A stretch of 64,000 nt of DNA. Origin: Prorocentrum cordatum. Taxonomy: Eukaryota. The stretch is taken from NCBI GenBank assembly GCA_963575745.1, contig CAUYUJ010000318.1:1-64000 (forward strand). Direction: 5' to 3'. The notes under the pieces were generated by a model. That model saw only the letters and a list, made by a program, of their open reading frames with translations, was not told where the DNA came from and ran no database searches. Positions 1 to 64,000 of this stretch are shown here, piece after piece; position 1 is the stretch's first letter; each line of letters opens with the position of its first letter. The position numbers were made by a program, and so were the translations under genes.

Positions 1-378
1 AAGCAGGCTGAGGCCTGAGGCAGGCTGAGGCTGAGGCTGAGGCTGAGGCAGGCTGATGCGGAGGCAGGCTGAGGCTGAGGCTGATGCAGGCTGAGGCTGA
101 GGCAGGCTGAGGCTGAGGCCGAGGCTGAAGGCAGACTGAGGCTGAGGCTGAAGCAGGCTGAGGCTGAGGCTGAGGCAGGCTGAGGCTGAGGCTGAGGCAG
201 GCTGATGCTGAGGCAGGCTCAGGCTGAGGCTGAGGCTGATGCAGGCTGAGGCTGAGGCAGGCTGAGGCTGAGGCCGAGGCTGAAGGCAGACTGAGGCTGA
301 GGCTGAAGCAGGCTGAGGCTGAGGCCGAGGCCGCTGAGGGCAGGCCTGGGCTGCGCTGATGCGGCTGAGGCTGAGGCT
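1..378. repeat. (GAGGCT)n hexamer satellite with GCAG/GAT variants and a ~155-bp higher-order unit
   Basis: Direct reading. The block ...GAGGCCGAGGCTGAAGGCAGACTGAGGCTGAGGCTGAAGCAGGCTG occurs twice (about 115-160 and 270-315). Confidence 0.95.
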
Positions 379-924
379 GTGACTGCGACTGCAGTTGCCA
401 CTGCGACTGCCATCGCGAATGCGACTACGACTGCGAGAACAGCAGAATTCTACAACAGGATTCTCATCTGAATCTTAAGGGGAATGCTTCCAGATATGCT
501 CCTACACATCGCTGTTAGGTTGCTTTGCCGGGATAATTTGTCATAGGTTTTTGTCGGTTTTTAGGGCCCCGGGAGGAGGGGGCCATTTTGGTCCGTTCAT
601 GTGGCGCGACTGCAGGGGGGGGGTAGGGGGGAGACATAATAATGTAACACAATACAGCATATGGGAAATATGCACACATTGGACACACTGGATCCACTGC
701 ATTACAGCATCCGCGGAAAACGCTGCCGCTCAGCACGTCACTTCTGGACGTGGATTCTTTGGCTTACGCCGCACCGCCGACCCCTTGTGGGAGAGTCGCT
801 GTTGCGGCTTCTGGGTGCTGCGCGACTGATGCTTGTGTTTAGATCTAGTGGCCTTCGGCCCATCCCGCCAGCGTGCCTGGGTTGTGAGGCCTCTTGGATG
901 TTTGATGGTATCTCGTGATAAGCC

Positions 925-1553
925 TCTCGGGGGCCTGCCCGAGGCAGCTTGGGTGCCTCTGGGGGGCTGTTTTGGGGCCTCTTTTGGGTCTCTTGGGGGT
1001 CTCTTGGGGGCCTCTTGGCGCCCCTTGGGGGCGCCTTGGTTCCTCCCGGGGGCGCTCGAATTTTCGGTTCGTGGTCCCCGTCTTGTGCCCGTCTCGGGGC
1101 CCTCTTGGTGCCCTCTTGGGCTGTCTTGAGGCCCTCTTGGCGCGTATTGGGGCCCTCTTAGGCCGTCTTGGGGCCGTTGGGGCGGTCTTCAAGGCCTCTT
1201 GTGCCGTGTTCGAGCGTCGGAAGCCCGAAAAGGCGAGAACGCCAAACACTTTCTTAAACATGGAAGTCAACGATTTTGGCTTCTTGGGGCCCGCGTGGGA
1301 GGCCTCTTGGAAGCCGCTTGGGGCGTCTTGGAGGCATCTTGGGCCGTCTGAAAGCCATATTGGGCGTCTTGGGATGATGTTTCGGCGACTCTGGGCCCTC
1401 TTGGACCGTCTCGGAGGTCTCTTGGGGCCCGCGTTGCCTGTTTTCAGGCCCTCGACGCCGCCCAGGCAGAACCTCTGGAGAAAAGTACCCCTCCAGGGAT
1501 TTGGGGAGGGGGACGCATCTCACACGCCGATGAACCCCAAGGGGTCGGCGGAT
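925..1553 (+). repeat. 10-11-bp periodic GGGGCC(G/T)TCTT array element, ending in a hairpin tail
   Basis: Recurrent TCTTGG every 10-11 nt, internal AAAAGGCGAGAA motif, terminal CGCCGA-TGAA-CCCC-AA-GGGG-TCGGCG-GAT. Confidence 0.85.
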
Positions 1554-1779
1554 TCCATTGCTGAGCCAAGGTGTCTCCAGGATTCGATGACCCCCTCCGC
1601 CGACTGCACATAAGAGTGACCCTTCGCCGGAGTGACCTTTGCTGCGCGCGCCCTTTGGGCCCCCCCAATCACCGAGTGCGCTGCGAGAGTCGTGCCTCTT
1701 GCGCTCGTTCGGCCCCCCCGCGGCCCTCGAGGGGCCGCGCACTCAAGATCACTCTCACCCGGGGTCCATCTTGCGTGCA

Positions 1780-1945
1780 TCAGGAGGGGAAAAAACACAC
1801 AGACACAATTAATGGTCGATCCCCCAGAAAATATAGGAAAATATCGGAAGTGGGGGGGAAGACAGAAGCCCAGAAAATATGGGAACATAATTATGGGGAA
1901 TCCTTTTATGTGTGTGTATTTATTTGTGTGCCCAGGGCCCCTTCA
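1780..1945 (+). mobile_element. ~165-bp interspersed element (TCAGG...GGGCCCCTTCA), copy 1, flanked by 66-bp direct repeats
   Basis: Near-identical to 23245-23396 and 48962-49124. Flanks 1714-1779 and 1954-2019 match at 61/66. Confidence 0.85.
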
Positions 1946-2237
1946 ATTTTGGTCCCCCCGCGGCCCTCGAGAGGCCGCGCACGCAAGATCGCTCTCGCCC
2001 GGGGTCCACCTTGCGTGCAGCCCCGCTCTTGTTCTCCCGGAAGACAAACGCCCGAAACACAACAGAGCATGGGGAGTATGTTTCTGTGCTTGTGCGTATT
2101 TCTTTGTGTGCCTTGGGGCCCCTTCAGTGTAGCCCCCGCCCTTGCTCCCTCGGTGCGCCCCCGCTGGCCCCCCCTTCCTCCCCCCTTGTCCGCGCGCGTG
2201 CCTCGGGCCACGGCGCGCTCCCCCTCTGCTGTTCCCG

Positions 2238-2463
2238 CCCCCCCTCTCCTGGTGTTCTTCGGCGATCTCGCTGGCCGTCCTCGGGTCGACCTCGCTCTGG
2301 CGCAGGGGGAGAGCGCGAAGACAGCACGACCACGGCGAACGCCGTGTAGGTCCCCCCCTCTCCTGGTGTTCTTCGGCGATCTCGCTGGCCGTCCTCGGGT
2401 CGATCTCGCTCTGGCGCAGGGAGGAGAGCGAAGACAGCGCGACCACGAGGAACGCCGTGTAGG
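2238..2463. repeat. two-copy ~113-bp tandem duplication
   Basis: CCCCCCTCTCCTGGTGTTCTTCGGCGATCTCGCTGGCCGTCCTCGGGTCGA...AACGCCGTGTAGGTC occurs twice. Confidence 0.9.
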
Positions 2464-2929
2464 TCGAGCCCTGTCTCGCACGCCCGGCCAATGCACCTCC
2501 AGGCGTCCAGAGTGGTGTTCGATGCGACGGGGCCGCGGGGCGGCTTCAGATGTCTCTCGGCACGAGCCTTCGCAGCACGGACCTCGCGCCGTGTTTTTTT
2601 TGGCGTGCGGGTCCTGCAGCATGACGCTTGCCTCCAGGGGCAGGGCTCGACCTGACCGATGGTTTGGGCAGTTCGTGGGCCGTGCTCGTGCTCTTTTCGT
2701 TCTGCAGCACGGGCGTAACGAAGGCACAGCGACGGAGCAGCTAACACTCGACTGAAACGGACAACATTGGTTAGGGCGAGCCCCGTCCAGGGAGGCGCCG
2801 CTGGTCTTGCGTGCCCAGTTCCACGATCAGCTGGACCGCGTGCTCCGCGTCACCGATGATACTCTCGGGTCCGACGAAGACGCTGCGCGCATTCTGGTCC
2901 GACGCATGTGCTCGGACCAGGGGGACCAA

Positions 2930-5465
2930 GGGTCGTATCGAAGACGCTTGCGGCGAATCACCGCCGCCCCCTGTCTTTGGAAACGCCCACGCGGCCAAGT
3001 TGTGCCGAAGCGTGGCCAAGTTATTGGACTATGTGTTCCCCCCAGCTGTTGCGGAACCCCTTTGGGGAACGCTTGTGAGAGGAAGGGAACGGAGGAGGAG
3101 GAGGAGGACGAGGAGGAGAGGGAACAGAAGGAGGACGAGGACGAGAACGACGAGGAGGGGGAGGAGGAGGAGGAAGAAGAAGTCAGAAGAAAAAGGGGAG
3201 CGGCCTCTTGAGACCCTCTTGGGGCCTCCTCGTGGCTTCATTGAAGCCTCCTCCGGGGGGCTTTGAGGGGCCTCTGGGAGGCCTCCTGGGGCCAGCTGGG
3301 GGCGTCTTGGGGGCCTCTAGGGGACTGCTTGGCCTGCTCTGGGCAGTCGTCGGTTCCTCATCGCGCGCTTCAGCGCCGTCTCGGAGGTCTATGGGACCGT
3401 CTTGAGGCCGTCTTGTGGGCGTATCGGGCTCCTGGGAGGCCTTCTGGGCTGTCTTTCGGGCCTTTGGGGGGCCTCCTAAGTCGCCTTGAGGCGATCTTGG
3501 TCTATGTGGCCGTCGCTGAGCGTCGGAATCCCTGAAAAGGCGAGAACTCTTACACCATTGAAACACAGGCAACATTGATTTTGGCCTCCTGGAGATCCTC
3601 TTGGAGCTCTCTTGGGGCGTCTTTGGAGCCTCTTCGTCCGTCAGGAGGGCGTCTTGGGCTGTCTTGGGTGCGTCTTTGGTGCATCTCGGCCCGTCTTGGA
3701 GGCCGTCTTGGAGGCGAGGTTTCCAGTTTTTCTTGGCCTTCGGGGTCCTTCCGGGTGGTCGGCAGGCTGGGCCGAGCACCGAATGGGAACCTTGAACCAA
3801 CCAAGTCACGCATGCGGCTGGCACGCCGTACATCCCTGTGGCAACTCACAGTCGGCAGATCGAAGTCGCCTACGGCGAATCACCGCCGCCCCCTGCCTGT
3901 TGTAAACGCCCACGCGGCCAAACGTTGGGCCGAAGACTGGCCAAGCTGTTGGACGACATGTTCGCCCAGTCCTTGCGGACCCCTTAAGAAAACACTTGTG
4001 AGAGGAAGAGGAAGGAGCAGGAGAGGGAGGAAAATGAGGACGAGGAGGAGGGGGAGGAATGTGAGGAGGCATCTTGGGATGCTTTTTCGTGCTATATGGG
4101 GCCGTCTTAGGGCCGTCTCGGCGGCTTCTCTGGGCGCCCTTCGGCCCTCTTGGGCCGTCTTGTGGGCCTCTCGGGGGTCTCTTGGGCCGTCTTCGAGCGA
4201 TCTTTGGGGCCTGTGCCATGCCGTCTCGGAGCGTCGGAGACCCGACAACGCAAGGGCGCCAAAACCATAGAGAAACCACACGATACTCGATGATGTTGGC
4301 CTCCTGGAGGTCCTCTTGGAGCGCTCTTTGGGTGTTTGGGGGGCCTCCTGGGCCGTCTTGAGAGCCTCTCTGGCCGTCTGGATGGCATCTTGGACTGCCT
4401 TGGGTGAGTCGTGAGACCGTCTTGGGCTCTCTTGGGTCCACCTTCGCCGTCTTGGATGCATCTTGGAAGCCATCTTGGACCTTTCTTGGCCGTCTCGGAG
4501 GCGAGTTTTCTGTTGTTTCGTGCCTTCCTCGTCCTTCCTGGTCATGCTGGGTGGCCAGTGCAATCGGTCGAGGCCCCACTGGGGAATTTAAACGGGCCCA
4601 CGCTACCTCGAATTCAGGCGGCAAGCCGCATGTGACGGCGGATCGAAATCGCCTACGGCGAATCACCTCCGCCCTTTGCCTTGTTGAACAGCGTATGTGG
4701 CAGAGCGTTGCGGCCAGAGCTCGGCCAAACTATCGGACTCCGTGTTCCCCCAGCCGTGGTGGAAACCAATCGGGGAGCACATTGGGAAGAACAACGGAGA
4801 GGAGGCGAGGGAGGTAGCATGAGGAGGAGGAGGAGGAGGAGGGCTCGTGGGAGCCTGGGGACACTACACTCTTGTGGCTTCATGGGGTCTTCCTGGGTGG
4901 TCTCTGGGGGGCTGCCTTGGGCCTCTTGGGGCCTTTGGAGGCTCCTTCGGATGTCCTTTGGCAGTCTAGGGCGTTCCTGGCCCGTCTGACGCTGTCAGAA
5001 GCCGTCTTGGGGGCATCTCTGGGCCGACTTGTGGCCCTCTTGGGGCGATTCAGGGCCGTTTTGGAGAGCATCTTGGGTGCCTCGGAGGTCTCCTGAGCCG
5101 TGTTGGCGCCCTCTTGGGGGCCGCCTTTGGGACCTCTTGGGCAGTCAGGGAGCCATCTCGGAGGCTTCTGGGGCGCTCGTGGGGCCATCTACGTTGCCCC
5201 TGGGGCCGTCTTGGACCGTCTGACATCTAAACATGGGCAAACTCAAACAGTATGTTAATGAAGTTAGCTTCGTTGGGCCTTCCTGCAGGTCCTCTCGGAG
5301 GCCTCTTGGGCCGTCTTGGAGGCCCTCTTCGGCCGTCTTGGGCGGCCTTGATGCCATCTTGGGGGCATCTCGGCCTATCTTGGGGACATCGTGGGGACAT
5401 CTTGGGGCCATCGTAGCAGTCCTGGAGACCATCTTGTCCGTCTTGGTAGCCATCGTGGGGCCGTC
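2930..5465 (+). repeat. three tandem composite units: conserved head (CGGCGAATCACCGCCGCCCCC...), (GAG)n, then 10-11-bp periodic array
   Basis: The head recurs at about 2930-3090, 3860-4010 and 4640-4800, each time followed by a GAG tract and a TCTTGG array. Confidence 0.8.
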
Positions 5466-5749
5466 TGGCGCGCGGCGATTGACGCGACAGTACTATGATC
5501 AGCCTGCGACTTCTACTCAGAAGTGGTACAAAAGGGGTCAGCGTGGAGAAGTTGCGCGCGCAGCTCAGAACAAAAACCAGAGCGCGAAGCGCCGATGGCT
5601 TAGGGCGGATGCAGTTTTGCCTTGCTCTCTGGCACCGCGTCGCCTGATCCTGCGGTACGGCGACGGAGAGGGAGGGGGCGACGAGAAGCAACCCTACGAT
5701 GACGAACGCGCAGGTGGGAGGCCAGCGCAGGCGGGACAAGGCAGTTTGT

Positions 5750-6235
5750 CAGGCAGAACGCGCCCGACCACCCAATGCCAGAGCAACTCTGAGCCCAAAA
5801 ATGCGAGGATGGCTCAGCCGAAACTACTCCGCAAGCGCTACGTATCTCCCAGCCCAGAGTTGCGATGATGTCTCATGCGAATCGGGCCTCACCACCACAG
5901 GTCAGGGCATCTGTGAGCTCAGATCTGCGAGGTATCTAAGCCCAAGCGGTCTGGACACTTTCGCGATCGGCATCTTGCAGCCCAAAGTGTCATGGATCTC
6001 TCTTGTGAAATTGGCCGGGCCTCCTCGCGCGCAGCATCGCCGCGCCTGGAGTTGCGAGGCTGTATCAAGCGAAACGGACCAGACCACAGCGCGCAGCATC
6101 TCGGAGCCCCGAGTTGCGAGGATCTCTCAGGCGAAACGGGCCCGACAATTTCAGATCCCGCCGAATCGAATCACATAAGAATGATAATTTCTCAGGCGAA
6201 GTGGGCCCCACCACCTGATAATGCTGAGGATGTCC
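5750..6235. repeat. degenerate ~65-bp minisatellite
   Basis: GTTGCGAGGATCTCTCAGGCGAAACGGGCCCGAC-like units recur about 6 times. Confidence 0.6.
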
Positions 6236-6702
6236 CTGCTCAGGGGCCCTCGGGCGGAACTAGTCCGCATCAAAACAGGACCGCAGTCAGCACAGCTGTT
6301 TTGGAGAAAGGGATGCCTTAATGTCCCAGAGTCTGGTTTCTGTCCGCTCCCCCTCTTCCTCCTCTTCCTCTGTCCGCTCCCCCTCTTCCTCCTCTTCCTC
6401 CTCCTCATCCTCCTCCTCCTCCTCCTCCTCCTCCTGTCCCAAGCCTCGAGGCCGGCCAATCCTTTGTGGACGGGCACTTCTTGTGCGTGTGTGATCTTCC
6501 CCTGCCGGGTGTTCCTAGAAGTACACCTGGCCCAAGGTACCCCCAGGATTTTCGGGGTGGCCCAGACGGCCTCCAGGGCACCCCTCACGAGGCCCAGAGG
6601 GCCTCCGGGGCTCCAAGAGGGAACGGAAAGTTGGGGGCACCGCGGGCCAGGGGCTCTTCGAGCAACACCCGAACACCTGTGGCCAACCGTGGCGCAGCCC
6701 AG

Positions 6703-6774
6703 GGCCCCAGCTGTCGGAGTTGAAGCCGTTCGAGCTGTCCAACCTTTGCTGGGCCTACGCCAAGCTGTCCTTCG
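6703..6774 (+). CDS. OPR/HPR helical-repeat protein, first detected exon (xPQLSELKPFELSNLCWAYAKLSF-G); gene start not found
   Basis: AG|G acceptor at 6701-6702, GC donor at 6775. PxELSNLxWAYA motif. Joins in phase to 10424. The 5' boundary is less certain (alternative AG at 6649-6650). Confidence 0.8.
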
Positions 6775-7369
6775 GCGCGCTCGCGCCCGCGAGCGCCAGG
6801 GAACGAGGAGGCGGGAGAGGACTCAGGACTGCTGGTTGGGGTGGGGGGACGAGGAGAGGCAGGGGGCATGACCTGCGGATGGCGCGGGCGAGAGGGATTG
6901 CAGCGGGACGGAGGGATGATTAGCACTGACAGTTGGTCGTCCTTGCCCCCCCTCCTCACCCCGTGGCCCTTCTTGGTGATCCCTGAATCTGGGCTCCTGG
7001 GGGGTGGTGCCCCGAAAAGGGAAGTGAGCTTGCGGGAGCAGTGGTCCACCGTGTCAGTGGGTCATGTCCCCAAGTCAAGCCCGGCACGTGAGCCCCACGT
7101 CCGAGAAGCATGCCCTGGACCGAGGGGGCAGTGGGGCACCAGCTCCACGCTCGGGCTCCCGACAAATGTTCTGCCTGCTGTGCGGGATGCGGGAGCTCTT
7201 TCTGGCAGACCGGGGAAGACTTTCTCGCTCTATTCATTGGCTGACGCCGCACCGCCGACCCCTTGGGGCGGCAGTAAGAGTGAGAAACAGAGTTTGCGGA
7301 ACGCGCGATGTCTGGGAACTTTGGTGTTTCAGCTTCTTGGGATTCCGTAGGGGGAGGTTGTTGGCGGAT

Positions 7370-8112
7370 CGCGGCTCTTCTCTTGGTTTTCTTCTGGGCT
7401 CTCCTGGCAGCATTCTTGAGGCCTTTTGGGAGCCGTGTCGAGGCCTTTATAGGGGCCTCTATAGGGGCCTCTATAGGGGCCTCGTGGCAGCCTCGTGGCA
7501 GCCTCTTGGGAGCCTCTGGGCGCCTCTTCAGGTTGTTGTGGGGCCGAGTGCTCGAAATGTCCATCCAGGTTGCCCCTCTGGGCCCCCTCTTGGGGCCGTC
7601 CTGGGGCCCTCCTGGGCCGTTGTGGAAGCTTCTGGGGCCGTCTTTTGGGGCCCTCCTGGGCTGTCTTGGAGCCCCATTGGGGGCCTCTAGGGCTATCTTG
7701 GGTCGACCTTGAAGGCTTCTTGGGCCGTTGTGGGCCTCGCGCAAGCCCAAGAGGCCGATGTGCTAAAACATATATTTTATGTTCCCCTTGGGAATGAGAC
7801 GATTTTTGCTTCTGGAGGGCCTCTTGGGACGCCTCTTGGTGGCTTCTTGGGGCGTCTTGGGGGCCTCTGCGGCCTTGTGGAGGCAATCCTGGGCGTCTTG
7901 GAGCGATCTTTCGGAAAATCGTAGCCCTCTTGGACCGTACATGGGGCCTTTTGGGGCCCGCTTGGCCCGTTTTGGGGCCCCCAAGGGTGCGGGCGGCCCT
8001 TTTGCCCCCCCCCCCCGCACCCCCTCCAGACCGGCCAGACCGGGCTCTCAGGGGAGGGGTTTAGGGAGGGGGAAGCATCTCACACGCCGTGACCCCAAAG
8101 GGTCGGCGGAGT
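7370..8112 (+). repeat. 10-11-bp periodic array element with hairpin tail
   Basis: TCTTGG periodicity. Ends GGGGAGGGG...CACACGCCGTGACCCCAAAGGGTCGGCGGA, like 1521-1553. Confidence 0.85.
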
Positions 8113-8419
8113 TTCTTCCTCTTTCTTTGTTTCCGCTTCCCAGTACGTACTTCGCATATGTTCCCAAAACAGTGCTTGCACTCAGGGGTTCGTCACAGTG
8201 GTCTAGGGAACTGGGCCTGGCCGTCGGTCCAGCGGCTATGTTCTCGCCGTTGCCGCCCCGTCGCCGCCTCCGCGCCGCCCGTCTTTTGAGCCGGGCCGTC
8301 GGTCTGGCGGCTATGCTCTCGCCGCCGCCGCCTCGTCACCGCCCTTCGTCTGGGCCCGCTCGTCGGGTCCGCCGCCTTGTGGTTGCCGTCGCCCCCTCGT
8401 CTCTGCCGCCGCCCTGGAT

Positions 8420-8840
8420 TGCGCCGCATAGATTGCACCATATATAATGCACGACCTTCAGTGCACCACGCAGAGTGCACTAAATATATAATTCACCACA
8501 TATATTGCACGACGTAGATTGCATCACATAGACTGCACAACCTGGATTGCACTACATCGCACTATGTAGATGTTGCCGCATATATTGTACCACCTGGACT
8601 GCACGACGTAGATAGCACAGTATAGATCGCACAGTATAGATCGCACTACCCAGGTCGCACCGCATATATTGCGCCGCATAGGTTGTACTACCTCGATTGG
8701 GCGACATACAGTGCATATCATATATTGCGCAACATAGATTGCACAACACCTAATGCACAACTCACATCGCCCACATATACTGCACCACATAATTCGTCTG
8801 CACCGCATCGATTGCAAACAGACATGTAGTGCACAATCTA
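8420..8840. repeat. ~14-bp degenerate tandem repeat (GCACCACATAKATT)
   Basis: Direct reading, about 25-30 units. Confidence 0.85.
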
Positions 8841-10423
8841 GAGTGCTAGAAACACTGCTCGGACGCCCATGGGTAACCTTCCGATATTATATGTATAGAT
8901 GTGTATATAATTACATATTCATACATGCACACTCACCAACACATGTATATGCCTGCCTCTCTCTCTCTCGTCGTCCTTATGATAATCCTCTTCCTTCTCG
9001 TCCACCTCTCCCTTCGCTTCTCTAGCTCCTCAGGCCTCACTGTAAGTCTGATGTATAAGCGGCCAGGGTCGCAGCAAGACGCAAGACCCGCCACGTTGAT
9101 CAGCCAGAGCGGGGCTTGGCGACAGATGCCCGCAAGCGAAGCACATGTTTGGGATCCGTTCATCTTTACACGGACTTCGGATTTCCAGTCCGTTCGGCAT
9201 TTATGCTGTGTTCCGATCCCGTCGTAGAGCGCAGTCTGTGCATTGAATTAGCGGAGGAAGAGGAGGAGGAGAAGCAGCAGGAGAAGCGGGAGAATGGGAG
9301 ACAGATGTGGGTGGGATTGAGGGCGAACTCGTATCCGTCGCCGTCTGGTTTTCGCGTGCCTCCCCTCTCTCCGTCTTCCCCTCCTCCTCCCCCTCCTCCT
9401 CCTCCTCCTCCTTCCTCCTCCTCCCCTGGGCAGTGTCGCGGCCTTGCACGCCTCCCCGCCGGCTTGTGACAGGGGCTGCCGTCACAACAGCATAACAGCA
9501 CGGCCCGTGCAAGCAATCGGTGACCAGGGTCGACAGTTGCCCCTGTGAGGAGGAGGAGGAGGAGGAGGAGGAGGAGGAGGAGGGGGAGGAGGAGGAGGAG
9601 GAGGAGGAGGACGAGCAGCAGGAGGAGGAGGAAGAGGAAGAGCAGGAGGAGGTGGAGGAGGAGGGGGAGGAGGCGGAGGACGAGTCGGTGACCGCCGCAC
9701 AAGTTGGGCTGCGGGCCGGCGCTCCGAGGGAGCCCGAAGCCTGCACCGCGCGGGCCCCGAGGCTCGCGGCCAGGCCGCATGGGATTTCCCTCGGTGCGCA
9801 GATTTCGGCTCTGCGTGGGGTGGCCCTGTGCACTCGCTACGATCCAGATGGGTGTGGAAAGAGTGGGCTCCAAATGCACTGTTTCTCTCAGGGTCAAAGC
9901 TAAAAGTACGGTGGCCGCGACGCACGCGGGCTAACGGGCCAGAATGCTTACGGTTCGGGTGCACGTTGCGGTGATGCTTCCCCTCTTCATGCACTGCTAA
10001 CTACGACTCTGGTTGCTACATGCCTACTTCGCAGACCTGGCGTGCCACCCGCAGGCGCGCCAGTGCTAGGAGATTGGTGTTTTGATTTCAAAAATTTGTT
10101 TTCCAATTCAAAAAACATTCACTAAGATCAGAATGGGTTTAGAAACAATGGGCAGCATTCCTCTTTGTTTGTTGCACCAGGGTCGCTGACAGTGTCGCGG
10201 CAAGGCCGCCTGCCCATCAGCAGCCTCTGTCGTTTTTGGGCAAGATTTGCTTTTGGGAATCGTACCCCTTCTCTTCCGCACCCACGCCGGGCGTCCAAGA
10301 TGCACGAGTCGCACTGGAGCTCCCTGGTGGAGGCGCGTGCCGGCCCAGTGCGTCGCGGGGCGCACGGCCCCCGGTGCACTCCGGGCTCGGGGTCCCTGCC
10401 CTGCCCCCCGCAGCGAGAGACAG

Positions 10424-10506
10424 GCCTGCCCCAGCTGTTCTCCGCCGTCGCCAAGCGCATGATGGACCGCAGGATCAACGAGTTCAGCCTGCAGGGTCTC
10501 TCGATG
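10424..10506 (+). CDS. OPR/HPR protein exon 2 (GLPQLFSAVAKRMMDRRINEFSLQGLSM)
   Basis: CAG|GC acceptor, GT donor at 10507. The phase-1 join TTC G+GC gives F-G. Confidence 0.88.
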
Positions 10507-11094
10507 GTGCCGGGGAGGGCCAGGGCGGGGGCGAGGAGGACGGGACGGGGGCCAGGACAAGGGCGAGAGTTGGGAGTGCGAGCGGAGTCCGCGGGGTCGG
10601 CGCCTCCCTTGCAGGTGCGAGGGTTCAGGGGCAACGACGGGGGGTTTGGGGGGTGCTTGCCCATGGAGGGTTTCTCCGAAGGGCTTGGGCGACCCGTCCT
10701 CCTCCTCCTCCTCCTCCTCCTCCTCCTCCTCCTCGTCCTCGGGTCGCCTACGGCCCCTGGGGACACCGTGCAGTGTTTGCCCAGGGGCGGAAGCGTCAAC
10801 CCCGAATCGCCCCCTGCCTCGTCGCCGATGGGGGCCCTGATGGCCCACCCATCCCAGGATCGTGCGATGTTTCGCTCTCGGGCTCTGATGGCCCACCCAG
10901 CCCAGGAGCGTGCGATGTGTCGCCGATTCCAGCTCGATGCCCCCTCCCCTGCTCCTCCTCTTCCTCCTCCTCCTCCTGCTCCTCCTCCTCCTCGCTCGCT
11001 AAGGGTCCAAGAGGGGATCGAAACCCATAGTTCAAAGATGATATTAAAAACGAAGACAGTACCGAACACATGCACATGCAGGAGAGGGGGGGCG

Positions 11095-11780
11095 CTAGGT
11101 CACAACAGTCCTGGACCTGACCACGGCAGCCTGGGCGAGCACCCCCCCCGCGTCACCCAACGCTGCATCAGTGGGTCTGCCTGGATGGTCAGTGAGTGGG
11201 CGGCCATGGCCAACGATGTGGTGGTCTGCCAGCACATGTGCCAGGCGTGAACACCGACAAGTCAACGTGCTAGAGGCAAGCGTACAAGTGGGCGAGCCAA
11301 AGGCGCACATGTCAAAGCCAAAACATTGAAGCGCATCCGACTGCAGTAGTAGCCGAACAATCGGCAGCGATGACATGCACGCCTGGTCTGCCCTGCGCAC
11401 ATGAGGGAAGGTGAACAGACAGGGAATGCCACAAGCAACGCACTGAATGACAGCATTAAACCACTTCTGGAGAGTCACATTATCCTTATCAGCAGCTTCC
11501 TTGACAAAAGGGGAGCCCCAAGGAAACCGAGGAGGACGATGGCAAGCACCTTTAGAGGTCCTGCAAGAACTCAGCGGGGTATCCAGAAGCAGCGCAGAAA
11601 CCCGAGACTCCTTGATGAGGTTGAGCACGCCTGCCAACCCTTCCTTGCAACACGTGCGAAACCAGTCCTGAGAAGGGGATAAATCATCAACTCCGTGACC
11701 GAGGAGTGGGCGAAGAAAGGCCCTCGCCACAGGACGAGTGAACGCATCTTCGTGACCAACATCGTGCACGCACGTGCAGG
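11095..11780 (-). pseudogene. C5 cytosine DNA-methyltransferase-like C-terminal domain of the LINE (degenerate)
   Basis: LNLIKESRVSALLLDTPLSSCRTS (position of G-P-P-C), then RFPWGSP, GIPCLFTFP (position of E-N/H-P) and FDMCAFG. This matches the motif order I recall for dinoflagellate retrotransposon DNMT domains. The catalytic Cys is absent. Confidence 0.55.
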
Positions 11781-12749
11781 GCGCACTAGAAGAGGCATGG
11801 GGGAACCCAGGGGAAGGAGAGAGAAGACGTGCTCCCAGGCGACCTGAGGGAAAAGAGGCTCGAGCGGGGGAGCCCCCAGCATGCGGGGGCGGAAGTGGGG
11901 CCGTGGCACCTTCACGGCAGGGGAATGTGGCATGGATGTTCCCCATACCCTCGCATTTGTTCTCTCTAGCAAGAGTTTACCTGTCAAGTGTAGCTCCCTG
12001 GGGCTCGTCCACGCGCGGCCTTCAAGTGGAAGAGAACCAAGCAGCGCGGCAGGGGCCCGAGCGCCTCACGTGCCCGAGGAACTCCCAAAGTCAAATGTGG
12101 CAGCCCGAACCAGTAACTAACTTATCAGGAAACTCGGGTCTGGGGCGAGTCTTGGCCGAATGAATTTTCAGCAGCCGAGCGGGCCTGGCGACGTGACCAC
12201 AGGCATTGGAAAAATCCATCGGGGGGAGGTGGAGCAGGCGCAGCCTGGCAAGGAACAGCATGATTCACAAACTCAGCTGTGTGTAACTTTGGTTCGGCCG
12301 CGAAACTAACAGTGCTAGCGCTGAAGCAACAGGACCCAAGCCAACTATCCACTGCAGAGTAAACTCTCCGCCATCCCTGGGTAGCCACAGCAGCTCTGGA
12401 CATCAGGGAAAGAAGCCCCCTGCGGTCATCGTTGGCAAGTCGAGCGGGGGAGGCGTTGTCTTAAGCATATCTAGATGTCACAACCGAGGAAACTCCGCAA
12501 CCCATCAACATCTGTTGCGAACTGTGCTGACCATCGCGCGTTGACGTTGGAACCCGATAGAGATCTAAAAAAAGCGACCCACCTGCACACATGCAGGCAT
12601 ATGCCCGAGCCTAGCACTGGCCTCATCATCACACAGGGGAAGGCGTTCCATTTTATCAAGGTGAGACCCTGGATAATGAGTAATGCCCACGTTGATCGCA
12701 GTACGATATATGCTCAGATAGCCGGCTCCAGCTTAGGCAACACGTTATT

Positions 12750-13720
12750 TAATGGGTCCCAAGTTACGATTGCAAAGAATAGCCTCGCGCCAGCATGAAC
12801 CTCACAGTGACGCGCTTTATGCACCAATGACATGCGCGTACTGCTGGTGGCCACTCTCTTTAGTGCTTTCAACGCTGAGCGAGCAGAACGTACTCTTTCA
12901 GAAATCTCTGCTGCCACGCACGCGGTGCCTGTAACCATAGAACCAAGTAGTTTGTGGGATATGACGATGGGCGCATCGAACCCCTGTTCCATGTCCCGCG
13001 ATAGCCGTGAGACTCATCGATCAATCAGGCGTTTGAGGGCAAGTTGCCCAAGTCTTCATCTGGGCGAAACACGGCCCCGGAAGGAGGGGGATTCCAAACA
13101 GGATCTTCGCTCTTGAGCTGCTCCTCGATTTCGCCCTGGGCGCGAGCAAACAGCGCGTTGAACACGTCCGTCGCGGGGGCGGCGCCAGGGCGACATCCGC
13201 GGCGAGGCCTCGCAAGGCCAACAGCATCGCGGACCCTCCAAAACGATTCATCGCGGCTCTCCCGAGTCAGCTCCAGAAGGCGGGTTGGCGCGCCCGCGGA
13301 ATCGAAAGGGGCGCCCATCTGAAGAGTCGCGTCAAGACCAGCGCCCAAGAAGGGACTTACGCAAAGACCGGCCAGGGTCTCTTCCAACTTGTCCGCCTCG
13401 GCGGGCAACGACGTGCAAAGTTCCTGGAAGGCTGCGTAGATGGCTGCCGAAAGAACAGCACAGACGGCGCCAGCAGGAAGGACCGCCCTCAAGGCAGCCA
13501 GGCAGAATTGCTTATGAGGCAAGATGGCGCCTTCGAGGGCCCGTCCAGGGAAGCCGCCGCACTGGGCGCTCAGGGGCGCCTCATGGCCAAGGAAGCCGAC
13601 CGAGGGCAAAGATTATGCACTCCCCAGATAGTACAACGCGCTGGTTTTTAATGCGGCAAGCTTGCCCACTTGAACCCAGAGGGCCCCCTCTGTTAAACTG
13701 CCGTTCTTAGCGGGAGAGGA
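12750..13720 (-). pseudogene. LINE reverse transcriptase (degenerate)
   Basis: KNQRVVL, QCGGFPGR, VLSAAIYAAFQEL (D-L-x-A-A-F/Y), RGCRPGAAPATDVFNALF, *LIDE at the YADD position, and the thumb KLLGS...EISERVRSARSA...TW. Confidence 0.88.
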
Positions 13721-14689
13721 TCAACTAGCCTGGAAACTCGTTAGCAGGAATATTTTGCCAGGTCGCTGATGACTTCATGCGGACCAGCGGATTCGCCTAC
13801 TGGAGCCTTGCGCACCTCCGCCTGCGCGGAGAGCAGAGACGGCAGAGAGGCGAGGGCAGGCGGTGGTTTTGGCATGTCAGCGGCAACTGGCCTCGCTGTA
13901 CTCCCGGGCTAACACTTCATGTTCGGCGGAAGACGCCGGCTCCGCCAGAGCAATGTTGGGCGATGTTGCCTAGATCCTTCTCATCTCGCGCAGCGTTGCC
14001 ATTCTCGTCTTCCATGGATGGGGAAAGGCAGCGGCATGTTGGACGGCTTCCCTCCGAATCTCAAAGCGCGATCGAGCACCTTCCTTTTTTGGGCTGGGGC
14101 GCGCCCGTTAATCGCGACGGAAACGTTCTAAACATGCTCTTGTCGGAATGTTGCTCTGTCAGACTGCGTCGACTCAATGAGCAGCGCCCTAGTTTCCAAC
14201 CAGAGACAATTCATGGAAAAAGGCGGGGGCATCGTGATGACGCGGGCTCCTGAGAAACCAGCTGACCGACTTGGCCAGTCCACTTCTAGCCGCGCGCCAA
14301 GTATCGAACAACCCCATTGACGGACACGCGCGCCAACATCCCCCTCGCGTGACTTGCCTGCTATGCTTTTGCAAATAACCTGGAAGCTTCATTCCCTCGT
14401 GGGGCCGCGGTGGGAGCTTTTGTCGAGGCCCTGCGGGCTCGGGCGAGTTGGAGGGAATCTCGGGGGAGGTAACAGGCTCGGGGGCGTCTGGGATCAGGCT
14501 TGAAGGCCCTAGCGGCAGCGCAGCGCATGCAATCGGCAACCTCGACGCAGCGTTGCAGGTACCTCGCAGGAGTTAAGACAGCGCCTGAATTCCTGAATGC
14601 ACCCTGGGCCCTTGAGCTCGCCTATGTCAACGCGAGGGAAGGCGGCCTTATTGATCTTAGCTTTGCTTGCCCACGAGAAATAAACGCGC

Positions 14690-15500
14690 GCCGGTCTGTG
14701 GCCAGACAGGGCAACGTGGGCCAATATCGAACTCGTTGCGAAATGTGGCCACGGCACATGTTTTTTGCCGATGCGATGTTTGCGCATGCTATTGCCGATA
14801 AAGGTGCGCCCGCAATTGTGGCCAAACAGCGCGTGGATAGCATGTGGTCGAGACAGCGCAAGACAGGCGTGAAAGTGTTCGCCTGGCTTGTCTCGGGGTT
14901 GCAAAAAGCTTATGTGCCCTGCCCACTGAGAGCGCGCAGATCTCAGCCGTGCATTGGCATCCACAAAGGTCATGCCGACCTGCCATTTGTCGAATAGATT
15001 AGAGGTAGTTTGCCAACAAGACAAGAGGGATCGAGACTTGAGCTTAACGCGCGGCGCATGAACAACAGCAGCCCCAGCTGCGAGCACTGGGGAATCGATT
15101 GACACGATGGGATACCTGGGGCCCGAGTGGAGAACTACAATATCTTTCCTGGCCAGGGCGGTGATATTATCTTTGGCTGCTGACAAGGGTTCCCCCCCAC
15201 CACCCACCCACCCACCCACCCGCCCCACCCACGCGCGCCACATTAACCCGCAACTCGCGCCCCGTCCCCCCATCGCGCGCCCCTGAGGCCACAATTTGGA
15301 CAGTGCCCGACATCCTAACACCCTTCGGGTTTCGCGGCTCTTCGATGCCAACCATGTGCGCAGTTTATTGTTGAAGGTGGGCCTTGATGGCCCGGGTCCT
15401 CATGAGCCTACTGTTGCCCCCCGTGCCCTCGGAGGTCTTGCATCGCGTGGACTTGGCATTGAACTAAGCAAATGTATTGAACGCTCCTACTTTTAGACTT
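14690..15500 (-). pseudogene. LINE apurinic-like (APE) endonuclease (degenerate)
   Basis: LKVGAFN, MVGIEEPR (GIQE-x-R), GRELRVN, VVHAP, FVDANARL, KHRIG (RID) and LSGHRP (SDH), in the expected order. Confidence 0.85.
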
Positions 15501-15689
15501 CCCAAGACAATTATCAGCGCTAGCTGCGGCCCGCTGAGGAAGGCGAACCCGGTCTGATCAAGCTCGGGGAGACCAAGGGGGGAGGCAACGACAGGCGGCT
15601 TAGCCCATTCCCATTCCCTGCCTGGGTGGTAGCAGGCCATTTGCTGCAGAGAAGAGGGGAAGCGCGTGGGCGGCGCGCGATCGAGAGCA

Positions 15690-16080
15690 TTATCCTTAGC
15701 AGTATTATCGGCCAGCACGCTGTGCAAGCTGCATAGCGGACCCCCCCCCTGCGCCGCGTGGAAAGAAATCGAAGCCAATCTGGCCAAATAGCTGCGCCCT
15801 TGAGTCGCGGCATCTCCGAGTGCCATGCCAATGGCAGCAGAATGACAGCCCGACCGCATCCTCGCAGGGCGCTCTGCATCCCTATGCTTATCGCTGATGA
15901 TATGGATTGACGTCCAAGGAAGCAAGTCGCTCAACGTCGGTGCTGTATAGTTGCTAACGGAGAGGCTGCGCAAAGAAATTGCAGTTCCACTTCGCGCCCC
16001 AGGAACCAACAATGGCAGGGCCACCAGAGGGCGACGCAAGCGCGCGAACCGCAGCCCAGGCGGCAGCACGGTTATCATCA
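15690..16080 (-). pseudogene. RNase H-like domain upstream of APE (degenerate)
   Basis: AAAWAAV...IVGSWGA, SNYTA (N-x-AE), IHIISD, FHAAQGGG...VLADNTAK (H-V-x-G-H...N-E-x-A-D-x-x-A-K). Confidence 0.55.
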
Positions 16081-16929
16081 CTCCCAAGTCCAAGCTGCAT
16101 GGGCCCACCAACAATCTACCCTTCGCGACGGGTTCCTGGCGCCGAGCGCGGGGGCACGTGTCCAGCGCAATCTTAGCAGGGGGCTCATCATCGTCAAGGT
16201 GTACAATGGTGCGCCATCGAGGTGGGCGGGCTTCCCGGGCAAGTCACAGTGTTGGGCTCTGCGGCAGAGCGCTGCGCACCGGGGCGCCTCGCGAGGCTCC
16301 GGGTGGCGAGCCCAGGCCAGGGGCCGCCGTGACTTTATCCGCAGCCTGAGGAGACGAGGAGGGGGAACGGGACAGGGGTGACCCATCGCCAATTAGGTTT
16401 GCCCTCGCGGAAAAAATCCCCCAGCGTGGGCGGCCCCGGACTGCGAGCCTCCTGCGGCGCATTAGATCGATGGGCGGACGAATTCACAACGTCGCGAGAC
16501 GACGATGGCGGCCCCTTGTCTTGCGACGCGCTTCCTGGCGCCAAGGAAAAAGGCGCCGCGGGCCAGCTGCAGTCCAGCGTGCCTGCCGCCGGTCGCTCCA
16601 AGCAGGCTTGCTCGGCACGGGCGGCTCGAAACTTACATCCAGCAAATCTGAGAGGTTCATGCAGAAGGGGGAATGCTGGGAGGTCTGCTCGGCCCCAGAA
16701 TGGGCAGCAGCATAACATGGCCCTCGAGTCGAGCACCCGCCCGACGTGAGGAAAGCATGCAGGACAGTATCCTTTGATCGCGCCCGAGCCTTCAGTGGCC
16801 TTGCTGCCCCAAGGTGCAAATGGGGCCTGACAAACTGCTACGCGGTGGCTGACATACCCATCATCTGAATTGTAGTCCGGGCCTTTGAACTCAGGCACAC
16901 CTCCCAAACTGCTTGAACAAGCCATACCT

Positions 16930-18620
16930 TCATCTTGCCGCCCGAGGTTGTAGATCTGGTTGGTGCTGAAACCCTATCCTCACACTTGACTGTGAGCACG
17001 CACGCGAAGTAGCATAAGTCGTATGCACCAAAACAGACACCAACTTGACCTGCATGGTTGAGACCACCAGCACGGGTGGCTCATCTGTCACGAAATGTTC
17101 CCTCATCACAGTGCATCCCCATGCCACTCTTGTCGCTGTTGCTTCTGAAGGGGCGACTCGACCGGCGAGCTCCCTTCTTGCATGCATGCCTAGTCGATCT
17201 GCTCGGTGAGGAAGTGCACCTGCGACGCTGTCATATGAGTGTCCACGCTGGAGGTATTCGTGATGCTCCTTGGCGGTCCAGGTATCTGCCCCGATTCGGT
17301 GCCCATCGTCGGGGTGGGCGAGATGGGGCGTGGACTCGTCGGCGGCGGCACGTCCGCGGGCGACGTCGGCTCGAATGGTCCATCCCGGGGGTCTGCGCTC
17401 ATGCCCATCTTGCCAAATGGCGTCGGGCAGCCGCCAATGGGGGTCTCGACCGCTGGCGTCGCAGGAGACGGCCGTGCGTTGGGGGCGCTCGGAGAAAAAG
17501 GGGGCTCTCCTAACCCCCGCCGTGAAAACCGCCCCACCAGAAGACGATCGACGCACGTGCCGCTGATTGTCGCTCTGCACTGGGCTGGGGGGCATCGTTG
17601 AGCCCCAACAGTTGAAATCTGATAGGCGTCCACCTGCGCTCGAGGAGGCTTTGCTTGAACGTGCTGAGCTTGCTTTTGGGCAGTGGCATGCTAGGCCGTG
17701 AAGGCACGCGCAATCTGGCCTAAGACTCGCCCCGACTCGTTCTGCCGACTGGCGATGCCACAAGGGGGCCTTCGTAGTTGTTGAAGTTGTCCGTCTGCGC
17801 GCGGTGACGCTGGTACTGGATCGGCTGGCATTCGAGGCGGTGGCGGCGGAGCAGGATGCTGGACTGGCGCGGCTGGAGCGTGGGGGTGTCGCGCCAGCAA
17901 TGACGCAGGAGTCATGGGCGGCGGTGGTCCTGGTGGTGGCCCCCATTTCATCGGCTGAGCCCCCTGTGGTGGCGCCTGCGCCACGTGCGGATCCTTCTCT
18001 GGAATAATCTGCTGGCTCTCCCCCATGCAAGTCCTCAGCTGGGCAATGTCGTTCGTGTTCCCTGTCGCCAAAATCGCCAGGTCTTCGATGCGGGACTGCG
18101 TTGCTCGGAGCTTCCTCGCGCGCTTTGTCTAGACGAGATCGCCTAGCTGCTGCCTGGGAGAAGGCCATGGATCATACACTCGAGCACCGCAATATTTTTG
18201 TCGCGCGGGTCCGCTATGACATTCTGTGGCACGCCTTGCTGTGAGAGCAAGGTCTGCCAGGTCGTAGATCTGCTTTATGGCTTCCAGCTTGAAGGAATGA
18301 GTATCGCCATCTGGTGTCAAACGGCAATTCGGCTCTCCAGTTGCTTCCTCCTTGGTCATGGGCGGCATCTTGGCCAAATAGATGCGGACTTCCCTGTCGC
18401 TGAAGACTGGCAGGTGATGTTGTCTTGCTCTGCCGCGCCATTGACGGCTGCTGGGGCGGTGCTGGCCATGGCTTTGCCGATGATCCCTGCCATGTCGCTG
18501 TTGCCGCTGGTCCGAGAAGAATTGTACACCAAAGCACCTGCCATAATGACGAACGAATCGCCCGCACCTCTGGCAATCCCATTGGGGAATCCAGTTGGCC
18601 ATATGATCTAGATAAGGTGG
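16930..18620 (-). pseudogene. ORF1-like region of the LINE (Pro-rich, WDCQRCG zinc-finger-like motif)
   Basis: Frameshifted coding-like minus-strand segments positioned 5' of the pol domains. No specific family recognised. Confidence 0.4.
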
Positions 18621-18867
18621 CGGCACGTGGGCCAGATATGTCGCCTGGCGGCTGTCGTTGTGCTGAATTATGGGCTTGCAGCCGCTCGTAGGCTTGATGT
18701 ACGCGAAAGAGGGTCCTGGCCCTCGAGCGTTCACGCCGCCTCCGCAGGTTTCGCCGTGGCCATCAGAGGAGATCGCAGCTATGGCGCGCGCGGCAGCTGT
18801 CGCGGCACTTGGCCACGTGCATGACGGGGTCAGACCGAGGAATTCCCTTGTGCTCAGGCCAAACCCT

Positions 18868-19120
18868 CTCCTCCTCCTCCTCCTCCTCCTCCCTCCTCCA
18901 TCATTCTCCTCTTCCTCCTCATCCTCCTTCTCCTCCTCCTCCTCCGTTTCCTCCTCCCCCTCGTCCTCCTTCACCTCCTCCTCTTCCTCCTCCTCCTCCA
19001 TCATCCTCCTCTTCCTCCTCTTCCTCCTCATCCTCCTTCTCCTCCTCCTCCTCCGTTTCCTCCTCCCCCTCTCCCTCCTCCACCTCCTTTTCCTCCTCCT
19101 CCTCCTCCTCCTCCTCCTCC
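18868..19120. repeat. (CCT)n microsatellite
   Basis: Direct reading. Similar GAG/CCT tracts lie at about 6350-6435, 9545-9680, 10695-10740, 31330-31710, 34020-34120, 38010-38130, 40375-40450 and 40590-40690. Confidence 0.95.
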
Positions 19121-19299
19121 TCGGGTCGCCCGCGCCCCCAAGGGAAACAGTGCCCCCCCAGCAGGTGCTGGTCCCCGCTTGTCGTTTCCCCTTGAGGTCG
19201 GGGCAGGGAGGACTGGGAGTCCGAGGACAGGGAATCGGGGGGTCCCCACGTCCCTGCGACGTGTGCGGCTCCTCTTGCCCGGGGCTGCGGGGGCTTCTG

Positions 19300-19338
<39 letters not shown>
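19300..19338 (+). repeat. 39-nt poly(A) tract
   Basis: Uninterrupted A run in GC-rich DNA. Confidence 0.95.
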
Positions 19339-19341
<3 letters not shown>

Positions 19342-19682
19342 CGTGGCCGCGTGCCCGCATCGGCGCAGAAACGACGGCGAGACGGCGGCGGCCGCGGCGT
19401 CGACGGCGCGGCGGGGAGTAGGGGAAGCAGCCTGCGGAAACGAGGGCGGCGCCGGCGAGGTGGGTCAGGAGTGGTTAGGACGGCGGGGAGGGGGCGAGAA
19501 AAATATCTGGCAGCAGCAGGACGAGGAGCAGGACAAGGGTGGGAAGGCGGGAAGCGGGGTGATGGGGAAAGGCCTGGCGGCGAGGAGGGGGGGGATGGGG
19601 AAGGGGGGCGGACAAAGGGCTTATAGGGGGAGGGGGTGGCGGAGACAAAGGGGGTGGGAGGGGATAAGCAGGGAGGACGATG

Positions 19683-19708
19683 GATGATGATGATGATGAT
19701 GCTGATGC

Positions 19709-19739
<31 letters not shown>

Positions 19740-19770
19740 AATGATGATGATGAAAATGATGATGATGAAA

Positions 19771-19831
<61 letters not shown>

Positions 19832-19858
19832 CGATGATGATGATGATGATGCTGATGT

Positions 19859-19920
<62 letters not shown>

Positions 19921-19950
19921 CTGATGATGATGATGATGATGATGATGATG
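19683..19950. repeat. (GAT)n microsatellite
   Basis: Direct reading. Confidence 0.97.
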
Positions 19951-21096
19951 AGCAGGAGGAGGACGAGCACGGGGATCAGGACAAGGAATGCAGAGGAAGC
20001 GCCGGTGGAGGTAGGCAATGAGGGCCGATGAGGTGGATGGCGGAGTCGGAGACAGAGCTGGAGGCGGAGGCGGAGGCGGAGGCGGAGGTGGTGTCGGAGG
20101 AGGTTTCTGCAGAGAGTTTGGCGACGGAGGAGGGGTATGTCGGGAGGATGCGTCGAGGCAGCGCAAACGTCGGTTAAGGCGCGCGGATTCGCGACGGGTC
20201 CCGTTCCGATGCGAACTCGACGACCGTTGTCGCAAAGTCAGTTTGCATTGGTTGCATGTCTCGGGGGGTACTTTTCCCGATCCGTTGACCTTTCGCCCAC
20301 GCGCCAAATCCACAGATCCTTTTTCGATGTTGACATGTGGCCGAGTGCAGGATGTGGTTGGTCCGTGGATACGTTGGTCGACTGTGCGTAGGCTTAGCCA
20401 TCGACCTCATCGGGGGTCGCCAGCACGCCCTTGTCGATGCTTGCCGTTTCCGCTGCCCCTGCGGGCCTTTTGTTTGTTCCATGTCCTTTTGCGATGTGTC
20501 TCTCTTAATCGAAGAATCCAGGGCCCAGTCTTGGCCAACATCCTCCTCTCTCCCGCCCCCATCCCTCGCCTCGTTTCCCCCTCTCCGTTATTTCTTCGCA
20601 TGTTCTACCTCCTCATCAGCGTATCCCCTGCGTGTTACTTTTGCCATACCCCTCGCCTCCGTTCTTCGTTCCTTCCGTCCTTTTCCTCATGCTTCTCCGC
20701 TTTAGCCTTCTCCCGCTACTTCCCATGTGCTTTACAGGTATGTATCATTCTAGTATATGTTGCTTCATGTCACATCCTCCTTGGTTATCATCGCTCTCTC
20801 TCTCTCTCTCTCTCTTTTTTTTTCTCTCTCTCTCTCTCTCTCCTGATGTAGCTGTTCCGCTGCGACCGCCCCTCCTTATCCTCCTCTTCTTCTTGCCTGT
20901 GTCGCTGGTCCGCTTCCACCTCCCGTTTTTTTTCTGAAGCTTTCACTCTCTCTCTCTCTCTGTCTCTCCCTCCCGTTTCCCAGCAGCTGTGGCTCGTTGG
21001 AGCGGCGGCAGTCGGTGCAGAGGCCGGGCTGGCCACACTTCGCCCCTCCAAGGGGCTCCTCAGCTGTGGATGTCAAACAATAGCTCTCCCTCCCCT

Positions 21097-21566
21097 CAGG
21101 GGTTGACCTAAACAGTTTTTTGGCGATTTCGTGGGCCGTGTCGTGCCCTCTCACGACAATTCGAGGCCTGAGGCACCTCCGGAAATCGAGCCCTGAACGA
21201 CGGAAATTCTGTCATCGGCCTCGAAACCTCAATTTCGACACTCTAACACGCTTTCTCTTTGCGTGTAAGTCTTGCACTTCTCTGTGCAATTCAGCATCCG
21301 CTTTGGCTAATTCTTGCTCGTTTGCTTAATCTGCGAAATGCGACTGCTCTGACCGTGAAAAATCTAGTCGCGGTTTGGGCAAACCAGACATCTGCATACT
21401 CGTAGAGCTATCATCGCGCTGGCGACGCAAGAAGCATTTTACAGGCGGAACTCCAGCCGACTCCAAATTAATAATCACTGCACCTCCCCCCCCTATTGAT
21501 CGGCCCCCCATCAATTCGCTCCCAAAGAGAATCGACAACGGAAAACACTGTTTTGGTCGAGCCCTG
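21097..21566. mobile_element. ~470-bp TIR element (CAGGG termini, hAT-like MITE)
   Basis: Left end CAGGGGTTGACCTAAACAGT versus reverse complement of right end CAGGGCTCGACCAAAACAGT. Confidence 0.6.
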
Positions 21567-22187
21567 CTTCCCTCCCCTCCCCTCCGTTCTCTCTCTCTCT
21601 CTCTCTCTGTCTCTCCCTGTCTCTCTTCCGAGGCCCTCCTCCGCATCCCATCCCGGACCCCCCCCCCCGCCGCTCCCGCAGCCCCTCCCCCCCCCAGTCT
21701 TGCGCGCGCGGCTCCCGCCGCCGACGTGGCCCCCGCGCCCCTCTCCCCCCCGTCGTGCAAAATCCCGACCGGTGACTCCTGCTCGGGGGGGGGAGGACTG
21801 AGGCCTCCTGCGGGCATGGGGCACACCGGTCGCGTCTTGACCGCGCGCGGGCGCGGCGCACGCGACGATACCCAGTAGCAGATTCCAGGCGGCCAGCTGA
21901 AGGCGAGCCCCGAGACCCAGGCTTGGGTCGCGAGGATCGGCGAGGACTCAATGGGGATGTGCAGTGCAGCCTTCTTCAGAGAAGGGGGTGCTGCGTTCAG
22001 CTGCTCGGCCACGCGCCGAGGGGGGTAGGGGAAGGGGAGAAGGGCTTCGTAGAAGCACCCCTGCTTCTCAGAAGGCGCGGGCCTGGTCTATAGATGTGGG
22101 GCCGACGCCTTCTGAGAAGCAGCCTCCTTCTCAGAAGCCTTCCCCCCTCCCCCGTACCCCCCCGTGCGCGCCGCCAGCACTCTCGGC

Positions 22188-22333
22188 CAGGGCTCGACCC
22201 AAACGGTGCTCTTGCGATTGCGAGGGCCATGTTCGTGTCGATATTTCGTTTTGCAGCAGAGGCGGGACGAAGACAAATCGAAGAGAAACGAGAACAGAAC
22301 GAACACAGACACCAGCGTTTTGGTCGAGCCTTG
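22188..22333. mobile_element. 146-bp hAT-like MITE
   Basis: 21-bp TIR (18/21) CAGGGCTCGACCCAAACGGTG. The 8-bp flanks are CTCTCGGC and TTCTCGGC. Confidence 0.75.
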
Positions 22334-23106
22334 TTCTCGGCATCCCAGGGACCTTGAACAGAACAGCCCAGGATGAAGCTCGGGCGGATTGTCATGGCGT
22401 GTGATCCCATTGAAGGGTGGAACAAGGGGTCCTTTTTCGGCCCTTGCTGGCTCCAAAATGGAGCCCTGAAGGGCCCCTTGCTGCCCTTCTCTCCCCCCCC
22501 GTTCAGGTCACCCCCTATGACCACCCGTCCGAGGTCCTGGGAAAGAGGCTCACTCAGGCCTCTTGGGAGCGGATGCGTGTGGAGGTGCGTCTCGCTGCGC
22601 CCCAGGACGCTACGGACGCGTCCCGCCGTTTGTTCGACCGCTTGCGGAACCCAACTGGCCTCCGACCAAAGTGTGGGGGGAGGCTTCCGGACGGGGCTCG
22701 GACGATGATAAAGCCGTTCTGGAGCGTTCTGGAGCGCCCTCGGAGCTTTCTGCAACGCTCTGAGAAGTCGCTGGCGCCCGAGACCATCTCCGGAGCCGCC
22801 GGATCTCAGATTCTCGGTGTACCCTCGCCTGAGTGCATCTTCGTCCTGGCTTCGTCTTGTGTGGGAACAGGTGGTTCAGGGACTTACGGTCGGGCCGAGG
22901 TTGAAGATCGAGGTCGGCTCGGGGAGCGTACCCTCGTGTTTCTTCGTGCGTGCTGAGTGTGTTTGTGCATCCTAGGGGAGGGTACCCTCGAATGTTCTTT
23001 AGCTTGGCAAGCAGGGGGTCTCATGTTCTTGAAGGATGTTATTCTGTCTCGGGCCCGACCGTCAGCGAGGCGGCTCACGCAAGCAAGAGCACAGCGTGGG
23101 GCCCAG

Positions 23107-23169
23107 GTGGTGTGGTCCTTCGCGACGGCCAAGCAGAAGCACGCGACCCTCTTCCGGAACCTGGCCGTG
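23107..23169 (+). CDS. OPR/HPR protein exon 3 (VVWSFATAKQKHATLFRNLAV)
   Basis: CAG|GTG acceptor, GA donor at 23170. Completes QGLSM|VVWSFATA. Confidence 0.88.
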
Positions 23170-23244
23170 GAGCTCAGTCCTCCCGCCCTCCCGCCCGCCC
23201 GCCCGCTCCCCCCCCCTCCCAAGGGCAGGGGCAGGGGGTGATGG

Positions 23245-23396
23245 TCAGGAGGGAAAGAAACACACAGACACAATTAATCGGCGATTCCCCAGAAAGTATG
23301 GGAAAATATGGGAAGGGGGGGGGAAGACAAAAGCCCAGAAAATATGGGGAATCTTTTATTTGTGTGTATCTATTTGTGTGTCCCAGGGCCCCTTCA
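23245..23396 (+). mobile_element. TCAGG...CCTTCA element, copy 2
   Basis: Homologous to 1780-1945. No long flanking duplication seen. Confidence 0.85.
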
Positions 23397-24589
23397 GATG
23401 TGGCAGACTGGGGCAGCCCGCAAGGATTTGCCCAGCAGCAAAGACGTATCACCTTGCACTGGCCTGGCCCCTCTTTGCAGCAGCGCGCGTCTGGAGGCTC
23501 GCCGCCCAGGCTCCCTGGGAGGTGACAGCTCAGCAGGCTTGGCGGTGCGACTGTGAGCTGCAGGACCGGGCCCTCCGAGGCCACGAGCTCAAAAGCGCTC
23601 CTGAGGGTCCCAGGTATCGGCGTAAGGCTCAGTGTGGTGGCTCGTAGCGGTCTGGATCCTGGGCTCGATTCCCATTTCGGTTGGGGGGAGGGGGTGATCA
23701 GGGTGTTGTCAACATTCGCTTGAAATTCGGCGCGCGTTGTCCCAAGAAATCCGAGCCAAGTGGAAACGGCGCCAAACCGATTGGCCATAATAATTATATG
23801 ACAGGTCCCAGGGCAGCCTTCCATGAGGGGGTCCCCAAGGAGACATACGCTGAGCATTCGGGGTCTGGTGTGGCTTCGGGGGCCCACGGTACCGAGATAT
23901 ATGGTTTCTCTTTGTATCAGCCAGGTGCGGGTTAGTCCTACCATTTCGGTTCCGTCATGGTTGGCTTGGTCCGGGCCTGGTCGGTACAGCTTGCGCAGGT
24001 CGGCGCCCGCCCGTCTGGGCGTTTGCAGGCGGCTTCTCCTGATGCGAGGCTTGGCGAACCGCTGGCGAAGAACTGCGCCCCCTTGTCGGGAACGTCCTCG
24101 GCCTCATGCCGTGGGATCAGTTCCTAGGTTGGCTGCGGCGTCCGTCCTTCGCTCGGTCTGAGGTCCAACTAGGATTTGCAGGGCTTCTACGAGGGGATGT
24201 CGAACAACGGTTGACGAGGCCAGGACGACGGATTTACGCTAAGCTATGTGGCACCCCGGGTCGATGTCGATCGTGCCTTTCATGCAGGACGCGGCGTAGG
24301 ACAGGGTCTGAACTGGGTCCGTTGGTTCCTTTCGGGCCTGGAGGAGGAAGTCATTCATGAACATGTGGAGGTCTATATTGGGATTGTCCTGGACGCGGAC
24401 ATCGAGTGGGACACTGATAAACATCTGGACGACGTAAGTGGCGAAACTACAGCCTGCTGGTATATCATACTGCGGGGTGCCTCCAACAACTGTTCGGCCT
24501 CGGCTCGCCACAAGCCTTGGGCATCCATGCTGAGAGGAGGCGGGGGAGGAGGATGATGAAGAAGAGGAGGAGAAGGAGGACGACGATGA

Positions 24590-24930
24590 CTCTGGCTTGG
24601 GGTCGTCTGGAGGCCCTCGTAGGGTCCTCTTGTGGCTCTCTCGCGGCCCTCTTGGTGCTGCGTTGGAAGGTCTTGGGGTCCTCTTGGGGGTATTTAGGTA
24701 GGTCATGGGCCCTCTTGGACCCCCCTTGGGGGCCTCTCGGGAGTTTTGGAGGAGCTCTATCCCTCTGGAGGCCATATTGGGGCGCGCTTGGGGCGCCCTT
24801 GGACGCTCTTGGCGTCATCTTAAAGATCTCAGGGGTCTCTCGGGCTCCTTCTGGGGCCATCTGGGGGCCATCCCGAGGCCTCAGAAACACATCGGAAGCG
24901 AGACGGCGCGAAAGCAAACATCATTGATTC
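24590..24930 (+). repeat. 10-11-bp periodic array
   Basis: TCTTGG periodicity following a GAG tract. Confidence 0.8.
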
Positions 24931-25439
24931 TCTGTTGGTTTCGAGTCCAGGTGCGCTTCGCATCCAGGACTACAGACCGCCGTGGAAGACTGGGAGGAGA
25001 AGTTGCGATGATGGAGGAGGAGAACGAGGGATGGGACGGGGCAAGAGGAGGAGATAAATGCCCGTGGCGCTTACACCCGCGGGCGAATCGTTCTGTCGCG
25101 GCAGAAGCAAGAGTTTGCGAATCGTCTGGACCGTCAGATGCTTGCTCGATCAGGAGCGGGGAGGGGGCTTCAGACGCACGGATACGGGTCGCTCCCACTA
25201 TGTCTTGTTCAAGCCAGGATTCGGCCCGGGTGCGCGTTCATGCATTAAGGCAGTGCATTGGGAGAGTGACGTAGGACGCGACTAGCTAACGTGAGGGTTG
25301 CCGCCACTAGGACACATTAGAACACAGGGGCGCAGTGGACGAAGGGAATGAGAGGATGGGGGGAGGATGGACGGGGGATGGGAGGGGAAGGATTGGGGAG
25401 AGGGAGGGCTGAGGAGGGGAAGTAATTAGTGAGGAAGGC

Positions 25440-25760
25440 AAGCATGATGATGAGCGGGAGGAAGATGCGGAGGATGAGGATGATCATGCTGGTGCTGACG
25501 ATGGTGATCGTGATGATCATGGTGCTGATGACGATAGTGATGATGAGGCGGTTTGTGATGATGATGTTGATGATGCTGATGATGATGACGCTGACGCTGA
25601 CGATGAGGACGAGGGTGCAGATGATGATGGTGATGATGATGATGATGATGATGATGACAATGATGCTGCTGCTGATGATGATGATGATGATGATGATGGT
25701 GATGGTGACGATGACAATGATACTGCTGCTGCTGATGATGATGATGATGGTGACGATGAC

Positions 25761-25808
<48 letters not shown>

Positions 25809-26490
25809 ACTGGTTATGGGAATGATGCTACTGATGACGATGGTGATCATGCACATGTGGATAATGATGATACTGCTGGTGATGATGATGACGTCGATGA
25901 TGCTGGTGCTCATGACGCGTATCAGGATGATGTTGATGGCAACGACGACGATTATGGAAATGCTGATGTTGTTGCTGATGATGATGATCATGACGAGCAT
26001 GGTTATGATTTCTGAGATGGTGATCGTGTTGGTGATGGTGATGGCCGCGACGCATACGCTAAAGTCGATGTCGAGGTTGATGATTCCGCTTATGCAGACT
26101 ACCAGACCTGTGTTGTTGATGATTATGGGGGGTATCGATGACGGTTATTGTTGTGTCGCGGTGATGATTATGATGATGATGTTGATGCTGATGTTGATGC
26201 TGATGATGATGATGATGAGGATGATGATGAGGATGATGATGAGGATGCCGCGGTTGCTGCTGCTGCTGCTGCCGCTGACACTGATGTTGACGTTGATGCT
26301 GCTGATGATCATGTTGATGCTGCTAATGATGATGGTGATGACGAGGATGATGATGAGGATCATGATGCTCATGAGGATGACGATGCCAACGACGATGACG
26401 ATGACGATGGCGATGACGACCACGATTATGAGGAGGATGCGGATAATGAATGCTGGAGGTGATGATGAGGAGGATGAGGAGGATGAGGTG
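25440..26490. repeat. degenerate (GAT)n microsatellite, ~1 kb
   Basis: Direct reading. Source of the poly-Met/poly-Ile ORFs in the track. Confidence 0.97.
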
Positions 26491-26655
26491 GACGAGAATG
26501 TGGAGGGTTGGGGGACTGTGAGGGATGAAGGGCGGGACGAGTGAGGAGGGGAATGGTCAATGGGAAAGAAGAAGGGCTGGAGGAGGAAGAGACGGAGCGG
26601 CAGTAGAGGCAGGAGGAGAGGGTATGCCTGCGGAGTTTCCCCCTCCCCCCCCCAG

Positions 26656-26691
26656 GAGATCCACTCGAAGGCGGCTGACGCAAAGCCGCAG
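26656..26691 (+). CDS. OPR/HPR protein exon 4 (EIHSKAADAKPQ), 36 nt
   Basis: CCCAG|GAG acceptor, CAG|GA donor. Supplies KPQ before EIANTLW and gives a 37-aa repeat. Confidence 0.85.
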
Positions 26692-28264
26692 GACGAACCC
26701 CCCCCTGTGCCTCGTCCTCCTGTGCCCGCGCACCCCTAGCGCGGCAGCGCGGTCTCGGGCGTCCTCAAAGGGCAGGGCGCGGAGGGAACGGGTGAGGGGG
26801 GTGGGAGGGGGTGTTGACAGGTGGGGGGGGAATGGGTGGATGGATGGATGGATGGATGGATGGATGGACACGCCGCCAACTGGGCTGCCATGTGGAAGCC
26901 TCGGGCCGGCCGCGGCAGCAAACGATCCACAGAACCGGAGCTGGGAACCGACGGCAACCTTTGCAGTGCCCATCCAGGGGAGGAAGGGAGTTATTGGCCG
27001 GGAGTCGGGGACGATGGGGAGAGGGAGGGAGGGAATGAGGAAGGAAGGAAGAAGGAGGCGGAGGAGGAGGAGGAGGAGGACGGAGGATGGTCCTTCTCCT
27101 CCCCCCTCCCTCCTCGTCACTCGCCCTCTCCCCCCTCCTCCCCCTTGTTCCCCCGCCGCCCCGCGCGCGGGGGGACGGGTAACATTATGCCAAACAACAC
27201 TGCACTCTGTGGCCTCTCCTTCCCCCCTCGAGTGTAGTTATTGCAATCTCGGGAAGGAGGCGACATGAAGCCTGGACAACACATGAGTTGAGACGTCGAA
27301 TCCGCTGACCCTCAGGGGAGCCTAAAACACCGCCATTTGTTGACACGACGGGGGGGTGGGGGAGGGGGAGAAGGAGGAGTTCAGGAAGGGAATTGGGAAC
27401 GCGTGCGCGTCCACGGCGAGTTTACCGGTCTTGTGGTCCCTGGGGCGGTTCAGGGAATTCGCTTTCCCATGGGCTGATAGTCGTGGCGCTAACAATGACC
27501 CGATTTCTGTTTGCCACGGATGCGTGCTACCCAGCTGCATGCGGCAAGTCCTGCCACCGTGCCAGCCCACCATTCTCTCCTCCGATTCGAAGAGCGCGAA
27601 AGCCGCACCGTGTGACACCTCGTATCACGAGGCTTGGGCGAGCCGTAGACTATGGCACGCTCTTCCACGTCGTGTCCAGGTGTCTCTCTTGGTGTTCGTC
27701 GTCGTCGTCTTCATCCTTTCCTCTTCTTCCCTCTTCTGTTGGGAGCCTTTCGGAGGCGTCTTGGGGGCCTCTTGTGGCAACACTGGGCCGTCTTGGAAGC
27801 ATCTTGGGCCACTCTAGCGGTCTTGGTGGCCTGCCTGGGCCGTCTCTGAAGCCAATTTGGGCATCTCGTCTTGGAGAGCGCCAGAGGGCCATCGATGCGC
27901 CCAGGAATTCTCGGGAGAGGAGTATGAGAAGAGGGGGGGAACATGTAGAGCATCGCAGAAGCACTTGGCATTCTAGCACTCCCACGACGAAAAGGGGCCC
28001 CATGACGAGCAGGAAGGGGCCCCATGACGAGCAGGAAGGGGAGTGGAGAGAGTTCGACAGCGAGGTGGAAGGGATGGGCAGCCAGTGAAGAAGCGGAATG
28101 GCCATCCCCCCTGCCTTTTTTTTGCCCTTCCCTCCTGTTCCTCTCTTCTCCCCTCCCTCCCTGCCTCCCTCCCTGCCTCCCTCCCTCCCTCCCTCCCCCC
28201 TCCTCCTCCTTTTCCTCCTCCTCCTCCTCCTCCTCCTCCACCTCCCTTTCCTCCTCCTCCGCAT

Positions 28265-28389
28265 GTTCATCATCTCATAGTCATCATCAGCATCATCATT
28301 ATCACCATCAGTATCATCATCATAGTCATGTTCATCAGCATCAGCAGTATCATCATCATCATCATCATCATCATCAGCAGTATCATCAG

Positions 28390-28434
<45 letters not shown>

Positions 28435-28535
28435 TATCATCATCATCAGTAGCATTACCATTATCATTATCGTCTGCAGCATCGTCAATCTCAGCAGCAT
28501 CAGCATCCAGCATCATCAACAAAAACATCATTATC
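28265..28535. repeat. (CAT)n microsatellite
   Basis: Direct reading. Confidence 0.95.
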
Positions 28536-29085
28536 GTCGTCGTCCTCAATTATCCCTGCTCCTCTCTTCTTTCGCCTTCTCCTCCTCCTCCTTCCTCGCC
28601 TCTCCTGCCTCCTCCTCTTATCCCTCCCCCTTCCCTTCCTCCTCCCCTCCTCCATCTTCCCCCCCTCGTTCTCTACCAGCCAAACCGGTACAAAGCACAG
28701 CGAAGCCGTTGTTGAGCAAACGCCTCCTTCCTCCTCCTCCTCCTCCGTCTCATTCATTCCTCCTTCTTCCTGCGCTTTCTCCTTGGACAGTGGGAAACCG
28801 ACCCCCGCCCCCACGACTATGGATGTCACATGTCAGCGTTTTGCATTTACGGCGAATGAGCGCAAGTGTAGGCGCCCTATCGGCGAGACCATTGCCAGCT
28901 GCCGCAAGAGGGCCCCGCGCTCGCGGCGAACGTCCTGGGCCCGCTCGACGCGGCCGCGCCCGCGCTTGCATTCCCAGGGCACCGCGTGCCACGTCCGCGG
29001 CATGCAGTTTGAGGCGACGGCGGCGCTGTCCCTCGCACGGCAGCGCCGCTGGCCCATCCGAGGGCTCCCGCGCCCGCTTCCGTCG

Positions 29086-29620
29086 CCCCCTCATAACCCA
29101 GCCGGCGGAGAAGTTTACATCGGGAACGTTTCTCTTTGGTCCAACATAAAGTTTTCTTGCGTTTGTATAAGCACCTATTTGTGTTTCTATAAATTAGTCG
29201 GGGCTCTCCCGCGCGAGACTTTCTGCTTCGGAGAAGTTTAGATTTATTGTATATCGTGTTTATATGAACTGTTTCGCCTTGAGCATGAACTTTTTGGGGG
29301 CGTGGATCTAAGCTTCTCGATGCGCGCCCGTGCGGGGCGGGCCCTGGGCGCCGCCTGGAGCTCTTGCCAGCGCCGCCAAAGGCCGACGCGCCAAGTGGGT
29401 TTTGCCCTGGCACGGGCGCACGAATGTCCACAATGATTATGGGCATTGACCGCGTACCAGCGCAAGGGGCCGCCAAGTTCAAAGGCCCACGAGCATTGCG
29501 GCAGCGCGCGCTTCGCACTGAAATGCGCGGCGTTGTCGTTCGCTGACTGTCGGGCAGTTTCCGCGTGCAGTTCGCGCGTCGCTTGACGGCCCCATCGGTC
29601 TAAAGTTTTTCATGAGGGGG
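29086..29620. mobile_element. possible ~535-bp TIR element
   Basis: CCCCCTCATAA ... TCATGAGGGGG short inverted ends around a partly AT-rich interior. No clear TSD. Confidence 0.3.
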
Positions 29621-29795
29621 GCGGGGGGCGCTTTTCATGCGTTCGCCCCTCCTCATCCTCCTCCTCCCCCTTCCCTTTCTCGTCCTCCCCTCTCCCCCTC
29701 CTCCTCCGCCTCCTCTTCCTCCGCCTCCACCTCCGCCTCCTTTTCCCTTCCCTCCGCCTCGCCCTTCGCGGGTGCCCGCTCCTCCCCGCCCCCAG

Positions 29796-29843
29796 GAGAT
29801 CGCCAACACCCTCTGGGCATACGCGAAGAACCGCTCCGTGGAG
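29796..29843 (+). CDS. OPR/HPR protein exon 5 (EIANTLWAYAKNRSVE)
   Basis: CCCAG|GAG acceptor, GAG|GC donor. Confidence 0.88.
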
Positions 29844-30887
29844 GCCCGGAAACGCCCGACTGGGTCGGGTGCCCCCGGCCGGGGCTCGCGTCAAACAGTC
29901 AGTAGCGAAGCGGTCTGACTTGCCCAAAGCCCGCCACAGAGCGTTCTCAGGATCGGCTGCGGTTTGCAGGATATGTATTTTACAACAGGTTTGACTGAGG
30001 CCACCTTGTTTACACATCGGCTCGATGGTCTAACAGAGTTGTTTTGTTATTCAAACATCATTTGTTTCTAAGAGGATATCGTGGTAGGCTTACAAGAATG
30101 CCGGGACGGTCGGTCCCTGCTGCAGTCACGGGGGTCGGCGTTGACGGGGGCCGGCCAGTCCCCTGGCTGACCCAGTTTTGGGAGCCACGTGGGCCGATTC
30201 CCGATGTCCGCCTTCGCTGACGTGGGTTTGGGATATACTGAGCTCTAGGCCTCCCGATGGTCGGATCAGATGCGGTCGGAGGATCGCGCCACATCGGCGA
30301 TGCATCGGCGATGCGGCTCGATGTGGAGCCCGATTTTCCCCACGCCGACAGCGCCGGTGCACCGCCGCCGCCTATGCACCACCGATGCATTGATGATGCG
30401 TCGACGATGCGGCGCGTTCTTCCGAATCCATCTACTTATGAGCGACAAGAATCGCTATTGGGCCCTGGCCGACCTGGGTTTGTGTTGCAAGCACGATGCG
30501 CATGTTCATTACTAAAGGTCAGAGTCGGACCGAGGCGTTGGCGCGCCCAGGCGCTCAAGGCACGCTCTGATCGATCGGGCCCGCATCAATCTTCGGAGTT
30601 TTGGGCCGCGGGCATGCTCAGAGTTTACACTTCTCTGTTGCTTACGCCTGCCCAGTACGGGATCTCTAATTGTATTGCGAATGCCTCACGGCCGGTGCCG
30701 CCGATCCCGAAGGGGGACGACGGCGGCGGCGGCGACGACGACGCTGACGTGGGTCAGAGTCCTCAGGGATACTTGGTGGAGTCTCTTCGGAGCGCATTCG
30801 ATAGGCCTCTGGGGGGCATGTTCGGCGCGTCTTGGGAGAATCTTGAAAGCCGTTTGACTTTTGGGTGCATCTTGGGGCTTCCCCAAG

Positions 30888-31142
30888 GTCAGCCAGGCAT
30901 CCAGTCAGCCGAACAGCCGGTGAACCAGTCAGTTGGTCAATCGGTCAGCCAGTCATCCGGTCAGCCGGTCAGCCGTTCAGCTGGTCAGCTGGTCAGCCAG
31001 TCAACCGGTCAGCCGGTCAGTCGGTCAGCCAGTCAGCTGGTCAGCCGGTCAGCCGATCAGTCGGTCAGCCAGTCAGCCAGTGAGTTGGCCAGCCAGTCAG
31101 CCGGTCAGCCGGTCAGCCAGTTAACCAGTCAACTGGTCAAAG
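30888..31142. repeat. ~12-bp (CAGCCGGTCAGT-like) tandem repeat
   Basis: Direct reading. A second array lies at 32175-32405. Confidence 0.9.
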
Positions 31143-31749
31143 GGTCATTTGAGCAGCATTCTTGACACTTCGCGCGCTCCCCACCAGCCCATTCAGAAAC
31201 GATGCCCATGAGAGCTGACGGTTTGAGAGAGGAAGAGACACGCATAGTAAAACAGTCAGGGAGGCCGGCCTGGACGGCGTGTTCGGGCCATCTCCAGGCC
31301 CGCGTGGGGGGGCGGGGGCGAATAAGTGGAGGTGAAGGAGGAGGAGGAGGAGAAGGGAGGAGGAGGCAAGAGGAGCAAGACGAGGAGAAGGAAAACGTGG
31401 ATGAGGAGGACGAGGACTAAGAGAGTGAGGAGGAGGAGGAGGAGGAGGAGGAGGAGGAAACTTGCGAGGACGAGGACGAAGGATATGGAAGAAAACGAGA
31501 GGTCGAGGAGAAGGAGGAGGAGGAGGAGGAGGAGGAGGAGGAGGAGGAGGGGGAGTATTTAGGAGGATAATCATTTGAATTAGGAGTAGGGCGAGGAGGT
31601 CGACAAGGATAAGGACGAGGAGGCGGACGAGGACGATGACGAGGAGGACGAGGAGGAGGACGAGGAGGACGAGGAGGAGGACGAGGAGGACGAGGAGGAG
31701 GACGAGGACGAGACGGCGTCTTGCGTACCTCGGGTTTTGAAGTATTTTG

Positions 31750-32135
31750 GATTCTCGGCGGCCTCCTCGGCCATCTTGGAGCCGTCTTGGAGCGGTCTTG
31801 GGGCCTCTTGGAGCATCTTGGGAGCATTCTTGAGCCAGCTTGGGCTATCTTGGGCCATCTTGGAGGTTATCTTGGGCTCTCTGAGGCCGCTCGCAGGCCT
31901 CTTTGGTGTGACCTCTTGGAGCTTCTTGGGGCGCTCTTGGAGCTCTCTTGGGGACATCTTCGGAGCCCTGGAGTGCCTCTTGGTGCATCTTTAAGCCGGT
32001 CGGTCAAAAGAGAGGGAGTCCTCGATGTCTGCCCACCCCCTCGGGGGCCAGAGGGGTGCCACAAATTGAGGGGTTGTGGAAGAAAAAGAGATCACCCTTA
32101 GACCACCTGTCGCCCAAAGGGCTGGTGGGATTTCT
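31750..32135 (+). repeat. 10-11-bp periodic array element with variant hairpin tail
   Basis: TCTTGG periodicity. Ends CCACC-TGTC-GCCC-AAA-GGGC-T-GGTGG-GAT. Confidence 0.85.
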
Positions 32136-32414
32136 GGCTGAGACCGTCTTGTTTTAACACATCGGGTTCATATTGGTCAGGCGGTCAGCGGCTCCCCGGT
32201 CAGCCGGTCAGCCGGTTAGCTTGTCAGTCAGTCAGCCGGTCAGCCAGTCAACGGGTCAGCCGATCAGCCGGTCAGCCAGTCAGCCGGTCAGTTGGTCCTT
32301 GGTAAACCGGCCGGTCATGCGGTCAACCAGTCAGCCGGTCAACCAGTCAGCCAGTCAACCAGTCAGCCGGTCAGCCAGTTTGTTGGTCAGTCGGTCAATT
32401 GGTCGCGGTGTTGA

Positions 32415-33098
32415 AGGTGATAACGATACCGCAGACGATGACCATGACCATGACCATGACGACGATGACGATGATGGCGATGATGAGAATGGTGATGATG
32501 ATGTTGATTATGGCGATGATGAGAATGATGCTGATGATGACGACGATGATGGTGATGATGATGATGATGGTGATGCTGATGATGATGATGATGCTTCTGA
32601 TGCTGATGCTGATACTGATGCTGATGATGATGCTGTCCTGGTGATCATGATGACAATAATGATGATGATGATGACGATGATGATGATGATGATGAGGATG
32701 GTGGTGGTGATGATGTTTATTTTGATGCTGATGATGATGGGCATGGGGATGAGGATGGGGTTTTTGATGGTGATGATGATGGTGGTGACAACGATTATGA
32801 CGATGGTAATCATGTTGGTGATGATGCTGATGATACTGCCGATGCTGATGGGGATAGGGGATGGGAATGGTGATGATGATGGTGACGATGATGCTGTTAT
32901 TGATGCTGATGATACTGATGGTGAGTGTGATGGTGCTGGTGATGATGATGTTGATGCTGATGATGCTGACGTTGATGATGATTAGTATGGTGATGGTGAT
33001 GGTGATGGTGATGATGCTGATGCTGATGATGATGATGATGATGATGTTCATGATGATGCTGATGATGATGACGACTGTGATGGTGATGGTGATGGTGC

Positions 33099-33153
<55 letters not shown>

Positions 33154-33192
33154 AGTTGTGGTGGTGGTGATGATGATGATGCTGATGATGAT
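32415..33192. repeat. degenerate (GAT)n microsatellite
   Basis: Direct reading. Confidence 0.97.
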
Positions 33193-34129
33193 AGGTCCCC
33201 TGTTCACCAGTCTACGGTCTACCCGTCCATCGGTTCACTTGCTCACCAGTCCAGCAGGAGGAGAAGTATAGGCAGATGAGGAGAATATGACGGATGAGGA
33301 GGAGGGGAAGGAGTCGGAGGAGGAGGAAGGCTTCGAGAAATTCAGGAAAATGAGGACCACGAGGTCAGGATGAGGATGAGAATGTTCAGGTTGAGGAGAA
33401 GGATGATCAGGAGGAGTGGGATCAGGATCAGGATCCAGAGCATGAGGAGGATCATAATGAGGAGGATCAGGCACAAGAGGATCAAGACGAGAAGGAGTAA
33501 TATCAGGACGATACTGACCAAGATGATGAGGATCGGGAAGAGGAGGATCCAGATGAGAAGGATCAAGGGAATAATAGGCCAGGAGGAAGGAGAGGCGGCA
33601 GAAACTAAGAGAGTGGGAGGGAGATGGGATGGATGAATGGGAAAGGGGACGGTCCACCTGGCCTCTGGTCCGCTTGTCCGCCAGAGCGTTGGCCCGTATG
33701 TTGTATGCCCGCGAGTGCTCCTTGTGCCTGTCACCTTGAGACAAGCGTAGAGGTGGAGGTTAGGGGTACAAGGGTGAGCACGGAGCATCATAAGCAGGAA
33801 CACATGTTGGTAGGCATGATCGGGGTGATGATGACGATGATGAGGCTTAGGATGGAAATTGTTGACGCTTCGCGTATCCCCACCAGCCCATCCAGAAACG
33901 ATGCTCAGGGGAGTTGAGGTGATCAGGGAAGTCGGGGAGCATGCAGAATAACAAAGGGCGGGGGAAGCTGTCACAGACCCCGAGAGGGGGAGGATGGAAG
34001 AGGAGTCGTCGTCGTCGTCGTCGTCGTCGGAGGAGGAGGAGGAGGAGGGGGAAGAGGAGGAGGAGGAGGAGGAGGAGGAGGACGGAGAAGGAGGAAGAAT
34101 CGGAGGAGGAGGAGGAGGAGGGGAAGGAG

Positions 34130-34833
34130 CTTCTTGGGGGTCTTTTGAGGGCCTCTTGGAGGGCTTTTTGGGCGCCTTGGGGCATCTTGGGCGCCTCTTG
34201 GGACCCTCTTGAGGCGCTCTGGGGAGCCTTCGGGGCGCTTTTGGGGCCATCTTGGAGGGAGTCGATCAAACAAGAGGGGGGGTTTAATTAGCGCCCCCCC
34301 TCGGAAGCCCCTAAAATCGCCTCTTGGACCCCTCTTGGAACGCTCTTGGAGTGCTCTTGGGCGCTCTTGGGGCCGTCTTGGGGCTCTTTTGGGGCTCTCT
34401 TGGGGCCCTCTTGGGCCATCTTGGAGCCATCTCCAGGCCTCGGATGGCCATCGGAAGCGAAAAGGCGAGAAAGCAAAAATCATTGATTTTCCTTAGGTTT
34501 TGGGACGATTTTGGCCTCTTCGGGGCCTCCTTGGGGAGCTGTTTGGCCACTTGGAGTTATCTTGGGGCCGTCTTTGGGCTTCTTGGAACCATCTTAGGAG
34601 CCATCGTGAGCGATCTTGCGCTATCTTGAGCCATCTTGGAGCTCATCTTGGGTTCTCTGAGGCGCTCTTGGAGCCGTCTTGGGCCATCTTGGACGCTCTA
34701 ACTACCCGCGGCCCCCCCCGTCCAGGTCCAGGGGAGGGGGTAGGGGGAGGGGTAAACCCCTCCCCAAGGGGGAAGAGGGAGGGGTGGAAGAGGATCTGCT
34801 CTAGACCACCTACGCCCAGAGGGCTGGTGGGAT
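34130..34833 (+). repeat. 10-11-bp periodic array element with hairpin tail (best-preserved copy)
   Basis: T(C/T)TTGG starts at 34322, 34333, 34344, 34355, 34365, 34376, 34387, 34398, 34409 and 34419. Ends CCACC-TAC-GCCC-AGA-GGGC-T-GGTGG-GAT. Confidence 0.9.
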
Positions 34834-35806
34834 TATGCTTATGCTGGTGCCGTTGGATATGGTAACGGGGATGACGTTGCTGCTGATGATTACGATCATG
34901 ATGATGATCATGACGGTCATGATCATGACGGTCAAGTTGGTGACGTTGATTATGATGAGGATGGTGATGGTGATGAGGATGGTTGTGATGTTTTTGCTGA
35001 TGACTACGAGGAGGAGGGCGAGGAGCAGGAAGAGGACAATGAGGGCGAGGAGGACCATAATATGAAGGAAGGGAAACGCATCAGGAGGAGAAGGGTGAAT
35101 GGGGTAATCATACGGTGGGATCGGAAAGTCTGGGCGGTGTTTTGTTGTTCGACCACGTCCCCGTCAAGCTGGTAGGAACATGGTGTTTTCTACTACGACT
35201 GTGTTGTTTGCTTTCTCTGTTTCTGGACACCCCCATCCAACATCAGTCCCATCTTAGTCGTCATCTCCTTTCTGGTGCGCATTATGTTTTGATGAATCTA
35301 GCCGTGCTATCATGAGACCTCCTGCCTGCGCGGGTGCTCCAGACACGCTTGCACGGAATTCCGCAACTAACAGTTGCGAACATTTTGGGCCGCAGAGGAA
35401 ATCTTCAAATGGTCCGGGTATGCTGACGGCCAAGCGCACTGGTGGCCCAGTCTTCGGAACGCAGCGCCGTGTTAGTGCCGCGCTTGGGTCACAGGGGGAC
35501 AGATGGCTGTTTCACCCCAAGTTGTTTCACACAGCGTTCTTACACCTGGATCGTTTTACGCCACATTCGGGTTGCTTCAGTTCATTCAGCGCCGTTCCAT
35601 CAAGATCAAGCTCGGCTTGTGGGTGCACGCGGCCAGAAACAGTTGTTTTACCTCGGCGGCCCCCGGCCCCGGTGGGGCGCGGCGCCGCGTTCCCATGCAG
35701 CGCGGCGTGCCCGGCCGACCGCCGGACCAAAGACCGCTGGCCGCCACCCAGCGCACCGAGGTCGCGCGCGGCTCGTGCGCGGTGATATTTTCCTGACGGA
35801 CCCCGC

Positions 35807-35979
35807 TAAAACAGGGCTAGGATCGGGATAAATCGCTCCAGAGCGTTCTGGAGCGCTCTCAGAGCGTTCCGGAACGCTCTGGAGCGGCCGCGGCGCCCAA
35901 TACATCCTCCAAACCCGCCGATTCTCCGAGATTTCGAGTTATCCCGATCCCATTTTGTCCCGATCTTCGCGTCGTTTTA
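35807..35979 (-). mobile_element. 173-bp MITE (TAAAAC termini) with 5-bp TSD CCCGC
   Basis: Imperfect 26-bp TIR TAAAAC-N8-GATCGGGA(T/C)AAA. CCCGC at 35802-35806 and 35980-35984. Reverse-complement copy at 40763-40935. Confidence 0.9.
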
Positions 35980-36212
35980 CCCGCGCCTCTGAGGTCCCGC
36001 GCGCCGGTCCCTCTCCGGAGAGCGGCCCCCTGGCGGTCCGGCGCTCGACGGCGCTCGACGCTCCGCCGGGGGGCTCTCCTGCCCCCGCGCCAGCGGCGCC
36101 CGCTGCCCCATGGCGCCGCGGCGCAGCCGCCGCCGGAGGGCGCCCCGCCCGAGGCGCTCCGTCGCGCGAGCTGCGCGGTGGGCGCGGTGGACCGGGCCCA
36201 GGCCATCCCTTG

Positions 36213-36395
36213 CCCAGACCTCCGACGTCGCGAGAAACTCACGACGAAGGTTTTAGACAATTTTCGGCCTCTGGAGGCCCTCGCCGGGCCTCGGGAGCGT
36301 CAAAAACAACTCGGGATGAAAAACCGGTCCCAGGGAAGGTCTCCAGATTTCGGGGGGCCGACGTCGTGAGTTTCTCACGACGTCGGGGGTCTGGG
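36213..36395. mobile_element. 183-bp MITE with 34-bp TIR
   Basis: CCCAGACCTCCGACGTCGCGAGAAACTCACGACG matches the reverse complement of 36362-36395 at 32/34. Confidence 0.85.
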
Positions 36396-37654
36396 TGGGT
36401 GCCCGACGCGGAGAGCTGGCTTGCCAGCTACGAAGCCTCCGACGCCTGAGGCTGCCGCGGCGGCGCGCTCGGCTCCGGCCCGCTCGCGGCGTGGACGGCC
36501 GCAGGCGCGACCGCGGAGGTGAGCGCGGAGAGCGCGCTGCTGACGTTGCGGGCGGCGGGCGGGAACGGGGGGCGGCGGAAAGGCGCCGCGCTGGCGGCGC
36601 GCCCCCCCGCTGGCCAGCGCAGGCAGCGGGCCGGCCGCCGCGGGCGGCGTTTTTTTTCCGCGGCCCCAGATGGCAGCATTCGCCTGCCGGAGCTGCCGGG
36701 CGAAGGCTGCGCGACGGCGAGGTGTTGGATTGCGCCGGCTCGCGCGGTGGGCTTGCGCGCCAGCATTGGAGCGCAAGACGGGCGGCGCTGGCACACCTGG
36801 AGCGCTTTGGCGAGTCTTGCGCGCCCAGGAGGCGCGGGGATATGGGGGCGGCGCCGTGGGCGCGCGACGCGGCGAGGCTGCATATATCCCGCCAGCGCGC
36901 CCCGCAGGTTTTTTTCACAGCTCCCCCGCTCGGGCCCCCTGGCGTTCCCGCGGGCGTCCGAGAGCTCCCCCATGGCGCGCGGCGCCCTTGGCAGGGAGCT
37001 CCACCGAAGGCTCCAGCGGAAGGGGGCGCATGGCGCCTTTGGTCCACGTCGGCGCGCCCCATCGCGCTTTTCGCGCCCTTTCCACATGGTTGCGCCCTGG
37101 CGGGTTGGCTGCGAACCCAATTCGGAGTCACTAGTGGCCGGGGCGCCCCCTGGCGCGCTGCACGCTTGACTCCCGCCCCCTCCCTTCCCTCTTCTTCGTT
37201 GCGCCGGTTCGTTCACGCGTTTCTTGTTTCCCATCATGGCATCCTGCTATTTGTCGAGTTTCGCAGCGGTTTTCTTCGTTTGTCTGCGCTACTCTGGCTG
37301 AATTGTTCCCCGGCCATGTCCCTTCTAATGTGTCATTCCTGTTCGCGGACCTCCGTCACCTGGGCCCCCCACCTGGTTCGCAACTCGGACATCGCCAACG
37401 AATGTTGGGATGTCTCTAGGCACAACCTTGCCTTTCGTGTGCGCTGTTCCATGGCTGATTCGCTGCCCGATCCACTTGCGTTCCGCTCGTGGCAATCCTG
37501 CACCGTTCCAGCGCACTGTTCTTGGCACGTCGGAAACGAGAACCTGTGAAACTCTTGCAGTTTGGTTTCAACAATGTCCGTTGTGCAAAGGCGAGAGCTT
37601 CATTTTGAAAAAGGAACCGCCCACGGGATGGGAAGTGCTTGCGAGTTTTTGTTC

Positions 37655-37875
37655 ATTGCGCGCGGCGCTAATGCGAGAGCCACAAGTTGAAAACAACCCG
37701 CCCCAAACATGTAAATCTCTTGCATGTTTGTAATGCGCGCGGCGCTAAGGCGAGGGTCATATTTGGAAAACCACCCGCCCTCCATCGATGAAACCATTGC
37801 CAACTGTTTAGAACGAATGCGTGCGGCGCCAAAGACAGAGAGACATGTTGAAAACCACCCGCGCTCCACTTCCAA
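37655..37875. repeat. ~64-100-bp degenerate tandem repeat
   Basis: TGCGCGCGGCGCTAA...GAAAACCACCCGC occurs three times. Confidence 0.7.
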
Positions 37876-38489
37876 AGCTGCTGCCGATTCAATCAGTCGT
37901 GAGCGTGAAAATTATAAAGGGTGAAGAAACTTCAAACGAAACGCCCAGCCCGCCTTTTCGACAGGACTCGGGGTGCGACAGGGAAGAGTTACTCAGAAGG
38001 AAAGGAAAGGACTGGAGGAGGAGGAGGAGGAAAGGGAGGAGGAGCAAGAGGAAAAGGAGGAGGAGGAGGAGGAGGAGGAGTATGGACGAAGACGAGGACG
38101 AGGACGAGGAGGAAGAAGAGGATGAGGAGGAGGTCCAAAAAACAGAGCCCAGACGCCCTCCCATAATTTCCCCCCATTTGGCCAACTAACGTTTCTGACC
38201 CCTTCGGAGCCTCCACGGCCTGCCCCCCGCCGCTCAAACAGTTCCGGAGGTTGCCAAAAAGCGACCAGAGTGGCTTGACAGGCCGAAGACGCCCGAATGA
38301 GACGGTTCAGCATGCCCAGGAGACGTCCTCAGAAGGCTCCAACATGCTCCCCGAGAGAGTCACAGGAGGCCAGGATTGTTTCGTCCCACGGACCCATCCG
38401 TTGGCAGTCATGTACACTGCGCGGCGCGGGGCAATGCGGAATGATGGCTGCTGCGGTGCACGCGTGCACGGGTGCTCTGAATTCCTTGT

Positions 38490-39200
38490 GGGGCACGATC
38501 GGCGTGAAGGGTGTGCCACATAATTCGGATGCCCCCGCGTGAACACGTTCACTGCGGCCGCAGGTGGACCTCCAGGCACGACCCGTCCGAGGCATGTTCC
38601 GAACTGGGCGGGTCAACCTCATGCGAAGCTGCCCATTGGCGCCATAGGTGGAGCTCCTTCTGCGGCATGATTCGCGTGACGAGTGTGCCGACATGGGCGG
38701 AGGGCGTTGCGCGAACCTTTGTATTTGGGCCTTTAAGTGGCGTCCCTTGTGGGTCTGATCCGCGGCATGGGGTGTGCCGCAATGGCCAGGGGGGGTGCGC
38801 AGTGCGAACCCTGCCTCTGAGGCCGTAGGTGGAGACCCCTGTGTGCCACGATCCGTGTGGGAGGTGTGCCGAAGTAGACGGGGGGGCGGGCTGCGAACCT
38901 TGTCTCTGGGGTTGTCCCTGGAATTGTTTGCGGGCCACGATCCGTGTGAGAGGTGTGTCGAATTGAGCCGGGTGGCGCTATGAAGCTTCCCTTTGGTGCC
39001 ACAGATGCAGTTATTTGCGGTGCACGATCCGCCTGACGGGCGTGCCATTCTGCGAAGTTTGTCTTTGGGGACGTATGTGGAGTTTCCTTCGGGGGGCGAT
39101 CCTTGTGAGGGGTTGCCAACATGTTCGGGGGACGCGAAGCCAAGCCTGTCTCTGAAGCCGCAGGTGAAGCTCCCTGAGGGTCACGATCCGTATGACAATG
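38490..39200. repeat. ~60-bp degenerate minisatellite
   Basis: CACGATCCG...GTGTGCCG...TGCGAA(C/G)C units, about 10 copies. Confidence 0.75.
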
Positions 39201-39501
39201 GATGTCCTCCGATGCTGGACTAGAGCATGCTAGAACCCAAGCGCGCGAAGCGCGCGTGGTTCCAGTACACATCATGAAAATACAGGTTGAGCGAGAGTAA
39301 GAGAGAGAGAGAGAGAAAGAGCGAGAGAGAGAGAGAGCACAGAGCAACATGTGAGCGACAGGGAGAAAGAGAAGGGGGCGCCTGCGGACAGCGATGGGAC
39401 ATATCTGGGAATGGAATTGATTTAAACGCGCTTGTGATCGGCGATGTCGCGGGATCTGCGTATGATTGTGCACAGTTACCTGTGAGCAGAATCGCGGGCA
39501 G

Positions 39502-39570
39502 GCGCCGCTGTTCCACGGGCTCGCGGACGTGGCATTGGGCCAGGACCTCCTATGGACCTTCAAGCCGCAG
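39502..39570 (+). CDS. OPR/HPR protein exon 6 (APLFHGLADVALGQDLLWTFKPQ)
   Basis: CAG|GCG acceptor, CAG|GA donor. LFxxLA...FKPQ motif. Confidence 0.9.
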
Positions 39571-40560
39571 GAGCATTGCGCCCCGCGGACGGAGGAGGAT
39601 AACACAAACAGATGTGGCCAATCCTAGACCCCCTCGCATTGTGAGAAAGCAGTGGTTTGAGCTGTTGGCTATGTTCTGCCTCTTGGGACCTTCGCCGGGC
39701 CCCGGGACAGTCAAGCAGCTTTTGCCCCAGCACAGCACCCTGATAGCAGCAAAGGTGCATAGGCGTGCAGACGAGTAGGAGGTCGGCTACTGGGACAGCG
39801 GTGAGAGCACGGCCATACGGACCTTGTATTTCCCATCCTTCTTGTGTTGGGTTCTCGTTCTGGATAGAGCATTGTTCGTGCGTTTCCCTCCTCATCTTCC
39901 TCCTCCTGCCCTTTCCTCCTGCATCCTGCTTCCTTGCTTCCCTTCGTACGTTTCCTACTGGGGGGTTGCAAGCTGCTCAACTGATGCCAATTTCGTGGGC
40001 TCCGGGGAGGCACGGCGGAAGTGAGGGCAGCGCAGATCATTCGGGATCTCGCGGCTCCCTAGGGGCTGCGAGTTGCGCAAGTGTTGCCTGTAGCATGGGC
40101 TCTGCGGGGGCATGGCGAAGTTTCAGGCAGCGCAGACCATTCGGGACCTCGCTTTTATTTTTGGGGCTTGCGACATGCGCAAGCGTCGCCACGTTCGGAG
40201 GGTTCTGGGAGGCACGGCGGAGTCGAGGGCAGCCGGCAGCGCAGATCATTGGGGACCTCGCGTCTCCCTTGAAGGTCGTGAGCTGCGCCATTGTCGCCAT
40301 GCTCGCGGGTTCCTGGGAGGCACGGCAGAGGCGCAGCGCAGCTCATATGGGACCTCGGGGCTCCCGGGGCCCCCTCCTCCTCCTCCTCCTCCTCCTCCTC
40401 CTCCTCCTCCTCCTCCTCCTCCTCCTCCTTCTGCTTCTCGTCCTCCTCCTCCTTCCAAGCTGCGCAACTGCCGCCCTGCTTCTGGGAGGCCGAACGAGGG
40501 CGATGCCGGCGCAGATCCATTTGGGACCCCGAGGCTCCCGCAGGGGCCGAGGACTGCACC

Positions 40561-41048
40561 TCGGGCCGGACGAAAGGGGGGGGGATGGGGAGGAGGAGGA
40601 GGAGGAGGAGGAGGAGGAGGAGGAGGAGGAGGAGGACGAGGAGGAGGAGGAAGAGGAAGAGGAGGACGAGGAGGAGGAGGAGGCGGAGGAGGGATGGGGA
40701 AAAGGGGGGGGGTACGAAGTCTGCTGCAGGCAGCTGGTTTCGGCCCCACCGAGGGGCCCATTTAAAACGACGCGAAGATCGGGACAAAATCGGATCGGGA
40801 TAACTCGAAATCTCTGAGAATCGGCGGGTTTGGAGGATGTATTGGGCGCCGCGGCCGCTCCAGAGCGTGCCGGAACGCTCAGATAGCGCTCCGGAACGCT
40901 CTGGAGCGATTTATCCCGATCTTAGCCCTGTTTTACCATTCCTCGATACATGGCCGCCTCTCGGCGCCGGGAGGCGCCAGGAAAATCAGCTGCGTGAGCT
41001 GATTCTCAGACCCCCCCTTTGCTATCTGCCCCCTTTCGCCCGGCCAGA
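40561..41048 (+). mobile_element. TCGGG-terminus MITE copy, expanded by a GAG tract and interrupted by a nested MITE
   Basis: Homologous to 62380-62574 and 62764-62961. Confidence 0.8.
40763..40935 (+). mobile_element. 173-bp TAAAAC MITE nested in the TCGGG MITE, 5-bp TSD CCATT
   Basis: CCATT at 40758-40762 and 40936-40940. The empty site GTCCCATTCCTCGATAC is visible in the copy at about 62461. Confidence 0.92.
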
Positions 41049-41727
41049 TACACAACTTTCGCCTCGCTCGTGGGCTCCTTGGAGCAGGGCGGGGGTGAGG
41101 CCAGCGCAGGTCACTCTGCGACCTCGCGGATCCCTCGGGGTGTGCTAACTGCGTAGCTGTCGCCACTTTCGCCACTGTCTCATGGCGGTGCTACTCTCAC
41201 CAGTAGTTATTCCCCTTCCTGTGCTTCATTCTCCTTGTCCTCTTCCCCCCTCTTTCTCCCCTACTTCTGTCCGCCGTTCTATGTTGCGCAGGTGTGCGAC
41301 GTGCGCGGCACGACGTTGTTTCACGACGCCTTTCCGAGTGCCGCAAATGTTGCGATGTGCTCCTTGTGTATTTAGCGTTCATAGAAGCAGTCGCCTCGCG
41401 TGCAGAAGGGGTTGGGTACGTCTCAGTTAGTTTTTACACGGGACTCTGGCCCTCCGGACCAAACATGTGGTTCGCATTCCGGCGGGAGCACAATTGCGGA
41501 ACCGATTGCGAGGACGTCTCAGGCGAAACGGTTGCCGGGCCGGGCGGTCTTGAGCTCCCCGTCCCTCTCGTGGGACTCTTCTGTGGTCCTTTCCTGCCAC
41601 GAGTAGAACACCTTTGCGAAACGCAATTAGGGAGCTCTGGATGACGCGCTGGTCCCGGGGAGTGTGCCGAGACCTCCAGGGGTCGACGTGATGAAAAACA
41701 CATGACGTCGGGGTCTGGGATGATTCA

Positions 41728-42370
41728 TCCCGCGGTTGTTCCGTGCTTGTCCCGTGGCGGTCTTGAGGTTGTGCCGAAGTTGTCCAGTGTTCAGTGGTGT
41801 TGACCCGTAGTTCTCTTGTGGTCGTCCCGTGGTTGTCCCTTAGTTGTCCCGTGATTGCCCCACGATTGTCGCGTGGTTGATCTGGGGGTTTATGGTGGTT
41901 GCCCAGCCCTTGTCCCGTTTATGTCGCATTGTTGCCTGTAGTTGTCCCGCGGTTGCATTGTGGCTCCGTCCTGGTTGAGGGTAATGCGACCGATAGATAG
42001 TGAGATTGATAGGTAGGTGAATAGTGAGACCGATCTATAACTTGTGAGACCAATCTGTAGGTATGCCCAATTGATCGGTTGATCATAGTAGTCATCTGTG
42101 AGTGAAGGTACACGTTTCGAGATCGGCCCACCTACTGTAGTGAGGTCGGTCAATTGGTGGTGTGACCGACAGATCGTTAGAGCGAAAAACAGACGGTGTG
42201 ATCGATCGAGTGAATGATAGTGCAATCGGCAGAGGTCGATCGACGTTTTGATAGTGGCGACGGATCGACATATATATATAGTATGTACACAGGTGTGTGC
42301 ATGTATGCATGCATGCATGCATGTATGTATGTATGTATGTATGTATGTGTGTATGTATGTATGTATGTAG
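41728..42370. repeat. adjacent simple repeats: 11-bp GTTGTCCCGTG array, GATCGATAG-like array, (TATG)n
   Basis: Direct reading. Confidence 0.85.
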
Positions 42371-42851
42371 GTGTATATCGATATCGGTATATTGCGAATC
42401 CGATCCAACGCACATCGCAAATTGAACGTTGCACCCATCCCACCGGCCTCCGCACCCGGAATGGTGGTCCTGAGTGTGTGCTTGTCTGCTCGTCGGTGCC
42501 CCCTCCCATCACAGGATGTTAGCGTGTTCCCGCAATAACTCTGCCGTTGCCGTTCCTGCGGATGCAGGCAGCGGCCCGCGACGTAGGGTAGGGAGGAAGA
42601 TGGGGCGCATTGGAGCTGGTGTGTTGCTGGCTTCACGCTGCCGGCTTCCTGGTGCCTCGAGCGTTCATTAAACATTTGCGGCACGGGCCGACGAAGGACG
42701 CATTGTCTCCCCTAAACATTGTTCCCGTTGTTTCTAATGGAGTCTTCTCGCATGTAAGGGCACGTGCTGCTCTGCGGGTCATCCGAGCATGGCCCCCTGG
42801 TCTCTCAGCATATGTGCTCTCAATGCTGCGAGCATCGCCGCCCTCCGCCGT

Positions 42852-43005
42852 TCGGGCCGGATGCATGCAGCTGGTTTCGGCCCCACCGAGGGGCACATTC
42901 CTCGATACATGGCCGCCTCCGGCGCCGGGAGGCGACGGGAAAATCAGCTACGTGAGCTGATTCTCAAACCCCCCCTTTGCTATCCCCCCCTTTCGCCCTG
43001 CCCGA
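42852..43005 (+). mobile_element. internally deleted TCGGG MITE copy
   Basis: Shares GCAGCTGGTTTCGGCCCCACCGAGG...GAGCTGATTCTC...CCCTTTCGCCC with the other copies. Confidence 0.8.
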
Positions 43006-43624
43006 GCTGGGCTCCCCACGACATTGAATCAGTACCTGGTCTTCGTGATACTGACGCCACGTGTAAATGCCTTCCTGGCCAAGTCAGGGGTCCGTATACA
43101 CGGCTCCCAGGCCCAGGATGGGCCTGGGCAGCGGCGGTGGATATCGATAGTGATGTATATATATATATATACATATAGAGATACGTATAGATTTATACAT
43201 CGGGAGAGAGAAAGAGAGATTTCGTCGCCCTATTCTCATCTGTCCCTCTTGTTGACGGCCATGCCGCGTCGAGTGCACCAGATATCCTCCTGGTTTCCGA
43301 TGTGCAGGAGTCGTGCAGCTGAGGGCATGGGCACGTGCCGCGTAGTGTGCATCACTCACGTGGCACCTGCGTTTACCGCCAGAAGCTCGGAAGCGTTGGG
43401 GTGCTTGCCCGCCCTGGGGGGAGGAGGTGGAAAAGGAGGAGGAGAAGGAGGAGGAAGAGGAGGAACATGAGGTGTAGGATGAGGAGGGGGAGGAGGAAGA
43501 GGAGGAGGACGACGACGAGGACGCGGAGGAGGAGGAGGAGGAGGCACCTCCCTTCTCCTATTCCCTTCGCATGGGGAGCGGCGCGGGAGCGGTTCCTGCG
43601 GAGCCTGGGCGGGGCGCGCGCCAG

Positions 43625-43661
43625 GAGCTCTCGAACACGGTGTGGTCGTTCGCGACCGTAG
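43625..43661 (+). CDS. OPR/HPR protein exon 7 (ELSNTVWSFATV-G), 37 nt
   Basis: CCAG|GAG acceptor, TAG|GC donor. Confidence 0.9.
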
Positions 43662-43689
43662 GCGCGGCGACGCGGGTCGGAGGAGGGAC

Positions 43690-43828
43690 AGGTATCGATA
43701 TCGCTACCTTCCCCTCGTTTCTTTTTTTGGCTTCTGGGGTGGCCTTCGCAGCCACCGCTGGATTCGCTTCGAAATTGTGGTCAGAACGCACCCTGGGAGA
43801 GGTCCGGGGAGTTGCGATATCGGTACCT
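43690..43828. mobile_element. 139-bp MITE-like element
   Basis: 18-bp TIR (16/18) AGGTATCGATATCGCTAC. Confidence 0.6.
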
Positions 43829-44869
43829 TTTGGTTTTCCCTTTGGGGGCCCCTCGGGTTTGCCGCCGTCGTAGTCGTCGCGGGACCCTGCGATCGCGGCG
43901 CTGCAAATCTCTCACAGCAGGCACCCTTTCGCCAGGCTTCGGGCCCTGGGGTCATCACGGGTCGATCTGGTTCGAACCTGTGCAGCAGAAGGATGGGGTC
44001 CAGGGTTCCGGCCGTGATTTGTGTTCGCTGTGTGGCTTTTTTGTTCACGACGTCGGATCTCAGTGGAGTTTTCCTCCCCCAGCCGCAGGGGAGCAACGGA
44101 TACAGGCGCCGTGGTTCGGTCTGGAAAGCCCTCGCCGCCACGGCCGGATTCGATTCTCTTCGAACGTTTTGGCAGAACGCAACCCAGGAGAGGTCCAGGG
44201 GGTAGCGGTATATGGGCATTTGTCGGTGTCCCCACCCGGGTTCCATTCTGTCGTGACCAGCTCGGGACGGGAGGTTCTGGCCACTTTCGGGTCCTAAGGG
44301 GCCTCCTCTGCCGGGCCCCAGGGCAGTCGCGAAAAACGGGTCCCCATGAGAAGTTGGTGCCAAGAAGGGGTGTCGAAGTGTTCGGCGGGTCGCGTTTTGA
44401 AAATGCACGAAGGGAAAAGGGTTTGTGCCTTCTCGGAAATGGAGACCGGGAGGAGGAAGAGCCTGGGCAGGTGCGCAACCATTTTGGTTAAATTTCCGTA
44501 GCAGAAGGCTCAGGACCGCGAGCATATTTTGGCATTGGGGAGAGGCGGCCCTGGCTTCTTTCGCACTCCAGGTCAGAACGTTTCTGATACTGCACTGCGG
44601 TTTCATCCCGCATGCGCCGATGCGCTTGCGCATTTCTGCGTTAAGCTACTCTGTTGCTGCGATGGGCTGGTCTTGTCTCCCGCGTGGCCGCCACGACTAA
44701 GGAACACTGGTCCAATGAAACGGTCCCTGTTCGCAATGCAGTTGCGCCAAGCATGCAACCCCAGCCAACCACCGCGCACCGCACGGGTGGCAGTAGCAAC
44801 CGCTTCGAGGTGTGCGGGGCGCTGGCGGAGAGGCGCGCGCTGCACTGCTTGAAGAGTGGTCCGAGCGCG

Positions 44870-45840
44870 AGGCGCGCTCGCTGGCGGAGAGGCGCGCGGC
44901 CTTCCAGCACGCCGCGGGCGGCATAGACAGATGAGCCACGCGGCGGCTGCTGGTCAGCGTAGCGCTCGCGCCTGATGCTGCCGGGGCGTTCCGCGCCGTG
45001 CTCTCTGTGGATGTGGTAGCCGAGACTGGCCGCGAAGTGGGGTCAGCCAGCGGTGTGCCCCCACTGCCGCGCGGCGCCAGAGGACCCGGAGTACCGCTGT
45101 GGCAGCGCTCGCGCTAGGAGCCCACTATAAGGCCGCCCCCTTGGGGTTCGCGAGCGGGCACCGCGACGAGGTCCGCGCGAGGCTGCCGCTGGGGACCTCC
45201 CTCACGGGGCTGCCTCAGGACCTGCGGCTGGCGGCGCTCGCGGAACAAACCCGGCTGCCGCTGCCGCTGTTAAACCTGCTTGACTCGTAGAGTTCGCAGG
45301 CCGGCCGCAAGGCGCGTGATTGGACGGACGGAGCTTGCGCGCGCCCGGGCGACCCGGCGCTTGCGAAAGCGGGTTGGGGAGTCTGGTTGGTGGTGGCGGG
45401 CGCAACGGTTTTCGTCGAGCATAGTGGGCCACAGCGGGTGGAACTCACCGCGGCGGTGCGCGCGCGGAGCCTAGCAGGGGGGCTGGTTGACTTCGTCACG
45501 GGCCCCCGGTTCAGCCGCGGCGTGGCGGCCAGTCGCGACGGGGTTAACCCTGCGGAGTGGGCGCACGCAGATTTGTGGGAATGCGCGACCCCGCACTGTC
45601 GCAGCGGTGTCTTGCGCGCGCTGTGGGTGAAGGCGCACTTGGGCGCTGCAGCGGCTCGCGAGCGGGCTGTCTCCCTGGAGGACCATTCTGGTATCGCGGC
45701 CGCGGGCCGCCTGGCGAGCCACGCGGCGGGGGCCCGCTTGCCGGCTCGCGCGCTGTCCTTGGTGCGCTCAAGGGGGCTGCACGCGCTCGCTGCCGTGCAG
45801 CGGGTCATGGCAACCGTGGATTGGCCGTGCTGAAGGCCAT
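44870..45840 (+). mobile_element. 3' fragment of a second LINE family: post-RT zinc finger plus C-terminal RNase H (degenerate)
   Basis: GGIDR*ATRRLL, DAAGAFRAVL, CPHC...EDPEYR, ELTAAVRA, HADLWE, WVKAHL, EDHSGIAAAGRLA (G-N-x-x-A-D-x-L-A). Confidence 0.75.
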
Positions 45841-45946
45841 CCGCAGCGACGGCGCTCGCCGGCCCTGTGTGCGCTGGCTGGTGGCCCCAGGGCGCAGGCG
45901 GCGAGCGCGAGGGTGACGACGCTTGCGCCGGCGCTGTCGTCGGGCA

Positions 45947-45993
<47 letters not shown>

Positions 45994-47489
45994 AGTGGCG
46001 GCGGCGGCGGCGGCGGCGGCGACGGCCACCGCGACGGGGACGGCGATGGCGACGTCGCGCGCGGGGGGGGGACGGGAGCCCGGTTCGAACCAATGCCTTT
46101 GCAATTCACGAGAAGGGAGCACTCCCCCTGGTTCGACCCCCCCCTTGCGCCTTCGGGGGGAAAGGGGGGCCCCCTGGTTTGAATCCCCCCCTCGAGAGTG
46201 AGGGCCCCCCCCCAGTTGGACCCCCCCCCTTTGCAACTCAGATACGGGGCGGGGCCCCGCCACGGTGAAGGAGGCCGGTGTCCACGAAGGGCCCCCCCTT
46301 GCGTTTCTCTGAGGGCGCTCAATGTTTTGGGGGGGGCGCTCTCCGGTTCCAAAGTGTCAAAGTGCTTTCGAAGCAAGCGCCCGCGAAACGCGCCCTGTCC
46401 GAACAAAAAATGCGCGCAACAGTTGTTGTTTCTGTTCCGCTCCTCGGATGTGGCACGCCGCCTTCGATGCATTGCACTTGGTTTCCGCCGTGTTGGTCGC
46501 CCACCTTTCCCAGTGGTTGCAACCAGCTCCGAGGGTAACCAACAACACACATCAGGGGGCGGTGCACTGCCACTTCGGCAAGCTCAGATGAGGAGGCTCG
46601 CGTGGGCGAATACGAAGAGTTGTTCGCAGTCCGGGCGGCTAGAAGCTCAGGAGGCTGCAGAATCGGGACTCTTCCGCGGAATCGTATTTGAGTCGGAGAC
46701 GTTGCATGCACTGCCCTATCTAGATATCTAAACAAGTGTATAGCGTTGCCCCGGCCATCGGGGCAGAATTACAGTCATTGCGCCCTTGCAGATCATCAGG
46801 CAGGAGGTGTTCAGGAGGCGACACTGATTGGTTCATCTTCGTTGTATGATGCGGTCGTATGCAAACCCGTTCAGGATGTCTCGTCGCCGTCGTGTTCGCC
46901 ATGGTGGAATAGAACAACGCGCATCGCTTGACGCCGAGAGAGACAGCGGCCACACCTGGCAATGTTCGCAGGGTGCTGGTCGAGGGCAGAGGCGCAGGGG
47001 CCGGCACCGTCTCGCTTCCGTCCAGGAGGTGCCCGCGCAGATCCGAAGGAGGATGTGAGAGACCCGGAGATCTGACTGCGAAAACGGCAACACTGTGAAG
47101 CATCACGACCGGAGACAGCCGCGCCTTCGCGGTCTGGATTCCAGGGCGCGATCCTGCATCGCGGTCGTATGGATGCCGTTCCGCGCGGAGCATCCGACAG
47201 CAAAAACGCCCCGTGTCCACGGGGTCGCAGCCCAAGGCCCAGCCCGCGACGACCACGTTGCGATAACCCTCGAAATACGCAACATCGCAAAAAATCGAGG
47301 CTTGAGCCCAAGACCCCATCTGTCTGCTGCACTTCTCGAGCTGGCTCGATCTGTGATGGTCCTTGGGCTGGACACATTCCCAAAACGCCCAATGCGGAAC
47401 ATCTGCAACGTTTGAATCTCAGGTGAAGAGGATCGTAAGTTACGTTGCGCCCTCGGGAGGCCGCATCTGTCCGTGTCTTTCGTCGTGCC

Positions 47490-47605
47490 CGACGCGAGTT
47501 TGGTGCGGGCTTGGCGTGGACTCGGCGCAGACTCGGAGCGGATTCGGCGTGGATTCGGCGCGGATTCGGCGGGTCCGACGTGGATTCAATACGGATTCGA
47601 CGCAG
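47490..47605. repeat. 11-bp tandem repeat (GGATTCGGCGY)
   Basis: Direct reading. Confidence 0.85.
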
Positions 47606-47741
47606 AGAGGGACGCGACGAGACACAGTGTCCCCCGAAGCTGCAACAGAACGCGAGGAGAACTAGCCCAGCAGCTGGCCCGCCCGCCCGCGCACGCTGGC
47701 CCCCGTGGCCTCCCTGCGGAACCTCCTGCGGTGCGGCCCAG

Positions 47742-47790
47742 GCCTCCACCACGTCCCGCTCTGCACTGCCATGGTGGACGTCGTGATCAG
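47742..47790 (+). CDS. OPR/HPR protein exon 8 (GLHHVPLCTAMVDVVI-S)
   Basis: CCAG|GC acceptor in phase 1, CAG|GC donor in phase 2. Confidence 0.85.
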
Positions 47791-48559
47791 GCCCGCCGGA
47801 TCTGCCGAGCTGCGGGTCTCGGCAGTGCCCAACCAGTCGTCGTCGTCTACGTCGTCGTCTTTCTCGTGGTCTACGTCCTCGTCGTCGCAGTGGTCTTCGT
47901 CGTCGCCCCTCCCCAGTGGTCGTGGCCCTGAGGGCGTGGCGTCGTCGTCGTCGTCGTCGAACCAATCCCCATCCCCACTGGGCCGCGGAGTCTCAGTCCC
48001 ACGAGGTCACCCTTCCAGGGGGATGGGCCACGCGAAACCCGAAGGGAGCAGCATCTATGGTCCCGGGTCGAGGGTTCACAGGCCCTCCCCCCCAGATGAG
48101 AGGGGTTCCAGGGTTCCACATGCCTCCCCCCCTGATGGGATGGGGGAGCACTACGACGCCGGCGGAAGACGACGACGAGGAGGAGGACGACGACGATGGG
48201 AAGGGGGAGGCATTGGTGACTGCAAATCCTGTTTTTCATGAAGCTGCTACGCCACTAGCCGCAAGGTGCCCATGAAGTTCACTGGAGCACGCGTGCGTGA
48301 GCCACATCCCGGCTTGAGCGCTATAGCTTTGATCCGCTTTCTGCGCTGCGAAGGCAGCGTGGGGAGGGGAGGGGGGAGGGCAGAGGAGGGGACGGGGAAT
48401 GGACGAAGGGCAGCAGCAGCAGCAAGCAAACCCCAACGATCACTCAATCATGCCACGACGAAGTCGAAGCCATTCTCGGACAGTCCCTCAAGACAACCAG
48501 CAGGCCCCAAAGGACCCCCCAAAGATCGCCCTTCCTTGGGGTAAACGGACATTTCTAAC

Positions 48560-48875
48560 GCACTGGTTGTTGTCATGTGCGCCCCGATCAAAACGGCCCC
48601 AGAGTCCCCAGGGAGAGACCCAAAACGGCCGAAGAGGCCCCCCGGAGGGCCCCAAAACGGTCCAAGAGGGCCCCAAGAGGGCCCAAGGGGCACCCAGGAT
48701 CGTGCAAGACGGCCCCACGAGGGGCCGTGGGGGGTGGAATACGAACCCGCATGTCGAAGCCTCCGCCCCAAGAGGACCCCGAAGGCCGCCAGCATGCCCC
48801 TGAGGACCCCCCCGAGAAGGCCCACGGAAGCCAAAAGAGAGGCCCCGAAGAGGCCCCGGGAAGGTGCACCAGGGT
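48560..48875 (-). repeat. 10-11-bp periodic array, inverted orientation
   Basis: CCAAGAGGGCCC-type units. Another inverted array lies at about 58130-58450. Confidence 0.75.
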
Positions 48876-48961
48876 GCGTCAAACATGTTTTTCCAAGCGG
48901 CTGGCCAGAGACTTCCCCAGAGACGCGAACAGGCATTCAAGAGGTCTCACACCAACCAGGA

Positions 48962-49124
48962 TCAGGCGGGGAAAAAACACACAGACACAATTAATCGTCG
49001 ATTCCCAGGAAAGTATAGGAAAATATTGGAAATGGGGGGGAAGACAAAAACCCAGAAAATATAAGAAAATATCGGGAAACCTTTTATTTGTGTGTATTTA
49101 TTTGTGTGTCCTGGGGCCCCTTCA
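48962..49124 (+). mobile_element. TCAGG...CCTTCA element, copy 3, flanked by 56-bp direct repeats
   Basis: Flanks 48906-48961 and 49125-49180 match at 53/56. Confidence 0.88.
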
Positions 49125-50509
49125 CAGAGACTTCCCCAGAGACGCGAACGGGCATCCAAGAGGTCCCACACCAACCAGGAGGGGCACAGTCTTGACGAGG
49201 GGCACGGTGGCCCCCCTCTTTTTGTGTTCTCCTCCTGCTCTTCGTCTTCTGTGCCTCCTCTCCTCCGTCTGCTCTCCTGCCCCTCTCTCCGTTCTGCCCT
49301 CGTCTTCGTCGCCGTCATGCTCCTGGACGCTTCCCCCCTTCCTCGACCTCCAAGCCGCCCCCCCTCTTCCTCTTCGTCGTCCTCCTGGCTGTTTACTGTG
49401 TGTTTCCGTACCGTCTTCGGACGGCGGTCATATTCCACACCGTCGCCCAACCCTCGGCATCTCACTGCGAGTTGGGAGTCTGGATAACTTGAGCGCGCGC
49501 GAAGCGCGCGCGATGGTTCGAGCCGGCAGCAAACTACGAGGGGCTATGGCTTCGGGGGCGCGCGCCCGTCGTAATTGACGGAGAACTGTGGCCTCGGGGG
49601 CGCGCATCTGTCGTTCTTCATGGGAGCTCCCGCCCCGGGAACGCGCATCCGTCGTTATCTAACATGTGTCGTGGTTCTCGATGGGGACCCCTCCGCCTTG
49701 TTACTCCTAGTCATCTCTCCCTCCCTCACCACTTCTGCTCTGGAGGTGTTCGGGGTGGGGTCCGCCGCGGTGGGGCGGAGGATTGATTGGGCTCCCCCAT
49801 CGTGCCTCTCCTGGCCTGGTGTATCTTTATGTGTTCGGGGAACCACCAAATCGACAGGAAACGTGGCGCGGTGTAGGTACAACCCCTTGTGACCCTTGGG
49901 GCGGGGTGCGCGCGTCCTTCTATTGCTTCAATCTCTGAACGGGAGTGGGGGGGGGCCCAGCTGTTGATGCCGACTTGGGTGGAGATTTGCAAGGATCGCA
50001 GGTCGGAGCGAAATCATCAACGTCGAAACGAAGAGCCAGAAGTTGTACATTTGAAGCCTTAGAGCCGACGATTGGCACTGGAATCAAGGAGCTGAGGACT
50101 GATACGTGCGGAATCGAAGCCAGATCCGCAAGGGGGAGCGGCTGGTTGTTCCCACGGCTTCCATCTCCCCAGTCTCTGTTGAGCTCCCTCTCAACGAGTG
50201 CGCAGACAGTCGTACTGATCGGCGCGGCGCAGTTGCCACCGCCCTCAATTGCCTTCGGTTGCCCACTCGCACGGCCAAGCTGACGAATCCAGGAGCAGCT
50301 CAGGATCGGAAGGGGCCCGATGCTCCTGAGATCCTTTGGTGGCTCTGCCTCCAGCCATCCTCGTGCACGCAGGTGCCTCTCTGGGGGATGCAACAGGAGG
50401 GTCTTCGCCCCCGATCTGTCGCTTCCCGACTCCAGCAGCCCCACTCGGTGCTGGTCGTCGCGGCTCCGCGGGCCGCGCTCCCGCGCTGACCCCCCCCCCG
50501 CCGGCCCAG

Positions 50510-50573
50510 CAAGCGGTGGGAGCTGTCCCCGCAGAACGCCGCCAACATCCTGTGGGCCTACTCGAAGCTCCAG
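50510..50573 (+). CDS. OPR/HPR protein exon 9 (KRWELSPQNAANILWAYSKLQ)
   Basis: CCAG|C acceptor in phase 2 (AG+C = Ser), CAG|GC donor. Confidence 0.87.
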
Positions 50574-50939
50574 GCCTCGCCCCCGGAGGGGCGGGCGGCC
50601 CGCGCCTCGCCCCGGTGCCTCTGAGGGGCAGCTGGCTCCTGAGGTGTTGTTCTCTCCCACCCTACCCCCCCCCCTCTCCTCCTCCTCGCCCCCCCCCTCA
50701 TCCTCCCCCTCTTCTTTTTCTTCTTCTTCTTATTATTATTATTATCATCATCATTTTCTTCTTATCATTATGATTATTCTTCTTCTTCCTCCTCCTCCTC
50801 CTCCTCCTCCTCTTCTGAGGTGCAGCTGACTCCCGAGATGGTGATCTTCCCTCCTCGTCTTCCTCCTTCCCCCCCTCCTCTTCCTCCTCCTCCTCGTCGT
50901 CGTCCTCCTCCTCCTCATCGTCCTCCTCCTCCTCCTTAT

Positions 50940-52400
50940 CCACCCCTTGAGCATCGGCGCTGGCATATCCCTGATCAAAACCTGCTTAATGTTGTCCGAT
51001 ATTGCCCAATCCGGCTTCATCCCGATCAGTTCGGCTGAATCGCAGGCCGAATTGGGCCTCACCCAGCTCATTGGCCCCTTGATCGGGCGCCGCAGCTTCT
51101 GACAATTGTCCCACGAAGACCTCCAAGGAGTTGCTTCCTGAACTCTCCTGGAGCGAGCCACTGGATACTCACCGGGCGTGTTCCACTACTCGCAAAGTGC
51201 CTACTCGCAAACGTCAGATAAAAAAAACGCGCTCGCCTCGACCAAATTTCTCGTAAATCTTCTTCGGCGGAGCCAGGCCACTTGCGAGTAGCTACTCTGC
51301 GAGTCGTGGAACGCGCCTTTCTAGATACGCCCCCTGGCTCCGGCCACCAGCCCGGCGCGAACGGGGGGCACGAGCGGGCTCCGCAGCAGGCGCCCTCGTT
51401 TTTCTCTTGCCCACCGGGCGGGGCTGGGTGCCTAGAGGTTGACACCAACACCGATATCGGCGGTGTGCCTCCACCGAGGAAAGAAGATCCCGATCTCGGC
51501 GGCGGTGGTAATGCTCTGGCTTCCAAGGTGGCCGAGCTATTACCACCGACACCGAAATCTAGGATCATCTTCCACGTGTGGAGGCAACCCCCTGTGTTGG
51601 TGTTGGTGCCCATTTCCAGGCCTCCGAGGGTGGGAGCCTTCTGGAGGGAATGTGCACGATGATCATGACCAAGATGCCGCGGGTTTTTGTCGACGCTTGT
51701 CTTGGTCACAGCCCACGCCATGCCGCAGTGATGGCGCTGAGATAGGGGTCCGCTTGGATCCGGACTGGCCCCGCTTGTTCCTCAGGCCTGCCTGCGTCTG
51801 TTCCCCCGGCGCTACTCGCGCACCTGGGAAGCCGTAAGACGGCACCCCATGTGCACCCACATCCTTTTGGGTACAAACTTGCACGCGCGCACGCAACTCC
51901 ACAGAGGCGCCCACACTTTGCCTTCCACGTGAGACGTCCTCAACAAATGACATGCAGAAGAGGTGCGCTCCCATCAACTATCCGTCTCGCTTGAGACACG
52001 TTCCCGTTGTACGATGCCCTTCATAAAGATTGGGGCTCTCGCTTCAGACAGCCTTCGAACATTGAGTTCAACGCAGCTTTCCATTGGTGCCGTATCTCAG
52101 CAATCAGGCTCTCGCTGCAGACATCCTCAATTCACAATATGTTGAACCTGCAATGTTCTGTTGCATGCTGGCTATGCTCGTTGAGGGTCCCCAAGACGGG
52201 ACAACACAGACAGCCATTGCAACACGCATGTTGAAGACACGTTCGCGGTTGCCGCGTGAATGGGCAAGGCTACCATTGGCCCAGTAACAATTTGTCCAGA
52301 ACAGGCGTCAACGTGACGTCGGCAAACCATTCAGGTAAGTTACGAACAATTCGTATCGCTCCATCGTCTCCCCTCGAGTCGCCGCGTGGATATCCACGTG
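50940..52400 (-). mobile_element. possible heavily decayed LINE RT/post-RT fragment
   Basis: Weak motifs only: SFVEDV, TADIGVG, IKGP...LIG. Confidence 0.25.
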
Positions 52401-54044
52401 GCAATCGCAGGCAGCCGCTTAATGTCAGAACCCGAACAGCAAGAGAACATAATGTAAGAATTCTTCACACTAGCGAGGGCAGTATGCGCAATATTCGCTA
52501 ACAAATGCCAGAATAATAAGACACTGCGGTGAAGTCAACCTGTTTAGGCATTGTATTTGAATCGGGAGACAGCGTCCCGTAGTTCGCAGCCACGCCTGGA
52601 ACACACATCAGCAACAGCCTACGACAAACGCGCGTGCAGTAGGAGGCGATGTTAATCGATTTACCTACAAGTGGGGTCCTTGGGAAGGTCACGAACGCAG
52701 TCTGGAAAGTATACGGAGACGCTTTTCGGTCCGCGGTGTTCGAATCAGTACCCGTCGGTCGTGGAAAGTAGGTACTTCCGGATTTCCAGATCCCAACATA
52801 CTTTCAGCGCCTTCCTTTTTCATGGTGGGTTCACCTACTTCTTCCGACCGATGTGCAATGTTCTCAGCCCGAAGGGCTGTTTTGGGGCCTCGGGGACGGC
52901 AATGGAGGTATTCCGGATAGTATGGCGGGGGGGGGGGCCAGGTTTCGCCGGGTCCTGGGACACTTTCCTGCGCAGCCCGAGGGCTGCTCTGGGGGGCCCA
53001 GGGCGCCTTGCAGGCCGTGTGGGTACTCTGGCCCACGGGGGCACTCCCGAGAGTCCGTGGGCTCCACGGCGCCCCCGAGAAGCTGCATCCTCGCCCCGCA
53101 GGGCCAGAACGCCACGGCAGCTCCAACCGAGGAACACCACAAATGCATTAACATACGCCCTGGGGTCCGCTCGGATCTGTTCTGCCAGTGTATGGTTTGA
53201 CTCCTACATCCAGCCGCCTGCCTGATATGCTGGTGCGCGCCAGGTCTGTCCACGGCTTCCAACGTTCGCTGCAGCGCCTTGCCAAGGATGCTGCCGTGCC
53301 TGGCAGCCATGATTGGTTTCGAAGTATCCGCCTGGGCTGACGCCACCGAGAGAGTTCATGAATCGTGCTTTTTATATAATGCATTGAGGGCTTGTCGCAG
53401 AACAACATGAATTGCCATACATGCTACCCCCTTGGTCGGCGATGCACCCCCTTACCGAGACTCCTGCTGGCGCCTCCAGCGCCACACCTTGTGCCCTCCG
53501 CGCGCCGGGAAAGACATTGAAAGGGGGGCCACGGGTTGTCTCAAGACATGTGCGCGTACCTCCCACAGCTAACTATCCCAGCCCTCCTGTGTTGGATTCT
53601 CGTGGTGAACAGAACTGCCTTCGGTCTCCAACCGTTCTTCCCGCCTGTATGTCTCCTTCCTTCATTCTGCCTCCTCCTCCATCGCCCTCCTGCCTACTAC
53701 CTCCGTCCTGCCTTCTACGTTCCTCCATGTCCAGCTGCCTCGGGCAATTCCGCCACCCTGCTAGCGCAGCGTCCTGAGTGGCGAGGTCGTGAAAAGGCAC
53801 GGCGCGGGGCACCTCACGGCGTGTTTCGGTTCGTTCGTGTGCCGCAATATTTCCCACGGCCTTCGCTGTCCAGCACCCGCGTGCGTTCCGGCCGCCGCGC
53901 GCCTCTTCCGACTCGCTCCTGCGAGGGGAGGAAGGGGCCTGTTGGACACTTTGCCTCGGGTGCTTCGTCTAGGCTTTCGCTTGTTTAATACGGTGAGCCC
54001 GCCTTTTGCTTGAGAAGGCTCGCGCGCTCCACGGTGAATGATTG

Positions 54045-54640
54045 CGAAGGCCTTACGGCCGGTGCCGCCGACCCTGAATGGCGACGACGACGACGACGAC
54101 GAGCGCTTTTGGGGGCCTCTTGGGGGTAGTTTGTGGGCCTCTTGGGAAGCTCTTAGGGGCCGCTTGGAAGCCTCGTGGGGGCCTCTTGGGGCTTCCTGGG
54201 GGTCTTTTGGAGGGGGCCCGGGACGTCTTGGAGGCGTCTTGGACGGTCTTGGGGCTATCTTGGGCGTTTTCGGCCGATCTTTGGGCGACTCGGGGCCCTC
54301 TTGGGCCGTCTCGGGGGCCATCTTGGGCATTCGGACCTCATTTGGAGTGTTTTCGAAGTTTCTAGGCCGCCCCGAATCTGCGGGGCCCCGCCCCGCACCC
54401 CCCCCAGCACCCCCCCGGCCACCCCCCCCCTCCACCCCCCTGGGACCCCCCCCCCCTGGGGAAAGGGATCGAAGGGAAGGGGCTTCCCTTCGACTCGATT
54501 ACGACACTGCTAGATTTTTCTCTCGCGCACGAGCTTGAGAATGAAACTGCAAGGAAAGGGGACGACGGAGGCGACGACCGACGGAAACGACGACTCGAAC
54601 AGCCAAGCCCCTCGCGCACGCCGACAGGGTCGGCGGATCC
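54045..54640 (+). repeat. 10-11-bp periodic array element with head GGCCGGTGCCGCCGA and hairpin tail
   Basis: The head also occurs at about 30683. Tail CGCCGAC-AGG-GTCGGCG-GAT at 54619-54638. Confidence 0.8.
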
Positions 54641-57307
54641 ACTGATGCTCCAACACCCCTCGACCCAGACTCGGATTGATTTTGAGAACCGAGGTACTTG
54701 CGAGCTTCGGTGTTCGGCGAGCCGGTGGCCTCTGCGATGTCTCGCGCATCGCGAGGTCTGAAGTCGCGACCCCATGGTTCCATTCGGCTGAGTGTTAAAA
54801 TCTCGTTCGCGCGCGCGGGGGCCTGACGCGACTCGCGCGCGCTGTCGTCGCGCATCTTGCGCGCGCCGGCATTTCGGCCTGCCGCGGCCATTGCTGTTCG
54901 CGCCCCTCGGTTCGAAGGCGCGCCCGCGGCCGCTCGCGCGGGCGCCCCGTCGCCGCGGATCGCGCGCGCGTTTGTTGCCGCCCCGCGGCAGCGCGGCAGA
55001 GAAGCAGGCGCAAAGCGCAGCGCCGACAATGCCGCAGCGACGATTGCACCAACATGTGTCCAGCAACAACATCGCGGTCCGAACCACCGCAACCATTGCG
55101 ACATAGCAGCATTCCCCACGACATGCGCACCATCATCAGCACTGCGCCACCCCATCTCCAGATCGCGATATGGAACGATTCGAGACGGGCCAGACATGCC
55201 GACGCACGTTTGCGTTCTCTTCGCTCCCAGTGCATGTCGACGGCCAGATTCCACCGCGAAGCAACAGAGAAGTAATAGTGCGTCGCAGACAGTAAAAGCA
55301 ACATGCCTCGATGCAGGGCGGAATGGGAGCAGGGGGGGCACATCGGGCAGGTTCCGCCGCCCCGCCGACCCCCGAGGAAACGCTCGACAGACTGCGCGCG
55401 AAACCCAGCGTCGTAGATCGCCCAGGGCCCTCGGGCCCCGACCGACGGTCGACGCTTGAGCCTGCGATCGTGGTGTTCGAAGCAGGTCCGAGTCACCATG
55501 AAATTCAGCTCTCAGCCGGGATTTCCGCGGCATCAGTGGTGGATGAGCACTGCCAGAGAGGAGGGCGGCCAGACCTGGCGCGAGCTCTGCAGCAATGCCA
55601 CAGCAGATCTTCGCGGGAGGATGCAGTCGGCGAGAGTCAGGGGGGCCGACCGCCCTCCCGAAGCGCGCCCGACGAATTCCGCTACAGCCCCAGAAGTGGG
55701 CACAGTGCGTGGCGGTTCCTTGATAGTATGTCCAAAGTGCGATACGGTTGCCCCGCGCACGCGCGCCCGTGCGCGGGGGACACGAGTTGAGACAAGCAGC
55801 GTTTCTGCAACTCTTCCGCGCGCTCAAAGGCGTGGTTCGTTGGTGTTTCGCGCGTCCTTCGGCCCCCTTGTCGCCAGATGTCGTGGAAGAGCCCCGCTGC
55901 GACGCCCTGCCCCTCTCCCCGGCTTTCTCGGCCCGACGACGGCCTCGAGGAGCGCGGGCGAAGCTGGCGCGAGAGGCGAGGCGACGACAGACGAAGCCAG
56001 CGACCACATCGCTTCCACCCATCTTCGGTGCCGAGCTCCGCGGGCCCAGCGCCGGTTCAAGAGGCCCCTTGTGCGAAAGCCCAGTGGGATGTGCAGCTCG
56101 GGAGTAAGCCGGCGCCTCGGTCGTCGAGGCGAATTCGCGGCCGCGGTCATCGCGCTCTGGAGTTGCAAACGCAGGCATCGCAACAGCGAGTTCCCCGACC
56201 ATCGCCATCCCGAAGCAATTCAGTTCACGCGAGGACAGACGCATCTAGAGCAATATTCCCGCGGTGCTCCGGCCCAACAGAGCCCTCTCGCGGCGCTGCA
56301 GCGTTCGCGTCGCTGACTGCTGGAGGCGCTCGCCACGGCGAAAACCCGCCGTTCTCAATGAGTCGATTCAGCAGCAGAGCCTGCGCGAGAGGCCAGGGTC
56401 AACGGCCTGTTTCCGGAAGACGCCACCGCATCCACGGCCGTCAAAAAGTTGGTCCCCATTGTGGCTCTTCTCGATCGGCGCGCGGCGGCCGTTGGGGGCC
56501 CGGGCTTCGTTCGCGCGCGCTGTCAAAGATGGCGCAGCAAGGAGTCATGCGGAGCAGCTGCGCACCTCGTTGAACAAAAACGAGGAAAAGCGGCGGGTGG
56601 CCGAGCGCGCGAAAGCCGAGGACGAGGATATGTCCAACGCGAAGCTTGTCCCGCGCACCCCAGGCGGAGGTCTGCGTTCCGTTGCGCGCGAGGCCATGGT
56701 CGAGCAGTTGGCCCGCGCGTTGGACGGGAAGCTGCCGGAGGCCGACAAGAAGCTCATCGACTTCGCCAGGGGCTGGGAGATCTATCCGATCGACCAGCAG
56801 GCGCCCCGCGCCAAGCCGAGGCGCCCGCGCGGCAGGCGGGGCGCCCTGGGGCGCGGACTCTCACGCTGCTGGAGGAGAGGGCCCCAGAGTTTGCGAAGGC
56901 CTGGCGAGTTGCCAACGCGATCGCGCGCGAGTTCTTGTCCTTCGCCATTCAGCACGCCATGGGCGGCCGCTTACTCGCGCGGTGACTTGAGCCAGGCGCG
57001 CCGCCAGGGGCGACGGCGACGAGCTGGAGGGCGATGTGCCTCGCCTGCGAAGGCCCGGAAGTGTCGGGCGCTGAGTTGCCGAGCCCGAGACCCGCTCGGG
57101 GGCTGCCGGGCCCCCTGCCCAGGCCCCCTCGGCGACCGCCAGCGTTGTGAACGGCGCCCGCCCCAGCCGTGCGTCTCCGATGCTACCTTGGTGGGAGCTC
57201 CGCCCACTGGGCAGATGGACTTCGTCTGCGGCGGCGCGCGTGGGAAGTCGGCGCTCGACGCTGCGTCGGCAGTGAGTCTCGCCCCAGGGGTGTTCGCGGG
57301 GTCGCGC

Positions 57308-57738
57308 GAGGTGCAGAGACAGGAGATCAAGGTGCCGAAGGTGCCGCTCTATCTGTCTGACGCGGTCGGCCCGGGCGAGATTGCCTCCGAGGAATTGAAG
57401 GTGGCCGCGGGGGCCCACGGGAGATTCAGAAGACGATCGCCGTCGTGGGCGACGACGGAAGCGGGGCCGTCGGGCGCGAGGAATTTGTCGGGACGAGCGC
57501 GCGCAAGGTTTTGAACCGCGACCTCGAGGACGAAATGTCGACAGCTTTCAGGCTCCTCGGCGATGGCGAGACTGTGCAAGATATCGTTAAATAGTCTGAA
57601 AGCGCGGCGAAAGAGCTGGGCGAACGGATGGTGGGTGAGGAGTTGTAGGAGATGGTTGACGAGGCCGACTAGGGCGGCGACGGGGAGGCGAACGAGGGGG
57701 AGCTTCTCCGAATCATGCAGAAGACACCTTTGGTTTGA
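57308..57738 (+). pseudogene. processed (intronless) centrin/caltractin pseudogene
   Basis: EVQRQEIK...[91 protein letters not shown]. These are the four EF-hand regions of centrin, with stops, frameshifts and a deletion. Confidence 0.9.
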
Positions 57739-59764
57739 GCTCGTCCGAACCATCGCATTCTCGCTCTCCCCCACATCCCCCAAAACACGATTTCGGGGAA
57801 ACCGTCGCCACAGCGTGCTGGGCCACCAGCGCGGCTGCAGTTTCTCACTTGTGCAATGGCGATCAACATGTGGATTGGAGGCCCTCCAGGGCCCCCGCGC
57901 ATTTTTTAAGTTATTTCGAAGTGCGGACCAAGTTGCACGCGGTGCCGTTCTACCGACCGCCAGTGAAGAACAACGTCAACAAACACACATCCAACATTGC
58001 CCAAAAGGGCTCCGAAGAGGATTGCCAAAACGACCCCACGAGGCCAATCGCATCGCTTTTCTGTAGTACTGTTGCGACTTGATGCGCGTTCGCGAATTCG
58101 GGACTCCGATCTTCCACGACAGTTCAAGAAGCCCACAGTCGCGCCCCAAGCCTGCCCAAGAGGCTTTCAAGAGGGCCCCAGGATCACCCAAGAGGCCGCC
58201 ACGACAGCCCAAGGACCGCCAATATGGTCCAAAAGGCGGCCAGACGACCGAAATAAGGAACTCAGAAAGAGGGCCCGAAAGGATATGTTGAACCTCCCCC
58301 CCCAGGATGGCCACAAGAGGCCTGCCGAGGCATACCCAGAAACCCGTAGAAGCCTTGAACGGCTCCCATGAGGCCCGCAAGACGCCACCAGGCCCCCCCC
58401 CAAAAAACCCAAGTCGACCCCCAAGTGGAACCCTTGAAGCAAAAACCATCAATCCCCGCTTGTTCCTTGCAAGGATGTCAGCAGTCCCGCCTCAGCTTCC
58501 AACGTGGCAAAGCAGCCCAGGATGCCCCCAAAGTCGGTCCAGAACGGCCCGACGTGCCTTCAATAATCCCACGACTGCCAACAAATCGCCCCGAGTCGGC
58601 CCACAGGCCCCCAAGACGGCCGTAACAGCCTCCCATACAGCCCGACGACTTCGAAGAGCACCAAGAGGCATTCACACATTGCAAGACCGCCGGGTTCGCT
58701 TCCAAGCCGACCCAGGAGTAGCCAAAGAAGCCCAGCGACGTTCCGCACGCCCACGCCTGAGTACACATTGTCGACTTCTTTCCGTGAGGGCTTGCACCGG
58801 GCCCCGGGGCGCGCCAAGATGGCCCCAAATTGCCCCCAGCACGGCCCACGGGGCCAACGAAAACGTACCCAGTCTCGAGTCCTAAATCATGATTTGGATA
58901 TCCGTTCATGGCATGGGCGATTTGACTGAATTTCGACATTGAAGTCATTTGTTTTTTTTAAATCGGGTCTGCATGTGGATCGCATTTGGCATTATTTCCT
59001 CATGCTCCTCCTCGCTCTTCCTGTTCCTTCTTCCCACATGATTATCGTCTCCCTTGCGAAGTGGCGAACCCGGTCCAAATCCGATCCCCCATGTGCTCCA
59101 AACCAAGTCCAAAATAGGACAGCGCGGGGGGACCACGTAAGCTCCCACGGAACGGACAGCAAATCATTGAAACACATTCTTCACCGAGTGATCGACCTCT
59201 ACGTTTTGGTCTCGCCGCCGCGCCATTATGGCTGCGTCTACTCGCTGGTACCCACCGGGATTTTTCTGACGCCACCAGGAATGGGTCTACAGGTTCTTTT
59301 CGCCCTTCTGAGCTTCCGCCCGTTTGCTGCACATGTCTTGCTTTTCCAGTTTTCCGCTTTCCGCTGCCTAGTCGTGGCCCAGCTTGAGTTTGGACGCCTT
59401 TTGACCCGCTTCACGAGGCCGTTGACCAAAAAGTATCCCCAACAGCCCCTTCAGAAACTTTGTCCACGAGATCTGACGGGAAAAAGAGACGAAGAGGCCC
59501 ATATAGTGAAATAGGGGGGCAACCTGGTTGAACAGAGAGATCTCTGTGAGCAAGGGGATGACCTTGGGATGGCCTTTTCGGGCCGTCCCTAGGGCCCGCG
59601 TGCGGGCGAGGGAGGTAGGGTGAGGAGAAGGAGGAGGAGTATGAGGAGGAGAAGGAGAAGGAGGAAGACGACGACGACCACGACGACGAGGAAGAGAAAA
59701 AGGACAAGGAAAAGGAAGACGACGATGACAATGACGAGGACAGCGAGGACGAGCTCAGAGCCCT

Positions 59765-60260
59765 CCAAATCGCTTCTTGGAGCCCTCCTGGGAATCTTTG
59801 GGGGGATCTTGGGGTCGCCTTGGGGCCCTCTTGAGGCCTTCTTGGGGCCCTCTTGAAGTCCGTTGGGGGAGCCCTTGAGGGCCTCTTGAGGCCACTCTTG
59901 AGGCCATCGGTCAAGAGAGGGTGGGGGCTTCGATTTGCCTTACCCCCCTGGGACCGGTCTTCGATTTGCCTTCCTCCCGGGACCATCAAACTCGCCGCTT
60001 GTGGCCTTCTTGGGGCGCTCTTGGGCCGTTCCTGGGCGCTCTTGGAACCGTTTTGTTGGCCTCTTGAGGCTCTCCTGGGCAAGTATGAAACAATCTCGAG
60101 GCCTCAACAGCGCATTCGAAGCGAAAATGCGAAAAGGCAGCAATCAGTGTTTTTGTTGCTTTTGAAGGATGTGGGTCTCTTGCGGGGGGGTCCTGAGGGG
60201 ATTCCGGGAGCCCTTAGAACTGTCTTGTGGCCCTCGTCGGGCCTTTTGGAGGTATGTCTA
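59765..60260 (+). repeat. 10-11-bp periodic array
   Basis: TCTTG periodicity following a GAG/GAC tract. Confidence 0.8.
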
Positions 60261-60411
60261 GGCTGGGGCTGCGGCTCCAGTGCCGCCCTTGCTGTTGCGG
60301 TTTTGGGGCTGCCACGGGAGGATTGTGGAGTGAGAACCCCAGCCGAGGCATACTTAAAGGCCACGCTGCCATGGGAGGATAGTGAAATGAGGGCCCAGAC
60401 CAAGGCATACC

Positions 60412-60431
60412 AAGAGTAAGTAAGGCTTCGG
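60412..60431 (+). repeat. left 20-bp target-site duplication of the retrocopy
   Basis: AAGAGTAAGTAAGGCTTCGG, identical to 62302-62321. Confidence 0.95.
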
Positions 60432-60453
60432 TCCGTAGCCATTTTGGCTCAAG
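60432..60453 (+). other. genomic copy of the full 22-nt dinoflagellate spliced leader (DinoSL relic)
   Basis: TCCGTAGCCATTTTGGCTCAAG is an exact match to DCCGTAGCCATTTTGGCTCAAG. It lies 95 nt upstream of the ATG. Confidence 0.97.
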
Positions 60454-60548
60454 GCATCATCTCGAGCTTTTTCGGGTTTTAGCAAGTACATTCCAAACAA
60501 TTTGTTGTTGCTGTCGCAAGCTTCCACCGCTCACCGCGACCTTGCAGC

Positions 60549-61598
60549 ATGGATTTCGCGACAGATCTCCGTAACTACATCGGCACGTTGGGCGGCTGCC
60601 TGGTGGTTGTGCTGTCGCTGGCAGCGGTGACGGGGGCAGTCTGCGAGCTCATCAACATTCGCGTGATGAAGGTTGTCGAGAAGATGCCGTGGTGGCCAAG
60701 TGCACAGCCTCTGCAGAAAGGATTAATGATGAATTTCGGGTTCGCAGAAGATACCTGCACTCCAGAGATGATGCTGGAGAGCTTCTCATTCGTTCTCCTT
60801 ATTTGCGGGCATCACTTCCTGATGGGCATGGCAATGGTTCCCGTCGTCGTCCGTGGGTGGTCAGGGGCAGGCCCGACTGGGCAGCTGCTCTTCCTGATGG
60901 CAGCTCTCGGTGACGTATCTTTTGACGTCTACGACACGATCAAGAAGTTCTTGCTCACGTTCTTCCCGAGCACGTTCAAGAGCTGGGGTACGTGCCCGCT
61001 GCCGTTCTTTATCATCATGTGCCTCCTGCACCATCCGCTGGCCATGCTGCTTGTGATCCCCATGAACATGAAATACAGCTATATGCCCGAGTATCACAAG
61101 ATTGCATGTTCGCTGCTCCTGGCAGCGGGCATCTGCTTCCTGTCTGGCCAGTACAAGTTTACCCTCGACGTGAAGAGCAAGCGCGAGTTCCTGCAGTACA
61201 AGGCGATCGTGCTGGTGCAGTTCGTGACCATCTGGTACACCAGGTGCCTCGTCTGGTTCCCGCAGCTCTACTACGCCCTCTCGTACTTCCGCGCGCAGGG
61301 CGACACGCATTTCCTCGTCGGCGGCTGTGTTGCCGGCGGCCTCATGTCCCTGTTCAACGTCATCATGCTTCTGGATTCCACCACGGCTGCCCTCAAGTGG
61401 CTCCCGAGACCGCTGCCAGACACCGAGGAGACGCGGGAAGAGCTCCAGGCCGACCTCATCCGCCAGCAGGGCGACCTCGTCGCGCCCGGGGCGCCGGCCG
61501 TGCTCGGCAAGGCTGCGAAGACGATGCGTACGACGGTGAAGGTCGCGGTGGCCGCACAGCGCTTCAAGGCACCCCTTCTCGCCAAGAAGGGTAAGTGA
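60549..61598 (+). CDS. intronless retrogene: 349-aa multi-pass membrane protein, TLC (TRAM/LAG1/CLN8) domain-like
   Basis: Intact ORF with strong GC3 bias and several hydrophobic helices. Motifs FDVYD, LLHHPL, YTR and SLFN are in TLC-like order. Confidence 0.88.
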   Translation: MDFATDLRNYIGTLGGCLVVVLSLAAVTGAVCELINIRVMKVVEKMPWWPSAQPLQKGLMMNFGFAEDTCTPEMMLESFSFVLLICGHHFLMGMAMVPVVVRGWSGAGPTGQLLFLMAALGDVSFDVYDTIKKFLLTFFPSTFKSWGTCPLPFFIIMCLLHHPLAMLLVIPMNMKYSYMPEYHKIACSLLLAAGICFLSGQYKFTLDVKSKREFLQYKAIVLVQFVTIWYTRCLVWFPQLYYALSYFRAQGDTHFLVGGCVAGGLMSLFNVIMLLDSTTAALKWLPRPLPDTEETREELQADLIRQQGDLVAPGAPAVLGKAAKTMRTTVKVAVAAQRFKAPLLAKKGK

Positions 61599-61624
61599 GC
61601 GACCACGGGGGCTCCGTGCCATAC

Positions 61625-61650
61625 GTCCGTCATCGTCATCATCATCTTGG

Positions 61651-61704
<54 letters not shown>
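61625..61704. repeat. (CAT)n tract in the retrogene 3' UTR, between 31/34-bp direct repeats
   Basis: AGTGAGCGACCACGGGGGCTCCGTGCCATAC (61594-61624) recurs at 61705-61738 with 3 extra nt. Confidence 0.9.
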
Positions 61705-61705
<1 letters not shown>

Positions 61706-62294
61706 GTGAGCGACCACGGGGGGCTCTCCGTGCCATACCTCCCCGTCTTCCGAATATGCGTGCCAAGCATCGCCTCCGGCGCGCCCGCGCATCGGGTTCC
61801 GCACCTGCTCCTCCTCGGAGCTGGCCCCAGCGAGCATGTTCCCATGCCGTCCTTGCCGCTTGGAGCGAGGCGACTGCTCCGCTCTGGTAGGCCTGGCAGG
61901 ACACGAGTATTGTCCCTCTGCTGCTGCTGCTACTGCTGCTGCTGCTGCTGCTGGTCCCCCCTACTGCCGCTCCCGCCTCTCTCCTGCTTCTCTTTCTGCC
62001 TTCTGCGCCAGACCGGCAGTAGCCTCAGGGCTGTTGCACCGACTTGACGAAGAAGTAGAAAAAATACCTGGCAGGCGCCGCGGCGACAGTAATAGACAGA
62101 GCTTCGGCGAAGTGGAGCTGAAATGAGTAGGGCGCTGGCCACGTGTAGCACGCGGTCAGACTAAGTACCTCAGTATACCTTCCCCCGACCACCCCTCCCC
62201 CGACTCCCCACCCACCTATCCGAATATTCAGGTGCCGCTCACCCTCGACTCCCACCGCGATCGACCTCTGCGCGGGGCAACGTCGCGACCGAAT

Positions 62295-62321
62295 AAAAAA
62301 AAAGAGTAAGTAAGGCTTCGG
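62295..62321 (+). repeat. poly(A) remnant (A9, 62295-62303) overlapping the right 20-bp TSD (62302-62321)
   Basis: ...GAATAAAAAAAAAGAGTAAGTAAGGCTTCGG. Confidence 0.93.
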
Positions 62322-62379
62322 GCTGCGCTCAGATGGCCCCCCCGCGTGGACCCAGCTGGCCTCAGCAGGCGCCCTAGGA

Positions 62380-62574
62380 TCGGGCCGGACGAAAGGGGGG
62401 GATTGGGAAAGGGGGGGGTACGAAATGTGCTGCATGCAGCTGGTCTCGGCCCCGCCGAGGGTCCCATTCCTCGATACATGGCCGCCTCCGGCGCCGGGAG
62501 GCGCCGGGAAAATCAGCGAATGTGAGCTGATTCTCCAGGCCCCCTTTGCTGTCCCCCCCTTTCGCCCGACCCGA
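62380..62574 (+). mobile_element. 195-bp TCGGG MITE
   Basis: TIR TCGGG(C/T)CGG(A/G)CGAAAGGGGG at both ends. Confidence 0.85.
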
Positions 62575-62763
62575 CAGGCAGCCCCGGCCAGTCCCAGCAG
62601 GCCTCCCCGAGCGAGAGGTCCCTCGGCGGTCCCTGGCGCCCCGGCGGCGCCTCCGGCGGGTGCCTCGCGAGGGCTCCGCGCCCCGGGGCCCGAGCCGCGG
62701 CGAGGGCCCCGGGGGCCTGGGGCGAGCGCACGAAGCTCTGCGCGAGATTGCCGCCGTGGTGTC

Positions 62764-62961
62764 TCGGGTCGGGCGAGAGGGGGGGGGGGTTGGGCAAGGG
62801 GGGGTACGAGGTCTGCTGCACGTAGCTGGTCTCGGCCCCACCGCGGGGCCCGCTCTTCGATGCATGGCCGCCTCCGGCGCCGGGAGGCGCCGGGAAAGTC
62901 AGCTACGAGTGAGCTGATTCTCACCCCCCCCTTTGCTATCCCCCCCTTTCGCCTGACCCGA
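62764..62961 (+). mobile_element. 198-bp TCGGG MITE with 5-bp TSD GTGTC
   Basis: GTGTC at 62759-62763 and 62962-62966, with a ~20-bp TIR. Confidence 0.9.
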
Positions 62962-63271
62962 GTGTCTTGTTTCGCGACGCGGGCATGGCTGGGGTTGCTC
63001 CCCGCTTCGCGAGGCGTGCCGGACGCGTGGCCGTTCCTCGTGCTCCCAGGGTCTGAGCGACTTCTCTCCACCTGAGTTGCGGAGAGCAGGCCAGACACAG
63101 AGAGGGACGTCCAGGTAAACCGACGTAGCTCCAGATGCATCGAGGCAGATCCAAAGACCTCCAGGGAGGTCCAAAGACCTCCACAAATCGGGGACGCTCC
63201 AGCGCGAGTCGAGGGACAGCCGACGTCGCTTCGCCCCGAGCGAGCGTGGTCGCGTGGCGCCCCGCGGGTAG

Positions 63272-63324
63272 GTCGGCGAGCAGAGCGGGCGGCTGGTGGA
63301 GGAGCTGCTCGGCGTGTCCATCTG
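63272..63324 (+). CDS. probable OPR/HPR protein exon 10 (VGEQSGRLVEELLGVSI...)
   Basis: TAG|GTC acceptor in the required phase 0, GC3-rich codons, and an amphipathic second-helix pattern. The GA donor at 63325 is tentative. No downstream exon is available to confirm it. Confidence 0.5.
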
Positions 63325-63349
63325 GAGCTGCTCCGGGGGCGGGGGGGCC

Positions 63350-63729
63350 TCCGGTGCGGAGGTCCGGGCCCCTCCCCTTCTCGTCCCCTCTCCTCGCTCC
63401 CTGCATCCTTCCTCCCTCCCTCCCTCCCTTCTCGGCCTTCCCTCAGAGCGTGAATTACCTACCCCGCTTTCGCTTCCAGGCAAAACCAAGCCATACCACG
63501 CGCCCCCTCGTCAAGCAGCCTGACCAGTACAGGCTTCAATTTGGCATCGTTTGGTATCTCTTGGAAGCGAGGGTGGTCAAAAGCGAGGTAGGTTTGTTTT
63601 CCCCCTATTCCCTCCTCGGCCTTTCCTCCTCGGCCTCCCTCCTCGGGCTTCCGGTGCGGAGGTCCGGGCCCCTCCCCTTCTCGTCCCCTCTCCTCGCTCC
63701 CTGCATCCTCCCTCCCTCCCTCCCTCCCT
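63350..63729. repeat. ~80-bp direct repeats (63350-63429, 63650-63729) flanking ~220 bp of other sequence
   Basis: TCCGGTGCGGAGGTCCGGGCCCCTCCCCTTCTCG...CCCTCCCT occurs twice, near-identical. Confidence 0.9.
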
Positions 63730-64000
63730 CCCTCCCCCCTCGGCCTGCCCTCCCGCCTCCTCCCGCCTCCTCCGTCCTCCCCCTCCTCGCCCCTCCTCGT
63801 GCCGTCTTCCTCCCTTGGTATGGAAGAGAGCCCATTTCCAGAGTCTGGCAGGCCACTGTGGCCTTTTTTCCAGCGCCTCGCCTCACAGCATCGGGCCGGG
63901 CACACCAGAGAGCGTCTGTTGTGTGCTGATTGGGAGGCCCCCTCGCCCACTTCGTGGTGCCCGCCGCCCGACGGAGAGGGCAGGGAAGGAGGTTGGTCTC

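Follow-up and report, generated by a model that had tools for sequence, protein, structure and literature searches.

The locus described here, in a 64,000-nt stretch of Prorocentrum cordatum DNA (hereafter the window), raises the question of how an intronless gene came to lie directly behind a complete spliced leader (DinoSL) in genomic DNA, and by which machinery it was placed there. The DNA-encoded leader (DCCGTAGCCATTTTGGCTCAAG) stands upstream of the coding sequence, 95 nt before the ATG, with 22/22 positions identical, and its 21-nt core was matched only once in the window, even with 3 mismatches allowed. At both ends of the insert, an exact target-site duplication of 20 bp adjoins the mRNA copy directly, and 1,870 nt lie between the two 20-mers (Table 1). 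An earlier note, made from the letters alone, had described an identical 20-mer adjoining the DinoSL on the left and an A-tract on the right, and this was confirmed exactly at both positions. The 95-nt 5' UTR, the 349-aa intronless ORF and the 3' UTR of about 700 nt (696 nt here) that it placed between them were also borne out, as was its reading of the whole as a complete copy, made by reverse transcription, of an mRNA trans-spliced to the SL; the limits of this copy are base 1 of the leader and the A-run, inside a perfect 20-bp duplication.

Table 1. Features of the retrocopy and of the host gene around it (positions in the window).
Feature	Position	Strand	Basis or remark
Left copy of the 20-bp target-site duplication	60412-60431	+	exact 20-mer AAGAGTAAGTAAGGCTTCGG
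DNA-encoded full 22-nt DinoSL, TCCGTAGCCATTTTGGCTCAAG	60432-60453	+	22/22, directly 3' of the left 20-mer
5' UTR of the copied mRNA, 95 nt	60454-60548	+	RNA contigs from 60463 (X16) and 60485 (X1, X4), 0 differences
Intronless ORF, 349 aa, ATG to TGA	60549-61598	+	uninterrupted reading frame
3' UTR of the copied mRNA, 696 nt	61599-62294	+	RNA contigs match 61719-61909 and 61883-62253, 0 differences
(CAT)25 microsatellite in the 3' UTR	61630-61705	+	sequence repeats
Putative remnant of the poly(A) tail, 7 A	62295-62301	+	A-run read from the sequence
Right copy of the 20-bp target-site duplication	62302-62321	+	exact 20-mer AAGAGTAAGTAAGGCTTCGG
Host exon, about 64 nt, encodes KRWELSPQNAANILWAYSKLQ, then GC donor	50510-50573	+	5' edge placed by eye
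Host intron, 12,698 nt, GC..AG, holds the retrocopy in sense	50574-63271	+	deduced from an X4 RNA contig
Next host exon, about 55 nt, then GC donor	63272-63326	+	loose ends of X4 contigs, before 63270 and after 63327

The same note had worried that the 20-mer might be a frequent local motif. When this was examined, AAGAGTAAGTAAGGCTTCGG gave exactly 2 matches in the 64-kb window, both on the + strand, even with up to 3 mismatches; this number was reached in 0 of 100 dinucleotide shuffles. The insert and its left flank are not repeated elsewhere in the window, microsatellite matches excepted, and neither terminal inverted repeats nor LTRs are visible at the ends of the insert.

The A-run at the 3' end comprises 9 A (62295-62303), the last two of which also begin the right 20-mer, leaving 7 unambiguous tail residues. 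The RNA contigs end at 62253, 41 nt short of this run of 7-9 A after GAAT. Because the tail is short and preceded by GAAT, it could be partly template-encoded. Further upstream in the 3' UTR, the (CAT)25 block is flanked by an imperfect direct repeat of 35-38 bp (61594-61628 and 61705-61742). One RNA contig (record 17 of run X4) joins 61593 to 61719 with 19 letters replacing 125, and therefore represents a variant that lacks the block. A reading of the leader as part of an SL RNA gene was considered and rejected, as it is followed by GC, a 95-nt UTR and an ORF, with no GT intron; Rfam gave no matches at the gathering score over the whole window.

RNA evidence was obtained from contigs of the public runs X1, X4, X6 and X16 aligned to the window. 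Among 24 public runs, the share of sampled words present was at most 0.51, and these four behaved as RNA. Their contigs cover only transcript-shaped parts, with none over the junctions, and are uninformative on an empty allele. Those of X1 showed 0 differences from the insert over 1,667 nt (60485-61589, 61719-61909 and 61883-62253), whereas the RNA depth at 58500-60339, in the left flank, was zero. Therefore, the insert has the shape of an mRNA. DinoSL retrogenes are recognised by transcripts of their own in which a new leader precedes the relic CCATTTTGGCTCAAG; the RNA contigs here start no earlier than 60463.

That the insertion is young, as had been proposed, agrees with the identity of the duplication (20/20) and of the leader (22/22), the retention in the protein alignment of all 25 family-invariant residues (25/25) and the lack of differences from RNA over 1,667 nt. 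Judged by these identities, the retrocopy appears to be very young. An insert 100% identical to RNA contigs would also be obtained if a cDNA or transcript read had been built into the genome assembly by mistake. Such an artefact is, however, very improbable, as a contaminating cDNA would not duplicate the flanking 20 bp at leader base 1 and after the A-run, and the flanks are unexpressed intronic DNA in which RNA depth was zero.

The earlier note had proposed a search for an intron-containing parent, and a paralog with an intervening stretch of 111 codons was found at the protein level. In this P. cordatum protein, P0002, Y178 and M179 are separated by 111 additional residues, a stretch known as protein only. 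It is encoded on a 31,870-bp contig other than the scaffold of the window, and therefore at another locus. Neither the window copy nor any of the 7 transcript-derived proteins has the 111-residue stretch. One further protein, P0041, equals P0002 at 7/7 variable positions, yet does not contain the stretch, as would be expected if it were a spliced intron. A true parent, which would share the variant pattern of the window copy, namely T68, S78, S277, E294, L303, G308, K321 and a KKGK C-terminus, was not found among the homologous proteins compared.

The genes form a family of several near-identical copies or alleles, with 7 residues that vary in a mosaic fashion from transcript to transcript. 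Such a family would also accommodate a move at the DNA level, in which an older retrogene was moved by a DNA transposon or copied in a segmental duplication. This origin is hardly credible, as the limits of the repeat coincide to the base with the ends of the mRNA (SL base 1 and the A-run), and neither terminal inverted repeats nor extra flanking sequence were brought along. Moreover, DNA transposons are not known to make target duplications as long as 20 bp.

A very recent processed retrocopy of a P. cordatum TLC-fold mRNA, most likely produced by LINE target-primed reverse transcription in trans, is thus the reading that we hold with good confidence. A mature, SL-trans-spliced and polyadenylated mRNA would have been reverse-transcribed over its full length, to base 1 of the 22-nt leader, and its cDNA would have entered a staggered cut of 20 bp, the fill-in of which would have produced the duplication AAGAGTAAGTAAGGCTTCGG. 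In the most likely route, a LINE-encoded protein would carry out target-primed reverse transcription in trans. It would cut the bottom strand at 5'-...CTCTT|GG-3', and the T residues at the new end would anneal to the poly(A) tail and serve as primer for the cDNA; the insertion would be completed by another nick, 20 bp away in the top strand. The 20-bp duplication and the A-tail are consistent with LINE-type target-primed reverse transcription; we infer the enzyme (a LINE with its type of endonuclease), the order of the nicks and the identity of the A-run as mRNA tail. The naming of APE-type LINE machinery in the earlier note went beyond what could be shown, as the duplication and the A-tail do not single out an endonuclease class and the window ORFs of at least 110 aa showed no RT or endonuclease domain.

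When the 325 stop-to-stop ORFs of at least 110 aa in the window were searched (121 ORFs of at least 180 aa at E up to 0.01, 102 at 0.001 and 102 at 0.0001), no LINE domain was detected, whether RT, endonuclease or other, in a search that frameshifted remnants would escape. The sole hint of a LINE, at 45291-45830, was an RNase H match below threshold (E 9.7e-4, 19.8 bits vs a cut-off of 25.8). The target site, CC|AAGAG in this single case, has only two A in common with the L1-type site, TT|AAAA.

A window in which no LINE coding sequence was detected, a short A-tail and a target unlike that of L1 would also suit capture of the cDNA at a staggered double-strand break that was already there, or its insertion by a non-LINE RT (LTR, Penelope-like or other), with no LINE endonuclease involved. 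Endonuclease-independent insertions, however, usually show deletions instead of duplications, and integrase-mediated insertion leaves duplications of 4-6 bp and requires LTR ends, which are absent at the insert. As the clean 20-bp duplication, with no bases lost or added, is typical of two staggered nicks, these routes are considered unlikely. LTR elements are left open as a source of RT in two papers (PMC5585692, PMC12014239). Song et al. 2017 (PMC5585692) presume LINEs to be the source of both RT and endonuclease and state that direct evidence is missing; for Haro et al. 2025 (PMC12014239), the enzyme could come from LTR or from non-LTR elements.

The generality of leader-abutting duplications was tested by scanning metagenome contigs for the 21-nt leader core, which yielded 126 loci with 133 distinct sites. 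A repeat of at least 10 nt that ended 0-3 nt before the leader and recurred downstream was present at 6/113 testable sites vs 12/113 in a control shifted by 25 nt. When an A-run was also required (k = 8), 5/63 sites were positive vs 5, 9 and 6/63 in three shifted controls, and all 5 positive sites lie in contigs of 17-29% GC. Leader-abutting duplications were thus not in excess over controls among these environmental DinoSL sites, a set unsuitable for the test, with many short contigs, in which 36/133 sites are followed by GT and are likely SL RNA genes. The survey is uninformative and does not count against duplication-flanked copies.

The copy landed 9.8 kb into a 12.7-kb intron of a host gene, in sense orientation. 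The intron was defined by an RNA contig of one run, X4, the only one among those listed to join 50573 to 63272; its loose end before 63270 corresponds to window positions 50542-50571, an exact and unique match. The reading frame of the exon at 63272-63326 carries on a helical-repeat motif, and the host is an expressed helical-repeat gene with small exons. Host exons of 36-83 nt had been given in the earlier note; small exons were verified for the two that flank the intron of the insert, about 64 and about 55 nt long. The sense placement of the copy in a 12.7-kb GC..AG host intron is new in this analysis, and offers a specific route, open to experiment, by which a copy could be expressed as soon as it has landed.

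As the copy lies in sense in a transcribed intron and its encoded leader contains an AG acceptor, it might be transcribed within the host pre-mRNA and released by new SL trans-splicing. That it is a working nested gene, and that the matching RNA comes from this locus, is a tentative proposal that we regard as rather doubtful. If true, a retrocopy that lands in sense within an intron could be expressed at once, with no need of a promoter, and the locus would provide base-level evidence that dinoflagellate gene recycling uses LINE-type target-primed reverse transcription.

The protein encoded by the copy had 38 homologues, nearly all on transcript-sized contigs, and belongs to a dinoflagellate family. 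No longer gene model encloses the ORF, and the 10 shorter ones include none from the annotated P. cordatum proteome; as no model of that proteome was among the matches, the window copy seems to be unannotated in the collection searched. In Pfam, no family was matched at E up to 1, PF03798 (TRAM/LAG1/CLN8) included; a sequence-profile search against solved structures gave two chance-level matches only (E 0.5 and 1.3), and a metagenome scan with the protein gave 89 pattern matches, 0 of them confirmed. The structure model (pLDDT 88.5) matched CerS6 (8qz6) with Z 18.7 over 240 aligned residues at an rmsd of 3.3 Å, and yeast CerS and Lac1 with Z 18.1 and 17.2, respectively (yeast Lag1/Lac1 structures 8qtr, 8izd); the next fold families after the ceramide synthases were TMEM120A (Z 11.9) and ELOVL7 (Z 9.7). 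Foldseek E-values were weak, the best being 0.059, and part of the nearest Atlas clusters carry PF03798.

On the basis of this model, the protein is predicted to be a ceramide-synthase-like, multi-pass membrane protein of the TLC fold, an identity that is new in this analysis. It resembles ceramide synthases and other TLC proteins in fold over 229-240 residues (Z 17.2-18.7, rmsd 2.8-3.3 Å) and has a family-invariant HH pair (H161, H162) as a putative counterpart of theirs, whereas it differs from them in the lack of a PF03798 match at E up to 1 and in an identity of 12-14%.

Dinoflagellate genomes hold thousands of leader-tagged retrogenes, the enzyme of which is so far only presumed; such genes make up about 22-23% of the genes in two Symbiodiniaceae, according to Song et al. 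2018 (PMC6050394). Neither target-site duplications nor direct repeats are mentioned in the dinoflagellate retrogene papers searched (including PMC5585692, PMC6050394 and PMC12014239), and no description of duplication-flanked DinoSL retrocopies was found in the main text of openly accessible papers. Because the present copy is so fresh that both insertion junctions remain, the geometry of the event can be read: a 20-bp staggered cut, priming on the A-tail and cDNA extended to leader base 1, which is the signature expected of a LINE-type insertion. A single locus cannot settle the enzyme, but this one makes a good starting point for a census across the genome.

The processed pseudogenes that L1 produces in mammals arise by target-primed reverse transcription in trans. 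The P. cordatum copy resembles these pseudogenes and retrogenes in being a full mRNA copy without the intervening stretch of its paralog, with a putative 3' A-tail, a duplication within the range of 7-20 bp and an insertion point off the scaffold of the paralog. In contrast to them, its tail is very short (7-9 A), its target is CC|AAGAG instead of TT|AAAA, and its 5' end is a trans-spliced leader. Among dinoflagellate genes, DinoSL-relic retrogenes are already well known, Slamovits and Keeling having reportedly described them in 2008 as 'recycled processed cDNAs', and the locus is an ordinary member of this class, a very clean example of modest mechanistic value. It shares with them a DNA-encoded leader immediately before a coding sequence that has no introns and stems from a trans-spliced mRNA; whereas their leaders are worn or truncated, the leader here is complete and perfect (22/22), and both ends of the insertion are kept, with the 20-bp duplication and the A-tail.

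The insert is an mRNA copy headed by a dinoflagellate spliced leader, and its parts are collected in the table together with the neighbouring exons of the host gene. A perfect 20-bp duplication encloses it, with the leader at one end and the A-run at the opposite end, and the junctions are clean, no base being lost or added at the leader. The 20-mer had two matches in the 64-kb window and no third even at three mismatches; none of 100 dinucleotide shuffles contained two matches. The leader, which corresponds to the full 22-nt dinoflagellate spliced leader in the available text of PMC5585692, is the sole copy within the window, and no second copy of the insert or of its left flank occurs there, microsatellite matches aside. 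As the final two A of the A-run are also the opening two bases of the right 20-mer, 7 to 9 A lie between the UTR and the duplication. An alternative of equal standing is that the final G of the 20-mer is an untemplated base derived from the cap and matches the flank by chance. The earlier note had described these same parts, and its description of the insert proved right to the base.

Features of the insert and of the adjoining host exons
Feature	Position	Strand	Remarks
Host exon end	50573	+	...CTCCAG, then GC; X4 join, read with the usual AG ambiguity
Target-site duplication, two copies	60412-60431 and 62302-62321	+	AAGAGTAAGTAAGGCTTCGG; direct reading of the region
Spliced leader, 22 nt	60432-60453	+	TCCGTAGCCATTTTGGCTCAAG; directly 3' of the left 20-mer
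UTR ahead of the ORF, 95 nt	60454-60548	+	between leader and ATG
ORF, 349 codons	60549-61598	+	ATG to TGA
3'UTR, 696 nt		+	between ORF and A-run
A-run, nine A	62295-62303	+	between 3'UTR and right 20-mer
Next host exon	63272-63326	+	AG before, GC after; X4 join

Public sequencing runs (24) were compared by sampled words of a 3-kb stretch including the flanks, with a best share of 0.51, and four runs from four studies (X1, X4, X6 and X16) were placed on 58500-64000. All four were RNA-like, with depth only on 60463-62253 and on some repeats to the right, and zero depth on 58500-60339. Three X1 contigs corresponded to 60485-61589, 61719-61909 and 61883-62253, with 0 differences over 1,667 nt, and the X16 matches started at 60463, ten bases past the leader. 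mRNA of exactly this sequence therefore exists for no fewer than 86 of the 95 UTR bases, for the entire coding region and for the greater part of the 3'UTR. The RNA contigs stop short of the leader, the A-run and both junctions, and they may come either from this locus or from an identical parent. X6 carried a paralogous variant with four base differences, and in an X4 contig (record 17) the 125 bases around (CAT)25 were replaced by 19, which fits a protein form ending in KKSTGK. At 61594-61742, the stop codon region included, the (CAT)25 of the retrocopy 3'UTR lies between imperfect 35-38-bp direct repeats, and the 349-aa (KKGK) and 351-aa (KKSTGK) protein forms diverge right at the edge of this block.

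The insert ORF had 38 relatives at E up to 0.001 (identity 41-100%), nearly all on transcript-sized contigs of 0.9-1.5 kb. The sole annotated genomic protein among them, P0002 of Prorocentrum cordatum, comes from a contig of 31,870 bp, smaller than the window, and therefore represents another locus. Its identity to the window ORF is about 98%, and 111 additional residues lie precisely between Y178 and M179. This stretch was found in 0/7 transcript-derived proteins of the 90% cluster and is also missing from the window copy; P0041, a transcript protein, equals P0002 at 7/7 variable positions, but does not carry it. The stretch has the look expected of an intron that is spliced from the mRNA but was translated by the gene caller. 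Its absence from P0041 and the other transcript forms indicates that the genomic paralog is interrupted and that the window copy has the mRNA-like form, without interruption. P0002 is not the direct parent, since the window copy has another combination of variable residues and a C-terminus of KKGK versus KKSTGK, and the direct parent was not found among the 38 protein relatives and the RNA contigs. The retrocopy reading of the earlier note was thus supported by the comparison with the interrupted paralog, by the RNA identity and by the clean leader-to-A-run junctions.

Target-primed reverse transcription is established for L1-type elements, as PMC5585692 and PMC12014239 cite, and the insert junctions have its geometry; from this observed footprint we infer the enzyme. 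Direct reading of the insert ends revealed neither terminal inverted repeats nor LTRs. In the proposed sequence of events, a bottom-strand nick at 5'-CTCTT|GG-3' would expose T residues able to base-pair with the tail, cDNA synthesis would run to the 5' end of the RNA, and a second nick 20 bp off, followed by fill-in, would generate the duplication. Among the window ORFs of at least 110 aa, 0/325 had a reverse transcriptase or endonuclease domain, so that any LINE machinery responsible would have acted in trans, from a site elsewhere. The sole retroelement-like hint in the window was an RNase H match at 45291-45830 (+) with E 9.7e-4 and 19.8 bits, below the 25.8 cut-off, possibly the remnant of a decayed retroelement within the host gene. 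Attribution to a LINE or APE enzyme is plausible but unproven, the 'APE-type' of the earlier note being a sensible conjecture rather than a result.

The host gene was recognized from an X4 contig in which a 58-nt piece on 63270-63327 had foreign letters at either side, the 30 letters ahead of it being those of a unique site at 50542-50571. Translation across the join gave KRWELSPQNAANILWAYSKLQ-VGEQSGRLVEELLGVSIW, which has the shape of heptatricopeptide/FAST-like helical repeats, and further exons with a similar motif were found on the + strand at 43628-43660 and 6735-6767. This places the retrocopy, in the sense direction, 9.8 kb within a GC..AG intron that measures 12,698 nt and belongs to an expressed gene; the assignment comes from one listed X4 contig. 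The exons observed in this gene measure about 38 to 64 nt, which supports the remark of the earlier note on a small-exon host gene. GTAAGT, which resembles a consensus splice donor, occurs in the duplicated target (60415-60420 and 62305-62310), so that the host intron gained a second copy of a potential donor through the insertion. Long (CAT)n/(ATG)n microsatellite tracts recur across the window, at 19680-20000, 25510-26410, 28260-28490, 32460-33190 and 34870-34970, in what are presumably introns of the host gene.

Two hairpin repeats were observed near the insert. A dispersed G-run/C-run palindromic repeat lies 60 bp past the insertion on its right side (62380-62520, 62762-62962, 40688-40762 and 42862-42931; copies 83-94%) and is abundant in X6 RNA contigs (depth 416); it scored 32 bits with plant MIR hairpin precursors, far below the gathering score of 168, and looks like a MITE-like hairpin element. 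The 165-nt stretch at 63443-63607 forms a single long hairpin on both strands (z -4.0 on +, -4.8 on -), flanked by near-identical CT-rich blocks at about 63340-63440 and 63650-63740. Very abundant RNA contigs from 4/4 runs align to it with several mismatches, their summed word depth reaching up to thousands; Rfam gave no match for it, and a dispersed hairpin repeat is its probable nature.

The Pfam search of the 349-aa ORF gave no match. Its structure was modelled confidently with a 32-sequence alignment as input (mean pLDDT 88.5, pTM 0.82), and Foldseek placed ceramide synthases at the top, weakly (best E 0.059). In an exhaustive structural comparison, human CerS6 (Z 18.7, 240 residues, rmsd 3.3 A), yeast ceramide synthase (Z 18.1) and Lac1 (Z 17.2) were matched, with the next families far below (TMEM120A, Z 11.9; ELOVL7, Z 9.7). 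A language-model atlas, taken as a lead only, agreed with this: the score was 0.90 for a cluster with PF03798 in 10% of its 88 members. In the family alignment 25 positions do not vary, an H161-H162 pair among them, and the window copy keeps 25/25. From the structural matches to ceramide synthases, the copied gene is thus predicted to encode a divergent TLC-fold membrane protein.

A scan for the leader core in public metagenome contigs yielded 126 loci with 133 distinct sites, of which 36 were followed by GT and are probable SL RNA genes. Leader-abutting repeats recurring downstream were not more frequent than in shifted controls: 6/113 versus 12/113, and, with an A-run required, 5/63 versus 5, 9 and 6/63. 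Probable SL RNA genes, short contigs and AT-rich contigs make up most of the set; the counts are uninformative and do not speak against the reading of the insert. Perfect cores also occurred in the very AT-rich contigs L002, L018, L046 and L061-L063 (GC 17-29%), some with two or three cores (three in L061, spaced 1,200 and 687 nt); these contigs are not typical dinoflagellate nuclear DNA.

Leader-tagged retrogenes in dinoflagellates were reportedly described by Slamovits and Keeling in 2008. They are a textbook feature of the group; in the three retrogene papers PMC5585692, PMC6050394 and PMC12014239 and the review PMC11453091, terms for target-site duplication are absent. In the portions of the P. 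cordatum genome paper available (PMC10666404), leader-bearing transcripts are reported and 'retroposition' appears once only, as part of the title of Song et al. 2017, which the paper cites. Duplication-flanked DinoSL retrocopies had no description in the open full-text literature searched, main texts only. The locus is a new, unusually pristine example of the known leader-tagged retrogenes, and it provides some base-level evidence on how such copies insert.
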